DNA from: Marsupella aquatica
Lineage: Eukaryota; Plantae; Marchantiophyta
Assembly (NCBI GenBank): GCA_973895155.1
Contig: OZ316899.1
Coordinates: 3,679,455-3,743,454 of the forward strand
Direction: 5' to 3'
DNA length: 64,000 nt
Shown: positions 1 to 64,000 of the stretch, piece by piece
Layout: each line of letters opens with the position of its first letter
How positions within the stretch are numbered: the stretch's first letter is position 1
The notes under the pieces: model-generated
The model's input: the letters and a program-made list of their open reading frames with translations, nothing else
The model's database searches: none
What the model was told of the DNA's origin: nothing
Made by a program: the position numbers and the translations under genes

Positions 1-1900
1 CAGGCATCGAGCCACTTGAGGGACTGTAGTACAGATGTTATTCACTTGATTCAATGTTTAAGCAGCGATTGACCATTTGCTCACGTTTTCGCTGAATTCT
101 TGGGCCTAATCATTCAGCGATGACTGCGAATCAAGCGCTTGCAGTGTTTTTAAGCTCCTAGATTTTCCAGCTCTACATTGGCTAAACTGACGTATTCCGT
201 TGAAGTCACAAACTTTTTCCGATCCTCCTTTTTTCGTTTAGATTTTGTTGCGGAGCGTCGTCTCAACGTGCCCCCGATTTGTATGATCGCTTTCTAACGT
301 CTTTACAAAATAATTGAGTTAGCACACAAGAATATTCTTAACTTCTTGATGTGTCCATTGAACCTCAGACAGTTGTGTTCTGCTTAGTCGACATCTACAT
401 TGTGCTCGGCGAGGCATTCGTGCCATATCTTGGTAGCCTTAGTAGTACACAACTTCGGCTTGTCACAATATATGCCACGAGAATCTCCCAGGTATGTCCT
501 GAGTATTTTTTCATTTTGCTCTTCCACCTAAAGTGCCTTCCAACAACCCCGTATAGACACTCTCGTCAAATGCTACAACGATAAGAACAAAGGAATACTC
601 TTGGGGAGTATGAGTAGGTTCAAAAGATTATAATATTTGAAATGAGAATGGGTACTGCAACTTCTTTGTAGGTCGATTTGCGGTTTTTCCTCCATTCCAA
701 GAAAAAGATTTATGGTTTGTGATTCCTTGAATATGTACACCGACCTCAGGTGATGATCGTGTGCGAGTAACACAATCTCCATTCTGCAGGCAAGAACGGG
801 CACATCTTTGGAATCAAGAAACTTGTAACCAACTCCAGTTGCTGATCTGATCTAATGTTGAATTCGTTTACTTGTGGTTTCTCTGCGAGCCAGAGGCTTC
901 ATATGTTCACCTTCTTATTATGGATGCAAAGGTTCAAATTGTTATCTTCGAGGATAATCTCGGTCTAGAATGCAATTACAATTATGTAAGAAACTGAATA
1001 GGAAGAACAGAGGATAGACATGAAAAAGTGGCACTTTGGTTATGACAGATTTGCAAATTTTTGAATCTATATTGTGGGAATCAGTTTGCACTTTTAAGTA
1101 CTTGCACACCTTCCTCTTATGGAGACCTCCATGTTATAATAGTCAGGACTCTCTCTTCTGGAGTCTGGCTATAGATCATATTCTTTTCAGTCGCTCTTTT
1201 ATCGAGTCCAGATTATGAAATCTTTTCCACCGTTGAAATGCATATGGTTGAATGCAAGTTGAGGACCTTCTCAGACAACCTGACTTGCTACTAGGCCGTT
1301 TTATCAGGAATGATCCTTTGGAATGTGGACTTGCTCGATCCTTGTAAAAAGTACGGAAACCTATTTTCAAAACTTAGTGTATGACACGATAGGTCGCACT
1401 TGGTCGCACTTGAACCCTTGATCACAAGGACTGAGGACTGAGGTGGAGTATTCAGCAGTCGAGATGGTGCCAGAACCATTAGGAACTTGCCAAATATCGT
1501 GCTTCATTATTGCCTCGCATTTTTGAAGGCTGTCTAGTGGACGGGCCGAGTACAGTACGGGAGCATTTGTAAGATTATGGTCTTACTTCAGCATTGTTGA
1601 CCTTCTTGGTTTCGATGAGAACCTGTTTACCAAGTTTGAGCTCACTACAAGCTGTTCAGACGCAGGAGGTATTTGTGTTAGGTAAGCCCCAGTTTATGGT
1701 TTCCATGAAATGCTGTTGGGGGTTGTAGCATGCGAGCAAACAGGAAAATTTTATAGTGAGAACAGGTCTAGCACTCAAGTCACATCCCTTCATGAAATCA
1801 CTACATTTGGGGAAGTTCTTGGATACCCTGGTTCTATAGCCAGGTTGCTAGCCTTTGGCAAGAATATGGCAAATGTTGTCCAAACACTCTGAACATGCAA
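1..1900 (-). pseudogene. Highly degenerate retroelement pol remnant (Ty3/gypsy-like RT and integrase traces)
   Basis: Minus-strand peptide traces: DIWQVP (~1.48 kb, RT motif A-like), RFPYFLQGSSKSTFQRII (~1.33-1.38 kb, RT motif B-like), LAHDH (~0.76 kb, integrase Zn-finger-like). Many stops and frameshifts. Confidence 0.3.
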
Positions 1901-2059
1901 CAGTGATGTAATCAACATTAAGCCAGCGAGCTAAACCCTGTTTTATTTCAATTATAAAAATCTCTAGAACATTTGTCAGGATTTCTTAAAAGTCCAAGCT
2001 CTCCAAAATTGCATAGGGAAAGGAGCATTTTAATCTACAGTCCCTGCCACTGCCCGGCA

Positions 2060-3800
2060 AACTATTTACCTCACTCATTTTGCTGATGACGAGGCAGGTC
2101 AGGTCAGGTCAGGTTAAGCAATATGTAACAGGGTTTAGGGTTTATATACATTTTCGTGCAGCCCAGCGACTGCAATGCTTGGTCTTTGCGGTCTTTGTAG
2201 TGGTCTTTTTGCCACGAGTGCCCGAAAAAGATCGTCCTGCCATGAAAATACACAGGAACCAACATTACAAAGTAAGTTGATCCCCGTGCCATTCTTCAAA
2301 CGTCACTGCATCGGGAGCCCGGATAGCACTGCAGCCTTCTTCCCGTACTCCCCTCGCATCAACTCCGCCCACCCTTCCTCCCCGTTGTTTAGGGTTCATG
2401 TAGGGTTTACCCTTACCCTATTCCTCGTGGCTACACCAACGGATCAACTCCAATCCTGCCATCCTCCAAATCTCAATTCATCACGACCCCGCATTGTGCG
2501 GCTATCTCACCACGACCCTTGATCGCATCTAACCAGGGCCCCTCATGTTTGTGGTTCCCTTACCATTTGCGGTTCAGGGTTTGCCGTTTACAATTTAGGG
2601 GTTACCCTAGTTTCGTGGTCTTCTTGTCACGAGTGCCCGAAAAAGACCGTCATGCGATGAAAAGTAAATCCATGCACACACCATTCTTCAAGCGTCATTG
2701 CATCGGGAGCCTGGATAGCACTGCGGCCTTCTTCCCGTACTCCCCTCGCATCAACTCTACTCACCCTGTCTTCTACCTCCCCGCTGCACGACTATCGCGT
2801 AGAGCCTCTCCCTGTGCTGCTAGCCTGCTCACACCCGCCCGAATTTAGGGTTCAGGATTTCCCTAAACCCTTACCTTCTTCGTCGTGGCTCCCTCCCCCG
2901 GCCATGCAAACACAAAGGGATGAACTTCGATCCTACTCGTTTGCGGTTCAGGGTTTACCGTTTACAGTTTAGGGTTTACCCTAGTTTCATGGTCTCCTTG
3001 CCACGATTGCCCGAAAAAATACCGTCGTGCCATGAAAATACAAAGTAAATCGATCCCCGCACCATTCTTCAAACGTCATTGCATTGGGAGCCAGTTGGAT
3101 AGCATTGCGGCCCTCTTCCCGTACTCCCCTCGCATCAACTCTGCCCACCCTGCCTTCTATCGCGTAGAGCCTCTCCATACGCGACAAGCGACTGCGTCAC
3201 CTCTGCCTCACCTGGAACTTCACGCACGGGTTTCACCTCTTTCTGGCCAATTCCGTAACACTCACTCATTTCCCCGCAACCCTCAACTCACGTGCAATCC
3301 ATGGGCACAGCACTCTGCTTTCAGAACACGGACACCCTCCACAAAACTATACTAGTTACACTACTAGTGATAGTAGTCCCACCTTGTGTTCCACCTCCCC
3401 GCTGCACGACTAGCGCGTAGAGCCTCTCCCTGTGCTGCTAGCCTACGCCCAAAAGTTTAGGGTTTAGGGTTGCCCGAACCTGGAATTGCCTCAAACTCAA
3501 ACTCCATTCATGGCAGCAAACCACGGCACCACTCAGCCTTCCCTCCTGGCGGTTAGGGTTTTGGTTTTAGGGTTCAGGGTTTTCCTGCAACCCTTACCTT
3601 CTTCGTCAATGGCTCCCTCCCCCGGCCATGCAAACACAAAGGGACGAACTCCGATCCTGGTATTCTCAAAATGTCAACTCATGATCACAACACCCCACAC
3701 AGTGCGGCGATCTCATCACGAGCCCTCATGGCATCAAACCAGGGCACCACTTAGCCTTCCCTCCTTGCTGGGGTTAGGGTTTAGGGTTTTAGGGTGGAAA
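2060..3800. repeat. Composite repeat: three diverged ~170-bp units interleaved with telomere-type TTTAGGG motifs
   Basis: Unit CCCGAAAAA..CCATTCTTCAA(A/G)CGTCA..CCCGTACTCCCCTCGCATCAACTC recurs at ~2220, ~2635 and ~3010. TTTAGGG/TTAGGG runs at ~2070, 2390, 2595, 2845, 2970, 3457 and 3771-3793. Confidence 0.75.
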
Positions 3801-3943
3801 AAGTGTCAAGTTTATTTTCTCACCTCAAAATCTGTTGCTGTACTTTCCAAATGTTTTCTTCTCAACATCTTTTTTTCACTTAGACATGTTTTCTCTCCTC
3901 AAATTTTTTCTCATCTCAACATCTATTTCTCTCCTCGACTTCT

Positions 3944-4180
3944 TTTATCACCTCGACATCTTTTCCTCACCTTGACATCTTTTCGTTCCTTGACATCTTT
4001 TATCACCTTGACATCTTTTCTCTCCTTGACATCTTTTCGCTCCTTGACATCTTTTATCACCTCGACATCTTTTCCTCACCTTGACATCTTTTCTCTCCTT
4101 GACATCTTTTCGCTCCTTGACATCTTTTCTCTTCTTGACATCTTTTATCACCTCGACATCTTTTCTCTCCTCTACATCTT
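3944..4180. repeat. ~18-bp tandem minisatellite (CCTTGACATCTTTT(C/A)TC...), about 13 copies
   Basis: Directly visible repeated TTGACATCTTTT core. It creates the spurious ORFs 3486..4217 and 3948..4283. Confidence 0.9.
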
Positions 4181-4915
4181 TCGTGCAACGCACAGGCATT
4201 GGGCTAGTCATATATAACATTGATACCATACTCTTTTCTATGCACAACCCTCTTTCTATATGCACATATGTTATGGTGGCCATAAAGCGCCTTTTTTAAT
4301 GTAAATAGAAATCATGACAAAAAGCATACATGCCTTAAATCATTTGACATACATCATGGTCATGAGTTTTCCAGTCCACATGATGACTATGGAGTTGCTG
4401 TCTAGAGGCTTCACTCCCAACTCTAGCTTGTACTTGGCGCTTTATAAGTAAGATGCATTCTATCAAAATACCTATCCCTAGAATGTCCTTTTACTAACTA
4501 ATAAAAAAATGGGTTCCAAGTTTACGGTTGGTTTTTAGCACCGTCGTACCCGAACACACCATTTGAAATAAATTTCTGCCAAGGTGCCCTGTAGCCTGCC
4601 CGCACCTGTCCAAGATAAAAATTGGGAATAAAGTTTGACATTTAACTAATATAACTAAAATAGAATTTTTGGACTGTAAGATGTGGTGGCCGATATCTCT
4701 CGTTCTCCAATTTTCTTTGGAGAAAAAAATATATTGTGTTTTGAAGCGTCGGATTATTATTGTTGCAGTAGTGAATAATCGATTAAGGACAAAAATCAAT
4801 AAGGCTAATCAATGCTACTTAGCAATGATTAGCCCGTGCGTACGCCCCTGCTGCCCGCTGTAACCGACAATCTTATTAGGCTAAATACCATATGCGAACA
4901 GCAATGGTCATCACT

Positions 4916-4987
4916 GGGTTAGGGACTCGATGGTAGAGCGTCTGAGTGGGAAGCGACACGTCTAGGGGGTCAAATCCTGGCAAGGCA
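4916..4987 (+). pseudogene. tRNA-like remnant or tRNA-derived SINE head
   Basis: D-arm-like CTC-GATGGTA-GAG (A-box-like) and B-box-like GGTCAAATCC followed by TGGCAAGGCA. The acceptor stem does not pair, so it is not a functional tRNA. Confidence 0.3.
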
Positions 4988-7740
4988 TGATCCTTTTAAC
5001 AATCACCCCACCCAAAATTGGGGTTCATTCAAACACTAGTGACACTTAGAAAAATAGTGTCACCATTGGCGACAAACACGGGCAGCGGGCAGGGAATGTG
5101 GGCAGTCTGGTATGGGAGGCTCTTTATGAGCCTCAAGATTGCTTTTTGTGGTGAATGGCAATCGTTGCCTTGGCTGGACCCTCCCTCCGAAGGCCTCTGC
5201 ACCCTAAAAAGCCACAACTCACCCTTCCTCCGAGCATGGCCCTGACAACCAGCACGCCCCACGTTTGGATTTTGGGACTCCGCCTCAAAGCCCGACTCCT
5301 GCCGCCATGCCTCGACCACGCCTCAGCAGTGCCCAGCATCCCTCGCCCTGCCCCTTGCTTTCCCTCTTTGGCTCCACGTGCTCCTCATCGCACCGTTGCC
5401 TGGACACTACAATATCCCACGCCCATCGACAAGGGAGGGAGCGACAAGACCGCGCTCCCCACCACGGCGCCACACACCTATGAAGAGGGAGGGAGGCTTA
5501 ATTTAATATTATTATTAGGGTGGGAGAGGTCACCACGCAGGACGGCCCTGTGCTGGCAACCGTGAGCTGCCTCACACGACCCCTATGTATAGGGTAATGA
5601 CGGGTTGGTCTTGGGTTACTGGTCTGTAACCCTGTGACCGAAAAGTGAGGAAATACTGACCGGCGGCAGCCGGGAAGTTTTTCTGAGCTTTGTGGGAACA
5701 GGTTTCAGATAGTAACCCCAGCCCAAGCTGTCATTATCATAGATAATATCTGTCCGGAAAAAAGATTACCGAGAACATTTTCCGGGCAGAGGGTTATGGA
5801 AATGGTGGCACCTAGTAGAAAAGGTTACACACCGGTAACCTTGCTTCCTGACAGGAATTACAAAGGAGGGAATGACAAGCAAGGGAGAGACCAAGGAGAC
5901 TGAGAATCAGCATGGATGGGAGAGACAATCAACGACAAGGGAGCCATGATGGAGAGACGATCAACGACAAAGGAGCAACGAGGGAGAGGGAGCGGGGACA
6001 TCCTCCCATACACAGACCCAAAACCCTACTTCCAGAGACAGCCCACACTCCCAGAACCTGAGATATTGGGGTGAAAATAGGGTTTAGGTTTAAACCCTAA
6101 ACTGTTAACCCCCGGGGTTCCATCCCTGACCCCTCTTTGCCCGGGTTCCAACTCCCCGACTCGATTGTACTTCCCACCCAATTTAAGAACTCAAACATGC
6201 ATGGATTGAGGTTCAAGTAGTATATATATATATATATGAGGGGACCTCCCCCTCTCAAACATCCAAGGTGACATAGTGTTGGAGAGTAAAGAAGGAAGTC
6301 CATTCGCCTCCGTCGTCCTCAAAACGTCAACTCATAAGGATCCCGGATAGTGCAGCGGCCTCAGTTGCAACCTCTCATGGCATCATACCATGGCACCATT
6401 CACCCTGCTGGTATTCGTTCCCAACTCAACCCATGCCCTGCTCACCACCACACACCCCCTAGTTTTCAGGCGGGTTTCTCTTTAGTCTTTGTGCAGACAC
6501 CCTCAACTCTAAAGACGCACTTGAGGGAGAGTTTACTGTCCACTAACTGAAAAACCGCGACCGTGTATACCTTAAACCTAAGTAAGCGGACTTTGTCCCT
6601 AAATTTAATTTTGACCCAGGCTATGCGGCTCTTGTGTAGAGCCTCTATTTTGTGCGGCCCGGTACTTACGGACTGATCCAAATACTCGTAAAAAGCATAC
6701 CCAACAGTTTTTGTGTTTGGTGGTTTTAGTCCAAAGAGCACAGTGCAGCAAAATGCCATCGGTGCACCCATGTTGAGAAGCAGCTTATCCACTCGGCCAG
6801 GCAATGCTACCAAGCAAAGTGACTTTGCAATGGTGGGCAGTTATAATCACTCACGCCATCCACCGACAAAAGATTAAAGCATTTTTAGCGTCAACTGCCA
6901 ATAAGGTCAGTTACCGTCCAGCGTCGGCGTCAGCAGGAGACGCACAACACCACACACCACCCCGGGTGCTCAGGTACCACTTGCAGAACCACCATGAACA
7001 ACCTAAAACCACCTTCATGTACATGCCCGATGAGTGGTGCAAAAGGGTTGTGTTCAAGGTAGATAACCCACCAATCCTTGGTTGTTCTTTGTGAATGCGT
7101 AGTCGATGCAAGATGGTGCCAATAAGCTCACTTGTGGGTCGACTACGTTAGTGAAATGCTGTGACATGAATTTCAAGGACAAAAAATGGGAGGCAATCGG
7201 TATTTGACAACAAGTTGGAGATGAGTTTAGAGAATTGCAAACCCCGCGTGGGTTATATGACAAAGCAGATGACTGATGAGTTGGCATTGGAGAAAATGGA
7301 GCTGGACGTACCAACGGGTGAAGGAGCGAGAGTTGATCACCATTCAGCTAGCTGCAACGAAGAAAGGGGACGTTGTAGCTTTAATTAGGGTGAAAGGGAG
7401 AGCATGGCAAGGATGGAGATGTTGGAGTAGGAACAAAAGTTCCATTGGGATGAAGTTCAAGACAAAGGACTCCGCGAGCAGCTGGTGGAGAAGAGTGCTT
7501 ACATTTAATTGCCACGCTCGCGGAGAGTGCAGAGATGAGATAAAGAAAGGGATAAGTAATTGAGGGAAGTACATAGCTGAGAAAGAACTGGTCCAGCAAT
7601 ATGATTAAATTAATATGTTTGGTACAAAGCTTGGGATATTCCAAGTACAGGAGTTGACTAAGGGAGGAGGCTACCACTGCTGCCAAGATACTAGCAGAAG
7701 CGTTGAAAGAGCCGATCAACATAACCAAATAAGTCCAACT

Positions 7741-7889
7741 GGCGAGCATCTATTCCTAGTAGATCAGTCCAGCGGGTGGGTGTTTGGATGACGATCAATT
7801 GAAGCGGATGAGGCAAGGGGTTGGAGACCCTGCACATCATTTTGTTGGGTGTAGGAATTAACAACAAATGCGCCATTTAACCAGAAAAT
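7741..7889 (+). repeat. 149-bp inverted copy of 23668-23816 (5' intron/exon of the ParB-like gene family)
   Basis: GGCGAGCATCTATTCCT..GTGTAGGAATTAACAACAAATGCGCCATTTAACCAGAAAAT matches the reverse complement of 23668-23816. Upstream 7270-7560 looks like coding sequence broken by TAG/TAA/TGA stops. Confidence 0.85.
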
Positions 7890-10800
7890 CTCGACCAGGT
7901 TATGTACATAACGACAATGCGGCACGACATGTACGTGGTCTTCAGTCCTTTCATTTTTACACTACCCACATATATCGCAGTATCCTGCTGTGGGTGGATG
8001 AGTTTTGTACATCTACCAGTCCTCCCCCACGCTAATTAGTCATGAAGCTTGGGAGTATTTTGACAAATTGAAAAGGGATCAATCCTGTCGCTGGTTGTAG
8101 CTTGCCATGGATCGAAGAGCTCACACGAACCAACAAGTTCCCCTTCAATCCGGAGGACGTAGAAAATTACGTGTGGGAGAAGATTGAGAGCCTTCTGGGA
8201 GGTCGTGACTTTGACGTGCCGACAATGCAATTAGATGGTTAGAAGCTAGTGTACATAATTTTAGAGTGTTGGGAAGTGATTTTGGCCCAGCTTGCTAGCC
8301 TTGTTGTATGTCAACAATACGGTCGCCTCCCCATGATTTCTCTATATTTGTTCCAAGTTCCATCCGGTGATAAGTACATGGCATATATATAACAATCAAG
8401 AAAGACGTACCAACATTTGGGGTATTAATTGATATGGCACCACAATCCTGGGACTAGAGTACACACGCCCAGGCTAGACACGATGCAGACCATCTTGCCC
8501 TTAAGCTTCCTTGATGAAATATGGCAGTGTGTTAGGGATGTCCACATATATGCGGCATTGGTGTTACTTAGTATAATGCCAAAGGACCCTCGATCACCAC
8601 ATGAAATGCTACTGTTATTTATGCGTGCACATTGGTACAAACAGTGGACAGATCAGGAAGGGTCGCCAAAGTGGATGTAGGCATGGATGGGGAGAGATGA
8701 ATTAGGGCCGGGTTAATTATGCACAAGACTTAATTTCAGTCAGGCTGGACATTTGCTACCAAGCTTTACAGTTTGCTAATCTTGGCATAAGTTTCCAAAC
8801 CCAATGCTCAGATGGGAAAGTGAGCCCCAACATTAACCAAGGCGCACCTCTACCCCCGCACCCCCCCCCCCCCAACTGCAACACCATTCATATATGATGA
8901 AATGCAGATTGAACAAGAATGAGAAGCAGAGACTTTTGAGGAATATTGGGAAGGAGATGTTCTTGGTGCAGGAGAAACCCCGGGTGAAATTAAACAAACA
9001 AGAGACGCCTTTGTCAGCAAAACGCATGGAGACGTTGCAGGTGGGCGCGCGCAGTTGCATGAATTCATAATTAATGCAATGAACATGAAGTTGGCTTTAA
9101 TGAAGCTTTTGCAACGCAATTTGGTCTCCCATTGATTGAGGCAATCGAGCGTACAATAGTAGAGACAACTGACTACACTTTAAAAACAAAAGTTTAGTAG
9201 AATTCTTGGAGAGGTAAGGAGTAGGTACATTTGTGAAAGTCTGGATTACCAGTAAATTCACCGTAATCCCTCTTTCATAATCGATCCTTACTTGTTGAAT
9301 AGCTAACGAGGGTTGTGTTTGGAGACATCCTGTTTGGACAGTTTAGTCAGTGACGGTGACACTAGCTAGGATGAGGATACCAACGAGTATGCATGCATAG
9401 ATTGGGAAGTTGTTTGTCCCAAGATTCTGGTGTTTTATTTTTTCCACCAATATATTGTTGGTAACCCTTTGCGTTTTTGGAGAGCCTAACGACTGGGTTG
9501 TCTGTGTGAGATTTAGGAGTTCACTGACTATCTGCATTTTGTCATAAAAAGGCTCATAGCATAACCTGGGCGCATAAGGTGTGCCCTCAAAAAAGGCAAG
9601 TTAAAGTATCATAGAGTAGTAGAATTGCATCCTCATAGCCAAACATGACATTCATGCATCAAGGGAGAAATCTAGTCTGGACAAAGTGTCCAGGCCAGCT
9701 TGGGTTGGTTGCTCCCTGTGCTCCACCCCAACGATAGCAGTGGGAAAAGTTTTAGGCCGGGAGAAGTGACTAGATGACATTGATTAATGAACATGAAAAA
9801 TAATGAATGTAATCAAATTGCATCAGGAATGGGAGTGTAATCGGAAGCCCCTTTAATTTCTCAAACAATTGAGATCCTTAATTCTTTGTTAAGCAGGTTG
9901 TTTAAGTTCCCCCCCCCCCCCCCCCATCCCTAAATAGAATTGAAGGATTTAAGGAGACTCTGAATGTCTTGGATGTACATTCATTGAAGATGAAGCTGAG
10001 GAAGTTCATTTAGGCACGCGAGGGACATTGACAAGTACCAAAACATCCCCAAGAGGTAGTACGTAGAATCTTGGAGTACACATGGAGCGCATGTAATGTG
10101 TGCGTCATAACAAAACTAATATATCGGTCAATTCCCGCATGTACTTGAACCATATATGGGGAGCCAGTAATAGCAGCCAAACAAGTAGATTCCCCTCAAT
10201 TGCTTGGTATCATATCACACCAATGATATGCAATTATTAGACGTTGCCATTGCGACTGTAATCATTCTCGATAAGTTGGGAGCAACTTAACAGGGCCGAT
10301 TAATATCATTTAGGGTTTAGAGTACAGGACCCTAAAGCAAACCAATAATAAAACGTACCATTCACACCGTAGGCCACCAAAGGGCTCGAGCACCAAAATA
10401 CCCTGACATGACGGAAACTAGAAGCTCATGATGCAAGATGAAGTGCAGTATGTGATGTAGTGATAGGTGATGCATGCTCCAGATGGATTTGTCATCGTTG
10501 GAGAAGCGTTTTTCAATAATTAATAGTAAACTAGTTTTCAGTGTGAACGTACCGTCCTCATGCAAAATTCAGATTAGCAACTTTGAATCGAGGAACATAT
10601 ATGTGTAATGTAGTCCAGCCATAGTCCATGCATGCCCTGATTTATTTGAATCCACGAACATATATGTGTAATGTAGTCCAGCCATAGTCTATGCCCTATG
10701 ATTGATAACACAAATATAGCAATCGCTCCACCAAGTACACTGTTCTCTCGGCGATGATAAGGGGCAAGCCTGTTAATGAGTTGACCAACCCTTATCAGCA

Positions 10801-11816
10801 AGAGACTATGGAAATTGGTCGCAGCAAAACTCCAACCTGTTATGAATGTCACAAGTTGGATTTAAATTGTGCTGGTGTGGTTTTTGTGCATGGATAGCAT
10901 TCCAATATATAAAAAAGCATCGCCCTTAAACGGTAAACAAGAAACCAAATTGGGGATGACACAAATCATTGTCGGATAAAACAATGGAATATATATATGT
11001 GTTGATGAAGAAGATCAAGGTGAGTTGTAGGGTGTCGCGGACATAGTAATATAGAAATATGTACTGAAAAAAAACATGCAGCTTAGGAGCTACATGGAAA
11101 AATCTTGGCCAATTCACCTTGACAAAAGATCCCTTGCATTGTCGGGTTTAGCTAGGGGTACATGTTCATAAAATGGTTTAACAAACATCGTTATTTTCTT
11201 CAATGGAATGAAAATACCGGTCACATTTCCAAACACACATGGAAACACTGCCAATTGAACTAATTAACTTGCTAGAACGCCTACAGTTTGACGATTGAAT
11301 ATTGGAGGCTGCAATAACTAGTGCAATGAAGTCGACAACACTGAAGAAGTTGTGGCTGTCACCCATTCCTTTCAGGGTTTAGGGGCAGTGCTCACCACGT
11401 AAAGAATAATATTGATAGCCAGCTCAGACAAATACCATCAGCAGCCGTGATCTGAGGACAATTACCCTCCTCAGAACTACTACAATATCAGTGAATTCAT
11501 TAATTCTGGAAATTCTTTTTTCCAAAGTGGCTTGGTAAAAATTCCAAATTAAATAAATACATTATCCAACAACCTTAAATGAAGTTTCCAAAACTTGGAA
11601 CTGGAATTTCTAGAACACTCTTTCAAGTTTTCTAAACACCAGTTGAAATTTCCAAATCCATGTAAAATACATTTTTGGCATACGAATTTGGTGGAGAATA
11701 GTCACATGAGTAATGTCACATTTTCATTGTCAGCCACTAACGGGAACCATACAGAAGTCCATAACAATTGTTTACTTGTAATAGGCCTCCCCTCAATGTT
11801 ACAAGTCTCCAAATTT

Positions 11817-13684
11817 TTAAATAACGATCATTGAATGTGTGTTGCTACAAAACATATTTGAGCAAGTAAGTCTACTTCCTGACTTATCAACCTTTCTATC
11901 TCGGTTGCAAGCGTCTTTAGGATACAAGTTTTTAAACTTAGAAGTACAGTCCCTAGTTTTTAGGACTTCCCAAACAAATTGCCGCTTATTTTGCAAATAT
12001 GGGCCGGAATAACCATCTCCAAGTAGACCTTTAGCAATTGAATTGATGTCACGGTCACTCATATCCTGCACCGGTGGCAAACTTTGCACGGTATGCTTCA
12101 CTTCCCAGGAAATCTCGTTTGCCGTGTGATCAAGGATAGTGAAATTATCGACGATGCCAGCAACACGGTGCCCCCAGGCTTGAGTGAGTCCTGCAAAGAT
12201 ATCACCATGCCTCCTTTGGGCTTCACCCGTATTGTAGGCGGACCATTTTGGGTAGTTAACATTCAGAAAGTGTCTTACATCAAAAGCATTGTGCATTCTT
12301 TGAAGAAGTGGAAGCAATATCTCCATCAGAAAAGTGTCGCCTCCCATGTTGTGAACAAATGGAACTAGAAACAACGTGTTAACATTTGGATTCACGAAAC
12401 ACTTTAGAGGAGAGTCATCGATGAGAACAGTATTTGTCGGACCATATCTATTGCCAAAACGATCCCAAACAGTTTGGATTTCCTTGAGAAGTATGTTTGC
12501 CTTCCCATCCGTAATATCTAACCTAAAAAAGCCAGTGTCAAACGTTTCTTCTTGGGTGAATACAAACTTGAATTGCTTTCATTCAGCATCATTGAAAACA
12601 AGATCCATCATTTCATTTGTTCTCGGCCTTCCTGCGCCGTAGAATCCGACATCTTGGAAATCCTCCACAAAGTGAATTCCCGGAATGTTGTCGAAAGAAG
12701 CAATTGACGGCACCCGGAATGTTGTCCATGTCAACTGTTTTGCTTCTTTCGATTTTCCTGTCATTTGTCCGGTTGAATCCAAAAGATTACCCTTGAGCCA
12801 ATTATTGCAAACCTCTCTCAATAAAGAGTAGAGCTTCTCGGGAGCAAACAAAATCCAATTGTACTCGCTGATGCTATTCACCTTTAATGTAACTTTCGCA
12901 AGTGTTTCATACTCCTGGGAGGAAAGACCAAACAACTCAAAGTTAGCCCAAAATACTGGAAAGGCTCTACACGACTCTCGCGTAGAAAGGAGAGAAGGAC
13001 AAAGTGTCTGAATTTTGTTCACAACTCTCATGGAGAACCTACCTGAAATTCTGGAGATTTCCGACCCGATGGAAGTGGACGAGCTGGTCGCCCCATATCA
13101 TTGTATTGCATTCTTGCATGTTTCACTTGATCAATAAATGGAGATGAAAACCGATGTGCCTCCGCCTGAAGGTTGTTCGCGTGTGAAATTTCCACAAGAA
13201 CTTTCACCGGAGTTGACCCTTTGAGAATTTGCGCTCGACGATATTTGAGTAAATTGGCTGTTTGCATGAGAGATGGTTGGGTCTTTGAACTTCGGATAAT
13301 TTTCTTGGCGGCCATTGTGGAATGCTGACCACTGATGGTAAAGAACTTGAATTCCGCAAGCTTCTTGGTGTCAATATCCTTTCCCACAAGGTCAATTAAA
13401 CTCGGTACTCCGTCGATCATCTTGTAAGGAACCAAATCTGCAGGTAAAGATTCTTGCCCTGCATTTGTCATCATCAGTTGCGCAAGATGGTTGACATGCT
13501 CCTCATTGAGGAGTCTCTCATTCATCTTTGCAGGAGGGGGATGGATGTTTTCAACCGAGATAGAAAAAAATTTGGATATCCCGAAACAATACCAAGACTT
13601 ATTCAACTCCAATGTTTTTTCTGCAATCTCCAATCGAGCACGGTCGACAACTAGCTTTGTGGAACTAAGGTTCTCGTCAATATC
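11817..13684 (-). pseudogene. 3' part of a ParB/Srx-like domain + FCP1/NIF-like (HAD phosphatase-like) gene, interrupted by the CACTA element
   Basis: ORF 13028..13687 has NERLLNEEHVNHLAQLMMTN...FFTISGQHSTMAAKKI (ParB/Srx-like; SGQHS at 13319-13333). 13031-11817 is one frame with a single internal TGA (12579) and contains NTVLIDDSPLKCFVNPN..DTFL..LLPLLQRM..AFDVRHFL, resembling the C-terminal half of NIF/FCP1-like phosphatases. Confidence 0.6.
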
Positions 13685-13699
13685 CACTAGTACATTTTT

Positions 13700-14230
13700 G
13701 ACGACTTTCCGATACTCAAAATGCGACTATTTTGTTATGTCCAAACCCGAGAGTCTCGGACGTTGTCCGATACAAATACCTTCATAATGTCTGATGTGCA
13801 CCGCATCGGATTTAGTTAGTCCGATGTGTTCCCTAACGCAACCAATATCCCATATCGGTTACATCGGAACATTTCCAAACTAAATGAATCAGACATTTGA
13901 CCAGAAAAGTATTGTCAAGGGTCCGATCTTCAGGTTATCGGATACAATGTGCGTTAGAGACAACATCGGATATTTTCCGATGTTTATTCCAATGGACATG
14001 GTTTTCGTAATAGAATACTATGGACATAAATTGCGTAAGGTAAAGAATCAGAAACATTTCCGAAGTGGTCAATATCGGACCCCTCTGTTGGAACATTGGA
14101 CGAGGGGTCCGATGTTTCCAATATCGGATGTGAGTGTTCCAATAGTTGTGATATCAGACAATTGCTACAATTGAGCCTTTTGTGCTCCGATGCATATCCG
14201 ATGCAAGTTTCATCGGATAGACCATTGGAC
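13700..14230. repeat. Left subterminal array of ATCGGA/TCCGAT motifs of the CACTA element
   Basis: Many direct and inverted (C)ATCGGA(C/T) and TCCGAT copies. Confidence 0.85.
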
Positions 14231-14408
14231 ACAGGTTATCTTGAGGTTCTTAGTTGAGTGGGGTTGAGAGAAGTATTAGAGATACTTTATGGAATATGTT
14301 TTATGCAAGAGTGGACATTGAGAAACAAATATAGTGCCGAGAAATATATAATGTCGGGAAAATAAACACAAATATGGTAGGGGGCTAGCTATAGTTGCTA
14401 CTTACTAG

Positions 14409-17400
14409 CTAAGTGGTGGAGGGGATGTCATCATCTTCCACTACAACTACGTTGGGTCTATCCTGGACTATGGATCGTGATTGAGGGATATATGGCATCA
14501 CAATAGACCAATTTGAGTCATCCGGATAAGGTAGGTAAAAACATTGCTCAAGGTGATGTGGGAATGCAAACGGATCTGAAGACCTCCAATTTGAGCTGAT
14601 AACACTTGTCTTCAACCAAGTAAATCCGCATGCATCATCTTCACATGTACGATTGTGGCCCACAAGATTCATCTTGAACCATTTGCACTTCAATGCCACT
14701 TCCTCCAAAGTAGTATGTGCATGGTACTTCACAATTAGGATCTCCTCAATCTTTCCATAATGAGCGATAGTGGACCGAATGGGATTCCTGTCCGATGTGT
14801 TGCTCTGTGAATCCTGGGTGAACCAACCCATGACCCCACAATCTTGTGTAGCTGCCCTCTTCTCATCAAGTCGTTCCACACGAAAGTGTCTTCCCTTGGA
14901 CCACATGGCAGTCCGAGTTGTGACTATAAGTAGTCTGTGGACCATGAACAAGGGTACGAAGCTTATCAGTCACCTCTGGATAATGCAATACACTCTCCCT
15001 TGTACCCACCAAGGCATCCACTTCTAACAAGTTTGACTTCATGTATGGGTGAAACTTAGGAAATATCCGTGGTCGTTGACTATTTTGCTTCTCCTCCTCA
15101 TAAAACGACGTCCACTCCCCTACAACCTCTGGTGAGTTGTACAACATAAATGTTGTGAGTTGCAAACGCTCCGCTGAGCTTAAGCTATGTTTGTACAATA
15201 AAACATACTCTCTGCTCCAAGATGACGCTCTGCAATGCTACCTTCCACCCTAGCGCGATTAGAGACATAGATTTCATCACTCCCATATAACGCTCTACCC
15301 AATACATCCATCGACAATGCACTGGGCCTGCAATTGCAACCTCACGCACTAAATGTATGAGAAAATGAACCTGACCATCAAAAAATGAGGGAGGGAGTGC
15401 CTTCTCCAACTTGCACACAACCTCTACTCCAAATGTCTCCATTGCAGCAGTTTCATCCTCCTGTACCTCCTTCTGACATACCCATCTCAAAAGCTTTCCC
15501 AATGACCAAAGGGCATCACAAAGTTCCTCACTACCCAATCCAATAATCGCAACTGGAATGACATGTTCTAGTAACCGATGATAATCATGTGTTTTCAAGT
15601 AAGATGGCCATTTTGGAGAATCATCCCCCCCAAATGCTTTTCGGAGATTTGCGCCATAACCTGTGGGAAACCTCATTGACCCAATACGTCTGCAAAACTC
15701 AGTGCGCTCTGCCCTACTCAAAACCCAAGGAGGATGGATGTTGGGGGGGTCACCAGGGGGGTCCAAAGATGGCCAAAAACCAAGAAGACCATGCATCCCC
15801 ATCTCCTCACAACTTTCTCTCCAATTGTGGTTCTTTTCCCCATATAGATGATGAATCAATGATCTGCCCACATTCCCCTCAATGTGCATCGGATCTAACA
15901 AGTGATTAATGGGCAACTCTGACCAATATGGCAATTGTGACAATGCAGACAAATGGGTCATGCCACATCGGAGAATTTGTAATGGATCATCTGGGTCTTG
16001 AACTCTTTCCCATACCTCTCTCCAATATGTTGGGACCCTTTCGCTGAGGTTGAGGACGAGTATCGGGTTGGCCGTCTTCAGTATCATACAAGAAATGATC
16101 ACTCCTCCAAGGATGGTCTTCTGGAAGATATTTGGTATGGCCAATGTAAACTATCTTACGCAAAGTACTTGACTTGCGTCTTGCCACACCCTCCAAATCT
16201 GGTCCGCACGAAGGGCAAGCTCTATAGCCTGATGTTTGCAATCCATAGATATATCCAAACCCTGCGCTTGATCAATACACAACCAGCCAATGAAATTAAG
16301 TTAAATGATACAAATTATAACCAAAAAAATTTAATTAATAAGCATGGTGTAAATAGATAGCAATGGAAATAAGGGTTTAATACCCTACCTGGCAAATCAT
16401 GCATGGTCCACATAAGAATGGCCTTCATGGTAAATGTGCGGGATAAACCTCCAGTGTTGTCACATCCGTCATAACAATCCACCCCACTCCAAAGTTTCAA
16501 AAGCTCATCAATCAAGGGTTGCAAGTAAATGTCAATCTTTTTTACTTGCTTAGGACCAGGGATGATCATTGAGAGTAGTAGATGACCTTTCTTCATGGCC
16601 ATCCATGGAGGGATATTGTAATTTGTGAGAACTACAGGCCATACTGAATATGGCTTAGCTTTACCTGCTAATGCAAAAGGACTGATACCATCTGCTGCCA
16701 AGCCAAGTCGAACATGTCGCGGGTCAGTTTTGAACTCACCCCATCTGCCCTCTACAAATCGATTGGCAGGAGAGTCTATCATCATCCGCATCGTACTAGA
16801 GTCTGTACCCATATCCAAACGATGTTGTGAGTGCCAGACCATATACTCAGCCAACTCTGCACAACGATATTGATGGCGCAATCGAGGGATGAGAGGAAAG
16901 TACCGCATAACCTTTTGAGGCACCTTCCCCGTCAACATGTCATCACGGAACCGCGGCTTCTCACACATAGGACATATAATTGCATTCTCATGCTCACCCC
17001 TGAAAAGAATGCAATCATTCACACATGCATGTATCACTTCATATTTTAGGCCAATGGACTTCAACACCTGTTTAGCCTCCTTCCAAGAGCTTGGCATGTT
17101 GTTGCCTGGTGGTAAAATATGATCATGTAGGGTACGAAAAACATCATCCAAAAGTAGGTTGCTTGCCCCATGTCTTTGTTGCACATTCAACAACAACATT
17201 ATTGCTGAGAGCCGAGATAGCCTACTCCCCTCAAATATGCGAGTACGAGCATGACGTTGAGCCTCTTCCCATTCCTTTTGCTGCCCCCTCCTAGAGACAT
17301 GCGGATGAGTGTTGTTGTCATCCTGGCTACCCATGTCCTCCATACCAATGTCCGCATCATCGTCATAGAACTGATCCATGAGCTCATCCATGGCCCTCTC

Positions 17401-17528
17401 CTCGTCAACATGATCTTCGGTTGGATTGCCCCCCTCATGCTGTACCTCAGTCTCCTCCCCACGATTGGCCACCATGGCCTCAACAAGGTGTTGCCGCATA
17501 GCTCGTGATATTACCCCAATATCAGGCA
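14409..17528 (-). pseudogene. CACTA TnpD/TNP2-type transposase (Transposase_21-, DUF4218- and DUF4216-like regions), multi-exon and frameshifted
   Basis: LKYEVIHACVNDCILFRG, RHVRLGLAADGISPF, SVWPVVLTNYNIPPW, IIPGPKQ..IDIYLQPLIDEL, WTMHDLPG (16.3-17.5 kb); HLLDPMHIEGNV and LKTHDYHRLL (15.2-16.1 kb); YGKIEEIL..KCKWF..DPFAFP (14.4-14.95 kb). Intron donor at ~16388. Confidence 0.93.
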
Positions 17529-17627
17529 CTACATATTGGTTCTATCATACAACATGCATCCATGTAATGACATCAACATCAATCTTGCCAACAATCTCAT
17601 TAATCCAACATTAGAAATGGAAAATAA

Positions 17628-17632
<5 letters not shown>

Positions 17633-17666
<34 letters not shown>
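17633..17666. repeat. (AT)n microsatellite, ~17 units
   Basis: Directly visible. Confidence 0.95.
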
Positions 17667-17669
<3 letters not shown>

Positions 17670-17680
17670 AGCCCAAGAAA

Positions 17681-18265
17681 CTAAGTTGGATGAGAACGTA
17701 GAGACAATTTTGGTGCATCCCAGTCATAATCACACAATAACTCCTCTCCCGCTCTAATGATCCTAATGGCCACTGTCATGATGTGGTCATCCATATGTTT
17801 CACAAAATATGGGTCTCTAGGTGGACCAAACATTTGGATCCACTCTACATTAGCCTCCAAATCTCTACCTCTACCTGTGGTACTATTGATGTATCCTGCT
17901 AAATTTCCATTCCTAACAGGGTCACCGTCAATCATCCGACAATGCCATGGCCTAGTGAACACCTCGTCTGGGCCTGAGTCCATCCTCAATGCATACACCC
18001 CCCAACTTGGGTGTTGACGCAACAAAATGTTCCAACTCTTTGCGTTATATACAGCCCCAATATAAGGGAAAAGGTGCTCTCCATCGTAGCCACGTCTCCA
18101 TGGCTTTGGAGGGACAACAATGTCATCCAAAGCATATAGACCATATCCTATATCAGCACCAATAGAGGACTCCTTCACTATCCAAGGACGGCCCCGTATC
18201 TCCACAGGTTCATCAATAGGAATGTAATCTGGAAATTTGAAGACACTGGGAGAAAAGTCTTTCAA
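17681..18265 (-). CDS. SET-domain (lysine methyltransferase-like) ORF carried inside the CACTA element
   Basis: IVKESSIGADIGYGLYALDDI (GxG motif), LFPYIG, IDGDPVRNGNLAGYINS..AN (variant of RFINHSCxPN) and VAIRIIRAGEELLCDY (GEELxxDY) occur in the canonical SET order. Confidence 0.8.
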   Translation of the reverse strand: MKDFSPSVFKFPDYIPIDEPVEIRGRPWIVKESSIGADIGYGLYALDDIVVPPKPWRRGYDGEHLFPYIGAVYNAKSWNILLRQHPSWGVYALRMDSGPDEVFTRPWHCRMIDGDPVRNGNLAGYINSTTGRGRDLEANVEWIQMFGPPRDPYFVKHMDDHIMTVAIRIIRAGEELLCDYDWDAPKLSLRSHPT

Positions 18266-18353
18266 AACGTCTGCAGCCCTGCCAGTGAGATAGGATACTC
18301 CAAATCGGCCCTCAACGCCATGTAATCTACATTTGTTGGAGGACGATCACTAC

Positions 18354-18944
18354 CTAACACCCCCTCCCGGATGTCTATGTGGTCCACAGGCTCGTACTGC
18401 CGTCTACGTCTATGAGACCGTGCTCGTGTACGTAGGAATCTTGAAGTCCCAACCTCTGGCTGAGATACTGGTTCTCCCTCTACATGCTCATGTATGGGGA
18501 TAGGAGCTGGGGGGCTAAGAGGAGGATGGGCAGGGGGGCTGCAAGCAAGTCTCTAGCCCTTGCTAGGAATCCTTCTAGCCACACAGCCTCATCAACCAAA
18601 GGAGGTGGGGGTCTACGGGGCACCTATTTCAGCACACAATTAATTTAGTGTTATTTAAATGCAAGCCCAATTGGAGTTTCATGAATGGAATTAAAGGGGA
18701 GACATATATATTACCTGGCTAGGCAAGTACCCTGGTGTATCACCCTCATGATGGCCATAGTTCTTAGTGTGCTCACCAGTCTCCCAGGCATGTCGGACCA
18801 CAAGTCCCTTGCATCTCACACACCAGCAAGGTATGGGCCCTAGTGGAGCACGAGGACGCTCAAGAGGAGGGGTGGAGGAACCTCCCCCTCTGACGAGCTC
18901 GTGTCTGAGTCTGAATCCGACGTGGAACTATCGGATGTAGACAT
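18354..18944 (-). pseudogene. N-terminal exons with a transposase-associated-domain-like CxCxxC..H motif
   Basis: PCWCVRCKGLVVRHAWETGEHTKNYGHH at ~18.75-18.83 kb. GT-AG intron 18714-18624. Each exon needs one frameshift correction. Confidence 0.55.
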
Positions 18945-20270
18945 CTACATATCATACACATCCAACATGTAAGGCGGATTCAACAACTTATCATGTTTAA
19001 AACCACAATTAAAGAGATATATAAACATCAATTGCCCTACCTCAATGATACCCGCGCTTTGCCGTGCCTATTGGGCTGTATTCTCTACACACAAGGTGTG
19101 GGATATCCAAAATCTCTGCAGGGTGGAGATGAGTTACACAAATGCTGCATAAATGCAAAAAAGTACTTGACTGACTTTTGGCACACGATATATCAAACTT
19201 GCCAAAGCAGACCTCAATGTTCCAATCCAAAATGGATGGATGGGCCGGGGAATTACATCATACCTCATGGATGCGCGGTCTCACACTGTGCATAGTGCAT
19301 TGTCCAAGAACAAAACCCTACCTAGCTACCCCCCTCAACCCAAAAAAAACAAACCTAGCTACCCCTCGATCAAAACCTAGGTACTGCACATAAAATCCAA
19401 TCACAACCATTAGTGTAACAAAGGCTTAACATTATCCTCAAAAAATGTCTAACAATATCCTATGTATTAAAACCCTATACCAATAAATCCCAAAACCCCT
19501 CAAAGCCCTAAAGTCCTTCAAAGAGAATTGGGATCAATTATAGTAAAAGAGTAAATCTAGGTACCACTTACTAGCCAAAACACCTTGACTTATCCTTGCA
19601 TCCATCACTCAATGTTGAGCAAGTTAAGGCCCTATAATTACAATACTATACAACTTAGCTTTATAAATTTAGTGTGCAATAAATTAAGCATGCAATCACA
19701 ACCATATTTTAGTTATCTTAGGAAATACAAAGTCATGAACTAACCCCAAAATTGTAGTTGCGAAGAAGGAACTTGCAAGAGGCCGAGTAACATATACACA
19801 ATATGCCATCCCGTTCATGGTGTTACCTAAAAAAAACCGGATATATTCAAAACGACCACAAAAAAGTGACTACAACCCTCCCTTCTATTACCCCACCCAA
19901 TTACTTAATTCCATGCTCCACATACAAACCCAAACACCCAAACTAAACCCAAAGTAAATAGATTTGACCTCCTATGGGACCAAAACATGGAATCCGTCAT
20001 AGCTGATCGAGGGGTCCGATACTAAAACAAACAAAAGCACCATCGTAAAAGCAGGAGAAAGAAAAGCAAGGAGGGGTCCGAAGCAAAACGCATCGGAAGG
20101 TCCGATTGTAGGTCCAATTCTTTCGGCTTCGGACATTGTGTTGCATAAAGTATCGGAAACAACATACCTGTTTTCAAAAAATAAGTCCCGATGCGGATGC
20201 AAAGATCCGGGCATCGGGCCAAGCTTTGCATTCCGTGTTTTGCGAGGCCGGGAGGCTCAGGTAGACGTCG

Positions 20271-22664
20271 GTGGGCAAGGAGAGAGACATGGTGGGAGGA
20301 GGATCAGGTGGTGGGGATGGGGCTGGACCCTCTCGGCCTTATGATGAGATTATGAGGGAGATTTTTATGAGTAGGGCAAGGCTAAGTGCCGAGGATGCAG
20401 AGAGAGTTGTGCCACTTCTTCAGACCTTGATTGATGGATCCAGGATTGAGGCAGAGAAAGCTGCGGCTGCAACCATTGCTGCAGAGAAAGCTGCAAAGAA
20501 GAAGCAAAAGGAGGCAAAGAGAGGCAGGGAAGATGGTGAGGAATCCCTCTCTCCCCGAAAAAGAGAGAGGAAGCTTAGCAAGGCAGCTAAGGAGGCTGAG
20601 AAGAAGAGAGTGGAGGAGTTAAAGCGAAAGGAAGCTGAGAGAGCTCTGAGGCCTGAGCTAGCCCTAAACTCAGGTGGCTCCCCAATGCCGAGAGGATACA
20701 ATCTCTTCCGCAGCCAGTTCAAGCAGGTGGTGAAGGCCAATTTGGGGCCATTAGATTACTGGGGAAGGAAGACTGAGGAGGAGAAAGGTCAAATTCAAGA
20801 GCAAGTGAAGGAGCGATTCAGGAATGGGGCCTCCCTTGATGACAGGTTCTTGAATAAGAGGATATCAGCTTCACTTTCAGACATGCGAAATCATCAGAGA
20901 GAGAAGTTCAAGAAGTACCTTGCTGATTTGCCAATTGATTCAGAGGTGGTCAGGGAGCAGGGCTGTCCAGATGTGCTCTCCCTAGATGAGTGGGCAGCTT
21001 GGCTTGAGGAGGAATTAGCAATCCGAGCCTGGCAAAAAAAGAGACAATGGGACCACAAAATCAGCTTGGCAGAGGAGAAGCGGAAGGCGGGGAGGAAATT
21101 GACATCCTCCCCCTCCAACAGAACCTACGGCAGTGGGGAGCTCAAGCAGTACGATTAAAAGAGCCACCCAAGGACATCATCAAAGCATTGGAGCGAGTCC
21201 AAGGGCGGCCCATCATCACTCACCGCATGGGGCAAGGAGGCTCCAATCGACTGAAAGCAGAGTTCGTAAGTGCCTTCTCCCTCCTCCCTAGCTCCTCCCC
21301 CCCGACCACCTGACCTTCTCTTGCGAAAAGTGACTCAATTTCTGTTGCCGAATGCCTTTATGCCGTTTCAGCCCGATGTTTTTTGCTCTCGGGACTGTTA
21401 TGTCCGATACTCATCTGAAGCTTTTAGCATCGGACCTAGTATCGGACCTGTTCTTATGCCATTTAGGGTTACCGGGATCCGATACTATTCCGTTGCTTTA
21501 AGTATCGGAAACAGCATCGGACCCCTCGTAAGAACAACAGGTTTTTTAAAATGTTGCTCTTTCACTCAATTAGGGGTATGGTTTGCATTCTTCAGTACCC
21601 TAAGAAGGCATGGGACCCCTTACAAGAATTGGGAAAAGTTGGGCCGATGCAAAGACTAGTTTTCATGCTAATGGGTTTCTCGTTTGGTATTGTGATGTGT
21701 CAGGAGCGGGACTGGGGTTGACCTATTGGGCCGTCAGAGAGGGAGTTAGCAAAGAGGGATGGACCCCGAGCTCTTAAGCTCCACCTTGAGGAGGAGCTGG
21801 GAGAGGTAATTGGTGTTGAATTGGCCCTATATAGGTTCAAATTGTTTTTGGTTGTGGTCAATATTAGAGAGCTTTCAAGGAACTATGTTTTCAAATGCAA
21901 TTTAACCCTACTTATGTATTGTGCAGGATGAGGAGACAGGGTCTGATGAGGGAGAGGAGGGTGAGGGTGAGGAGGAGGGTGATGGTGAAGAAGGAGAGGA
22001 TGGCAAGGGAGAGGAGGGAGATGATTCTGAGGCATCTGTGCCCTTAGAGGGTGTGGCAGAGCGATCCGGGAGGGTGCCCCGAGTTACCCCTACCCCTGCA
22101 GTCCCTCATGTTGCCCCCACATCAGCACAGAGGGTAGGTCATATGGTGTTCATGGTGTGGCCTCCCATCAGTCAGGAGTGTCACGGAGTGCGAGGCCCGG
22201 CCCCTCAGGGGGTAGTAGAGGTGGCACGGGACCAGACCATCGCTCTGGAGTACTATCCGGTACACCTGGCTCTTCTCAACGAGTGGGTCGTGACATGGAG
22301 GATGGTGGCTCTAGGGGGCGAGCGCCATCACGTGAGTCTGGTGGGAGTACCGCACGGCATGGGCCACAGACAGCATCTGCAGGGGATGCATCCCATCACT
22401 CTCACAGGTCCGGAGGGGGAGATGGCTCCTTCCACTCTGCCGTGTCAGGGGGTTTAGAGGCATCTGTTGCACCTCAGCATCCTAGCGGTGCATCTAGTGG
22501 GTCAGGGTCCCGGCCAGCATCAGGCCAACCCACTGGTGAGTAGGTGGTTGCCACGGTTGTGGGCAGCTAGAGAGAGGAGGGGTCTTGTGTTCCTGGACCT
22601 GTACCACCCCCTCGTTCTCGCCCGAAGAAGAAGAAGGGACGCAACACACCTTTTTAGAGCTTAG
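20271..22664 (+). pseudogene. CACTA TnpA-like / Transposase_24-like accessory gene, multi-exon, divergent from the transposase
   Basis: ORF 20271..21158 (FRSQFKQVVKANLGPLDYW..QVKERF..ISASLSDMRNHQREKF). Further GT-AG-bounded acidic and Gly/Ser/Arg-rich exons at ~21.7 and 21.9-22.66 kb. Confidence 0.55.
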
Positions 22665-22959
22665 TGGCATGAGCTAGATATGTAGTGCATGGTAGCTTTT
22701 ATACTAGCATATATATGTACCATCTAGTATAGTAAGCTACCTAGGCTACTACATATTGTACATACCAGGGGGTTTCCCTTTTTGAATATGACATTTTGAG
22801 CTTGTACATATAACATTCTTTTGCATCAATCATAATTTAACCCAATTTGGCCCATTTCACCATGAAACTAACCCTAAACCTTCAAATACCAACCCCATGA
22901 GGCCCACTCTTCTATCAAGAAAGAATCACCCTTGTCCGTTACTAGTCCAATGCAATATA

Positions 22960-23520
22960 CATCGGAAAAACACCTAATTATCCCATGCTTTCAGTATCGG
23001 GACATCCGATACTCTGCTCTTCGAAAAGTCCTATACTAAACGCATCGGACCCCTCGTCCAGCAAGCATGACAAAAATCCAATGTCCGATACCGTCCATTT
23101 CAGACCATCCAATATAAAAACAATCGGATTGTCCGATACATGCAACATTGGACCTTTCGATCTATAATCCAACGGATGTTGCGATACTAAACGCATCGGA
23201 AACTCCGATGCTATAAATTACGCACATTGCGAAGCTCTAGGTAACAGAAATTCCAATATGATATGTATCGGACGCCAAGTTTTGCGATTAAGGTCACCCA
23301 AGTGGATATCCGACTCTCTTTGCATCGGATACAAAATAGTCCAAAATGGTTTGCTTTGGAAATACCTATGTAGAGAGAAACGGAAAGTCCAAAGATTGTC
23401 CGATGGTCGATGTCCGATATGTGGAGAATGGGAACATACGAAGCGGGTTACATTGGAAGTACCAAATTTAGTGTGCAACTTTCGTGAAGGGATCCGATGG
23501 AGATGGCATCGGATAAAGGC
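22960..23520. repeat. Right subterminal array of ATCGGA/TCCGAT motifs of the CACTA element
   Basis: Same motif repeated many times in both orientations. Confidence 0.85.
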
Positions 23521-23537
23521 CCAAAAATGTACTAGTG

Positions 23538-23705
23538 ATCCACAGCTTCCTGATTTTTCTTTGCCTTCTTGGGCTTGCAAACGACAGCTTGAGAGGTGAT
23601 GACAACCTTCTTCTCAACGTTTGGGGCCTTCTTCTCCACGTCTCTGACCATGGGAGTTTTCACAACAATTTTCTGGTTAAATGGCGCATTTGTTGTTAAT
23701 TCCTA
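23538..23705 (-). pseudogene. Upstream exon of the ParB/FCP1-like gene (continues in frame across the CACTA insertion)
   Basis: Removing 13685-23537 and one ATC joins ...KPKKAKKNQEAVD to IDENLSSTKL in frame. Acceptor-like GTGTAG|GAA at ~23706. Confidence 0.75.
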
Positions 23706-23816
23706 CACCCAACAAAATGATGTGCACGGTCTCCAACCCCTTGCCTCATCTGCTTCAATTGATCGTCATCCAAACACCCACCCGCTGGACTGATCTACCA
23801 GGAATAGATGCTCGCC

Positions 23817-26201
23817 TAGGTCGTTCCAGAATTTGGAATTGAGTTGCCATGCAAGTTGCTTCGATGGAGTGGGTTTCTGTCTAGTGTTTAGTGTAGGGAA
23901 TATATCTTCGTAGAAGTGACAATCAACAAAGCGGGCTTTATAGACGTTGGCAGTTGTAGATTCCAAATAGTGTATGATGGATGTAGAGTTGAACCCAATG
24001 TAGATCCCTTTCTGTCGCTGGGGGCCCAGTTTGGTTCTCTTAGGTCCCATAATAGGCACCAAGACTTGGCATCCGAATGTCCAGAGGTGTGCCAGATTTG
24101 GTGCAGTGCCAAATGCCAAGTGGTGGGGGGAGCTTGTATTAAAGGCGGAGGGTCTGTACCGCAGTAATGCTGCGGCATGTAGGACAGCATGTCCCCAGGC
24201 CGAGGGGGGGAGCTGAGTTTGCATCAGTAGGGGTCTGGCTATGGATTGTATTCTTTTAATCAGGGATTCGGCGATCCCATTTTGAAAGTGTACATATGCG
24301 ACCGAGTATTTGATGTCTATGCCGACTGACAGGCAGAAGTCTTCAAATGTCTTGGAGGTAAACTCGCCAGCATTGTCTACTCGGAGTTTCTTAATGGAAT
24401 GGTCGGGAAATTGTGCTTTCAAGCTTAGTATATGAGCTAATAGTCTTGAGAAAACTAGGTTGCGGGTTGATAAAAGGGATACTTGTGACCATTTGGATGA
24501 CAAATTGATGGTGGCCAGAAAGAATCGGAATGGGCCATTGGGGGAGTCCACTGGGCCACAGACATCAGCATGGATTCGCTCCAGGAATCGAGGTATGTTC
24601 TTGTCTGTTTTTGATGGGGATGGTCTGATGGTTAGTTTCCCCTGTGAACAGGCCAAGCAGGGGGATTTTATGGAGGTTGGGTGCACTGAGTTTGGGATGC
24701 CCATGGTGTCTTTAATGATCTTATGGAACATCTAGGTCCCAGGGTGGCCCAAGCGGAGATGCCTTATTTCCGTGGTATTAAGTATGGGGGTTTCTGTATG
24801 GAAAGTATTGACCCTCATAGCATAGAAACCCATTGGGAATGCTGAGAAGGTCTCCTTAATTTATGTGCCAGTTGGGTTAGTGGCGATGATGTGTAGTACT
24901 TCTTGGGAGTTCTGTTGGCTTGTGTGGATGTGTAGGCCATTCTCACGAATATCCTTGAAACTTAGGAGGTTTCGTGTGGCCTTAGGTGCATAGATTGCAG
25001 ACTTTATGTGGATTGGGGTGCCCCGGGGAAGTAGTAATTGGGCCGGGCCATGGCCCTCCTCCAATTGATGGTGGCCCATAATAGTAGTAACCCTTCTTTG
25101 TGAGGGAGTAATGTAGGTAAAGTAATTTTTGGTCCGGAGTATCGAATGGGAGGTACCGCTGTCCAGGATACAAAAGGTAGGGTCATCAGGCGTCATTTGC
25201 ATCTCGGACGGGGTGACGAGGTGGATTTCAGGTAATATATTAGGCGTTTCCAGGAATGCGCCGTGTGTTTCATATGCATCTTGTTGCTTGGACTGTTGAT
25301 ATGAAGCAACTAAGTGTGATGGTGCCCGACATGTGGCCTTTACATGGCCTTTGGTCCCGCATTGATTACAAATGGGAGGGTTATCAGACTTATCTGAATT
25401 TGTATTGTTTCTCGTCCAGGTGTGTTGATTGCGTCCTGATTGTGATCTGCCTCAACCCCTGCCTCCTCTGAATGAAGTTCTTTCGCCACGTCCTTGGAAG
25501 TTGCCACGGCCTCGGAGAGTGGATCGTCCTCTATTTCCCCCTCGGCCCCTATATGTCATATTGGACCCGCGTCTCCATGTGTTGAAGTGTGTTTCGGGGT
25601 TGGGTTGTGGAGGTAGGGTGCCGGGGGGTCGTTGCTTAGTGTTGTTCAGTAGGAAGATCTGATATTTCTCTGCTAATAGCATGTGGGAGATTAATTCCGA
25701 ATAAGTAGTGAATCGCATGTTACGGTATTGTGTAGATAATACCAGATTTGTGGAATGGAATGTTGATAAAGTTTTTTTGATTTGTTCTTCTTTCCCAACC
25801 GGGTGGCCACAAATCGCGAGTTGAGAAGTGATGCGGAACAATTCGCTGTTGTATTCCGCAATTGTCTTGTGATCCTGCACGCGGAGATTAATCCAGACGT
25901 GCCGTGCCGCAGGTAAGAATATTGTGCGCGTGTGGTCGAATCTGGAATGGAGCTCGTCCCAGAGTATTCAAGGGTTGTAGGCGTTCATGTATTGGCGCTT
26001 CAGGGAATCGGCTAAGTGATGCCGAATCAATATCAATGCTTTTGCCTTCTCTTGGAGGGTGGGGCCATTGTCTGTAATAACTGTGTCCTCAAGGTTTTTA
26101 GATGCCAGATGGGCCTCGACATCCAAGTTCCATGATAGGAAATTGGATCCGTCTATGCACAATGCTTGAAAATATAACTTCTCAATGGTATTTGCAGCCA
26201 T
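23817..26201 (-). pseudogene. gag-pol: copia gag-protease-integrase polyprotein, fragmented
   Basis: ORFs 25968..26201, 25452..25880, 24861..25202 and 23766..24731 carry the motifs above. Confidence 0.88.
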
Positions 26202-26698
26202 AATTGCTGATGGGGGGGGATTTTTGCTATGAAGTAGGTTCAGTTCTTGCTAAGCCGTCTATGGTGATGTTTAACGTTTAGTGGCCTATGCACTCTCGCC
26301 TTCACCTAGGTTGTGGTAATGGCATTCGTGTACTGTGATTGAGTGAAATTGGTGATGAATTGTTGTCTGTTTGAAATTCGAAATTGGTGAAAATCTGTAA
26401 GGGATTGATTGTGTAATTCTGGTGCTAAGCAATTGGACAGTAAAACTGATTTGTGAATCTCTATGTCCTAAATTCTGGATTGGTTCTCCCGAGTAATCAA
26501 GCCATTCAATGCCATAGCCAGAACTGAATCTCCAAAAAAATAATTGATGAGCGCCCTCGTGCTGATAACGTGTTAACATCACAATAGTAATACACCTTTA
26601 TTCATATCTCTTCATATACATAGGAGGTTGCCAAGGTGGTTGGTGGTGTAACCGCCTTGGTCCTAACTTGGGTAGACCTAACCTAAGGGGTTATAACA
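23817..26698 (-). mobile_element. 3'-truncated Ty1/copia retrotransposon, Bianca-like
   Basis: Short 5' LTR (~26571-26698) followed by the PBS-like CGTTATCAGCACG. Gag (EYNSELFRITSQLAICG), Zn knuckle CNQCGTKGHVKATC, protease ILDSGTSH and integrase IHADVCGP..VDNAGEF..QNGIAE. No RT, RNase H or 3' LTR. Confidence 0.9.
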
Positions 26699-26708
26699 CA
26701 TCTCTCTA

Positions 26709-27147
26709 TAGAAGTTTTAATAGCCTACTAGTGTGTTTTCAATAGTAATCTCTATTGAATTTTGGACTTTTGATTGTCTACACGAGCCTCGTGTTGTTCC
26801 CCCCGTCTATCCAAATACAATTTTCAATAGAAAGTTCCTCTAAGAAGAATACTCATTTCAGAATATCCATCTATGTGTAGAAGTTTTAAGAGCCTACTAG
26901 TGTGTATTCAGTCGTAATCTGTATTGAATATTGGACTTTGGATTGTCTACATGAGCCTCGTGTTGTTCCCCTCGTCTATCCAAATACAACGTTCAATAGA
27001 AAGTTCCTCTAAGAAGAATACTCATTTCAAAATATCCATCTCTGTATAGAAGTTTTAAGAGCCTACTAGTGTGTATTCAGTTGTAATCTCTATTGAATAT
27101 TGGACTTTTGATTGTCTACACGAGTCTCGTGTTGTTCCCCTCGTCTA
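26709..27147. repeat. 169-bp tandem repeat, ~2.6 copies (subterminal region of the Sola-like element)
   Basis: TAGAAGTTTTAA starts at 26709, 26878 and 27047. Each unit carries CACGAG-N-CTCGTG or a one-mismatch variant. Confidence 0.92.
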
Positions 27148-27341
27148 AGATACATAGAATTTTCTCTTTAATGAAAGAACATTCAACTTTTTAGATGACT
27201 GTCTTCATTGCTTGTTTAAACTGGAGTTGAATTTTCAGTTATGTGATATTTGCTTACATTAGAGTTAAAGACTTTCACACGAGCCTCGTGTAGGATGTTT
27301 TAAAAGATGTTTTTGTTGCAATTTTTTTCCTCAGATCCAAA

Positions 27342-27958
27342 ATGGCTTCAAGAACGCAGCTTCTACCTGGAGAAGTCATTCACCTGCTTATCAATGAACA
27401 ACCAGTTGCTGGTGGAAAGGTTTTTTGTGTTCTACCTTCCGACACCTGCCACTTTGTTTTGCTTGGAGCAGAACGGATAAGTGTGGCGGTGGACAATGCT
27501 TTCTTTCACCTTGCACAGTTGCCGTATCCACATCTGGGAGCTGATCTAGTAGGAGAGTTGGTGAACTCCGTTGTTTTGTGGGATCGGCAAGATGTCCGCC
27601 ATGCAAATGACATGAATCTTGGAGGTCAAACAGAGTCAGCTTATGTCATTGATGACCCAGTTGACAATATTGAAGGTAATTCTGAATCAGCCACCGAACT
27701 GGAGGGGACAGAGGTTTTGGCAGAGGATTTGAAAGATCGTAGCACATGGTTCAAAAGTTTGCCCTTCTCTATGCGGACGACGAAGAAACCTTGCTTGCAA
27801 GAGGTTGCATCATAAACCCACATCCTCTCGCGTCCATTAACAACAAGCAAGTTGGGGAGGATCATGTTGGTGTGAATATTTTGAGTCTAGCTATTGAAGC
27901 TGGCTTGGGAAAAGTTTTGTTCCCTCAATTTGTTGACGGATCACCATGCACAATTTGA
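27342..27958 (+). pseudogene. Accessory ORF with two repeats resembling the Tnp1/En-Spm (DUF8039-like) beta-rich domain
   Basis: VAGGKVFCVLPSDTCHFVLLGAERISVAVD..VVLW and LLARGCIINPHPLASINNKQVGEDHVGVNI; one frameshift between them. Confidence 0.4.
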
Positions 27959-27991
27959 TAGCCAATCAGCAAAACTAGGATTGAGCCTAGA

Positions 27992-30628
27992 ATGGAATGT
28001 CTTAGTGATCTTTTAGATTGGAATGATGGTAACGACAAGGGAGTTACAATTCTCTCATATATCAAGCCAAAAAGGGGCTATAACAATCAACGAAGAAATC
28101 CTCAAGATTCAAACCAGAAGGAGAGAAAACGACTCAAGAAAAGACGCAATCAAAAGATGTCTCGGATGTCCATAGATACTCTTTATCGGGTTGATTGTTG
28201 CTCATGGAGTTGTTGTCGACGACAACTCCGTGAGACCGTCACTGACATTAGGGAAGAGTACTATGGTCTATCGCATGTTGAGCAACACACTTACGTGCTC
28301 AATCATCTTCACTATTGTGACGATGAAACCATCGCCTCAGGCATGATTGTATTCAAGGGAAGCAGGATCTGCAAGGAAGCTTTCTGGAATATTCATGGAT
28401 TTTCTCGAGGAACATTTTACACAATGTATTCTCGATACATGGAGGGAGCAAAAGTTGGTGTTCATGGGAATGAAGGGACCATCAAGACCAAAGACTCCGT
28501 TGTGTTGTTCACAGAATCAATTCCAAGTATCCTGCAGAAATGTGCAGAACCAATGCCACATCTTCACAAAATTGGTGTTTCAGGCAAGCAGGAAGTTGTT
28601 TTCAGGGTTCCAATAAGTTACGGGAGAAAGATGTTTTTGAAGAGGCTTGCGAGCTTAACAAAAACCTGGGTATTCACTCGCCCTCTCTCCCAACCTTCTA
28701 CAAGCTTTTGGATAAATATTTCCCCAATTTCCAATTCCAAGATTGGAGCAACTTTGCAAAATGTGATCTTTGCACGACCATTAAAGAAACACTTTGGGGG
28801 GAGAAATGGGTGGATAAGATTTTAGAAATCAAGGCAAAGCGCGAACGGCATATGTTGGAACAACTATCACGCAAGAGTATGTACTATGCAGCAAAACTTG
28901 CAGCGGACCAAGAGCCCGACAAATATTTGTCTATGATTCATGATAAAATGGATCAAGCCAAGACCAGAATCCCTAAAATGACTTCTACACTGAAGAGCCA
29001 AGGAGGCAAATCAATCCCGCTACCAATGACGCTGACGGGGATGTTAACGCATGGACGGGAGCCTGGAATTTATGCACATTTTGCCCTTTCTGGTTTGTGG
29101 GCAAGCGATCCTGATTTTACAATCTCTTCGCTTGCAAAGTTATTTCGTGATCTCGAATCATTTGTGGGAGATAAGACCGGCAATCTAGCTCTCAACACCT
29201 CTGACGTCACAGGTCCAATCTTTGTATCCCTCTTGGATCAGCGTGCCTTTGAGGTAGGATACCTCGAAACCAAAAAGATCTCTCTCGCTCACTTCGCAAG
29301 GCTTGGTGATAATGTGCCACACGAGAGTCGCGTAGAGCCTTCAACATCCCTACCCTTCAAGGCGATTCCTCGACACCTCCACCTTCAACTTGATAACTCG
29401 GGAAAGGATAACAAGAACCAGACAGTTCTGGCTTTCTGTAGCGAGCTTGTTCTAAGAGGAGTGTTTGAGTCAGTAACTCTTTCCTTTTTGATGGTGGGGC
29501 ACACTCATGAGGATGTGGATGCCTTCTTCTTTAGAGTCGGGATAAGGATCTACAATTGAGAGCTTACCACATTTTTTGGGTTGATGGCGGAGCTTTGGGA
29601 GTGCGAGAAGAAACATCCGGTTCCCAGGTTCATCCGCGAAGTTGCATCTTACAAAGCTTATGTAGGACCATTTGTCAAAAGGATCTAGGGTCAATCAGCA
29701 CCTGTTCAATTCTTGTTCTCAATGAAGGAGAATATCCCAGTCTACCAATATCGAGAGAAAAATTGATACGCCTTGGCTACCTACAAAGGGTCAAACAATT
29801 TGGTTGTTTGACTTAGAGAGAAACCAATACAAATTTCCAATTGGAAGTCCTTATTCCAAGCGGATGGAGTCTTCTCACAAGCGGGCAAATGACATTTTGG
29901 AATACTTGATCCATTATATCCCATGGCTAAAGACTGCATGGAAGGATGTTACATCAGAGGGATATCGTCTCCAAAGTCCAGAGATTCAATACTGGGAAAA
30001 CATTGTTTCTGTGTTTCAGGACACTTTTTGCTCTCCTTTGCTAGCAAGGGTAGATTATCCATTACTTGAAGGATTCTGGCCTCGAACAAACCATGGAACT
30101 GGGTATCGTAGGATGGTCAGAACGTGGATACCAACCCAAGCGAAGACAATGGGGTGATGCATAATCTGGAAAGAGAGCTTCAAGAAGATGAAGAAGAGAG
30201 GCAAACAATCTTTGTCAGACACCCTTCTGAGCGTGAGAGGTCAAGATTTAGTCCTCTAGAAGATATTAAAAAAGAATACATTTGTTATTATTCGACCCAC
30301 CAATGAATTTGAAACCATAATTCCGCAACGATTTTGGCTTGCAAAAGCAATCAATTGTGTCGTAAGAGATCCCAACGATTCACATGTTGGAGAGTTCCAA
30401 GTTGAATGGTGGCGCCCTCTTAATCACAAGAGTTTGGCAACCAAATCAGAAAGATATTGGGACTGCTTTAATTCAAAGCAAACATGGGAAAGGGATCCCA
30501 ATTACCTCATTCCCCCAGTCACGAATGATTGGATCCTTGCAACTTCAACCATCACCGGATGGACATCAAAATCAAAAGCAAAGGTAAAAGTTCCAGCGAG
30601 AGTTTTGGAAAGTGTGAAGGTTTACATT
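27992..30628 (+). pseudogene. Sola-type DDE transposase, frameshifted
   Basis: ICKEAFWNIHG, KCDLC, MIHDKMDQAK, TGMLTHG, HLQLDNSGKDNKN and LSFLMVGHTHEDVDAFF. Confidence 0.8.
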
Positions 30629-33600
30629 TGTGATGCCTAGCCAGGAATCATTGGGCCAGTTTAAATAGTAAAATCAGGAGTGTACCCTAGGAAACACCTT
30701 AGTATAGTAACAAAAATAGGGAAAATATAAACAATTAAGGGTGACTATGGAACCCGAGCCCAGGCCAAAAGTAAGGACGTCGGGGGAGGGAACACGATTA
30801 GGGTTAGGGCGCGCTAAGTACCGGCGGCTATGGGTAACCAACGGGAAGGAAGACCAGCCAGGGGGGTAAGGACCGGTCGCAAGGAATGGCGGCTCATTTG
30901 CAAGCACGAGCCAAGCGGACGACTACGGGAGGCCAACTACTGTCCGTTGCTCAGGCAAGCACTCGGGGTGGAAGCAAATACCGACAATCAACTCAAGAAG
31001 GGTATGAGCAACGTCAATCAAGTTGCTCATTTTTGGGGATGCCTGTTAGAACGGGCAACTGAGTACATTGGGACCTACGAGGACAAAGAATCAGAGAGAG
31101 CGGCTCGAGAACAGCAGGAGCTTGCTTGGCTGTAGGAGCTACAGAAGTCTGCCTTCTTAGGAGGAGAACTCATTACGGCTGAATTCTTGTGGACGCCTAC
31201 TGCCGACGAACTCGACGATCTTCTATTTTGTGAGAACAGAATAGTCGGCATTCGGGAGGCCATCAACCGCTACAACGACATACACTGGGAGTTGAAGGGT
31301 AGCACGAAGGGGTGGACAAAGGCAACCGTGCTAGGAGAAACATCCACGGCAGCCGCTATGAAGAGGAAAGGGAACAACAACGAAGAAGCCACCCCTGCGA
31401 AAAGAACAAGGTTGGCGGCACCCAGGAAACCAGCAGCACAGGGAAGCAGGAGGCAGGCGAAAGCCGAAGAGGAGGAGGTCGACCCCATCAATGCTGTTCC
31501 AACAAGAGATAACACCTGGAAAGGCTGGGCGGCGACCCTCCCCGAGGAGGTGCAATTACACTTTGCACGGGAAGAGGATGCATGCTTTATGGCTATGCAG
31601 ACTCAAAAATACCAGGGCTTCATGGCCGGATCCGGCTTGGAAGCCTTCGTAAAGTTACCATGGCTGAAGCCGGAGGTGCCGGATTCAGACTTACTAGAAT
31701 TCGTGGGATCATGGGAGCCCAAGACCAATTCCACAAGGGTGTATGGAAAGGATTTCTATCTCACTCCCCGGGTGATTGCCGAAGTGTTTGGCTTGCCGAT
31801 GGGCAATAAGACCAAAGTAGATACCAGGAAGACCTTGCCAGACAAGGAGTTCCGATCGTTTCCAGGGCCATCAACAAAGAATGGCTTCTTCCAAAACACC
31901 TGCACAAACCCGCACATAGGAGAAATGATCAATTTCTTGCGGGTGACCATGCATTGTAACTTGCCGAGGGCAGAGATTGGCAAGGCACAGGTCTATCTGG
32001 CGGAGAGGCCAGACCCAAGCCGAGACTACAATGGGTACCTCCTTACCCAACTAAAGAAGATATTGAAGGAGGAACAGCTGGTGATCGGCATGGGAAGCGT
32101 GTCCCGGCTTGGTTATCATATGCCGCTGTTGTGCCGGTATGCCCAAAGTCAGATATTCGCCCCGGTACTGCCCCTACAGGCAAGTGCACCAGAGGAGGTT
32201 CCGGAACCAAGGCTGGCAACAGAGAAACCGACCCAACCCGACAGTCCTACAATCGAGCAGGTGTTTAGGCCAAGGAAGGAGGACTTGTCGATGCAGCAAC
32301 CAGGCATGCAGAATCTGTTGAAATTGCTGGAGAAGGAAAGGAGAACGGTAACGGCAACGGGACCGGTACAAAAAACTGCTCCCAAGTCGGCCTTAGCCAA
32401 CTTACCAGGGAAAACCCCTTTACCGGGGTCAAGGAGAGAAGGAGGCCGGAACACAAGCCGGGAGTCCGAATGTATGTAGAAGCTTCAAGTCCCGAAGCCG
32501 GGGAAAAGCAGCCCAAAGCTCCTGGTCGCGACAGGGAGAAGATGAGATCAACGTGGAAGCTGGAGGAACCAGGACCCGTGATCTGTGAGGCCGTGTTCAC
32601 GGCAAGACCAGGACAGCAGCGGGGGGGAGCCGGTAGTCCAAGCCGAGGAGGAGGTGGTAGAAGGCTACAACAATGATGACTCTGGCTACGGGTTGGACCA
32701 TCATGTTCTAGGAATAAGGACCTGTGGCAGGTTCATCCCCACGCTTCCAAGAGTAGTTTGAGGGGACCCAACCCAACAGAGCAGCCCCGAGTCTCCCCCA
32801 CCAGATGTCGCTCCCCCGAGCTTTGACGGCATAAAACAGACGGCACAGGAGTTTCAAGAACGACTCAGGGAGGAAGAAGAGGCAGCCCTGGCTAGGGAGA
32901 AGGATTTACCAGGAGGAGAATGGCCAGAGGACATCAGGCGGCTTATAGAAAAACAAAGCAGCCCGCCAGCCACGATAGAAGAAATTTGCAAGGCGGCTTG
33001 GGAACAAAGGCCGCGGTGGATGATGCCAATGACTTCTACTCACTCCGCCTATGCTAAAGAACGAGCCATGGAGTACGGGGAGATGTGTGGGGAACTTGCG
33101 CTTGGCATCTTTGGGGAGGAGTTGGAGCAGAGACCCTTTTTCCAGAGGGAAATGTTGGAGAAGCGCCGATTAGAAGAAGCGGTGGCTTTGGAGAGAAGCA
33201 AGAAGGACGAGGTCATCTGTCGGGTTAGGGCAAGGGAAGCCAAGGTAGAAGACCTGAAGGCGGCCAAGAAAGCCCAAGATGAGCTGCGGATTAAGCAGCA
33301 TGAGCTCAACATCATGCAGGGGCAATTGGATACTACGCAGTCTGATAATCAGATTATCAAGGATAAACTGACTCGGACCCAAGGTGAGCTGGCCGATTCG
33401 ATCAAGGAGAAGGAGAAGTGGAAGCAAGAGCTGAGAGACGCAGAGGAGGCTCACATAGCAGCCAACAATCGGGCCATGGCGGAAACTCAGAGAAGGGAAA
33501 GGGCGCTGAAGGGGGAACTCGAGGATATCCGCGGAGCCCTTGAGCAGAAGGAGGCCGAGTTAGGGAAATCCTATCAGGCAATTATCGTGCTTTGGCAGGA

Positions 33601-35332
33601 GCTCGCATCCATGACGGCCAGCTTCAAGGCCGACCTCCGTGAGAAAGACGACCAGCTTGATCAGACTTATGCCAAGATGAATAAAATGGAGTCTGAAGTC
33701 GTTACGGAGCTCGACAAGGAGCTGAGAGCAACCCAGGAGGAGAGGGCTACCTTAAAGAAGGAATTGGAGGAAGCCCAAAAGGAGCGGGAGGAGGCGCGCA
33801 AGGACCTAGATGAATTGCAGGAGGAGTTGGAGGAAAGCACGCGAAAGATGGAGAACTTACAGCGGCGAGCCGACAACCAAACGGAGCGGCTGAAGAAACA
33901 GGCCGCAGTATTTAAATGCTTGGCTTCCTCAGGTCCAACTCCAATTGGGGCAACCAAGTTGCCAGAAGTAGTACTGGCCGAAGGACAAGCTGAGACACTC
34001 GCATCGGTGCCAGAGGTAAGTGGCAAGGGGAAGGGGCCAGCTGCCGAAGCAAAGAAGAAGAAGAAGAAGCGGAAACCTTCTAGGTCAGGGAGTAATACGG
34101 CTCCTCAAGCCATCGTGACCAAGGAGGTAAACCCAACACCAACCTCAGGCAGGGTCACGATAGAGGATCCAACTGCCCTAGAAGGTGGGGATGGCAAAGC
34201 TGAGGCCAGGATACTCGGTGATGAAGCCAGGGTACCGGATCCACCACTAGAGCATGTCGGGGAGGCCGTGGCCGATGCTGAGGCCGAAGCCGAGGGTGGA
34301 CCCAGTCAGGCCGATGGAGAGTTGACTCGGTCCGGAGCAGGTAATCTGTCAGAGGATGGACCTACGGTAGTGGCTGCAGAGGAAGTGTTGGGGGCGTCCA
34401 TTGAGGACCAGACACCGCTGCCATGACGGTGGTGGAGGGCCGCTCCTTTGAAGGAGGGCGGACGTGGAGGGAGGAGGCGTGAGTGGGCAGGGCGGGCTCA
34501 GATCTCCAAGTTTAGAATTAGGATCAGGACCAAGGGGCGGCCCTGACACTTAGCTTAGTGGGATTGCGGATCCATTGGGGAGAGCAACACTTGTGCTCCT
34601 GGCTCGCTGTACATAGGTAGATTATAGTTAGGTAGATTAGGCTTACGCTGCAAGGAATTAGGCGGATCCACTGCCAGGATAAGTACCTGGGCAGCAGGGA
34701 GTTCATGGCCTTCTTCCTTAGCAAGTTTTTAGTGCACCAGCAGGGTTGGGATCAAGTAGTTAAAGAAGCTCTCGGTTAGTTATACTGTGACCCTTGTGTA
34801 TAGTCATGTTTCCTCATACCTAAGAGATGAATAGAGTTGGCCTCACGGCTTAGTTTGCAGATCTTGTATATGAGAGGTACTATTTGTATGGCAAGTGCAT
34901 GGTATAACTCAGTCAGAAGGAGTCATTTTGCTATTTGTGTGTCGCATTAACCTGTTTGAAGATTGCCCACATCAACCAAGAAGGGAGTAAGCAAGGTAGT
35001 AAGAGTTGGATGTGTTGAGCTGAGAGAGGTCTTAGCGGCTTACCCAAGCCAGTTGGGGATCATTCCGGCGGCGGAATCCAAACATACCTAAAGGAAAACC
35101 AAGAGAGGAGGACAAGGGAAGGCCTAGAATAGGCCGGCTACGTATCTCATGACCCGATGAAGGATCTGTCCAGTATATGTGAGTAAAATGTTAATAGTAA
35201 TAGTAGTAGAAAGAAGTTAGCAGCGTCCCATGCCGCTAAGCCGCTAAATCGGCCTCGCCAAGAGCGAAACCTACGGGAATCGGCTTGTGCAGAGGGGTTT
35301 CTTGGGTTTAGGGAGCCATGGGACGTACCACA
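30629..35332 (+). mobile_element. Solo LTR, 4704 bp, of the Ty3/gypsy family at 39217-62269
   Basis: TG...CA termini and a perfect 5-bp TSD ACATT (30624-30628 and 35333-35337). Both ends match the ends of both LTRs of the full element. Confidence 0.92.
30830..34426 (+). pseudogene. Long ORF(s) inside the LTR: globular region plus coiled coil, function unknown
   Basis: ORFs 30830..31135 (TAG) in frame with 31187..32479, then 33020..34426 with a heptad E/K/Q-rich coiled coil. The GLEAFVKLPW..LLEFVGSW..LTPRVIAEVFGLP segment resembles plant TE accessory (PMD/Transposase_32-like) domains. Confidence 0.65.
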
Positions 35333-35406
35333 ACATTACAGAAATGATTGAGGAGAACTAAAATCCTTTTTTGACGCGAGACTCGCGTGGAAGACACTTG
35401 GTGATG

Positions 35407-36135
35407 CACGGCACGTCCTAATTGTCGGATTGACGATTGTGGGAGAACAATAGGCGAGGTTGGAGCAGGTTTGTTCCAGTCACTTTCCACACGAGGCTTG
35501 TGTAGGCCGGACTACTTAGCTCGAGGATCATTTTGAGCTTTGGAAAGTGAAAGGTGTGTCATATTCACTGCAATGGCGCGCATGTCAACCTTTGGCTCGT
35601 GTCCGTTGTGGCCACAATGATGGTTTGGTGCCGGATCACGAGATTTGGGTGGGATGAGCTCAATTTCCTTTGTTATTGAGGTTAAACTGACAGGTGGTTT
35701 TGAATCATAATTGTGCTACACGAGGCTCACGTAGGATGTCATAATCAACTTATGACTTGCAAATCCCGGATCTCATCACACACACCCATATTCACACGGC
35801 ATGTACTAATTGTCGGGTTGAGGACTGTGGGAGAACAATAGGTGAGGTTGGAGCTGGTTGGTTCCAGTCACTTTCCGCACGAGGCTCGTGTAGGCCGGAC
35901 TACTCAGCTCTAGGATCATTATGACCTTCGGAAAGTGAAAGGTGTGTACTTGTACTGAATTTCACTTTCACTGCAATGGCGCGCATGTCGCCCTATGGCT
36001 TGGGTCCGTTGTGGCCACAATGATGGTGTGGTGCCGGGTCACGGGTTTTAGTATCATAATTGTGCCACACGAGGCTCGCGTAGGATGTCATAATGAACTT
36101 ATGACTTGCAAATCTTGGATCTCATCACACACACC
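35407..36135. repeat. Tandem duplication of a ~350-390-bp unit (right flank of the Sola-like element)
   Basis: CACGGCA..TAATTGTCGG starts at ~35407 and ~35795. Both copies end in ATCTCATCACACACACC and contain CACGAGGCTCGTG variants. Confidence 0.88.
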
Positions 36136-39100
36136 TTTATTCGAGAGACTTGTTTCTCTCCTTCAAGTTATGTTTTGTGATGAACTTCTGGCTCAGTCTC
36201 CAACATCTCTCTCCTTCTGATCAAATCTTCCTTTCCCAAATTGAGCGCTTGACAACCATTTTGGATCGTGGTGATTTTCCTTAACTTTCATAATGGCACC
36301 TGGGAGACGAGTGAGGAGTTCTTTGGCATTACATGCGGAGAAGAGTTCTAGAGCATTACAGGCAGAGAATGTGAATGAGGAGCGGTCCAACTTCTCTGTG
36401 TGCTCGGAGCCATCCGATAGTTTTGACTCTGGAGTTGCTGCAGGAATAGAAACCATTCCACCTCTTGGCAACCAAACTGTGGTTAGTCATGACAATACGA
36501 ACAACCAGGCACCTGTTGCAGATGAGGTGGAGGAGGAACAGAAAGAGAAAGAGAAGAAGTCGACAAAGGCCACGGAGGGGTAACAAAAGAGGATCCGTCA
36601 AGAGGAATGTCAAAAGATGAGGCGTCGTTGGAAGAGGGAGCATTTGGCTGAGTATTACGGACCTTTAATGAAGAAACAAAGCTCCGAGAGAAGTCTGAAG
36701 GAATGGGCAAGGGAAGAATTTCTAGATAGCGATAATGCGAACTCCGACGAGTGGATGCCATCATCCTGGAACGATTGAATGAGGCATTCTAGAGTCAGCT
36801 ATCGGGAGGTGTTTTGGAGCTGTTTTTGTCCGGATGCGATCATCGCGTAGGAATTTGTTAGTTGATCGTGCATCGTGTTGAGGTGTGAACAGAAAGTGCT
36901 TGCGTTTTCCGCCTTAGTGTTTTCCACTTGGGAGGCTTGGGTGTTTCTGAGCATGGGAGGTTGATTTCAGGGATGCCTACGCCGACATCAACCAGAATTT
37001 TTGTTAGGCACATATGTTTCCTATGAATATACCAAGCTTATCTTTATGTGTACAAATGTGGAATGTTGTTTTGTTATGCAAATTGGATGTTGGTGCTCTT
37101 TCATTTGCAATCCCCCTGTTCTTTGCCCTTCTATTTCTGGAGCGACTTGGTCTTTGGCAGAGAGGAGCCTCTTTTCACACGACGCTTCTCCCTCTGCATG
37201 TGGGATGGGAGGAGAGAGTATAGAGGAGCCTTTGTTCTCACGATGCCTTCTCCTATTGCATGTGTTGGTGGAGGAGAGTGGCTTGCGCTCAAGTGCGGAT
37301 GAACGGCTTGTGCAAAGTCCTCCGTCTATCATACTCCTCCCTCACAACAAGACATGTAGAATTCTTGTATGCATCATTCTAGGAATCGATAAAGCTTGCA
37401 AAACTGCTTGCTAAACTATATGCTCCTCTGGACTATTACACTTGGTCCCGCCCACTTTTTATGATCATATGTAGTCATCTCCAGTATCTTACTCTTCATT
37501 GAAGTTTTGAGTGCACCTTTTGTTCCGTCGTGCCCCTTAGGTGTCAAGGCGACTCTTGTTGTTGAGATTTTACTCTTTACTCTTGTGCGACTCTCTGGCC
37601 CTCTTCTTTTTGGGGCTTTTAGGGGTATGCTGTGCATGTTCTTTGTTGTGTGTGAGGCTGCTTGTTCCCCCTTGTTGTGTGGCTTTTCGTGGTTGGTCTC
37701 TATCTATTAAAAAACTCATGGGGATGAAGTTAACAACGTGTGAACCTAAGCCCCTTTTCTTATGTTATGTCTCAAAAGTTTGTACCAAATCACAACTTGA
37801 AGTTTCCAAAATTGGTGTTGAAGTATCCGGAAGAAAATTGGAATTGTTCAGAACCCTTATTTAAAACTCAAAAACTATGTTTTCAAATTTCTAAAAAGTA
37901 ACATTCAATTTTCCAAAAGTCGGGCCAAAAGTACACTATCAAAATTCCAAGTGGACTATAATATTCCAGAGTTAGTGAAAGTATTGATCAAGAATCTTTG
38001 CAATCCAAGTCGTCTATAAGTGGCCATTGGGAAATGGAATGCAATCTCAAGAAACTACCTAGGTTCCCGGATCCTCCAAATAGACTATACAAATTTTGTC
38101 AATCTCTATTGGAGCAGCTATCAAAATGGCACTCAAACATGCCGTCTGGAGAAAGGCCAGGAAAATGTGATTGAATGTGTCATGGAGTACGTCGAGGGGT
38201 TCGTAATTGGGAATTGCTTTATGTCCCTATTGTTAGGCGCACGAGGATTTTATGCAAAAATAAGCGTTCCGGTCTGCATTGAGTATAATGAAACCTCACA
38301 ACCTTGAATGATCAACTAAGTGGAGCAATGTGCAGGATTAATCTTCTTCTTCTATGGTCTCAGTCAGTTGTACCTTCAGCGGGCGGGTCTAATGGTATCC
38401 CAAAATGGGCTCCAAATGCTGAGCAAAAACTGGCCTCATCAATGTCATTTTGTGCGACCACTTGAATACGCCATTGTGCTTGCCTCTGCCTTCTCCAGGC
38501 ATTGTGCTAACGGAGACGCCTCTCGTTCATTTCTCCCGATGCTTCTCCGGCCACTATATCTTCTTGGCGATACTCCTCATAGGTCCCTGGCTGTACCTCA
38601 AGTACGTGCCCCATCCCCATTCGTAGGCTTTCGGTGGCTCAACAATGCCTTTGCTGCTAACGACAAAATTAAGGGGGGCTACACACCCTCATGCCATGGT
38701 AACAAAGAAATTGATTGGCTGGACTCGTAGTGTCGTCGCCGCCGTTGATCCAAATCTATATAATTTCTGCCTCTCTGATGGACAGTGCCCTCGCGGACTT
38801 TCTTATGCTATGTGTCAACACCGATAGTGACCCTGCAAAGATTGGACATGTTCAATGCCCGATGAAAATAAAATCAGATCAATCATGAAGGTTTTAGGAT
38901 TAGCAGGGTCGTATGTTGGTGTTGAAATCCTCCATCCGGACTTTTGCCGACTTCATTCTGTAGCCAACGGACAACAAGCGAGAAAGTTGTGCCGACACTT
39001 CAACACGCATCCACTTGCAACCAACACCAGCACATGACTAATTGCCAGGGTAGCTCCCTGCACGTTCTTTCACAAGATCGTCGCGTGGTCTTTCAAAGTT

Positions 39101-39216
39101 GTTCACTTCCATCCTTGCTTTAAGTCCTTGGGGGGTATTGGTATGTATGTACAATAGTTTGGGGAAGTGTGACGCCATTACATTGAGGCTCCTCCCTATC
39201 TTTGCGTATTTGGCGA

Positions 39217-42073
39217 TGTGGTGCGTCCCATGGCTCCCTGAACCCAAGAAACCCCCCTACACAAGCCGATTCCCGCAGGTTTTGCTCTTGGCGAGGCCGG
39301 TTTTGCGGCTTAGCGGCATGGGACATTGCTAACTTCCTTCTACTAACATTTTACACACATATACTGGACAGATCCTTCATCGGGTCATGAGATACATAGC
39401 CAACCTCTTCTATGCCTTCCCTTGTCCTCCTCTCCTGGTCTTCCTTTAGGTATGTTTGGATTCCACCGCCGGAATGATCCCCAACTGGCTTGGGTAAGCC
39501 GCTAAGACCTCTCTCAGCTTGACACATCCAACTCTTACTACCTTGCTTACTCTCTTCTTGGTTGATGTGGACAATCTTCAAACAAGTTAATGCGACACAC
39601 AAATAGCAAAATGACTCCTTCTGACTGAGTTATACCATGCACTTGCCATACAAACAATACTTCTCATACACAAGATCTGCGAACTAAGCCGTGAGGCCAA
39701 CTCTATTCATCTCTTAGGTATGAGGAAACATGAATATACACAAGGGTCACAATATAACTAACCGAGAGCTTCTTTAACTACTTGATCCCAACCCTGCTAG
39801 TGCACTAAAAACTTGCTAAGGAAGAAGGCCCTGAACCCCCCGCTGCCCAGGTACTTATCCTGGCAGTGGATCCGCCCAATTTCTTGCAGCGTAAGCCTAA
39901 TCTAACCTGACCATAATCTACCTATGTACAGCGGGGCAGGAGCACAAGTGTTGCTCTTACCAGTGGATCCACAATCCCACTAAGCTAAAGTGTCAAGGCC
40001 GCCTCCCGGTCCTGATCCTAATTCTAAACTTGGAGATCTGAGCCCGACCCTGCCCACTCACGCCTCCTCCCTCCATGTCCGCCGTCCTTAAAAGGAGCGT
40101 CCCTCCATCACCGTCATGGTAGTGGTGGCTGATCCTCAATGGACGCCCCCAACACTTCCTCCGCAACCACTACCGTAGGTCCTCTGACAGATTAACTGCT
40201 CCAGACCAAGTCAACTCTCCATCGGCCTGACTGGGTCCACCCTCGGCTTTGGGACTTGAGGCTCCTACATACATTCGGACTCCCGGCTCGTGTTCCAACC
40301 TCCTTCTCTCCTTGCCCCCGGTAAAGGGGTTTTCCCTGGTAAGTCGGCTTAGCCCGACTTTGGGAGCAGTATTCTGTACCGGTCCCGTTGCCGTTACCGT
40401 TCTCCTTTCCTTCTCCAGCAATTTCAGCAGATTCTACATGCCTGGTTGCTGCATCGGCAAGTCTTCCTTCCTCGGCCTAAACACCTGCTCGATTGTAGGA
40501 TTGTCGAGTTGGGTCGGTTTCTCTGTTGTCGGCCTCTGTTCCGGAACCTCCTCTGGTGCTCTTGCCTGTAGGGGAAGTACCTGGGCAAATATCTGACTTC
40601 GGGCATACCGGCACAACAACGGCATATGATAGCCAAGCCGGGACACGCTTCCCTTGCCGATCACCTGCTATTCCTCCTTCAAGAATTTCTTCAATTGGGT
40701 GAGGAGGTATCCGTTGTAGTCCCGGCTAGGGTCTGGCCTCTCCACCAAGTAAACCTGTGCCTTGCCGATCTCTGGCCTCTGAAAGTTGCAATGCATGGTT
40801 ACCCGCAAGAAATCGATCATCTCCCCAATGTGCGGGTTGGTGCAGGTGTTCCGGAAGAAGCCATTCTTTGTTGATGGCCCTGGGAACGACCGGAACTCCT
40901 TGTCAGGCAAGGTCTTCCTGGTATCAACTTTGGTCTTATTGCCCATCGGCAAGCCAAATGCTTCGGCAATCACTCGGGGAGTGAGATAGAAATCCTTCCC
41001 ATACACCCTTGTGGAATTGGACTTGGGCTCCCAGGATCCCACAAATTCTAATAAGTCTGAATCCGGCACCTCCGGCTTCAGCCTTGGTACTTCCGAGTCT
41101 GCATAGCCGTAAAGCATGCATCCTCTTCACGTGCAAAGTGTAATTGCACTTCCTCGGGGAGGGTTGCCGCCCAGCCTTTCCAGGTGTCATCTCTTGTCGG
41201 AACGACATTGATGGGGTCAACCTCCTCTTCTTTGGCTTCTTCCTGCCTCCTGCTCCCTTGCTCGGCTGGCTTCCTTGGTGTCGCCGACCTTGTTCTCTTT
41301 GCAGGGGTGGTCTCTTCATTGATGTTCCCTTTCCTCTTCATAGCGGCTGCCGTGGATGTTTCTCCTAGCACGGTTGCCTTCGTCCACCCCTCCGTGCTAC
41401 CCTTCAACTCCCAGTGTATGTCATTGCAGCGGTTGATGGCTTCCTGGATGCCAACTATTTTGTTCTCACAAAACAGAAGATTGTTGAGTTTGTCGGCAGT
41501 AGGGCGTCCATAGGAATTCAGCTGTGATGATTTCTCCTCCTAAGAAGGCAGACTTCTACAGCTCCCACAGTCGAGCAAGCTCCTGCCGTTCTCGAGCGGC
41601 TCTCTCCAATTCTTCATCCTTGTAGGTCCCAATGTACTCAGTTGCCCGTTCTAACAGGCATCCCCAAAAATGAGCAGCTTGATTGACGTCGCTCATACCC
41701 TTCTTGAGTTGATTGTCGGTATCTACTTCCACCCTGAGTGCTTGCCCGAGCAGCGGATAGTAGTTGGCCTCCGATAGTTGTCTGCTTAGTTTGTGCTTGC
41801 AAATGAGCCACCATTCCTTGCGATCGATCCTTACCCCTCCCTGACTGGTCTTCCTTCCCGTTAGTTACCCATAGCCGCCGGCACTTAGCGTGCCCTAACC
41901 CTAATCGTGTTCCCTCCCCCGACATTCTTACTTCCGGCCTCGGCTCGGGTTCCATAGCCACCCTTAATTGTTTATATTTTCCATCTTTTTGTTACTATAC
42001 TAATGTGTTTCTAGGGTTTACTCCTTATTTTATCATTTTAAACTGGCCTAGTGATTCCTGGCTAGGCATCACA
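39217..42073 (-). repeat. 3' LTR (2857 bp), an internally deleted version of the 4.7-kb LTR
   Basis: Colinear with 30629-35332 except for a ~1.8-kb deletion at a GAAGCCG-like microhomology (~40250) and a ~50-bp deletion at ~41085. Confidence 0.92.
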
Positions 42074-45000
42074 TAGCTCCCCACTTAATTGTGAAGCGTC
42101 CTCACGAACAACTTCATCTTTGTCCATATAGTATTTCTTGAGGCGGTTGTAATGAATGCAAACTGGGTAGACCTCTCCAGTAATGTTGGCCAATTGCACG
42201 GAGCCATTGGAAAACTTCATGGTTACCTTGAAGGGTCCTAACCAGCGAGTGTAAAGTTTACCTGGAAACCTGCTATACCTACTGTCATAAAGTAATACAA
42301 GATCTCCTATGTGAATACTAACTAGTTTCAACTTTTTATCATACTGTTGCTTCATGGTATTCTGTCTATATTCTACTCTCTCAGCTGAAATCATTTGTGC
42401 CTCTTCTAAGGCTTCTAATCTATATTCTCACTCCTTTAGGCTTCCCTCCTCTAAGACTCTTTCCTCAATTGTAACTTGAAATGTAGGTATCTCAAGTTGC
42501 ATGGGTACCAGAGCCTCCTGCCCAAATGTTAAGAAAAAGGGTGTATGACCGGTAGTGGATTTATAGGCTAAATTGTAAGCAAAAACAACAGCAAACAATT
42601 TATCATCCCAATCGAGTTTGTTCTGAGCTATGGTTTTGTTCAATATTTTTCCTATAATTCCATTGGCTCGTTCTGTCAACCCATTTGCCTTTGGGTGGTA
42701 AGGAGTAGTAGGCCTATGTCTAACTAAATATTGCTCATTTAAACGACTAATTATATCATTCAAAAAATGGGTTCCTCTATCACTAACTAATTCTAGGGGT
42801 GCGCCATACCTGGTGAAGATCTGCTCATACATGAATCAAGCCGTAGTAACTACATCATCCTTCATCGTCGGCCTGGCCTCTACCCACTTAGTTGCATAAT
42901 CTGTGGCCAGGATTATGTACTTGTTTCTCCGAGGATGGGTCAATGGTTTCAGGGGTCCCATGAAATCAATACCCCACTTCACAAATGGTGCCAAAGGTAG
43001 AATAGGGTGCAGAGGATGTCTTGTGGACGCCCTTGGTCCTCTCGCTCGCTGACAAGGATTGCATTGTTTGATAAACTGATAGACATCTTTGTGCAAGGTG
43101 GGCCACCAATAACCAACATTTAATATCTTTTTAGACGTGGTTACTGGAGCAAAATGTCCTCTGGCCTCCTCCCCATGCATAGCCCGTAAGACTCGTTTTA
43201 CCTCTCCCTTCTCCAAACACCTTTGAATCGTGCCGCTGATTCCATACCTGTGTAGCACCCTTAATGTACTGATACTGTCTGACCTTCCACAGAAAGACTG
43301 CAGCTTGTTCTTGGGTTAGCCCTTGCTGTAATCTGGACGTGCTGAGAAATTGCAAAATCTCAGGGTACCATGTATCAGCTATTTCCACAACGAATAGCTC
43401 CTCGTCGGGGAATCGGTCATCGATGCAATCTGTGGCAGGTTCACCTGTGATCCTTGAAAAGAAGTTGGCATTGGCGTGTAGCTTTCCCGACTTGATTTTT
43501 AGCTTGTAGTCAAATTCCTGTAAAAGCAAAATCCATCTTGCTACCCTGCCTGTAAGGTCCGGCTTATTTACTAGGTACTTCAAACTTTCATGATCAATAT
43601 GAAAGATTACTTTGTACCCTAGCAAATAATGCCTAAACTTTTTACAGGAATAAATGACTCCTAATGCTTCTCTTTTTGTGGTCGCATAGTTTCGTTCGGC
43701 ATCGGCAAGCTGGCGGCTTGCAAAGTATATGGGATGGTCCCTTCCTTTCTCATCCAACTGACTTAGTACTAAGCCGATACAGAAGCCTAAGACATCTACG
43801 AAGACATGAAAATCCTTGTTCCAGTCTAGTGCTATCATGACTGGGGCCTCCACTAACTTTTGCTTTAATTCCACCACAACTGTTACTTTTTCTGGTGTGG
43901 GTTCAAAGTCTGCGCCTGCCTTGAGCATGTTGGTTAATGGCAAAGCTAGCTTGGCAAAATCCTTGATGAACCGGCGATAATACCCAATGCACCCCAAGAA
44001 GGATCTCACATCCTTTATGTTCTTAGGTTGCATGATATCAAGCCATACTGCTAGCTTACCCTTGTCAATCTCAATGCCCTTCTTTGATACTTTGTGCCCT
44101 AGCAGCACACCCTCTGTTACTCCAAAGAAACATTTATCTGGGTGTAACTTGAGACCTACCTCTCTACATCTCATGAAGGTCTTCCTTAGGTATTTAGCAT
44201 GTTTCGATGCTTTCCCAAATACTGCAAAATCATCAATGAAGATTTCCATGAACTTTCTCAAGTAGTCATGGAAAATGTTCACCATTAATCGTTGGAACAT
44301 AGCTGGTGCGTTACAGAGTCCAAACAACATACGATTGAAGACATAGATCCCCCATTTTGTGATGAAGGCTGTCTTGATTTGGTCCTCCTGCCTAATCCTG
44401 ATTTGGTTATAACCAAAGTACCCATCCATGAATGAGTATAGTTCATGACTGGCTACCATGTCTAGTACCATATCAGTAAAGGGTAAAGGAAAATGGTCCT
44501 TTAACGTAGCCTCATTCAACTTCCTGTAATCCTGACAAACCCGGATCTTGGGTTTACCATTGGGTCCAGCTTTCTTGGGAACTATCACAATTGGAGACAC
44601 CCAGTCTGAATGTAGGACTGGAGTGATGAATCCGGCTTCCACTAGTTTGTCGATTTCAATTTTGACCATCAGGGAATACTTAGGGTTCATCCTTTGAATT
44701 GGTTGTCAAAATGATTTGGCCCCTAACATGAGATCAATTTGATGTTCTCCTAATTTTGGGTCTACTCCCTTCAGGTCTTGGTGACTCCATGCAAACACAT
44801 CATGAAATTCAATCAGTAATTCACTGATTTCTTTCTCAAGCTCAGGTGCTAGGTCCCGTCCCAAGTTCAGTTCCCTTCCTTCTCCTAAGTTGAGCTTTCG
44901 GTATTGCCGTACTTGGATCATATTAATCTGCTTCTTCAAGTTTGGGTCCAATTCAGCCTCCAGCCTCTCCAGTCTCATACCTCCATAAACTGGAATCTTG

Positions 45001-48000
45001 GTTGTACTAGCCGAGTTGGTTTCTCCCTTGTTATCCGCAGATTGTCCCCTTGCCGGTCTATTTGGTTTTGAATTGGTGGTCGGCTTCCCTTCCTGCCTCG
45101 GCTCTGGATTGTTTCTGTGCATCTCATCCATTCCTGCCTCCTGAGGGCCAGGCCGCTATGCTCTTCCGGCTTCTAATAGGGCCTCAATTTGTTCTGCCCT
45201 CGTGATCAGCTTGTAAGCCGATCCCTTGGTATTTAATTTGTTGCCGATGATAGACGGCGTTGTGGATCCTTCCGGCTCTGCCACAACGCCTAAGGAAAAT
45301 CCATTGTCTCTAGTGCAGCTCCCCACTTAGCTGTTTCATCCAACTGGACCACCTCTTGTGCTTCCTCCAGAATTGAAGCTAAAAAGGTGGACTCAATGGC
45401 AAAGCAGTCCTCGGTCTCTTCTTCACATTCTTCCAAGTCACTCTCCATAGTTCTTGCAATAGTCCGCTAGGGGGTACTTCTGGTCCAAAGACACTTTCTT
45501 CGGTCAGGTTAGTGAGGCATCCTAGCCAACGTACCTCATCGGTTGACTCCAGTCCACTGTCGTACCCGTCTACCTTCCTAATACTTCTTCTACGGTCATC
45601 CTTGGTGTCCCACGATACCGTGATAGAGGGGGTCCCAAAGGTGAACTCCTTCTTCCCCCAATCTTCTATTACCTTGGCTAGATACAGCCATGGCCTGCCA
45701 ATCAATAGCCAAAATGACATAGGGTTTACCGGCTTCATTACTACATAGTTAATGCTAAAGAAGATCCCTCCTATCTCAGTCTTGATGCCGGTTAACACTC
45801 CCGTGGGAATGACTTGATACCCATTGGCCATGTTCAACACTCTTCCAGTCATCTCCGACGTTAGTCCCCATCCTTTTGCTGTTGAATCAATCATAATACA
45901 TACCCCTGATCCTCCATCAATGGGTACCCGTAGTAATATTTCTCCTTGAATCATTAATGGTAATGTTGGGGCTCCTTGATCTTCTTCTATCATCAGCACA
46001 TCGGATCTGGTTGCTACCTTGGGTAATCTTGGCTTGCCAAGAATGGCCTTCCTTAACTACTTCCGGAAGTACGGGCTATTTTTCAACAGTTGACCTACTA
46101 TTGCCAAGACTCTAGATTCTAGTACATCTTTAGCCAGGTCATAGGGGACTATCGGCTTCTCTTCTGCCGGTGTCTTCATATTGGCTTCGACCTGTTTTTT
46201 CACGCTAATTTCCACAGCCCTTGGATCTTCCGAAGCAAACAACGCTTTTGCTCGTTTCACATCCTTAGCTATGGCTTTGGTATTCTCCAGGGTTTCCAAT
46301 TCTCGTAGTTGTTCCTTAACACTAGCCGTAATAGAGGGGTAGAAAAACTTAGGGTGGTCTCGATTGAAGTTGCTGTCCTGTGAAGGATTGGGCTCACTGG
46401 TGGGCTCATGGCTTACCTGTGTTGCCGGCGCCCTTCCTTCTCCTTCCGTTGATGTTGACAAAGAGTCGATCTTTTCTTCTTTAACCTTCCCTTTATTTTT
46501 GGCCAGCCCATCCCACCTTTCCTTCCTTCTGGTGGATCGAGTAGAGACCCGGTAGCAATCATGATCCAAATCCTCTTCTGAAAATGTTGATAGGGCCTCG
46601 GCCTCATCATCAGATGGTCCAAACTCAGCCTCGGCATCTGTTTGCCATCCGAGTTCGATGTGGTTGATTTGAAATCCTCCTAAGGTAGTACCTGGTGGCA
46701 AGAGCTTATGATTTGCGGCCAGTCCTGCCAACCAAGTAGGACATTGTCCTAGCATGTGACCCTCCTGTTGGCATCCCATACATAGCTGAGCTGGTTGTCC
46801 ATCACCTTGTTTGCGTGCATTCAGGCATTCTCTAGCAAAATGGCCAGGTTGACCACAATTACAGCATGCCGCAAATCTTTGCACATTCGGTCTAGGAGGT
46901 ACTGATGGATTCTGAATAATCCGAGGATACATCTCTCCCGGATTGTTCCTTAATCTTGACTAGAGAGATGCAGGTCGGTTGGATAGGTCTCGTGCTCCAG
47001 TCTCACTGATGCCAAAAACACTATCAGCGGCATCCCCTAGAAAGTACTCTACTTCTCCCTGACACGGTCTGACCTTAGCGATATGCCGAACATGACTAGT
47101 AGTGAGTTTAGGACATGCATCTTTATGGTGTCTGGTTTTATAACATAAGGCACACCATACAGAGCTATCTTCCAGTACTACGTTCTTCTTTGGCTTAGTT
47201 TACCTTTGCTATTATAGCCTTAAGCTGCTCGGTAAGAGCTACGATGTTATCTGGCGTTTTAGCCTCTAGCTTGACTTTCAACTTCCCCCTCCTTCTGCCC
47301 TTCTTTTTCCTAGATTTTTCTTCTTCAGAACTAGAAGATGACTCACTCTTGCTACTTCCACTATCCAAGCTTGAGTTATCACTTCTTGACTTCTTAGAAT
47401 GTTTCTTTTTCTTATCTTTTTTCTTATGGGGTGATCCTTCCTCGGATGAGGAACTCTCAGACTTGAGCTATTTCTTCCGGCTTGTGATATCTGCATTAAT
47501 GTACAATTGAATATCTCTAATTGCCTCGGCTAAAGTCTCTGGGTTCTCCTTCCTAATTGCAAAACTCATCTTCTGCGGTAAAGCATTCACCAACCATTGA
47601 AGTTGCATACCTTCAGATGCATTGGTCTTTGTACGTCTTACCAGCTTTTGGAAGCGTTGCAAGAACTTCCTGAAGGATTTGTTCTCCTTGAATCGAAGTC
47701 GTCCCAACTTCAGCACTGCTAGCTTTGAGGTTCCAATGGGTAAAAACTCCTTGAAAAATAGTGATTTGAAGGTATGTCAGATGGCTTGATCTTCCACATC
47801 CAGTGTACCAAGGCCTCGCCTCACCCTTGAACAGGCCGGGAAGAATCTGCATCTTGATGGCTGATTCTCCATTTGCTGCAGCGGTTCCCTCAAAGTCATC
47901 CAACCATTCGTTTGGATCCTCATCTCCTCTCCCATGAAATGCCTTGTAATGAATGCGCAACCTTTGGCTCATTCTGGTTCCTAGCCTCTCTTCTGGCCGT

Positions 48001-48017
48001 GCCTCCGATTCCCCCAT
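42062..48017 (-). pseudogene. gag-pol: Ty3/gypsy gag-pol, fragmented
   Basis: Gag FHGRGDEDPNEWLDDFE; Zn knuckles CCNCGQPGHFAREC and CMGCQQEGHMLGQC; protease IDGGSGV; RT RVCQDYRKLN..DHFPLP..FIDDF; RNase H FHVFVD..HPIYFASRQL; integrase GHF..YWWPTL..KWGIDFMGP..GLTERANG. Confidence 0.93.
42074..42086 (-). other. Polypurine tract
   Basis: AAGTGGGGAGCTA lies immediately 5' of the 3' LTR on the minus strand. Confidence 0.75.
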
Positions 48018-48248
48018 GTCGGTTGGGGACTCACTTCTCCTTACCGACTCCTCTTCTGGTATTTCTTCTTCGATGCCACTTTCAATTTTGGAGCTACTAG
48101 CTCTTTCTGCTCCTCTCAGTCGTTGTGTATCATGCCACCCGACAAGCTGTTGCAGACGAGCTCTCTCCCGTTGAATCGCTCCCTCGGCGTAGGTTCAGTC
48201 ATTATCTACACTGCTTCCTAACTCCATATCTCACGGCTTAAGAAATGC

Positions 48249-48266
48249 CCCCTCCATCTAGCGCCA
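48249..48266 (-). other. Primer-binding site, tRNA-Asn-like
   Basis: TGGCGCTAGATGGAGGGG starts 4 nt after the LTR CA end. It matches the 3' end of plant tRNA-Asn(GUU) as I recall it (CCCCTCCTTCTAGCGCCA), with one mismatch. Confidence 0.75.
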
Positions 48267-48270
48267 AAAA

Positions 48271-49365
48271 TGTGGTGCGTCCCATGGCTCTCTGAACCCA
48301 AGAAACCCCCTTGCACAAGCCAATTCCTGTAGGTTTTACTCTTAGCGAGGCTGGTTTTGCGGCTTAGCGGCATGGGATGCTGCTAACTTCCTTCTACTAA
48401 CATTTTACACACATATACTAGACAGATCCTTCATCGGGTCATGAGATACGTAGTCGGCCTCTTCTATGCCTTCCCTTGTCCTCCTCTCCTGGTCTTCCTT
48501 TAGGTATGTTTGGATTCCGCCGCTGGAATGATCCCCAACTGGCTTGGGTGAGCCGCTAAGACCTCTCTCAGCTCAACACATCCAACTCTTACTACCTTGC
48601 TTACTCTCTTCTTGGTTGATGTGGGCAATCTTCAAACAAGTTAATGCGACACACAAATAGCAAAATGACTCCTTTTGATTGAGTTATACCATACACTTGC
48701 CATACAAACAGTACTTCTCATACACAAGATCTGCAAACTAAGCCGTGAGGCCAACTCTATTCATCTCTTAGGTATGAGGAAACATGAATATACACAAGGG
48801 TCATAGCATAACTAACCGAGAGCTTCTTTAACTACTTGATCCCAGCCCTGCTAGTGCACTAAAAACTTGCTAAGGAAGAAGGCCCTGAACCCCCCGTTGC
48901 CCAGGTACTTATCCTGGCAGTGGATCTGCCCAATTTCTTGCAGCGTAAGCCTAATCTAACCTGACCATAATCTACCTATGTACAGCGGGGCAGGAGCACA
49001 AGTGTTGCTCTTACCAGTGGATCCACAATCCCACTAAGCTCAGTGTCAAGACCGTCATGGTAGTGGTGGCTGATCCTCAATGGACGCCCCCAACACTTCC
49101 TCTGCAGCCACTACCGTAGGTCCGTCCTCTGACAGATTAACTGCTCCGGACTGAGTCAACTCTCCATCGGCCTGACTGGGTCCACCCTCGGCTTTGGGAC
49201 TTGAGGCTCCTACATACATTTGGACTCCCGGCTCGTGTTCCGGCCTCCTTCTCTCCTTGGCCCCAGTAAGGGGTTTTCCTTGGTAAGTCGGCTTATGCCG
49301 ACTTTGGGAGCAATATTTTGTACCGGTCCCGTTGCCGTTCTCCTTTCCTTCTCCAGCAATTTCAG
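48271..49365 (-). repeat. 5' LTR, distal (3') segment
   Basis: Matches 39217-40400 and ends at the MULE TSD. Confidence 0.92.
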
Positions 49366-49802
49366 GGGTATAACCACCGTGACAGCAAATAGTAAATAGA
49401 TTTGCTGTTACGAGCAAATTTTTGCTCATATGAGGCTTTCAATGACTCATAGCAGAAAATCTGTTTACTCATATGAGAAACTATTTACTTGTACGAGTTT
49501 TATAGGTTATTCAAAGTTCAAAAAAATGGCTCGATGTTAAAAAATAACAACCATATAAGCGCTCTCTAAAATGCTAACATAATGGGGCCCACCATTCAAT
49601 GATAATAAACGGGAAATATAAAGGTCATTATAAGAAGACGCGCTTTATTTAACAGTCAATATATTTGCTATGTGTTTCAAACTTTGGCTAGCGCCAGGCG
49701 CTACCAATAGACAACACATTTTTCTAGATAAGAAACGGGTACATCTTATGCCCGTTAGAAAAAACAAATGCCACTTAAAGCTGTTGAACGACACCAAATT
49801 GA

Positions 49803-52800
49803 CTACATGTCCGTTCCATTTTGTCGATCAAGCAGGTAACGAACTTCGCCCAATGTCAGAACTGGTTGACTAGATAGTGTCGAATCGTGAAGACTCAACT
49901 TTAACACAGTCCTGAATACCCAATATAGATGTTTGCAAGGCATGTAAGGTTTCCTATAAATGTGCCTCCGATAGAAATCCTCACATGAACAGCAAGGGAA
50001 ACAACAAATCTGCACCCAATAAGAGGCAGCATTCCTCTCATGTTCATGTGTTCTGATACAATACTGCTTCCCCCACGCATTCCCACTCGTGACATCTCTC
50101 TCGCATACGAGCCTCATTACTTCTATTTCGGATGCTTCAATCTTCTTGTAATGTGTTTGAGTTAGATTCACTCTCTGCAAGCACTTCCTTCCATTCCTAG
50201 AGCCACATTTGAAAATTGGGTCTGCTAAATTGATCCTCTCTTAACAAATTCACATCGATGCGTAACTCAGACGGGGATGGCTCCTGAGCTTCCCTTACCT
50301 CTCCTGTACCAAGTAGACCTTGTTCTCTCAAGAATTGGATCTCGCCCTCCTGGAGATTGGTCCCTCTCGCAATGGGAAGAACGGATGGTATATTGGGAAT
50401 GTTTGAAACACCTCTTCTTGGCCGACTTTTGTGACATTTGTTGTTTGGGCAAAACCATATCTGGTCCGGATGAGGTTCTCCTCTAAAAAGTCTACATCCT
50501 CTTACAGATATTGCAACAACTCCTTCTGGATTTGGAAACTCAACCTTCTTTACTCGATTTCGACCTTCATTGCGGCTTCCTCTCCAACCGAGGGTCCCAT
50601 TACAAGCTGGACCAGCACCGCGTTTTGCAGTTCATCGGAGCTGCCAGAGACCTGGAGCTATGTCAGTTTCCATTGGGAGAAGAGATTCCTTAGGCGCGGC
50701 CTTAGCTTGATGTCCTACGGGAGGAACAGAAGATCTTGTTGTCCGACGTGAGGGTGTCTCAAGGACGACAACCTCCTCAGAATCTTCACTCTCAGTTTGA
50801 GACAAATTAACAACGCCACTTCCACCAGCAGAAGGTGTGGAAGACATCTTCTCAAAGTCTGTGGAATGGAGGTTTCTTCTCTTCAAACCCCTTGTATTTG
50901 GTGAAGTCACAAGGATAGTATCATGCCTGTGAGAGTCTTGTGCCGAGACATTCCCACTTGCATTACCTTTTCGCTTCACCGATCGAGTTATGAAGTCTCC
51001 ATTCAATGGAACAGTTCTTTCCAAATCAAATTTAGCTGCGTTGGAAAGAAGGAGATTGGTCGCTTCTTCAAATAGACGTGGAGACCCTGTCATGTCGGCA
51101 GATCTGAAAGCCAGCTCAAAGATAGTGGGTCCAGTTCCCCGATGTAATCCTCGACCGTATGCAGTATATGCTGCTATCTGACATACGGCTCGGTTTTGGT
51201 CAGTTTTGCACCCCTCCATGAGGCCAACCCGCTTCTTCATTTGCCACGCCTTCATGCCTGCATGGACCAATTCCGAACCAGTACAATTCGGAATCATACT
51301 TGCCTCCTCATCACTCTTGCTCTGTCATGGGAAACAAAATTTAGTAACTACAGTAATTCGCGACAAATGTAGTTTGTATTTATGCAATATGGACTCTCTA
51401 ATATATAAGTAGCGCCTGGCACTATCAAATCTCTTGCATCACTGCCATGTTTGTAGTTGCAGAAGTGTGCTTGTTCATACTAGCGCTTGGCGCTACTATA
51501 CTGTAACAAGGAATTGGAGTTAAAATAATCATTTTCCATATTAGCGTCGGGCGCTATTACAAATCAATGGTAACGGACTATCATGAATCTAAGAAAATCC
51601 TTACCAGCCTAATGAAGTTTCCCCATTGTCTCCAACGGACGACCCACCATGAGAGCCACCCTTGCAACATTCGAAGGTTCCCCTGATGGCAATTTCCAGC
51701 TCTCCACCAATCGTCGATCTCTCTTGACATACGATATGCGTCCAATTTTTTTTTTGCGTTACGAAGACCGTCCCACATCTTCTTGTGTTCTTTGAGTTTT
51801 CCTTCTGGAACACCTTCGCGAGAATGCCAACGAAATGACTGATAAAAATGAAACGCATCTGATCGCTCTCGGTCAGGATTAGGTACCCCATTGAAGAAAA
51901 CATTTTGCACCGCATTCCATCCAGCCTGGGCATTGTCCGCCATGAATCCTCGAATTTGAATGTTCTCCAGGCCATTTTCACTCGCAACTTCTATCATCAA
52001 TCGCCACGCTCTCTCTAAGGACTTGGTGTCTTCAGCCTTTAATTCACAAGTGAAAATTGTACAAAGCGCCCGATAGTGATGATCATATACATGAACACTA
52101 AAAGTTAGCCAATCCGATGTAATTCTATGCATGACGTCGAAACTCACCCATGACCCTTCTAATGAACCACCGGTCTGCATTTTCCGGAGAAGGTCGATCC
52201 CAGATCCTTCGCCTTTCACAGTCATCTTGAAGATGTGAGCACTTTTGTCTCGACATCCTTGTCCTGGAAGCAAATACCTATGAAGAAAGGGAAGTCTCAC
52301 ACACTTTTGCATCCGCACCAAATATTCAAGCTCACCTTTGCCTTTCTGGTCTTGTCTCACACTTCGTAGAACAGAAGCAAACTTTTGTGGGGTAGCAACA
52401 ACCATGAGGGACTCCCAGATCTCCTTCTCCTCTTCTGAAGACATTTCCTCCACGGATTCCTCACAGAGGGCATTGGTTAGAGAGTTGTAGCCGCATTCTT
52501 TATCCCAGCGGGCGTAGCTCGTGGATTAGCCTGGAACTCCTTTGCGAGGTGAGTCTTGGCAACCTTTTCAGCCTCTCTCAACCACACTCGACGACTGGGA
52601 TGGTTGTGAAATCCCATGTGCACAGCCATCCGGGACATATACGCCAAATGAGTTGAATCCACTTTGGCCGAAGGATACATATAGAACATCATGGCCGGAC
52701 ACGATCTTGTACACATCGGAGGTTCAGAACAGTGGTGACAGACAATACCACCTTGCGGTATGAGTTCTCCAACTTGAAAGGTTCCTGATAGTTTGGTGAT

Positions 52801-53495
52801 CTCGCCCAGACTTGGTTGTTCCTAGTCTTTTTGTCTCTCCAAAATTGGCAAGAATTGTTCCGACATTCAAGAGAACCGGTACATTGAACCTTTCCAAAAT
52901 CCCACATCTTCTTCGGTAAAACATTCGAAGATGTCTTGACAATGCGCGTCCAGTAATAGCAATCCTTCCCGCGGTCCATGTCCTTCAGTCGTTCCCCTTT
53001 TGAATTCACGCAATCGACTGGAGGCAACTCAAACACAACATTCCCATTGTATGTCATCGGGAGGCTGGGAACTATCTGATGCGTGAAATCCTTCTCCCTG
53101 ATGAAACGAGATAACTCGCTATGTCCCTTCGATTTTAGGATAGTATCCATCGCACTTTGCCGATATACAATTGGGACATCTTGAACCTCCATCTTCACCA
53201 CCAAGGGATCCACTGAGATCCTTTTTGGGACATCAAAGGAAAGGGGCAAATTCTTCCCGTCGTCTTCCGAAGTGTCAGACAGATTGACAACATCAACACC
53301 ACCGGGAACAGGACATAGATCTTCCAATGCTTCAGAATCTTCCAAAACAAAGACCTCGTATACTTTCTCCGGATACATCGTCCAAAACTTGAGTCCATCG
53401 ACGACATCATAGAAGATGGTATTTGCCTTTGAATCCTTAGGGAGGAGGGACACAGAGAGAATACACTCTTTGGAAACATCAAATCTCAACCCCAA
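49803..53495 (-). pseudogene. MULE transposase with N-terminal GCM-like domain, DDE core and C-terminal SWIM finger
   Basis: YNGNVVFELPP..YWTR..CTGSLECRNNSC..CPA..RMAVHMGFHNHP (GCM/WRKY-like fold); SFDVMHR..GFMADNAQAGWNAV..DAFHFYQS (MULE DDE-like); CSCEDF..PCKHLYWV (SWIM). GT-AG intron 51604-51322; stops and frameshifts present. Confidence 0.82.
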
Positions 53496-54241
53496 GTATT
53501 AATCCAAAACTCTCCTTGACTGAGATTCAGGGGATACGATAACCGTGACGACATCCCGCGTGTCCTTGCGTCTCACTACGATCGATCGTCCCATTTCAGC
53601 GGAAGATAATAATCGATGTCTCACTTCCCCAATCGGTTTAAGGCTTGTTTAATGTACAAGGTTAATAACGACAATATAAACGAACGTTGAATAATGACAA
53701 ATAAAGTTACGTTAATGGTTTGGACAATGTAAATCAATTGAATTTTGTCGTTATTCAACGGCTGTATTGAACCAGCTTAATTGTCGGGAGTTTAATAGCG
53801 CCGGGCGCTACTTTTGTGAACGGGGAACAACTTGACAATGGAAGCATGACTCTCGACCGAATATAGTACCGCATGGCGAGGAGGATAGGGAAAACTCAGA
53901 TCGTAATAATAGCGCTCGACGCTATCATCAAAGCTTGTACGTTATACCTCTAACAACAGACAGGAAATCCGTGACTCGATCCAAGTATGCACGTGTGCAT
54001 TTAAGTTTTCACAATCGACGCATCTCGGACGTCAATTGCACGATCAAAAACCATTACATCTGAGACGTCCACGGAAATCTGAACGTTCTCACCTCTATCC
54101 TCAAAACCTGGCCGACGAGTCTGCCTCTCACCATTTGAAGTTCTTTGTTCTCATAAACATTTTTTGCGCTCCCGCGTCCGGTTTCATACGAGAAACCTTT
54201 TGTTCAGTCTCGATCATTCAGAGTTGTTTGTTTAAGTTTCC

Positions 54242-54667
54242 ATGGCTCCACCACGAGCTAAGGGGAAGGCACAGGTTACATTTCGAAGCGGTAGTGATGG
54301 AGAGGGCGCTGAGGAGAAGTCTCTCGTGAAGCCTCCTTCTCATTTGAACGTCCCGATCTCGGCGAAAGGGAAAGTAATTGCAAAAACCCGGGTTGTATCC
54401 GCACCAGATGGTGCTCCTCAGGCTAAAGCAGAAGTTCAACCCGTCACGCAGAAATGTCGGGTGTCAAAGGCGGGCTTATCTTTGTCGAACCTGCCACCTA
54501 GACATGAAAAAAGTTCTTCAAGTGAAGGCGAGGATACAGGCGATGATGCAGGGACCCACGACGAGTCGGGGTCCAACGACGACTCCTCCTGTAGTCGGGG
54601 TGGGTTTTGCTGGGGCGTTGGTTCTAGCGATTCCAACGATGATTCGGACGCGTACAAGCCAAGCTAG
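54242..54667 (+). CDS. Low-complexity S/D/K-rich ORF, possibly the first exon of the MULE cargo gene
   Basis: 141-aa ATG-initiated ORF (MAPPRAKGKAQ...) just downstream of the divergent intergenic region. The splice link to 55807 is not established. Confidence 0.4.
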   Translation: MAPPRAKGKAQVTFRSGSDGEGAEEKSLVKPPSHLNVPISAKGKVIAKTRVVSAPDGAPQAKAEVQPVTQKCRVSKAGLSLSNLPPRHEKSSSSEGEDTGDDAGTHDESGSNDDSSCSRGGFCWGVGSSDSNDDSDAYKPS

Positions 54668-55462
54668 TGGGAAGATTAACTGATCAACTGATCCTGGAGA
54701 TTAACGCATGGACCGTCTGATCCTGGAGAACCCAGTAGTCCTGAGTAGATTACCAACCTCATTTGGTGGAGTTTGATGTTGACAGCCACGACCAGTTGAT
54801 GCAGTGATGGTAGAAATGGTAGTCAATCTTTTGCCAGCATGATAGTCTCGGAATCTATTGGGAGGTTACTCTCATGTTGTTACTCAATATTTCGAGACTT
54901 TGTGAAGTAAAGCCAATACCATTAAATGGAGTTTGAATCTATTAGCCATTCCCTTATGCATTTTTCATTATTCAGTTTGTGTTTTTTGATGTTTTGCCTT
55001 ACGGGAATGAGTAAATCTTTTCACCAAATGTCTTTTGAAAGTCTTCGTAATGCTTGTAGTTTTTGATGGAATGGTCTTACCCATGACAGGTTCCATATTA
55101 GCGCTCGGCGCTAGCATTGGAATGCTCAAACTTATGCTTCTAACACCAGATGGATTCTTAAATATTTGTGGATATGTAAGAGTTTGTATTACTCTCTCGT
55201 GATGAGTAACATCGATTTGGATGTGATTTATGATAGCGCCGAGCGCTAATAACGCTTATGGATAAAATGGTCCAAATAATGTCCATTTTGTCCATCTATC
55301 CATGAATTCCATTTGAATTGTGTAAAATATATATGTGTGGGAGATTTGTTAGCGCTCGGCGCTATTGAAATTAGTAGTTTGAATCAGGTAATATGGAGTT
55401 GTTTTTGCTAGCGCTTGGCGCTATCAATAAGGCCAAAACGATCAACGGTCATATTTTAACGG

Positions 55463-55540
55463 TAACACTGAGGATTGCTAGTCACGCGTAACCTTGAGGA
55501 TTGCTGGTCACGCGTAACATTGAGGATTGTTGGTCACATA
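55463..55540. repeat. 26-bp tandem repeat x3
   Basis: TAAC(A/C)(C/T)TGAGGATTG(C/T)T(A/G)GTCAC.. at 55463, 55489 and 55515. Confidence 0.9.
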
Positions 55541-55806
55541 AGACGGTTTTTTGGTCCAATGGTAATCTTCCAAGTGTTCAGATCTGTTGGTGTTACCATT
55601 GAGCAACACTCTAATGTGCTCAAGACTCCATGTCTTAACCTTCTGATTAGGCTTGGCGCTCGTGGGAGAGACGTGATTCTCCTGGACCAGCCTGTTTGAG
55701 CGTGACATTCTATACCTGAGTCTGTTACTCCGTACTGGATCAGGGGCTCTAGGAGAGTTGTACGATATTGTCCGACGTTCTGCTCAACGCCATCACCATC
55801 TCTCAG

Positions 55807-58800
55807 TTGGGTAATACGAAGATGGGAGATAGTCATGCCGGTCATTCCGAGTCCTCACAGTCCTCTTTTTCAGGTTCTGTGTACACCCGTCACGTGACTT
55901 GGTCCGCTGCGTCTCATTCACATTCAAACATTGGCTCAACTCTTCCGACTGCGCGATCAAGAAGGGGGAGAATGGACACGAGTGAGGAAGTTGCTCGAGT
56001 TGATTTTGGTGTTGCTGGACTTTCAATGGACGATTACATTTCCAAGCATGTCTTGTCCTTTGGGAAAGATTTCAGAGGATTGGAGAAGGAGCCTCCACAA
56101 ATACCTCTATGTAGATTGATTCATATGGAAGTGGTGCGGACGTTGCAGAAGCAGAGCGCCTCCATCGACAAATTGAAGGAGTCATTCTGTATTTCTGGAT
56201 ACAATTCGCGCATGGGCATGCTATTTTACGTACAGCCAACGAATGCGGATGGGGTTCCACAGATTTGCACTAATGAGATTAGAGCCACTTGGGACCCAAT
56301 CTGGGTTTCCGAGAATGACAAGTTCGAGGAAGAGTGTGACGCTGATCCTGATTTCAGAGTTTTGAAGGACAAGATGTTTTGTGTCTTCGATGGAAATCAC
56401 CATTTGTATTCGTGGTCGATTGTGACAGCAGAGCATCCGGACAACATTAAGTACCACCCTCGTGTGACTTGCATTGTTTTCAATGGAGATAAAGGTTCCC
56501 TCGTGGAGCTCGAGGCTGCTATGCACGCTGTCTACCAGTAAGCCATTACTCAGGACCTCATTTAATATGACGTACTAGTTCAAGATGGATTTTGGATGTG
56601 ATATTATCTTTGGTGTTTTACTAGCGCCCAGCGCTGCTAATTTACATTTAAATTTTGACATAGGTTGGGACAAGCTGTGGTCGAGCCATCTTGGATTCTT
56701 GATGCCGACAAAATCTCTCATCTTTTATCCCGTGACCTAGAGCACTACAAACCCCTCATTGATGCTACGAGTTATGCTAAGTTTGAAGCCATTCGAAAGA
56801 AGACTCAAAAGGGTTCTTGGTATATACACAAGATGCCACAAGACGCGCTCATCTACATTTTGTGTGAGAACAAGATTAAATCTTACACAAACCAATTCAA
56901 AGTGGACATGGATTTTGTAGCCTCCCAGGGGACTCCGTGGTCCGAAGAGGAGACGCAGAAGAGGCATGAAGCTATGATGAAGGAAGCGACAAAAGACTGG
57001 GCTATCAAAGTAACAAAGATCACTCCATTGCTGCACCCTGATTTTGGTGACTACTTGGCTACATGTGCCGAAATGTTTCCCGTCACAGAGAAGAACAAAA
57101 GAGAAAAAAAGCCCGATACAGTTGTTTGCACTATGGACCGTGCTCGTCTGTTTACTGCAGTTACTTATCTGGATCCGAAGTTAAGGTGTACCCTTCTCGT
57201 TGCCCATTGCACTCCGGAGATTCGGAAACAGTTCTTTCATCCGGCTAGTGTGAACGACGATCCTGTAAAACAATGGTGCCATACCTGGCATATCTGGAAT
57301 TCAGTGGAGGAAATTGCTACTGGATTGATCCTCACCTCGCTCGAGCAGGTTTTGGATTGCATGCCAGATGATCGTCTTGTCAAGTCTGGTTGTGAGTCCC
57401 TGGATGTTCTCATGAAGTCCATTATCAAAGAATTCAAATCATTTGGAGACCTTGTCAAGGCTAAATTTTTCAACATAATGTGGCCATCAAAGTATGCAGA
57501 CAAGGAGGACTACACTGAGCAAACCCAGAAACGAGCCAAGCGATACGTTTACCGTTTCTACATGTGGATGGAGTTGCGATCTCCTGAGGTTTTGTGGGCT
57601 TACCTTGGTGCATTTCAAAAGTGGGTGATTATCAAAGATGGTGACCACCTTGTTGATCTGTATTTGATGTACCCAGTTGAGGGAAAGTTCCCACCTTGCG
57701 CCTTGTCAGAGTGGGAGAGACTCCACTGCCCATGGTATCTTGACACTGACAAATGGGATTTGCCTTTCGACGAGGTGGAGAAAGACGCTTTCATGAAGTT
57801 ATAGAAGTTGCAAATCCCAGCAAGGTACATATCGGAGATGAAGCAGGGTCTTGCGATTGAAGTGGACGCTTCGACAACTGAACTGCAGAAGAAATGCGAG
57901 ACAGTCGTCGTGCATGTTGACCGGAGCCGAAAGCCAAGAGTGAAGGCCAAGAATGAATCTGCAGCTCCCAGTGAATCAACTTGATCGCTTAAAAAACATA
58001 AGTTTGCCTCTTAGGATTCAGTAAAGTATTCCCGCTCTTGTTTGTATGACGTATTTTCCCCCAATTGATACTAGTGCCGAGCGCTATTATGAGAACTAGT
58101 TCCGTTGAGTAACGCCTCTCCGTCTTTCAGGGGGAAGGAAGTCGGATGCTACCGGTGATGTAAAAGAGGACGCTACTCCTCAGGCCTCTGAAGCTAACAC
58201 TGGTGCGGAAAATACACCAGATCAGGGAACCCCTGGGGAGAGTGGAAAGGCAGTGGTTCCAGTGGACGCGACAAGTATGAAGAAGAAGAAAAAGAGAGGA
58301 ACACTTGAGGATAGGCTCGGATCTTCGTCCCGAGATTCAATTGCGTCTACTGGATTGCAAAGAGATGTGGGGAATTTCAAACAAAAGTGTACCTCGACAT
58401 TGTTTTGTGGAGTCGAGTGTTACAGAATGTTTTGATTCCCTGTTTAACAAGGGAGAAAAGCCGGACTGGGTTTCTAATATTGAAGGTTGGGGGAAAGAGC
58501 TGGTGAAGTCTGGGGATCGAGAAAAAGGGGTTGTCCGAGGGGGAAAAGAAAGAGCTTTTGGAGTTGATGCTGGTTTCATATATCTTCCGACTGAGTTGAA
58601 ACCAACACTTGTGGATAGGAAGGTTCCTAAATGGAACCTTCAAGATTATACGATTCCAAGTGCCTTTTTCAGAACAATGGATCCTTTCCTAGCAGAAGAT
58701 GGATTGCTAGCGATTTTGCACAGAGGCGACTATGACCAAGTTTCCGAGGTCATTGCAGCTTGTCAAGATTCATAGAAATTCCAGTGTATCTCGACACACA

Positions 58801-59515
58801 ATGTTGTTATGGGCACTCCAATGTACAGGCCTCGCTCGGATATGCAGGTATGTATAGTAGCGCCTGGCGCTATTCCAAAGTTTCTGTTTGGTGTCCTCCT
58901 TTGGAGATTGACGGCAACGCTAGCGCCAGGCGCTAGTGTGGAATATCCTCTTTGTGAAATGTTTCCGTATTCTCGACGTAGCATCTGATGTTTATTATGA
59001 ACAAAACGTTATTCGATGTGCAGATTTTTACGCTCACTCTCAATGTTTTTGGGCGTGTTTCGTCCAAAGGTAGGGTCCCTAAGGATCCCAAATTTTGGCC
59101 TCTTTCACATATAGAGGATCCTTCAATAACCAATCTCATTGGTTTTCCCGTGCCAAAAAATGATCCTCTGCCGGAGCTTGCGTTCGCCCGGAATTCAAGG
59201 CTACCTGTGGGTTTCATACAGTTCGTTTTAGAATTAATTACCCTCCCTGGGGATATTGTCATGGACTGGACTGTTGGGGCCGGAAGTACATTTGTTGCTG
59301 GAGATCATTGTGGGAGGTTTGTAGTCGGGATTGAAAATTGTAAAGAGTTTCTCGACACTGCCACAAAAGTTTTCTTTGGACTTCTCAAGAATAAAGAGGC
59401 CTCCACGTCCACGCCTCCGCATCGGCAGGTGGGGAGTAAGAAGCAGGACAGACTCCGTGCTGTTCTTAATTTTGATTCTGACGAGGACAATGATGGAGGC
59501 GATGGTACGCAATAG
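55807..59515 (+). pseudogene. ParB/Srx-like domain + beta-class N6A/N4C DNA methyltransferase-like fusion gene, spliced, with premature stops
   Basis: ParB-like: IPLCRL..VRTL..IDKLKESF..GY...VFDGNHH (56389-56403). MTase-like: VDAGFIYLPT..FLAEDGLLAIL, then RLPVGFIQFVLELITLPGDIVMDWTVGAGSTFVAGDHCGRFVVGIE (motifs X-I-II). Introns 56538-56663 and 58848-59023 restore the frame exactly. Stops at 57802 and 58773. Confidence 0.78.
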
Positions 59516-60572
59516 TCCAAAGATGATGGGGCCTCCAAGAAAGTGGTGAACCTCGGGTCTTCTGAATCTGAGGATAGTGAAGAGTCTTCTGAGTAATGAT
59601 CTTCAGCTTCCCTGTTTTTTTTTTCTTTTGAAGTGTGACGTTAGTGTCTCCAACATTCCACCATTTTCCCGGACCCGACTAAAGATATCGGATTCAACTT
59701 TCCAGGTCTGAGTGGAATCTTTGGAAGCGCTTTCAACTACGAAGGAAAGTCGCTAGGAATGCAATAGAAACCCCGGAGAAGCCGTTTGTCTTGCCTTCTT
59801 ATGCAGAAAAGGCAGCTCGAAAAGCAGATTCTGTGAGAATGTTGACTTGGGAAAGCAAAGGCCTGAGGCTAAAAAGGGGCTCTGATAGAAAGTTTACGAA
59901 GAATCCCTATGTCGATGACATCATCCCGAGAAAGTATGTAGACGACGAAGCTGAGTCTACTGATAGATCACAAAGTAGTGAAGAAGAATCAGAACTAGAT
60001 TCGACTGATTCAGAATCTGATGGCTAGCCAGACTTTAAAACTTTTGGGGATATAGATATTGGCTATTTTACAAAATAGCGCTTGGCGCTATTGTGAACAC
60101 ATGTAATATTGATGGGTGTTTATAAAGTGAGATGGACTGTCCACATTGTTTTTTGACTAAACTTTCCTCTGTGAAGCGGACAATCTTAACTTGGGATGTA
60201 TTACAGTTGGGTGATATTAGAATACGACTTCCCCCTTTCCCAATGTTTCATCAATTGGCATCTGATGGTCTTTAGTTGATCTCTGTTTTTAAGTCTGTTA
60301 TTGAGGTCTGTATACTAGCGTCGGGCGCTAGTATACATATGTTTTGGGGGATACTTTTGCATATATCGTTTCGAATGAGGTTTCGGGTATTTTGGACTGT
60401 TTCAGGACTGTAGCGTTGGGCGCTAGTATTACGATGTGTTTCAAAATGATGGATTTTAGAGGTTTCGATCTCATTTTACGAGAGATGTCGGATTAGGGAA
60501 GATTTTTTTGGTGCAGACATTTGCTGCTATGAGCTTTACTGTTTGCTGTTTGCTGTCACCATGAAAAGCCTC

Positions 60573-62269
60573 CAATTTCAGTAGATTTTGCATGCCTGGT
60601 TGCTGCATTGGCAAGTCTTCCTTCCTCGGCCTAAACACCTGCTCGATTGTAGGACTATCGGGCTGGGTCGGTTTCTTTGTTGCCGGCCTCTATTCCAGAA
60701 CCTCCTCTGGTGCTCTTGCCTGTAGGGGAAGTACCGGGGCGAATATCTGACTTTGGGCATACCGGCACAACAGCGGCATATGATAGCCAAGCCGGGACAC
60801 GCTTCCCTTGCCAATCACCTGTTGTTCCTCCTTCAAGATTTTCTTCAATTGGGTGAGGAGGTATCCGTTGTAGTCCCGGCTGGGGTCTGGCCTCTCCGCC
60901 AGGTAAACCTGTGCCTTGCCGATCTCTGGCCTCGACAAGTTGCAATGCATGGTTACCTGCAAGAAATTGATCATCTCCCCAATGTGCGGGTTGGTGCAGG
61001 TGTTCCGGAAGAAGCCATTCTTTGTTGATGGCCCTGGGAACGATTGGAACTCCTTGTCAGGCAAGGTCTTCCTGGTATCAACTTTGGTCTTATTGCCCAT
61101 CGGCAAGCCAAATGCTTTGGCAATCACTCGGGGAGTGAGATAGAAATCCTTCCCATACACCCTTGTGGAATTGGACTTGGGCTCCCAGGATCCCACAAAT
61201 TCTAATAAGTCTGAATCCGGCACCTCCGGCTTCAGCCATGGTAACTTCACAAAGGCTTCCAAGCCGAGTCCGGCCATGAAGCCTTGGTACTTCCAAGTCT
61301 GCATAGCCGTAAAGCATGCATCCTCTTCACATGCAAAGTGTAATTGCACTTCCTCGGGGAGGGTCGCCACCCAGCCTTTCCAGGTGTCATCTCTTGTCGG
61401 AACGACATGGATGGGGTCGACCTCCTCTTCTTTGGCTTCTTCCTGCCTCCTGCTCCCTTGCTCGACTGGCTTCCTTGGTGCCGCCGACCTCGTTCTCTTT
61501 GTAGGGGTGGTCTCTTCATTGATGTTCCCTTTTCTCTTCATAGCGGCTGCCGTGGATGTTTCTTCTAGCACGGTTGCCTTCGTCCACCCCTCCGTGATAC
61601 CCTTCAACTCCCAGTGTATGTCGTTGCAGCGGTTGATGGCTTCCCAGATGCCAACTATTTTGTTCTCACAAAATAGAAGATCGTCGAGTTCGTCGGCAGT
61701 AGGCATCCACAGGAATTTAGTCGTGATGAGTTCTCCTCCTAAGAAGGCAGACTTCTGCAGCTCCCACAGTCGAGCGAGCTCCTACCATTCTCGAGCGGCT
61801 CTCTCCGATTCTTCGTCCTTGTAGGTCCCAATGTACTCAGTTTCCCGTTCTAACAGGCATCCCCAAAAATGAGCAACTTGATTGACGTTGCTCATACCCT
61901 TCTTGAGTTGATTATCGGTATCTGCTTCCACCCCGAGTGCTTGCCTGAGCAGCGGACAGTAGTTGGCCTCCGGTAGTTGTCTGCTTGGTTCGTGCTTGCA
62001 AATGAGCCACCATTCCTTGCGATCAATCCTTACCCCTCCCTGACTGGTCTTCCTTCCCGTTAGTTACCCATAGCCGCCGGCACTTAGCGCGCCCTAACCC
62101 TAATCGTGTTCCCCCCCGATGTTCTTACTTCCGGCCTCGGCTCGGGTTCCATAGCCACCCTTAATTGTTTATATTTTCCATCTTTTTGCTACTATACTAA
62201 TGTGTTTCCAGGGTTTACTCCTTATTTTATCATTTAAACTGGCCTAGTTATTCCTGGCTAGGCATCACA
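60573..62269 (-). repeat. 5' LTR, proximal (5') segment
   Basis: Resumes exactly where 49365 stops and matches 40400-42073. Confidence 0.92.
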
Positions 62270-62490
62270 GGGGACTATCGTGTCAGCCGTTGATCTTAGG
62301 TTGTGTTCCCCTTTTGATCCTCATCTGTTACGGTCCCGTCATTTTCTACTCATACCATGCCCTTTGTTGAATCCTATATATGTAGCGATTAGTATATAAA
62401 TAGCAGGTACATCCATAAGCTAAATAAAACGTTGCATATTGGTAGTGGACAAGACATCACAAATAGACATTGCTCCGTGTTAAAATTAAA

Positions 62491-62871
62491 TTAAATGGAT
62501 GTGTATGTGCTATATGATGCTCCGGTTTTGAAGTGAGTTTTTAGCCCCGGGCAGGATTTCTTGTGGCTATACATACAGCCAAAGTAAAAGGGTGTCAGGT
62601 GCAGAGCACTAAAGTTTTGGAGGTAAATTGCGGAAAATCCCTCGAATGCTACGGAGCACGACAAAATAACTAACCCACAGTCATCACAACTGGTGGTTGT
62701 GCCAATTATTTTTAATGATATAGGCCGTCCGCCTAATTTGAATAAGTAACCTGAAGTAGATTTGCGGTCTACCACACATTGGCCGTATGCATCATCGGAG
62801 TAAGCATGAAAACCAAGTGAATGGATGTGCATTTGGTTGGATTGAGGACCCTGAAATGAAAGGTCCAACAT
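62491..62871 (-). pseudogene. Ty1/copia RNase H remnant
   Basis: YSDDAYGQCVVDRKSTSGYLFKLGGRPIS resembles YxDADW..DRKSTSGYxFxLGG..ISW. Confidence 0.75.
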
Positions 62872-63069
62872 ACCTGCTTGAGGGCACTTTGATGTTCCAT
62901 GGAATAACTTAGGGGAGGGGACCGGATTTCACAAAATCCATATTAAGTGCTCCTAGCATTGCCTGGTACTACCGCTGCCGCGTGTACGTATTCACAGGGA
63001 GGCATCCGTGGAAATTGTTCATGTTCAGGGTTGAGGGTGCATCATGATTTGGGCCATTGCATATTCAAT

Positions 63070-64000
63070 TTGCTTTGTCTTGTCAAAACAAATGAAGGAG
63101 TAGAAGAACTCATGGAATAGATTCATGATGGGGGATCTACGCTTTCGGATCACGACCCACTGGTGATAATAATTGGACTGGGAGAGTGGACGAACAACAC
63201 TCCCCCCCTTGGGGGGGTAGTTTTGTTCAAGGCCGATCCTACAATGGTAAGAAATCAGGAAAATTTGACCGCACTAGAGGGCGCATGGAACATAGGAAAG
63301 GGAGGATGCATGGAGCCGTTGCTGGCTTTCGATCGAGCTAGTAGTAGGATGCGACAGATGTACAGGATGAAATAGAGCTCCCCAAAAGAACGGGCGGAAG
63401 AGACGAGGGTGCTGCAAAATAAGCTACGGGAATGCAAGGAGGCTTTACTGGATGCCCATTCGGAGGATGATCTGAGAACGTATGTCGATGCAGAAGATCT
63501 TTTGCATGTTGCTGAACTAGAAGAAGCAAACATAAGTAGACGTCATGCTAGGATCAAATGGCTGGGTGGAGAGGATGAGACCACCTAGTTTTATTTCGCT
63601 ACAATGAAAGCTAAGAGAAGCAGGGAGGCCATGAGGACTCTATCAACGGAGGGAGGAGGTACTATTACCGAGCCGATGGCTATTCTGCAAGAAGTGGTAC
63701 GACATTGTAAAGAACTGTATGCCCCCCCTCCTCTTACAACCGGGGAGCACCAAGAGCGGCTGAGAGCAAGGAGCACCCTCCTAGCCCACACTAGACATAC
63801 AGTAACCATATCAGATTTGAATAGGATTGAAGCATTGCCCACTAGCAAGGAAATCAAGCAAACTCTCTGGCTACTGCCGTCGGATAAGGCCCCAGGCCCG
63901 GATGGTATGATTGCTGAGGTATACCGGGCCTGTTGGGAGTTTATGGGAGTGGACATAGTTGCCATGATACATGTTTTCTGGCTGACAGGTAAACTGGCTG
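63070..64000 (+). mobile_element. LINE (L1-clade) ORF2 fragment from the end of the endonuclease to the start of the RT region; runs off the window
   Basis: LSDHDPL (APE endonuclease end), ARIKWLG.EDETT.FYF, and KEIKQTLWLLPSDKAPGPDG..AEVYRACWEFMG.DI. Confidence 0.88.

What the first reader, a model, noticed from the sequence alone, without database searches (positions are those of the whole stretch)
17529..18944. CACTA transposon with a SET-domain ORF, apparently nested in an alternatively spliced intron of the transposase gene
Seen: a 194-aa SET-like ORF lies between the transposase-associated-like N-terminal exons (18944-18354) and the TnpD exon (starts 17528). A donor TAG|GTAGTG at 18353 and an acceptor TGTAG| at 17530-17529 are phase-compatible (G+TG=Val) after one frameshift correction, which would splice out an 825-bp intron containing the SET ORF. 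Reading through would instead give a Zn-motif-SET protein. The NHS motif appears as NST. Inference: one locus could produce both the transposase and a TE-targeted lysine methyltransferase-like chromatin modifier. To my knowledge SET cargo is not a standard CACTA feature.
Basis: partly seen in the sequence, partly recalled or inferred. Interest (0 to 1): 0.8.

Follow-up and report, generated by a model that had tools for sequence, protein, structure and literature searches.

The report
CACTA transposon carrying a SET gene
A complete 9.9-kb CACTA DNA transposon, probably from a liverwort, carries a conserved SET-domain (lysine-methyltransferase-like) exon between the first exon and the body of its transposase gene, so the element probably encodes a chromatin-modifier-like protein that shares the transposase's zinc-motif head.

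Summary
Window 13685-23537 is a complete CACTA element with 16-nt TIRs and an ATC target duplication. Its minus-strand order is: zinc-motif exon, 91-nt intron, linker+SET exon, 139-nt spacer, then the Transposase_21/DUF4218/DUF4216 exons.

The SET ORF passes Pfam's threshold and folds as a SET domain (pLDDT 89.5). The same gene order recurs in about nine other lineages, including Calypogeia fissa and Riccia sorocarpa. SET dN/dS is 0.13-0.27, near the transposase's. SET-bearing transposases form one clade; fern and angiosperm relatives join the zinc motif directly to TnpD. SET is therefore a long-kept gene of a liverwort CACTA clade, not a chance ORF or recent capture.

Conserved instead are a phase-0 donor ending exon 1 (18715|18714) and a phase-0 AG at the opening of the TnpD ORF (17542|17541). 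This fits exon 1 being shared by a Zn-SET protein and TnpD.

No RNA data could be obtained, so splicing and enzyme activity are inferred. This copy has three frame breaks. SET cargo is known in HarbingerS, MuDR, Helitrons and Plavaka, but I found no report for plant CACTA. First readers noted the same in at least 8 other windows of this genome.

The parts
13685..23537 (-). Complete CACTA/EnSpm element, 9853 bp. The transposase gene is on the minus strand.
   Evidence: Perfect 16-nt TIR pair starting with CACTA (I21). 3-bp TSD ATC at 13682-13684 and 23538-23540. Removing the element restores a continuous minus-strand ORF.
13685..13700 (+). Left terminal inverted repeat, CACTAGTACATTTTTG.
23522..23537 (-). 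Right terminal inverted repeat, the reverse complement of the left one.
13700..14215 (.). Left subterminal repeat region with 15 copies of ATCGGA/TCCGAT.
   Evidence: about 0.24 copies per 500 bp expected by chance; inverted repeats between the two ends
22960..23510 (.). Right subterminal repeat region with 14 copies of ATCGGA/TCCGAT.
18715..18944 (-). Exon 1: Ser/Asp-rich start, then a CxCxxCKG...H...YG(R/H)H zinc motif of the transposase-associated type. It ends at a phase-0 donor, CAG|GTAATA. This copy has a 1-nt frame break near 18868-18872.
   Evidence: Homology to the PF13963-bearing N-termini of angiosperm TnpD: hhalign probability 92%, E 6.5e-7. Sub-threshold PF13963 hits in relatives. 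The intact form is seen in L013, L005, P0246 and P0247.
18624..18714 (-). Intron 1 (GT...AG, 91 nt) between exon 1 and the linker+SET exon.
   Evidence: Both junctions are phase 0. The Calypogeia fissa gene model P0226 makes the same join.
17681..18623 (-). Exon 2: Pro-rich and basic linker followed by the SET domain, ending at stop TAG 17683-17681. Frame breaks near 18540 and 18320 in this copy.
   Evidence: It is one continuous ORF in L013, L005, L012, L006 and L016.
17684..18316 (-). SET-domain core with a family-specific N-terminal extension (211 aa).
   Evidence: Pfam SET 28.2 bits. AF2 pLDDT 89.5, pTM 0.85. Foldseek top hits are LegAS4, SETD8, MLL1 and NSD1 at E 1e-7 to 1e-6. Family motifs in alignment A1.
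17542..17680 (-). AT-rich spacer with a (TA)n run at about 17630-17670. It ends in a T-rich stretch plus TAG, the candidate 3' splice site. An internal promoter here is the rival reading.
   Evidence: Depth across family copies drops about 18-fold in this bin in run X1.
16318..17541 (-). First large TnpD exon (acidic region plus Transposase_21). The ORF opens exactly after the conserved AG.
   Evidence: Pfam PF02992 138.8 bits. 71-72% identical to the Calypogeia fissa and L005 counterparts. Acceptor comparison.
15188..16271 (-). TnpD middle exon (end of Transposase_21 plus DUF4218), split over two frames in this copy.
   Evidence: Pfam PF13960 68.6 bits. It is a single ORF in L005. Most family contigs lack one base at 16032.
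14412..15237 (-). TnpD last exon (DUF4216 region), split over two frames in this copy.
   Evidence: Pfam PF13952 27.5 bits, below its 30.6 cut-off. 83-87% identical to L005 and L012.
20271..22664 (+). Divergently oriented second gene of the element (Lys/Glu-rich ORF 20271-21158 and further ORFs). Function unknown.
   Evidence: 52% identical over 198 aa to a minus-strand 532-aa gene at the same relative position in the Calypogeia locus L012. Also found in L002 and L006. No Pfam family.

Best explanation
The window holds one (decayed or mis-assembled) copy of a high-copy CACTA family. The family belongs to a clade, so far seen by name only in liverworts, whose transposase locus has acquired and kept a SET-domain exon.

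Shown:
- The element is complete.
- The conserved gene order is zinc-motif exon 1, linker+SET exon with its own stop, short spacer, then the TnpD exons.
- The SET part has the SET fold and most catalytic motifs: GxG, the invariant N-S of YINS, the NxEW Asn, and GEELxxxY. It is under purifying selection about as strong as on the transposase.
- Exon 1 is homologous to the transposase-associated zinc domain that heads TnpD in fern and angiosperm CACTAs.

Inferred mechanism:
- Transcription starts upstream of exon 1.
- The phase-0 donor at 18715|18714 is joined either to the phase-0 acceptor at 18624|18623 or to the phase-0 acceptor at 17542|17541.
- The first join gives a Zn-linker-SET protein of roughly 390 aa that ends at 17681.
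- The second join skips the SET exon and gives a TnpD with the ancestral zinc head. This resembles the shared first exon of TnpA and TnpD in En/Spm.
- Through the shared head, the SET protein would reach the same places or partners as the transposase and methylate a lysine there, on a histone or on another protein.
- The most likely purpose is to shape the element's own chromatin state, either as anti-silencing or as self-restraint. A role in repair of excision breaks is a further possibility.
For: Element boundaries:
- TIRs, TSD and a restored empty site.

SET is real:
- Pfam match above threshold.
- AF2 pLDDT 89.5.
- 330 PDB SET-domain matches at E<=0.001, topped by LegAS4 and SETD8.
- Invariant and near-invariant motif residues in 37 family members.
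- LegAS4, an active methyltransferase as far as I know, has YINFS at the NHS position.

SET belongs to the element:
- The order Zn exon, SET, TnpD recurs on the same strand in L012 (Calypogeia fissa), L002-L005, L006, L007, L008-L010, L014, L016, and L001/L011 (Riccia sorocarpa).
- Read depth over SET equals that over the transposase in four runs.
- First-stage notes report the same thing in at least 8 other windows of this genome (unchecked).

Selection:
- dN/dS for SET is 0.13-0.27, and 0.15 at an unsaturated dS of 0.37.
- For comparison it is 0.08-0.13 for TnpD and 0.44 for the linker.

Not a recent host capture:
- phmmer against 1.84 billion proteins finds only this family (87 hits).

One origin:
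- 8 of 9 verified SET-bearing TnpDs fall in one clade (SH-aLRT 98) that contains no Zn-contiguous TnpD.
- Fern and angiosperm relatives with the zinc motif joined directly to TnpD lie outside it.

Exon 1 homology:
- Homologous to the PF13963 head of TnpD.

Splicing model:
- A G|GT at phase 0 at the homologous place after the zinc motif in ten loci: W, L013, L012, L005, L008, L006, L016, L001, L011, L007.
- An AG at phase 0 at the homologous first codon of the TnpD exon in seven loci. In six of them it is the TAG that opens the ORF, after a T-rich tract.
- The peptide (Y/F)V.P...V..R.M(R/K), encoded directly after that AG, is conserved between lineages only about 54% identical. In W, L012 and L005 it lies upstream of the first ATG, with many third-position differences.
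- The Riccia gene model P0044 uses this same acceptor.
Against: - No transcript evidence of any kind. The four runs that hold the sequence behave as DNA, and none of the joints listed runs from the exon-1 donor to either acceptor or has clean GT-AG ends. The exon-1 profile search returned only genomic, intron-read-through ORFs.
- Many lineages have an ATG at or near the basic motif at the start of the TnpD exon (MR(E/Q)...). The AT-rich spacers also contain TATA-like strings. TnpD could therefore have its own promoter and start codon.
- The canonical NHS His is replaced (N-S-T), there is no post-SET Cys cluster, and no activity or substrate can be deduced.
- This copy has three frame breaks in the Zn-SET gene and at least two in TnpD. 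What is said about function applies to the family, not to this copy.
- Pfam itself does not call PF13963 on exon 1 above threshold.
Confidence: 0.6

Rival explanations
1. Two adjacent but separate genes. A Zn-SET gene (exons 1 and 2) ends with its own polyadenylation site. TnpD is transcribed from a promoter in the 139-bp AT-rich spacer and translated from the first ATG of its exon. In this clade the transposase has therefore lost the zinc head to the SET protein.
For: - A Met at or near the basic motif starts most ORF calls of the clade.
- TATA-like strings lie in the spacers, for example CTATATAAG in L008 and (TA)n in the window.
- Annotators of Calypogeia and Riccia mostly call the two as separate genes.
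Against: - The ORF opens exactly at a conserved AG, in phase with the exon-1 donor, in seven lineages.
- Codon-like conservation lies upstream of the first ATG in W, L012 and L005. In L005 the homologous Met is Ile, so 22 conserved codons would go untranslated.
- Outside the SET clade, the TnpDs whose N-terminus is present in the listed hits carry the zinc head on the same polypeptide.
Confidence: 0.28
2. One reading: an 825-nt intron from the donor at 18353 to the acceptor at 17530/17529 removes the SET ORF.
For: GT and AG are present and phase-compatible in this copy.
Against: - The donor lies inside the continuous linker+SET coding exon.
- The matching residues in the closest intact relative, P0230, are Asn-His, whose codons leave no GT there.
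- The acceptor AG reads AC in L005.
- The model needs the frame of a copy that carries three frame breaks.
Confidence: 0.04
3. A single SETMAR-like fusion protein, Zn-SET-TnpD, made by splicing out the SET stop codon or reading through it.
For: One Riccia gene model (P0044, 773 aa) joins a SET remnant to TnpD.
Against: - All eight loci compared keep a stop right after SET.
- No GT donor in a constant phase lies near it.
- 136-292 nt of unconserved spacer follow, and the spacer carries in-frame stops where the frames agree.
- P0044 comes from a copy with a broken SET.
Confidence: 0.04
4. A captured host gene fragment carried passively (transduplication) with no function for the element.
For: CACTA elements are known to pick up host fragments (general knowledge).
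Against: - It is kept across a clade spanning Marchantiopsida and Jungermanniopsida, with dN/dS of 0.13-0.27.
- There is no detectable host parent by sequence.
- Placement and phase are constant.
Confidence: 0.03

Closest known systems
En/Spm (maize CACTA): TnpA and TnpD made from one transcription unit by alternative splicing
   Same: It is in the same superfamily, with CACTA TIRs, a 3-bp TSD, subterminal repeats and a TnpD-type transposase. The proposed logic is also the same: two proteins sharing a first exon. The En/Spm comparison rests on general knowledge.
   Different: The second product here is a SET-domain protein, not TnpA. A further, divergently oriented gene is present. Splicing is inferred from conserved phase-0 sites only.
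TE-borne SET genes: HarbingerS, Phytophthora MuDR, Helitron captures (Kojima and Jurka 2014, as cited in PMC12730594 and bioRxiv 10.1101/2025.02.11.637652)
   Same: A DNA transposon that carries a SET-domain lysine-methyltransferase-like accessory gene.
   Different: The superfamilies and hosts differ. Here the SET exon sits inside the transposase locus behind the transposase's own zinc-head exon. Sequence relationship to those SETs was not tested, because their sequences are not in the tools.
Plavaka (EnSpm/CACTA superfamily) accessory gene PAG2 of the red alga Bostrychia (bioRxiv 10.1101/2025.02.11.637652)
   Same: A CACTA-superfamily element with a SET-containing accessory gene.
   Different: PAG2 combines a DNA methylase domain (PF01555) with SET, is a separate gene in a giant 17-19 kb element, and comes from a red alga. 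The protein here is zinc head plus linker plus SET, in a canonical plant-type CACTA.
SETMAR/Metnase (primate SET + mariner transposase fusion)
   Same: A SET domain and a DNA-transposase gene joined at one locus through splicing.
   Different: SETMAR is a host gene that captured a transposase and makes one fused polypeptide. Here a mobile element carries the SET, a stop codon separates it from the transposase, and a fusion is not supported.
Solved SET domains LegAS4/RomA of Legionella and SETD8/KMT5A
   Same: These are the best structural matches: Foldseek E about 1e-7, TM by query 0.46-0.50. LegAS4 is also the best sequence-profile match and likewise lacks the His of NHS, having YINFS.
   Different: Only 22-25% identical. 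The family has its own roughly 45-aa N-terminal extension and an insert between the N-S motif and the NxEW motif. Nothing about substrate can be carried over.
VANDAL (MULE) VANC anti-silencing proteins
   Same: A transposon-encoded protein thought to act on the element's own chromatin.
   Different: VANC is not an enzyme of this kind. A chromatin role is only inferred here.

Membership tests
CACTA / EnSpm superfamily | Terminal inverted repeats beginning with CACTA | tested here: met
   16-nt perfect pair at 13685-13700 and 23522-23537.
CACTA / EnSpm superfamily | 3-bp target site duplication | tested here: met
   ATC on both sides. The empty-site join restores an ORF.
CACTA / EnSpm superfamily | TnpD-type transposase (Transposase_21, with DUF4218/DUF4216) | tested here: met
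   PF02992 138.8 bits and PF13960 68.6 bits. PF13952 scores 27.5 bits, just under its cut-off.
CACTA / EnSpm superfamily | Arrays of short subterminal repeats | tested here: met
   15 and 14 copies of ATCGGA/TCCGAT in the two subterminal 0.5-kb regions.
SET-domain lysine methyltransferases (PF00856) | Profile match above the curated threshold | tested here: met
   28.2 bits against 22.4. Relatives score 19-30 bits.
SET-domain lysine methyltransferases (PF00856) | SET fold | tested here: met
   AF2 pLDDT 89.5. The listed PDB and Swiss-Prot matches are SET-domain proteins, nearly all named lysine methyltransferases.
SET-domain lysine methyltransferases (PF00856) | GxG cofactor motif and the C-terminal ELxxxY with the catalytic Tyr | tested here: met
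   G57 and G59, and E192 and Y197, are invariant or at least 90% conserved in 37 members.
SET-domain lysine methyltransferases (PF00856) | N-H-S motif | tested here: not met
   It reads N-S-(S/T) throughout the family. N144 is at least 90% conserved and S145 is invariant, and the His is absent. LegAS4 also lacks the His, so this does not by itself argue for inactivity.
SET-domain lysine methyltransferases (PF00856) | Methyl transfer from S-adenosylmethionine to a lysine | not testable with these tools
   Needs an enzyme assay.
Transposase-associated domain (PF13963), for exon 1 | Profile match | tested here: inconclusive
   No Pfam hit for the window-type exon 1. Sub-threshold hits of 13.6-15.2 bits in two SET-clade relatives fall on the same profile segment 28-62. 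P0130 scores 24.5 bits. Profile-profile comparison gives probability 92%, E 6.5e-7 over 30 columns.
Transposase-associated domain (PF13963), for exon 1 | CxCxxC ... H ... G motif at the N-terminus of the TnpD locus | tested here: met
   Alignments A2 and A3.
En/Spm-type shared-exon alternative splicing | Splice sites of matching phase for both products | tested here: met
   Phase-0 donor and two phase-0 acceptors, conserved across lineages.
En/Spm-type shared-exon alternative splicing | Transcripts with both junctions | not testable with these tools
   The runs found are DNA-like. No spliced protein fragments are in the database.
SETMAR-like SET-transposase fusion | SET and transposase in one polypeptide | tested here: not met
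   A stop follows SET in all loci, and there is no conserved donor near it.

The most novel reading that the evidence does not exclude
A whole clade of liverwort CACTA transposons uses one promoter and one zinc-finger first exon for two proteins, the transposase and a SET lysine methyltransferase. The shared head takes the methyltransferase to the element's own ends or to the transposase's partners. There it writes a histone mark that counteracts host silencing or marks excision breaks for repair. This would be a self-targeted, transposon-encoded histone writer.
Probability: 0.3. Interest if true: 0.85.

Novelty: new variant of a known kind. Interest (0 to 1): 0.66.

Why it matters
Transposon-encoded proteins that act on chromatin are rare. 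The known ones (VANC, the TET/JBP genes of fungal elements) have shown how mobile elements fight host silencing. Here a SET-domain gene has been kept under selection in a diversified, high-copy CACTA clade of bryophytes. It is wired to the transposase's own N-terminal domain. That gives a concrete, testable case of an element that may write histone marks on itself, in a plant group where TE silencing uses marks differently from flowering plants. It also warns annotators that "SET domain-containing proteins" in liverwort genomes, such as the Riccia and Calypogeia entries, can be transposon genes.

Tried and rejected
RNA evidence:
- Both sequencing-run searches returned the same four runs of unstated kind.
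- Laying them gave thousands-fold depth, many variant contigs, and no joint running from the exon-1 donor to either acceptor, so they are DNA.
- A profile of exon 1 searched against 5.8 billion proteins gave only four ORFs, all of which read into the intron.

Other dead ends:
- A mixed alignment meant to catch Zn+TnpD spliced products (A4) misaligned the short peptides and was not used.
- Pfam on exon 1 gave no above-threshold PF13963 hit.
- The profile search against PDB sequences was weak (best E 0.02). The fold search was needed.
- The divergent plus-strand gene has no Pfam family.
- Literature searches for SET in land-plant or liverwort CACTAs found nothing specific.

Rejected readings:
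- A SET-TnpD fusion.
- A recent host capture.

The distant SET homologue P0065 of Calypogeia is not next to a transposase, so not every family member is demonstrably inside a CACTA. L014's TnpD is fragmentary and on a long branch, so its place outside the SET clade is not informative.
Full report
**The element.** The finding lies inside a complete CACTA transposon at window 13685-23537.
- A perfect 16-nt inverted repeat beginning with CACTA closes both ends (pair I21).
- The 3-bp target duplication ATC flanks it.
- Joining the flanks with one ATC restores a continuous minus-strand ORF, so the boundaries are exact.
- Both subterminal 0.5-kb regions carry 14-15 copies of ATCGGA/TCCGAT, against an expectation of about 0.24 per 500 bp.
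- On the minus strand, Pfam finds Transposase_21 (138.8 bits), DUF4218 (68.6 bits) and a sub-threshold DUF4216.
- A second gene runs divergently on the plus strand from 20271. It is conserved in relatives but has no known domain.

**The observation.**
- The 194-aa ORF at 17681-18265 (-) matches Pfam SET at 28.2 bits, above the 22.4 threshold.
- phmmer against 1.84 billion representative proteins finds 87 relatives, 14 of them below 1e-30. It finds nothing else, so there is no host SET gene within reach of sequence search.
- With a 37-member alignment, AlphaFold2 gives a confident model: pLDDT 89.5, pTM 0.85.
- Its best structural matches are all SET lysine methyltransferases: LegAS4, SETD8, MLL1, NSD1, EHMT1 and Clr4, and in Swiss-Prot KMT5A, SUV39H1 and ATXR5/6.
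- The family keeps the GxG motif, an invariant Asp-Gly, the N-S of YINS, the Asn of NxEW, and GEELxxxY with its Tyr.
LegAS4 has YINFS at that place, so this alone does not indicate a dead enzyme.

**Gene structure.** Reading the three frames against intact relatives gives the following layout.
- Exon 1 runs from the ATG at 18944 to a CAG|GT donor at 18715|18714. It encodes a Ser/Asp-rich stretch and a CxCxxCKG...H...YG(R/H)H motif.
- A 91-nt intron ends in AG at 18625-18624.
- Exon 2 begins at 18623 and runs as a single reading frame through a Pro-rich and basic linker into SET, stopping at 17681.
- This is seen intact in L013 (83% DNA identity), L005, L012, L006 and L016.
- The Calypogeia fissa gene model P0226 makes exactly this exon 1-exon 2 join.
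- The window copy has 1-nt deletions near 18872, 18540 and 18320 relative to L013.
- In the four sequencing runs, all or nearly all contigs carry an extra base at 18868 and 18319.
- The transposase exons are also split over frames in this copy.
- Whether these are true decay of this copy or assembly errors cannot be told from contigs.

**SET is a gene of the element.**
- The order Zn exon, linker+SET, short spacer, TnpD, all on one strand, recurs in several places:
  - Calypogeia fissa (L012; SET 74% and TnpD 71% identical to the window);
  - three samples of one further lineage (L002-L005, 60%);
  - L006, L007, L008-L010 and L016;
  - a distant subgroup (L014, 35%);
  - two Riccia sorocarpa loci (L001, L011).
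- Depth over SET in the four runs equals that over the transposase and falls in the spacer and the linker.
- dN/dS:

| Region | dN/dS |
|---|---|
| SET | 0.13-0.27 |
| SET, window vs L013 (dS 0.37, not saturated) | 0.15 |
| TnpD | 0.08-0.13 |
| Linker | 0.44 |

- In a TnpD tree, 8 of the 9 verified SET-bearing loci fall in one clade (SH-aLRT 98) with 17 proteins of unknown status and no Zn-contiguous protein.
- The fern (Adiantum) and angiosperm relatives, which have the zinc motif on the same polypeptide as TnpD, lie outside that clade.
- The ninth locus, L014, is fragmentary and on a long branch.
- A single acquisition at the base of a clade so far named only from liverworts is the simplest reading.
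- The nearest named relatives (Calypogeia 72-74%) suggest that the window is from a liverwort. This is an inference.

**What exon 1 is.**
- A profile of exon-1 peptides aligns to the N-termini of PF13963-bearing TnpD proteins with probability 92% and E 6.5e-7 over the CxCxxC...H...G core.
- Pfam itself gives sub-threshold PF13963 hits on the same profile segment for two SET-clade relatives, and 24.5 bits for the SET-less relative P0130.
- In P0130 the zinc motif and TnpD are one ORF.
- So the SET exon sits between the ancestral head and the body of the transposase.

**How TnpD is made.**
The matching residues in the closest intact one, P0230, are Asn-His, whose codons leave no GT there.
- Two other things are conserved:
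  - a G|GT in phase 0 a few codons after the zinc motif in ten loci. These include the three lineages that lack intron 1, where it is the Val codon of ...E|V...;
  - an AG in phase 0 at the homologous first codon of the TnpD exon in seven loci. In six of them it is the TAG that opens the ORF, after a T-rich tract.
- The residues directly after that AG, (Y/F)V.P...V..R.M(R/K), are conserved between lineages about 54% identical. In the window, L012 and L005 they precede the first ATG, and their differences fall mostly at third codon positions.
- The Riccia model P0044 uses the same acceptor.
- This fits exon 1 being spliced either to exon 2 or, skipping it, to the TnpD exon.
- Against this, many lineages have a Met at the start of the basic motif, and the spacers hold TATA-like strings. 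A separate TnpD promoter therefore remains a serious rival; I put it at about 0.28.
- A SET-TnpD fusion is unlikely, because a stop follows SET everywhere and no donor near it is conserved.

**RNA evidence.** None could be obtained. The runs found are DNA-like, and the exon-1 profile search returned only ORFs that read into the intron.

**Comparison with what is known.**
- SET accessory genes are described for HarbingerS and Phytophthora MuDR (Repbase Reports, cited in PMC12730594).
- They are also described for Helitrons and for Plavaka elements of a red alga, where PAG2 combines a DNA methylase domain with SET (bioRxiv 10.1101/2025.02.11.637652).
- I found no report for land-plant CACTAs or for liverworts.
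- The arrangement here, a SET exon behind the transposase's own zinc-head exon in a canonical plant CACTA and kept across a clade, is a new variant of that known kind.
- First-stage notes of this scan describe the same thing in at least eight other windows of this genome. These notes are unchecked and were not used as support.

**Verdict.**
The nested position, the Zn-SET product and probable alternative splicing hold. The stated splice sites and the single frameshift do not.
- Function as a self-targeted lysine methyltransferase is inferred, not shown.

Noticed in passing
window 13028-13687 (-) and 23541-23700 (-): The CACTA element is inserted in a minus-strand ORF. Removing it and one ATC joins ...KKNQEAVD to IDENLSSTK... 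in one frame. This is the gene that another first-stage note calls ParB/Srx-like.
   Followed up: partly
window 20271-22664 (+); L012 6473-8530 (-): A divergently oriented second gene of the element (Lys/Glu-rich, no Pfam family) is conserved in Calypogeia (52% over 198 aa), L002 and L006. Clusters of the subterminal motif ATCGGA also lie at 20015-20152, just upstream of its start, and at 21403-21516.
   Followed up: partly
L015 10001-11512 (Calypogeia fissa, P0065; second copy P0244): A 503-aa intronless protein has a Cys-rich N-terminal half and a SET domain of this family (33% identical). It lies between host-like genes (mL59, FtsH) with no transposase nearby. It is possibly a domesticated copy or cargo of another element.
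   Followed up: partly
L016 2887-4926: In this SET-bearing lineage the middle and last TnpD exons form one 679-aa ORF, so the intron is absent. In Riccia (L001, L011) and L007, intron 1 between the zinc exon and the linker is absent. Intron content therefore varies within the clade.
   Followed up: no
window 17630-17670: A (TA)n microsatellite of about 40 nt lies in the spacer between the SET stop and the TnpD exon. Reads appear cut there, and copies vary in length.
   Followed up: no
window 23766-24731 (-): A 321-aa ORF that reads like a retrotransposon integrase (by eye; not searched) lies directly beyond the right end of the CACTA element.
   Followed up: no
window 14350-20300, runs X1-X4: The family is held by runs labelled as two different organisms (A and B) at similar word shares (0.45-0.57). 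There are hundreds to thousands of variant contigs at 90-99% identity, so it is a high-copy, still diversified family.
   Followed up: no

Follow-up and report, generated by a model that had tools for sequence, protein, structure and literature searches.

The interval 49366-60572 of the window, by which we mean the whole 64,000-nucleotide stretch of Marsupella aquatica DNA that was analyzed, belongs to a lineage of two-gene Mutator-like DNA transposons present in high copy number; this copy is complete in structure and dead by mutation. Its genes lie head-to-head, with a transposase on the minus strand and, on the plus strand, an accessory gene whose product is comprised of a ParB/Srx-fold domain of the nucleotide-binding type, a conserved domain of ~380 aa (domain B), a basic/acidic linker and a beta-class N6/N4 DNA-methyltransferase fold. 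The explanation that we favor as a whole, with a probability of about 0.6, is that of a dead two-gene Mutator-like copy whose conserved accessory protein would act in cis at palindromes specific to the lineage.

Element boundaries and transposase

The element is 11,207 bp long, its coordinates agree with those of an earlier sequence-only reading, and an exact 9-bp target-site duplication, CAATTTCAG, flanks it directly on both sides (Table 1). G(G/A)G opens both termini and the inverted core GTGACAGCAAA lies 13 nt in from either end; the inverted-repeat search returned a terminal pair of 47 nt that is 72% complementary and includes a perfect 11-nt core. The copy number is high: word depths range from hundreds to thousands across four DNA runs, which come from two organisms. 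The duplication, the inverted termini and the transposase ORFs confirm the 11.2-kb Mutator-like element with a minus-strand transposase that had been proposed.

Table 1. Coordinates of the features of the element within the window
Feature	Position	Strand	Remarks
Target-site duplication, left copy	49357..49365		CAATTTCAG, read directly; same as right copy
Left terminus	49366..49425	+	Begins GGGTATAACCACC, then inverted-repeat core GTGACAGCAAA
Array of 17 palindromes	49689..60425		TAGCGC-N3-GCGCTA (really 7-N1-7: TAGCGCC-N-GGCGCTA)
Last transposase ORF	49803..50180	-	SWIM-like CxC-x16-CxH motif
Transposase ORF T4, second coding block	50632..51297	-	tblastn to Riccia loci
Transposase intron (inferred)	51298..51580	-	Palindromes at 51410, 51481, 51542
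Transposase first exon, blocks T1-T3	51581..53495	-	Two conserved D residues 67 aa apart
Central region between divergent genes	53496..54241		Palindromes at 53796 and 53910
Possible accessory-gene 5' exon, uncertain	54242..54650	+	ORF; GT at 54651
Four-palindrome cluster	55099..55423		55099, 55234, 55350, 55409; accessory-gene 5' intron or leader
ParB/Srx-fold exon	55768..56537	+	Domain about 56005-56537; DGNHH at 56389-56403
Intron 1, GT...AG, 126 nt	56538..56663	+	Palindrome at 56622; position common to Riccia genes
Exon, domain B and linker start	56664..57970	+	In-frame TAG at 57802-57804
Intron 2, inferred GT...AG	57971..58130	+	In-frame junction; palindrome at 58072
Exon, basic linker and N-terminal half of methyltransferase-like domain	58131..58847	+	Alignment to Riccia
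Intron 3, CAG/GTATGT ... CAG/	58848..59023	+	Palindromes at 58858, 58921; position common to Riccia genes
Motif X/I/II exon	59024..59504	+	X 59201-59239; I 59261-59290; II 59321-59338
Intron 4 and last exon	59505..60030	+	Donor G/GTACGC at 59505; acceptor uncertain
Right terminus	60513..60572	-	Reverse complement begins GAGGCTTTTCATG, then GTGACAGCAAA
Target-site duplication, right copy	60573..60581		Same 9 bp as left copy

We assign the minus-strand gene to the DDE/SWIM-type, Mutator-like transposases on the basis of the length of the target-site duplication, of motifs and of language-model neighbors (MULE in 10 of the 10 family-bearing matches among its feature neighbors); a Pfam search of the transposase, including the last ORF and blocks T1-T3, gave no match. 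The last ORF is 40-44% identical to the Riccia loci and its CSC...PCKH is invariant in the alignment, while T4 matches L001, L003 and L005 by tblastn at 35-36% identity and in the same order along the gene. In the relatives P0203-P0211, T1-T3 form one ORF of 549-783 aa; here two frameshifts, read directly against the homologues, break this exon near 52770 and 52478. The intron that follows was placed where it is because the first-exon ORFs of intact relatives stop just past the T3 block.

Accessory gene structure and domains

The four available runs are all DNA, so the splicing of the accessory gene is inferred. The gene has at least four introns, numbered in Table 1. A Riccia exon boundary follows the ParB domain and matches intron 1, with the same gap in L002; intron 2 was not found in the Riccia gene models. 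The possible 5' exon is low-complexity, acidic and serine-rich, and the last exon is homologous to the Riccia C-terminal exon (LPSYAEK..., NPYVDD), with a probable frame change near 59760.

In this copy the accessory gene is a pseudogene, carrying two in-frame stops and a 1-bp insertion. Homologue alignments run on in frame beyond the first stop, the second (58773-58775) sits at a conserved W/F column, and the base inserted at 58392 is absent from most other copies. The introns of the sequence-only reading were therefore retained but its statement that two GT-AG introns restore the frame exactly was not, as there are more introns and these three lesions remain.

A DGNH(H)-type ParB/Srx-like domain had been proposed, and both structure prediction (AF2 pLDDT 92.6) and structural comparison (Z 8.0 to Noc/ParB; best matches all ParB/Noc/KorB/Srx/DndB) agree with it. 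Sequence similarity of this part to PF02195 was not detectable. We found 226 homologues for the exon, and the family motif is DGNHR, changed here to DGNHH; other copies have G at 56402. The nearest named neighbor of the domain is DUF3723 (PF12520), an accessory family of fungal Starships that is likewise carried by mobile elements (language-model score 0.95, 176 shared features); a Pfam search of the element protein and its relatives gave no match to PF12520, and we treat the relationship as a lead only. Domain B aligns with Riccia proteins at 23-27%, gave no match in Pfam or the PDB, and is a candidate DNA-binding part.

Conservation in Riccia

The head-to-head gene pair is also present at three Riccia sorocarpa loci (L001, L003 and L005), with identities to our element of 34-48% in transposase blocks and 23-40% in accessory-gene blocks. 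L001 has inverted termini of its own and is flanked by a direct repeat of 9 bp or more. Synonymous divergence between the Riccia lineages is saturated (pS 0.82-0.93), with pN values of 0.19 (ParB domain), 0.26 (domain B) and 0.30 (methyltransferase domain). Judged by these substitution levels, the accessory gene is under purifying selection, and the comparison indicates that the two genes have stayed together in their descent through the liverwort lineages, with that selection acting.

Methyltransferase-like domain

The motif X/I/II exon matches PF01555 (E 3.7e-7, 30.8 bits vs a gathering cut-off of 26.7) and DpnA/M1.HpyAVI (E 4e-4), the A3 profile matches CcrM over positions 87-290, and Foldseek with a Riccia homologue gave E 4e-10 to beta-class DNA methyltransferases. 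These results and the alignment bear out the C-terminal order of motif IV followed by X/I/II, and profile and structure searches together support the claim that one gene joins ParB/Srx-like and amino-methyltransferase-like parts. Motif I (MDWTVGAGST) and motif II (VVGIEN) keep the SAM loop and the acidic residue. Motif IV reads YLPT in this copy (58581-58592), whereas the Riccia genes have D[LM]P[ST]G and the fern Adiantum has DFPIG; the family-wide form is D-hydrophobic-P-x-G, without an aromatic residue, and the canonical (D/N/S)PP(Y/F/W) is absent in liverwort and fern members.

We judge it rather unlikely that the accessory protein works as a site-directed DNA amino-methyltransferase (6mA/4mC) that the ParB-like domain loads at the palindromes, marking or shielding its own element. 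Such an enzyme would agree with the complete beta-class fold in its correct motif order, with the retained motif I glycine loop and motif II acidic residue, with the D and second P of motif IV conserved from liverworts to fern, and with the selection on this domain. Fusions of ParB with N6/N4 methylases are common in phages and plasmids (Iyer et al., PMC5512222), and a liverwort already has a bacterial-type 4mC enzyme acting at CG sites (bioRxiv 10.1101/2021.02.12.428880). However, motif IV has neither the aromatic residue nor the first proline by which active amino-methyltransferases are defined, in contrast to the canonical TSPPY of Marchantia DN4MT1; Pfam detects just the C-terminal quarter of PF01555; and the sole core common to the palindromes is GCG/CGC, with no conserved adenine. 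Methyl transfer is thus doubtful, motif IV being non-canonical; in view of the conserved D and P of that motif and of the selection on the domain, the protein may yet catalyze it.

Palindrome arrays

The element contains 17 palindromes where 0.73 would be expected, and a search of the window's other 53 kb found none. All 17 lie in non-coding parts (introns, central spacer or subterminal DNA), and C>T or G>A changes account for six of the seven palindrome mismatches. A palindrome of its own is found in every related lineage (CGGCGG-N3-CCGCCG, CAGCGG-N3-CCGCTG, CGGCGA-N3-TCGCCG), always with the same odd-length dyad geometry, and the Riccia elements also have arrays centrally between the genes. 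The terminal core (GTRACA...CAGCAA) and the transposase are more conserved, whereas the palindromes and the accessory protein are more variable. The accessory protein may recognize the palindromes.

Subterminal repeats are commonly bound by transposases, and the palindromes could be ordinary sites of this kind, in which case the accessory protein would have some role apart from them, such as that of a chromatin factor or of a transposition cofactor of nuclease or NTPase type. The Riccia arrays are indeed concentrated in subterminal zones, as in many DNA transposons, and among the ParB/Srx domains of DGxHR type there are nucleases and kinases (matches to DndB, SbnI and a serine kinase). We consider this somewhat less probable again than the active methyltransferase, as palindromes are also found throughout the central promoter region and, in this lineage, within every intron, one Riccia element has two different palindromes, one central and one subterminal, and the truly terminal repeats are a different, more conserved motif.

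Relation to known systems

Mutator-like elements often capture host gene fragments, but a single capture event in the manner of Pack-MULEs, or a host gene merely lying between the termini, is very improbable and was rejected here, since several Riccia elements keep the same gene beside a homologous transposase, two intron positions are common to the genes of both genera, the gene is under purifying selection and there are many copies in the genome. The label of cargo used in the sequence-only reading is accordingly replaced by that of a conserved partner gene of the transposon lineage.

TnpA of the maize CACTA element Suppressor-mutator/En is an accessory protein that binds repeated subterminal motifs, some of them inverted pairs, and promotes transposition and demethylation. 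It is an unrelated protein from a different superfamily, and the analogy is one of mechanism only.

The closest precedents are VANC, which belongs to the VANDAL elements, and the accessory genes with ParB-like and PF01555 domains in red-algal Plavaka and Mutator elements. In VANDAL elements, VANC binds repeated non-coding motifs that are specific to the lineage (Hosaka et al. 2017, PMC5735166). VANDAL, a Mutator-like element of Arabidopsis, resembles ours in its type, in the extra gene beside the transposase and in short non-coding repeated motifs that differ between related lineages; it differs in that VANC is without a ParB-like or methyltransferase-like domain, that our motifs are dyad-symmetric palindromes, and that VANC has been shown to bind its motifs and to cause hypomethylation, where for our protein both are proposals. 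Red-algal Plavaka elements have the accessory genes PAG2 (PF01555 + SET) and PAG3 (ParB-like + 2OG oxygenase), and genes of this type are also reported from Chondrus Mutator elements (bioRxiv 10.1101/2025.02.11.637652). By description, these too are eukaryotic DNA transposons with PF01555 methylase-like and ParB-like domains, inverted-repeat arrays adjoining the ParB-like gene, and long-term conservation with the element. In contrast, our accessory protein has both domains in one polypeptide with a large extra domain between them and lacks SET and 2OG domains, its hosts belong to the land plants (liverworts and probably ferns), and the element has a 9-bp duplication and a SWIM-type transposase.

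The prokaryotic and phage fusions of ParB-like and N6/N4 DNA methyltransferase parts (Pfam ParBc + PF01555 architectures; Iyer et al., PMC5512222, PMC4738411) share the N-terminal ParB-like part, the C-terminal beta-class amino-methyltransferase and the location on mobile DNA. Our gene differs from them by ~550 aa of extra domain and linker between the parts, by spliceosomal introns and by the non-canonical motif IV. Given the known distribution of the family, a prokaryotic origin of the accessory gene is plausible.

Proposed mode of action

An anti-silencing or DNA-binding role fits the palindrome arrays better than self-marking by methylation, so that of the two functions first suggested, self-marking or anti-silencing, the latter is retained. 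In the cis-acting explanation that we favor, the accessory protein would be a dimeric, sequence-specific factor acting on the element's own DNA, its targets being the dyad-symmetric palindromes of the subterminal zones, of the central promoter and, in this lineage, of the introns. The ParB-like module would serve as a nucleotide-dependent switch or bridging module and the methylase-like module mainly as a SAM- or DNA-binding one, not as a standard methyl-transferring enzyme. As a result, copies of the transposon would be kept accessible (anti-silencing, like VANC or Spm TnpA), their ends would be brought together for transposition, or both.

Boundaries and Mutator assignment of the element

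The element spans 11,207 bp (49366-60572), exactly where the sequence-only reading had placed a transposon bounded by a target-site duplication, and that claim is borne out by the 9-bp duplication and the inverted termini. The element ends begin GGG and GAG (G(G/A)G), a perfect 11-nt inverted core (GTGACAGCAAA) lies 13 nt inside each end, and an inverted-repeat finder delimited a terminal inverted repeat of 47 nt at 72% complementarity. Mutator-like elements generate target-site duplications of about 8-11 bp and have short imperfect termini; the duplication found here falls within this range and terminal inverted repeats are present. Among the related elements at three Riccia sorocarpa loci, L001 likewise has inverted termini (core GTAACATATCAGCCATCAGCAA), and a direct repeat of 9 bp or more flanks it. 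At L003 and L005 no inverted ends with a target-site duplication could be recognised from exact 10-mers, leaving L001 as the one Riccia element with resolved ends. Removing the element in silico did not clearly restore a host ORF across the insertion site. Just beyond the right end lies an ORF of 338 aa (60690-61706, minus strand) with no Pfam match. The coordinates of the features are collected in the table.

Features of the element and palindromic regions of the Riccia elements
Feature	Sequence	Position	Strand	Remarks
Target-site duplication CAATTTCAG	Window	49357-49365 and 60573-60581		Exact, 9 bp; directly abuts 49366-60572; read directly
Transposase ORF blocks (five)	Window	53495-52689, 52716-52477, 52453-51581, 51297-50632, 50180-49803	minus	Homologues collinear in Riccia
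ParB-like domain (domain A)	Window	ORF 55768-56541	plus	
Intron 1	Window	56538-56663	plus	In-frame GT-AG; coincides with Riccia exon boundary
Domain B, about 380 aa	Window	ORF 56665-57804	plus	Conserved; every long relative has it C-terminal to the ParB-like domain
Intron 2	Window	57971-58130	plus	In-frame GT-AG; absent from Riccia; inferred only
Methyltransferase-like domain	Window	58131-59504	plus	Intron-split; full-length alignment with Riccia protein C-termini
Intron 3	Window	58848-59023	plus	In-frame GT-AG; coincides with Riccia exon boundary
Intron 4	Window	donor 59505	plus	Donor matches Riccia exon end
Last exon	Window	to ~60030	plus	Homologous to Riccia C-terminal exon
Palindromic regions	L003	8504-9372, 14354-15102		
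Palindromic regions	L005	8450-9356, 14527-14730		

Homologues of all five blocks of the minus-strand transposase gene occur in the same order at the Riccia sorocarpa loci with 34-48% identity, and further relatives were found in Calypogeia fissa, in Adiantum nelumboides and in many metagenome or run-assembly contigs. The family alignment contains two aspartates, invariant or near-invariant and 67 residues apart, in the motifs WVxFDVMHR and GFMADNAxAGWNA. The last block carries a CSC-x16-CKH signature resembling the C-terminal SWIM zinc finger (CxCxnCxH); the window and two Riccia elements share it without change, and PF04434 does not match it. In a language-model neighbour search, the neighbours of the transposase core belonged to MULE or ZSWIM RNaseH-like families in 10 of 10 family-bearing matches. 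None of the ORFs of this copy matched Pfam, including the MULE/MuDR DDE profiles PF10551 and PF00872; 16 relatives and a set of 8 long intact ones were equally without a match, and a PDB sequence search with a long transposase relative returned nothing meaningful. Because Pfam matches none of these proteins, the transposase is called Mutator-like on the duplication, the termini and the motifs rather than on a profile match.

Linkage and selection of the accessory gene

At L001, L003 and L005 a homologous transposase gene stands head to head with a gene encoding a ParB-like domain, domain B and a methylase-like domain, as in the window. L003 and L005 are near-identical, with five differences in the mapped codons, too few for dN/dS, and selection was measured between two Riccia lineages instead. 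The resulting pN and pS were 0.19 and 0.93 for the ParB-like domain, 0.26 and 0.88 for domain B, 0.30 and 0.82 for the methylase-like domain and 0.46 and 0.71 for the linker. In the three accessory domains synonymous divergence has reached saturation, so all three are under purifying selection. Ferns of the genus Adiantum encode proteins with the ParB-like domain, one of them also with the motif IV region of the methylase-like domain, and a fern homologue of the transposase exists.

A one-off capture of the accessory gene, in which related copies would lack it and it would show no purifying selection, is ruled out by the head-to-head pairing in Riccia and by the pN of 0.19-0.30 across the three domains. 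Judged from these comparisons of sequence, the accessory gene is a conserved part of the transposon lineage.

The ParB-like domain and domain B

The ORF of the ParB-like domain has 226 relatives among 1.84 billion representative proteins, with the consensus IPLCRL...VRP and F.VWDGNHR..AW. An AlphaFold (AF2) model built with 56 relatives reached a pLDDT of 92.6. In VIA-align it matched Noc and ParB from the PDB with a Z of 8.0, over about 98 residues at 2.8-2.9 A. Such Z values are in the middle range; of the 35 chains with Z of at least 5, every one listed belongs to the ParB/Srx fold family. The Foldseek PDB list consists mainly of ParB, Srx, DGQHR and DndB entries, and nearly all matches in the AlphaFold DB clusters and the ESM Atlas are ParB, Noc, KorB, PadC, sulfiredoxin, DGQHR or DndB, so that the four structure libraries are concordant. 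The family consensus DGNHR is a phosphate-binding motif of the G-x-x-R type (DGxHR / GxxRxxA); this copy has DGNHH through a private G>A at 56402, where most other copies in the runs have G.

Sequence profiles gave a different answer from structure. No significant Pfam match was obtained, whether to PF02195, its clan members or any other family, the only signals being sub-threshold DUF1015 and DndB matches in a few of the 56 relatives, and PDB sequence searches with the domain alone and with its profile (A1) returned nothing meaningful. The ParB/Srx-like domain claimed from the sequence thus holds as a fold: membership of the ParB/Srx fold is supported by the model, and membership of the Pfam sequence family is not. 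Among named families, DUF3723 (PF12520), a conserved accessory gene family of the fungal Starship elements, lies closest to the domain in language-model features; the domain has no Pfam match to it. Another ParB/Srx-like candidate in the window (11817-23705) was not matched by profile A1 at E<0.01 and, if real, belongs to a different family.

Domain B matched nothing known in Pfam or in a PDB sequence search with the domain-B profile.

The methyltransferase-like domain

The amino-DNA-methyltransferase-like C-terminus proposed earlier stands. PF01555 matches 58988-59515 with 30.8 bits, above the gathering cut-off of 26.7, and the last accessory piece of the window matches the PDB sequences of DpnA/M1.HpyAVI and CcrM, which the family profile of the domain recovers at 1.4e-4 and 6e-4, respectively. 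The family alignment has the permuted beta-class order of motif IV, target-recognition region, X, I and II, with CcrM aligned over profile positions 87-290. An AF2 model of a Riccia homologue (pTM 0.70, with a confident core) gave a Foldseek E of 4e-10, and its top 44 matches are all N6/N4 DNA amino-methyltransferases, mostly beta-class. Four Riccia homologues (P0153, P0151, P0154 and P0163) carry the UniRef name 'Trimethylguanosine synthase'; their sole Pfam signal is a sub-threshold PF01555, and this signal together with the beta-class DNA methyltransferase fold makes the name doubtful and probably wrong.

The implied working methylase was too optimistic. The canonical motif IV, (D/N/S)-P-P-(Y/F/W/H), is replaced by D[LM]P[ST]G in Riccia, DFPIG in Adiantum and YLPT in this copy: the family retains the aspartate and the second proline, and it lacks the first proline and the aromatic residue, which stacks on the flipped base. 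The Marchantia 4mC enzymes have a canonical TSPPY at this position (bioRxiv 10.1101/2021.02.12.428880). The glycine loop of motif I, the putative SAM-binding motif (FxGxG type), is present in altered form (MDWTVGAGST in this copy, IDFAGGWGAT in Riccia), and the glutamate of motif II is retained. From these motifs, the domain is more likely a non-canonical SAM- or DNA-binding module than a standard methyl-transferring enzyme; given the selection on it, the domain may nevertheless be catalytic.

Predicted splicing and decay of this copy

Splicing of the accessory gene was deduced from GT-AG sites, frame continuity and the Riccia gene models, since the four public runs covering the locus are DNA unitigs (not RNA) and contain no spliced joints. 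An earlier claim was that the gene contains introns whose removal restores its frame; the predicted introns stand and the restored frame does not. An in-frame TAG at 57802 is followed by sequence that stays alignable in frame, and a second TAG, at 58773, occupies an alignment column that otherwise conserves W/F. Most other copies lack the single base inserted at 58392, and with that base removed the upstream frame fits Riccia better; an additional frame change near 59760 is probable. A further TAG, at 59513, was rejected as a lesion: it lies inside intron 4, past a donor homologous to a Riccia exon end. The accessory gene of this copy, spliced as predicted, is still broken.

The transposase gene of this copy is dead. 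Its first three blocks, which form a single ORF of 549-783 aa in intact relatives, are interrupted by two frameshifts, near 52770 and 52478. The private differences of this copy from other copies (54200-60100) are mostly A for G and T for C, and this C>T / G>A bias is the mark left by deamination of methyl-cytosine when a copy is silenced. Word depth at the locus reaches hundreds to thousands in the DNA runs of two organisms, and the element family is high-copy. Contig joints in the DNA runs (55123->58853, 58090->60074, 55252->55345 and 55251->55438) skip between palindromes, suggesting deletion derivatives; they have flanking matches of 22-27 nt and may be assembly artefacts.

Palindrome arrays

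The palindrome TAGCGC-N3-GCGCTA, with at most two mismatches, occurs at 17 sites against 0.73 expected by chance. All 17 are inside the element, and the remaining 53 kb of the window contains none; the sites lie in subterminal DNA, in the central spacer, in the predicted transposase intron and in every intron of the accessory gene. The spacer has the form Y-N-R, from which the original site was TAGCGCC-N-GGCGCTA. Of seven mismatches, six are C>T or G>A, in keeping with the methyl-cytosine decay of the rest of this copy.

The Riccia elements have odd-length palindromes of their own in subterminal and central zones. L001 and a further locus, L006, carry CGGCGG-N3-CCGCCG; L003 and L005 carry CAGCGG-N3-CCGCTG in subterminal DNA and CGGCGA-N3-TCGCCG centrally. 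L002, the closest relative by sequence, carries TAGCGA-N3-TCGCTA. In full, the central palindrome at L003 and L005 is CCGGCGAG-N-CTCGCCGG, and the subterminal one is CCAGCGGA-N-TCCGCTGG. Two palindromes in one element hint at two binding specificities. The dyad sites vary between lineages and the terminal core and the transposase are more alike, which suggests that the palindromes are bound by a fast-evolving dimeric protein, with the accessory protein as the candidate; the transposase is a possible alternative binder.

On a metagenome contig (ERZ25039595 contig_565; L004:4252-8556), a distant ParB-like gene (5475-6572) has ten copies of an 18-bp palindrome (ATGGTCGGRTCCGACCAT) on both sides. 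Association of ParB-like genes with palindrome arrays may thus not be confined to this transposon lineage.

Relation to known systems and interpretation

In functional terms the nearest parallel is VANC of the Arabidopsis VANDAL elements, which binds lineage-specific repeated non-coding motifs and removes methylation (PMC5735166). Towards a possible VANC/TnpA-like role in anti-silencing or end binding, the family described here shows motif arrays and their lineage specificity. Structurally, the accessory cassette of the red-algal Plavaka elements, also reported from Chondrus Mutator elements, comes closest; in it, PAG2 combines PF01555 with SET, and PAG3 combines a ParB-like domain with a 2OG oxygenase and is adjoined by inverted-repeat arrays (bioRxiv 10.1101/2025.02.11.637652). 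Fusions of ParB with N6/N4 methylases are common on prokaryotic mobile DNA (PMC5512222, PMC4738411). In our full-text literature searches, no paper described this ParB-methylase fusion from land plants or from any Mutator-like element.

As a whole, the sequence-only observation was mostly accurate, and its interpretation was right on the domains, on their residence in a transposon and on their conservation; it was too optimistic about catalysis and about how intact this copy is. In the most far-reaching interpretation, a transposon lineage of land plants would encode a loader of the ParB type joined to an active, non-canonical DNA N-methyltransferase. Pars-like palindromes throughout the element would recruit this protein, which would then place a non-5mC mark on the element's DNA or prevent CG methylation there. 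We consider this unlikely, with a probability of roughly 15%. If true, the family would encode its own epigenetic shield, co-evolving with its own binding sites. To our knowledge, few transposon-encoded factors act on the chromatin of their own element; the principal one studied in detail is VANC, and for the red-algal genes there are so far only descriptions.

Neither this transposase clade nor the ParB-like domain is recognised by current Pfam models. In liverworts, and probably in ferns, the family forms an ancient Mutator-like lineage of two genes maintained under selection; each lineage has its own palindrome array, and the partner protein couples a putative ParB-like switch with a putative methylase-like module. 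It makes the arms race between transposons and their hosts in early-diverging land plants testable, through the identity of the palindrome binder, the activity of the degenerate methylase and the reactivation of silent copies by expression of the partner protein.

Follow-up and report, generated by a model that had tools for sequence, protein, structure and literature searches.

The element and its two genes

The window, by which we mean the whole 64-kb stretch of liverwort DNA analysed here, contains a Mutator-like element (MULE) with a transposase gene and an accessory gene transcribed in opposite directions (Table 1). The element is flanked by a perfect 9-bp target-site duplication, CAATTTCAG (49357–49365 and 60573–60581), which lies within the 9–11 bp range for MULEs and bears out the boundaries given in a preliminary description of the locus. 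Terminal inverted repeats, likewise a feature of MULEs, are present but imperfect, with a 47-nt core that is 72% complementary and starts with GTGACAGCAAA at both ends.

Table 1. Features of the element, in positions counted from the first letter of the window
Feature	Position	Strand	Remarks
Mutator-like element	49366..60572	.	11,207 bp; holds 17/17 palindromes; assigned by target-site duplication, terminal inverted repeats and neighbours of the transposase core
Left terminal inverted repeat core	49379..49425	.	inverted repeat I1; pairs with 60513–60559
Palindrome copy 1 (perfect)	49689..49703		subterminal, 3' of transposase gene
Transposase gene	49803..53495	-	5 ORF-exons; 256 relatives
Transposase ORF-exon	~49803–50180	-	C-terminal Cys/His region, earlier read as SWIM
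Transposase ORF-exons	~50200–50631, ~50632–51297	-
Palindrome copies 2–4 (51410, 51481, 51542)	51410..51556		transposase intron after ..QWGNFIRL (donor gt)
Transposase ORF-exon	~51581–52453	-	DDE core
Transposase ORF-exon	~52689–53495	-	zinc-finger region (DGH-W...C-GH-C-N-C)
Palindrome copies 5–6 (53796, 53910)	53796..53924		divergent intergenic region
Possible first accessory exon	54242–54667	+
Palindrome copies 7–10 (55099, 55234, 55350, 55409)	55099..55423		all perfect; upstream of ParB-like exon
Three tandem 26-nt units with TTGCTAG	55462..55539	.	repeat family D4
Accessory gene	55768..59515	+	ORF-exons c1–c4
Accessory c1	55768–56541	+	ParB/Srx-like, DGNHH
Palindrome copy 11	56622..56636		intron c1/c2; equivalent intron holds L007 7442, L006 5949/6202
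Accessory c2	56665–57804	+	no recognised domain
Palindrome copy 12	58072..58086		intron c2/c3; equivalent, L007 5816–6029
Accessory c3	58305–58775	+	degenerate motif IV, YLPT
Palindrome copies 13–14 (58858, 58921)	58858..58935		intron c3/c4; equivalent intron holds L001 3073/3175, L007 4934
Accessory c4	58988–59515	+	PF01555 C-terminal part with motif I
Palindrome copies 15–17 (60076, 60316, 60411)	60076..60425		subterminal, 3' of accessory gene
Right terminal inverted repeat core	60513..60559	.	pairs with 49379–49425

For the transposase, Pfam hmmscan of the window pieces and 10 relatives gave no match, including to PF10551 and PF00872; ESM Atlas feature neighbours of the core fell in PF10551 MULE clusters in 10 of 10 cases, with scores of 0.92–0.95. 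A conserved Cys/His region resembling a DNA-binding domain is present, but the structure model of this finger region was poor (pLDDT 42) and did not confirm its fold. The earlier label "GCM" for this protein draws on motifs and language-model neighbours and found no backing in Pfam.

In the accessory protein, no Pfam ParB_N or related profile was matched even at E ≤ 10 by the window protein or its relatives, no PDB sequence matched the N-terminal domain, and the AlphaFold2 model was too poor to establish a ParB/Srx fold (pLDDT 45.7). ESM Atlas leads for this domain were DUF3723, ParB_N, DndB and DUF1015. The DGxHR/GxxR signature after a beta strand, which we take to mark the ParB/Srx superfamily, is present as FDGNHRL in all relatives and as FDGNHHL in the window copy. 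The name ParB used previously draws on motifs and language-model neighbours; Pfam was negative and structure gave no confirmation. For c2 (379 aa), Pfam gave no match and the Atlas no informative neighbour, and no DNA-binding domain, helix-turn-helix or otherwise, was recognised. The methyltransferase domain claimed earlier was recovered by Pfam in its C-terminal part (PF01555, positions 163–220, 30.8 bits; cut-off, 26.7), including the SAM-binding motif I region, but not in the rest of the domain, and the catalytic DPPY motif is missing. The motif I stretch DWTVGAGST is kept at two related loci, L001 and L007. Where catalytic motif IV, (D/N/S)PP(Y/F/W), would be expected, a position assigned by spacing from motif I and not by profile alignment, the sequences read YLPT (window), FLPK (L001) and CLPN (L007). 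To judge from these residues, catalysis has apparently been lost from the methyltransferase-like half, which may serve DNA or SAM binding.

The palindrome array

Scanning of the 64-kb window for TAGCGC-N3-GCGCTA returned 17 copies, 10 perfect and 7 with one mismatch, spanning 49689–60425; all lie inside the element, with none outside 49366–60572 and no two-mismatch copies anywhere in the window. Dinucleotide shuffles gave expectations of 0.00 perfect and 0.03 one-mismatch copies. All seven arm mismatches are transitions, and the copies are spaced 59–2254 bp apart. These counts and spacings reproduce those of the preliminary description at exactly the same positions, as does the division into 3 copies in the transposase intron, 6 in the intergenic and accessory-gene 5' regions, 4 in accessory-gene introns and 4 in 3' or subterminal regions. 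ORF-exons make up 58% of the element, none of the 17 copies overlaps one, and the probability of all 17 landing outside is ~4 × 10−7. The palindrome is also absent from the left and right terminal inverted repeat cores, which suggests that the ends are read during transposition by a distinct specificity.

The full site is longer than had been described, at ~23 bp: WYR-N-TAGCGC-Y-N-R-GCGCTA-N-YRW. Conservation reaches ~4 bp outwards on both sides of the arms and is symmetric, with a free centre base. The spacer, formerly given as YYG or its complement CRR, fits that description in 15 of 17 copies; Y-N-R fits all 17 and adds one degenerate pair to the dyad. Every half-site within the element (13 of 13 TAGCGC, 14 of 14 GCGCTA) belongs to one of the 17 sites, and no solitary half-site was found there.

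Among the 17 copies in the window, no similarity between flanks was detected past ~4 bp. Because the flanks are unrelated beyond this extended dyad, the array is not a repeatedly inserted MITE; such an element, or another small mobile palindromic unit, was rejected on this ground and on the absence of copies outside the element. TTGCTAG, found in the three tandem 26-nt units, is the outer half-site of the palindromes at related loci L007 and L010, and we infer that these units are related to the array.

Palindrome versions in related elements

A 21–27-bp palindrome also occurs in related elements from Calypogeia fissa, Riccia sorocarpa and metagenome contigs, in a version private to each. Across the close clade ten lineage-specific versions were found, which have a GC(T/C)A(G/A)CG or GCGAG core in common and differ by 1–2 bp in core-to-core distance. 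Copy numbers were above every shuffle in L007 (25), L006 (14) and L004 (12); L090 has ~20 copies and L010 has 3. At none of the loci examined did a copy fall outside the element. The element family decays by transitions, yet its CpG-rich sites persist.

The versions occupy equivalent places, namely the intron after the transposase core exon, accessory-gene introns, and intergenic and subterminal regions. The intron after the ..WGNFIRL donor (gt) holds the local version in the window element (W), L004, L007 and L010, as does the equivalent intron in L005 and L006; the accessory-gene introns and the intergenic and subterminal regions do so in W, L001, L006 and L007. In four lineages the first intron copy lies 18–45 nt downstream of the conserved 5' splice site. 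Homologous introns carry palindromes in species between which these introns are otherwise unalignable. The comparison for co-variation proposed in the preliminary description showed, at the level of the element, palindromes that differ between relatives while keeping to matching non-coding positions. Different palindromes at equivalent places are the pattern expected of sites co-evolving with an element-encoded dimeric DNA-binding protein.

The ParB-like gene accompanies the transposase family even at 26–33% transposase identity (L008, L036/37, L054–56, L080), and, of the six close relatives whose flanks are long enough, five have it (W, L001, L006, L007, L090). A clear array was not seen in L008 and L054, which bear the gene and are heavily decayed.

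Candidate readers of the array and known counterparts

We interpret the palindromes as double-stranded DNA sites for a dimeric, sequence-specific protein encoded by the element and probably used for self-directed control of chromatin or transcription, a reading we would give a probability of roughly two-thirds. Stated more broadly, the array very likely provides docking sites for an element protein that recognises its own DNA. The previous proposal of cis sites for a trans factor of the element gains from the lineage-specific versions and conserved positions as regards the cis role, but not as regards the binder. The 1–2-bp shifts in core distance count against a dimer, since a rigid one would not tolerate them without changing itself. 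As binder, the ParB/Srx-like accessory protein is our first candidate, put forward tentatively and at somewhat less than even odds; against it stand DGNHH in the window copy, where all relatives have DGNHR, and the presence of arrays in relatives with no detectable ParB-like gene.

The second candidate is the transposase, whose N-terminal WRKY/GCM1-type zinc-finger region would bind the palindromes; these would serve as internal sites for regulation or anti-silencing, the transposase being its element's own transcription factor. It is the sole protein common to all array loci, including L004, L009, L050/51 and L086, in which the ParB-like gene was not detected, and L004 lies within the close clade (99/93 support) with long, open transposase ORFs. 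It also has the conserved Cys/His region, and in the case of AtMu1 the transposase by itself binds cognate copies and strips them of methylation (bioRxiv 10.64898/2026.08.24.746577). We nevertheless regard this assignment as doubtful: the terminal inverted repeats lack the palindrome, though binding of a MULE transposase is expected there and the ChIP peaks of AtMu1c lie there, the loci without a ParB-like gene may be derivatives that are supplied in trans, and the finger fold is unconfirmed. WRKY/GCM1-type fingers, moreover, usually read short asymmetric sites.

It is improbable that the palindromes act as hairpins in transcripts or single-stranded DNA, for example in controlling splicing or retention of element introns. 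The majority of copies do fall within introns or untranslated regions, in four lineages with the first a short distance past the conserved 5' splice site, and the unconstrained centre is loop-like; on the strand presumed to be sense, 6 of 7 one-arm changes retain G-U pairing, a bias explained equally by C-to-T decay of the non-template strand. A hairpin of 6 bp closed by a 3-nt loop would be weak, however, and copies also occur in the divergent intergenic region and near the ends. Within a lineage it is the sequence itself that is kept and not pairing alone, with no pairing-preserving sequence variants among copies, and conservation covers flanks that look unpaired as well as Y-N-R positions too near the centre to pair.

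Very improbable, too, is a functionless array left by tandem-repeat growth, inter-copy gene conversion or recurrent insertions of a very small palindromic unit. Copies are often clustered 55–135 bp apart, true tandem repeats contain copies in L007, L009, L036 and L080, and a deletion joint in organism B contigs removes the stretch between neighbouring copies (55252 to 55345). Set against this are the unrelated flanks of the window copies, their spread over at least six separate non-coding compartments as well as homologous but unalignable introns across species, the persistence of CpG-rich sites despite transition decay, and the confinement of copies to the element at every examined locus.

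Palindromic targets are typical of N6 and N4 DNA methyltransferases. The least probable reading, that an active N6-adenine or N4-cytosine DNA methyltransferase encoded by the element recognises the palindrome and marks the sites chemically, has been suggested in publications for algal transposon homologues and agrees with the PF01555 match and its motif I, but runs counter to the altered motif IV position in three lineages, to sites of 21–27 bp that far exceed the length of methyltransferase targets, and to versions having no common short methylatable core except CG.

By analogy, the proposed dimer-binding array has its closest experimentally studied counterpart in the VANC system of Arabidopsis VANDAL elements. 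There the VANC21 motifs, which co-evolve with VANC, are found within introns, between genes and in terminal non-coding DNA (Hosaka et al. 2017, PMC5735166), a placement that agrees with the comparison drawn in the preliminary description. Both systems combine a Mutator-like element and accessory gene with a family-specific motif that accumulates in such non-coding regions, is rare elsewhere, is often clustered and differs between related families (here in ten versions). VANC motifs, however, are 9-bp, asymmetric and in one orientation, whereas the liverwort sites are 21–27-bp obligatory palindromes. No VANC homologue was found in the element, whose accessory gene is ParB/Srx-like and methyltransferase-like and whose host is a liverwort and not Arabidopsis, and the role of VANC was shown experimentally, while that of its liverwort counterpart is proposed.

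Algal transposons already provide examples both of accessory genes that combine ParB-like and methyltransferase parts and of inverted-repeat arrays next to a ParB-like gene: in red-algal Plavaka, arrays adjoin the ParB-like accessory gene PAG3 (bioRxiv 10.1101/2025.02.11.637652), and Ectocarpus Sola1-1 has a ParB-like plus methyltransferase accessory gene opposite the transposase (PMC12477816). Their authors have already proposed self-binding and self-modification (same references). The liverwort element resembles these systems in its ParB-like N-terminal domain plus PF01555 module, transcribed opposite the transposase, and in having inverted-repeat arrays within the element. The superfamilies (EnSpm/Plavaka and Sola1, against Mutator-like here) and hosts differ, and Plavaka has a 2OG oxygenase fused to the ParB-like domain, with arrays reported to be tandem and gene-adjacent; the liverwort element has sites through every intron and both ends, a degenerate motif IV and versions at homologous positions.

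The subterminal repeat motifs that TnpA binds in CACTA/En-Spm elements, and the case of a transposase acting as regulator (bioRxiv 10.64898/2026.08.24.746577), are similar in that an element-encoded protein has numerous short cognate sites, which run in either orientation and are specific to the family. A CACTA element in the same 64-kb window has such an array (ATCGGA/TCCGAT). In CACTA/En-Spm the half-sites stand singly, at variable distances and only in the subterminal regions, whereas the liverwort element has a fixed-spacing dyad, no solitary half-sites and filled internal introns.

Bacterial ParB–parS and KorB–OB (RK2; PMC11790492) likewise have dispersed multicopy palindromes on a mobile replicon, read there by a ParB-family dimer, and the 13-bp OB site of KorB, TTTAGCGGCTAAA, has a TAGC-containing half-site. 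In the liverwort protein no ParB helix-turn-helix or CTP-binding pocket was recognised, and Pfam ParB_N gave no match; the liverwort sites are longer, and a transposon in a eukaryotic nucleus has no need of partitioning. We consider it unlikely that the element is a eukaryotic counterpart of these systems, in which a ParB/Srx-fold dimer would load at dispersed palindromes, spread or slide, and shield or mark the element against silencing, with mutually exclusive versions defining lineages.

If the palindromes are indeed sites for a dimeric element protein, their presence in every non-coding part would let that protein occupy the whole body of its own family's copies and no other DNA. The purpose would likely be anti-silencing or self-marking, by analogy with VANC on Arabidopsis VANDAL elements, and protein and site would co-evolve, so that every lineage would have derived a private form of one ancestral 21–27-bp palindrome. 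What is new here is the comparative result, that lineage-specific palindrome versions stand at equivalent places in related elements.

The element and its palindromes

The boundaries that the preliminary description had proposed for the Mutator-like element (MULE) were upheld by a perfect 9-bp direct repeat, CAATTTCAG, which flanks the element on both sides; a 9-bp target-site duplication is a hallmark of MULEs. Both ends are imperfect inverted repeats opening with GTGACAGCAAA. Based on the perfect duplication, the open ORFs, and a CpG observed/expected ratio of 0.73-0.80 in the element, this copy seems to be young. The element family is high-copy in contigs of two organisms (four public runs), with decay chiefly C-to-T and G-to-A.

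Searches with TAGCGC-N3-GCGCTA reproduced the 10 perfect and 7 one-mismatch copies counted earlier, all within the same interval. Dinucleotide shuffles gave an expectation of 0.00 perfect and 0.03 one-mismatch copies, no two-mismatch copy was found in the whole 64 kb, and transitions account for all seven arm mismatches. The core of the palindrome stood as first described, but not its full length, as a symmetrised count of the 17 copies revealed a longer conserved site. The spacer reads Y-N-R in every copy (CNG and TNG seven times each, CNA three times, TNA never). Within the element, 13 of 13 TAGCGC and 14 of 14 GCGCTA sit in the 17 sites, and there are thus no solitary half-sites. The preliminary description also placed no site in coding sequence, and indeed 0 of 17 overlaps an ORF-exon; with ORF-exons making up 58% of the element, the probability of all 17 falling outside by chance is ~4e-7. 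Exon boundaries were taken from ORFs, homology, and splice-site reading, and confinement of the motif was judged on the window and 90 fetched loci (L001-L090). A small repeat unit or MITE inserted many times was ruled out, because the flanks, compared over 40 bp on each side, show no relation between copies.

Directly downstream of palindrome copy 10 lie three tandem units carrying TTGCTAG, the outer half-site of the versions in related loci L007 and L010; these units may have been left behind by an earlier palindrome version. In organism B contigs (runs X3 and X4), the stretch between two adjacent palindromes is lost, which suggests copy-number change through recombination between sites. Elsewhere in the window, clusters of the half-site ATCGGA/TCCGAT, with three perfect ATCGGA-N3-TCCGAT dyads among them as well as a run at 24-bp spacing, flank a CACTA element (Transposase_21, DUF4218, DUF4216) bearing a SET-domain ORF, and resemble the classical subterminal sites of a transposase or TnpA. 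An ORF at 20271-21155 was tested and found not to be ParB-like, and the profile of the element's ParB-like exon had no match at 11817-13687. Two copies of a CACGAG-N-CTCGTG palindrome have ~12 bp of flank in common on each side, so that a longer repeat probably includes them.

Features of the window and of related loci; palindrome versions are symmetrised consensus sequences
Feature	Locus	Position	Strand	Copies	Sequence or description
MULE	window	49366-60572			
Transposase gene	window		minus		multi-exon
Exon c1	window	signature 56400-56415	plus		ParB/Srx-type signature
Exon c2	window		plus		379 aa
Exons c3 + c4	window		plus		methyltransferase-like region
Palindrome	window	49689-60425		17	W-Y-R-N-TAGCGC-Y-N-R-GCGCTA-N-Y-R-W
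Sites in intron preceding methyltransferase exon	window	58858, 58921			
Sites in intron preceding methyltransferase exon	L001	3073, 3175			
Site in intron preceding methyltransferase exon	L007	4934			
Palindrome version	L010, metagenome			3	TATTGCTAGCGCC/GGCGCTAGCAATA
Palindrome version	L007, C. fissa			25	TATTGYTAGCGAG/CTCGCTARCAATA
Palindrome version	L005, metagenome			2 + 2 decayed	TTGCTAAYGG-NN-CCRTTAGCAA
Palindrome version	L003, L001, metagenome			2 each	TATTGCCAGCG-N3-CGCTGGCAATA
Palindrome version	L006, R. sorocarpa			14	AAGCTARCG-N5-CGYTAGCTT
Palindrome version	L090, R. sorocarpa			~20, two variants	TTCCGGCGA-N3-TCGCCGGAA
Palindrome version	L004, C. fissa			12	ATCTYRGMGAG-S-CTCKCYRAGAT
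Distant dyad	L036, L080			arrayed	CAACTTT-N8-AAAGTTG
Distant dyads	L050/51, L057, L084, L086			arrayed	GGGAGTC-type
Tandem units	window	55462-55539		3	26-nt units
Joint	organism B contigs	55252 joined to 55345			
Half-site clusters	window	13700-14220, 19980-23510		~42 of 60 in window	ATCGGA/TCCGAT
Palindrome	window	26781, 27119, 27278, 35878		4	CACGAG-N-CTCGTG
Separate array	L004	14193-14733		~7 units	TGCCTT-N11-AAGGCA
Complementary pair	L007	12783-13905, 19241-20363			1,123 nt each
Tandem array	L009	7034-7516			GTCCCGG-N-CCGGGAC dyads, 45-bp period

Palindrome versions in related elements

The named relatives are from the liverworts Riccia sorocarpa and Calypogeia fissa, and the remaining ones are from metagenome contigs. 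Every related element was found to bear its own version of the palindrome, and the copy numbers observed in L007, L006, and L004 were reached by no shuffle. The window site differs from the L010 site by one base added at the centre and by an outer flank that is relaxed; a GCGAG/CTCGC inner core is common to L007, L090, and L004. Compared in this way, the versions seem to have descended from a single ancestral site. Distant relatives (25-36% transposase identity) carry other dyads, often in arrays.

Three window copies occupy the transposase intron that follows a conserved QWGNFIRL-gt donor. In the window's element, L004, L007, and L010, the first local palindrome stands 18-45 nt downstream of this donor, and L005 and L006 carry their own palindromes in the equivalent intron, the remaining sequence of which is unalignable across lineages. 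The intron preceding the methyltransferase exon is likewise occupied in three of the elements. In L006 and L007, palindromes are also present in the other introns of the accessory gene, in the intergenic region between the divergent genes, and in the subterminal region at either end. With placement shared and sequence differing, the conserved features are the presence and location of the palindrome, whose sequence changes in concert inside each lineage.

Other repeats were noted in these loci. In L004, the main palindrome forms two groups, and the separate array lies in between. The L007 pair, 100% complementary, brackets the 3' half of the transposase gene and represents a nested element or else an inverted duplication of recent origin. 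The L009 array is upstream of a distant transposase relative and adjoins a CACTA Transposase_21 ORF.

The encoded proteins

Pfam matched no part of the transposase, nor were MULE, SWIM, or FAR1/WRKY profiles matched by exon pieces, relatives, or alignment members. Its core exon has 256 relatives in a 1.8-billion-protein library, and the closest ESM-Atlas clusters are all PF10551 (MULE). The AlphaFold2 model of the zinc-finger exon (pLDDT 42.1) was too poor for fold search; putative WRKY/GCM1 membership rests on short signatures and language-model neighbours.

For the accessory gene, the only Pfam match across all exon pieces, relatives, and alignment members was that of c4 to the C-terminal part of PF01555, motif I included; ParB_N was not found. 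The expected catalytic-motif position in c3 reads YLPT in the window and FLPK and CLPN in two relatives, not DPPY, and the methyltransferase module is apparently inactive. For c1, a PDB sequence search with the ParB-like profile gave no match and the AlphaFold2 model (pLDDT 45.7) was too poor for fold search; its candidate ParB membership rests on a short signature and language-model neighbours. This signature is FDGNHHL in the window copy instead of the FDGNHRL of all relatives, so that this copy, despite open ORFs, may encode an impaired accessory protein. The ParB-like exon has in-frame stops in most relatives among L001, L006, L007, L008, L036, L054, and L080, two of them standing where the window protein has Arg or Trp, which fits methylation-driven C-to-T decay of silenced copies. 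The c2 exon had no informative neighbour in ESM Atlas and no Pfam match.

A candidate protein for the sites

The palindromes change in concert over many dispersed sites, have an obligatory dyad with a free centre and symmetrically conserved flanks, are absent from coding sequence, and are restricted to the element; at the sequence level, these properties point to double-stranded DNA sites for a dimeric protein supplied by the element. By analogy with VANC21 of Arabidopsis, such a protein would recognise the DNA of its own family through them.

The accessory protein is the leading candidate binder, with a probability of roughly 0.4. Proteins of the ParB family act as dimers and read palindromes scattered across a replicon, the KorB OB site being TTTAGCGGCTAAA (PMC11790492), and the ParB-like gene accompanies the transposase family down to 26-33% transposase identity. 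The terminal inverted repeats, the expected target of a MULE transposase, are without the palindrome, which also argues for the accessory protein. Further support comes from red-algal Plavaka, a different transposon superfamily, in which inverted-repeat arrays lie beside a ParB-like accessory gene (bioRxiv 10.1101/2025.02.11.637652), and from Ectocarpus Sola1, in which a ParB-like and methyltransferase gene opposite the transposase was suggested by its authors to bind its own element (PMC12477816).

Binding by the transposase is the less likely option and somewhat doubtful. The transposase is, however, the sole protein common to all array-bearing loci: arrays occur in L004, L009, L050/51, and L086, where tblastn from four lineages and the profile detected no ParB-like gene. 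Pfam was uninformative on the other ORFs of L004, which is nested in a close clade (99/93 support). Moreover, the AtMu1 transposase alone reportedly binds members of its own family and relieves their silencing (bioRxiv 10.64898/2026.08.24.746577). A transposase tree for linking palindrome version with one protein was non-discriminating, since the version of the nested L004 derives from the L090/L007 core.

A role as an RNA or single-strand hairpin is possible, but it fits poorly with conservation at the level of sequence; wobble-pair asymmetry does not serve as a test here, since it would equally follow from strand-biased C-to-T decay. An active methyltransferase is unlikely to read the palindromes, as motif IV is degenerate and the sites are long. 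The conserved placement across species is left unexplained by a purely neutral origin. In contigs of the four runs, none of the 40 variant positions listed, of ~1,146, fell in a site, where ~1.2 were expected, and this comparison of site and flank conservation is uninformative.

The best-studied parallel to the liverwort array is VANDAL21, in which the 9-bp motif bound by VANC21 has built up in introns, between genes, and in the terminal non-coding parts; VANC21 and this motif co-evolve, and the protein strips methylation from the DNA of its own family (PMC5735166). Motif arrays in non-coding parts of a MULE are already known from VANDAL, and ParB-like/methyltransferase accessory genes in eukaryotic DNA transposons, with proposed binding to their own inverted repeats, are already published. 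New are the combination of these features in a land-plant MULE family, a long palindrome of fixed spacing that recurs in every intron, a set of palindrome versions occupying homologous positions, and a methyltransferase module with apparent loss of activity.

To our knowledge, VANDAL/VANC is the only system for which experiments have shown that a transposon recognises its own copies and relieves their silencing. The liverwort array would add another plant system, independent of the first and much older, in which the sites are unusually long and clean, ten specificity variants occur naturally at homologous positions, and two proteins are clear candidates for the binder. With it, the idea that the ParB-like/methyltransferase accessory proteins of eukaryotic transposons bind their own element, so far a guess in the literature, would become testable at the bench in terms of protein, half-site, and spacing, and the palindrome versions provide a simple sequence marker with which to classify these liverwort elements.
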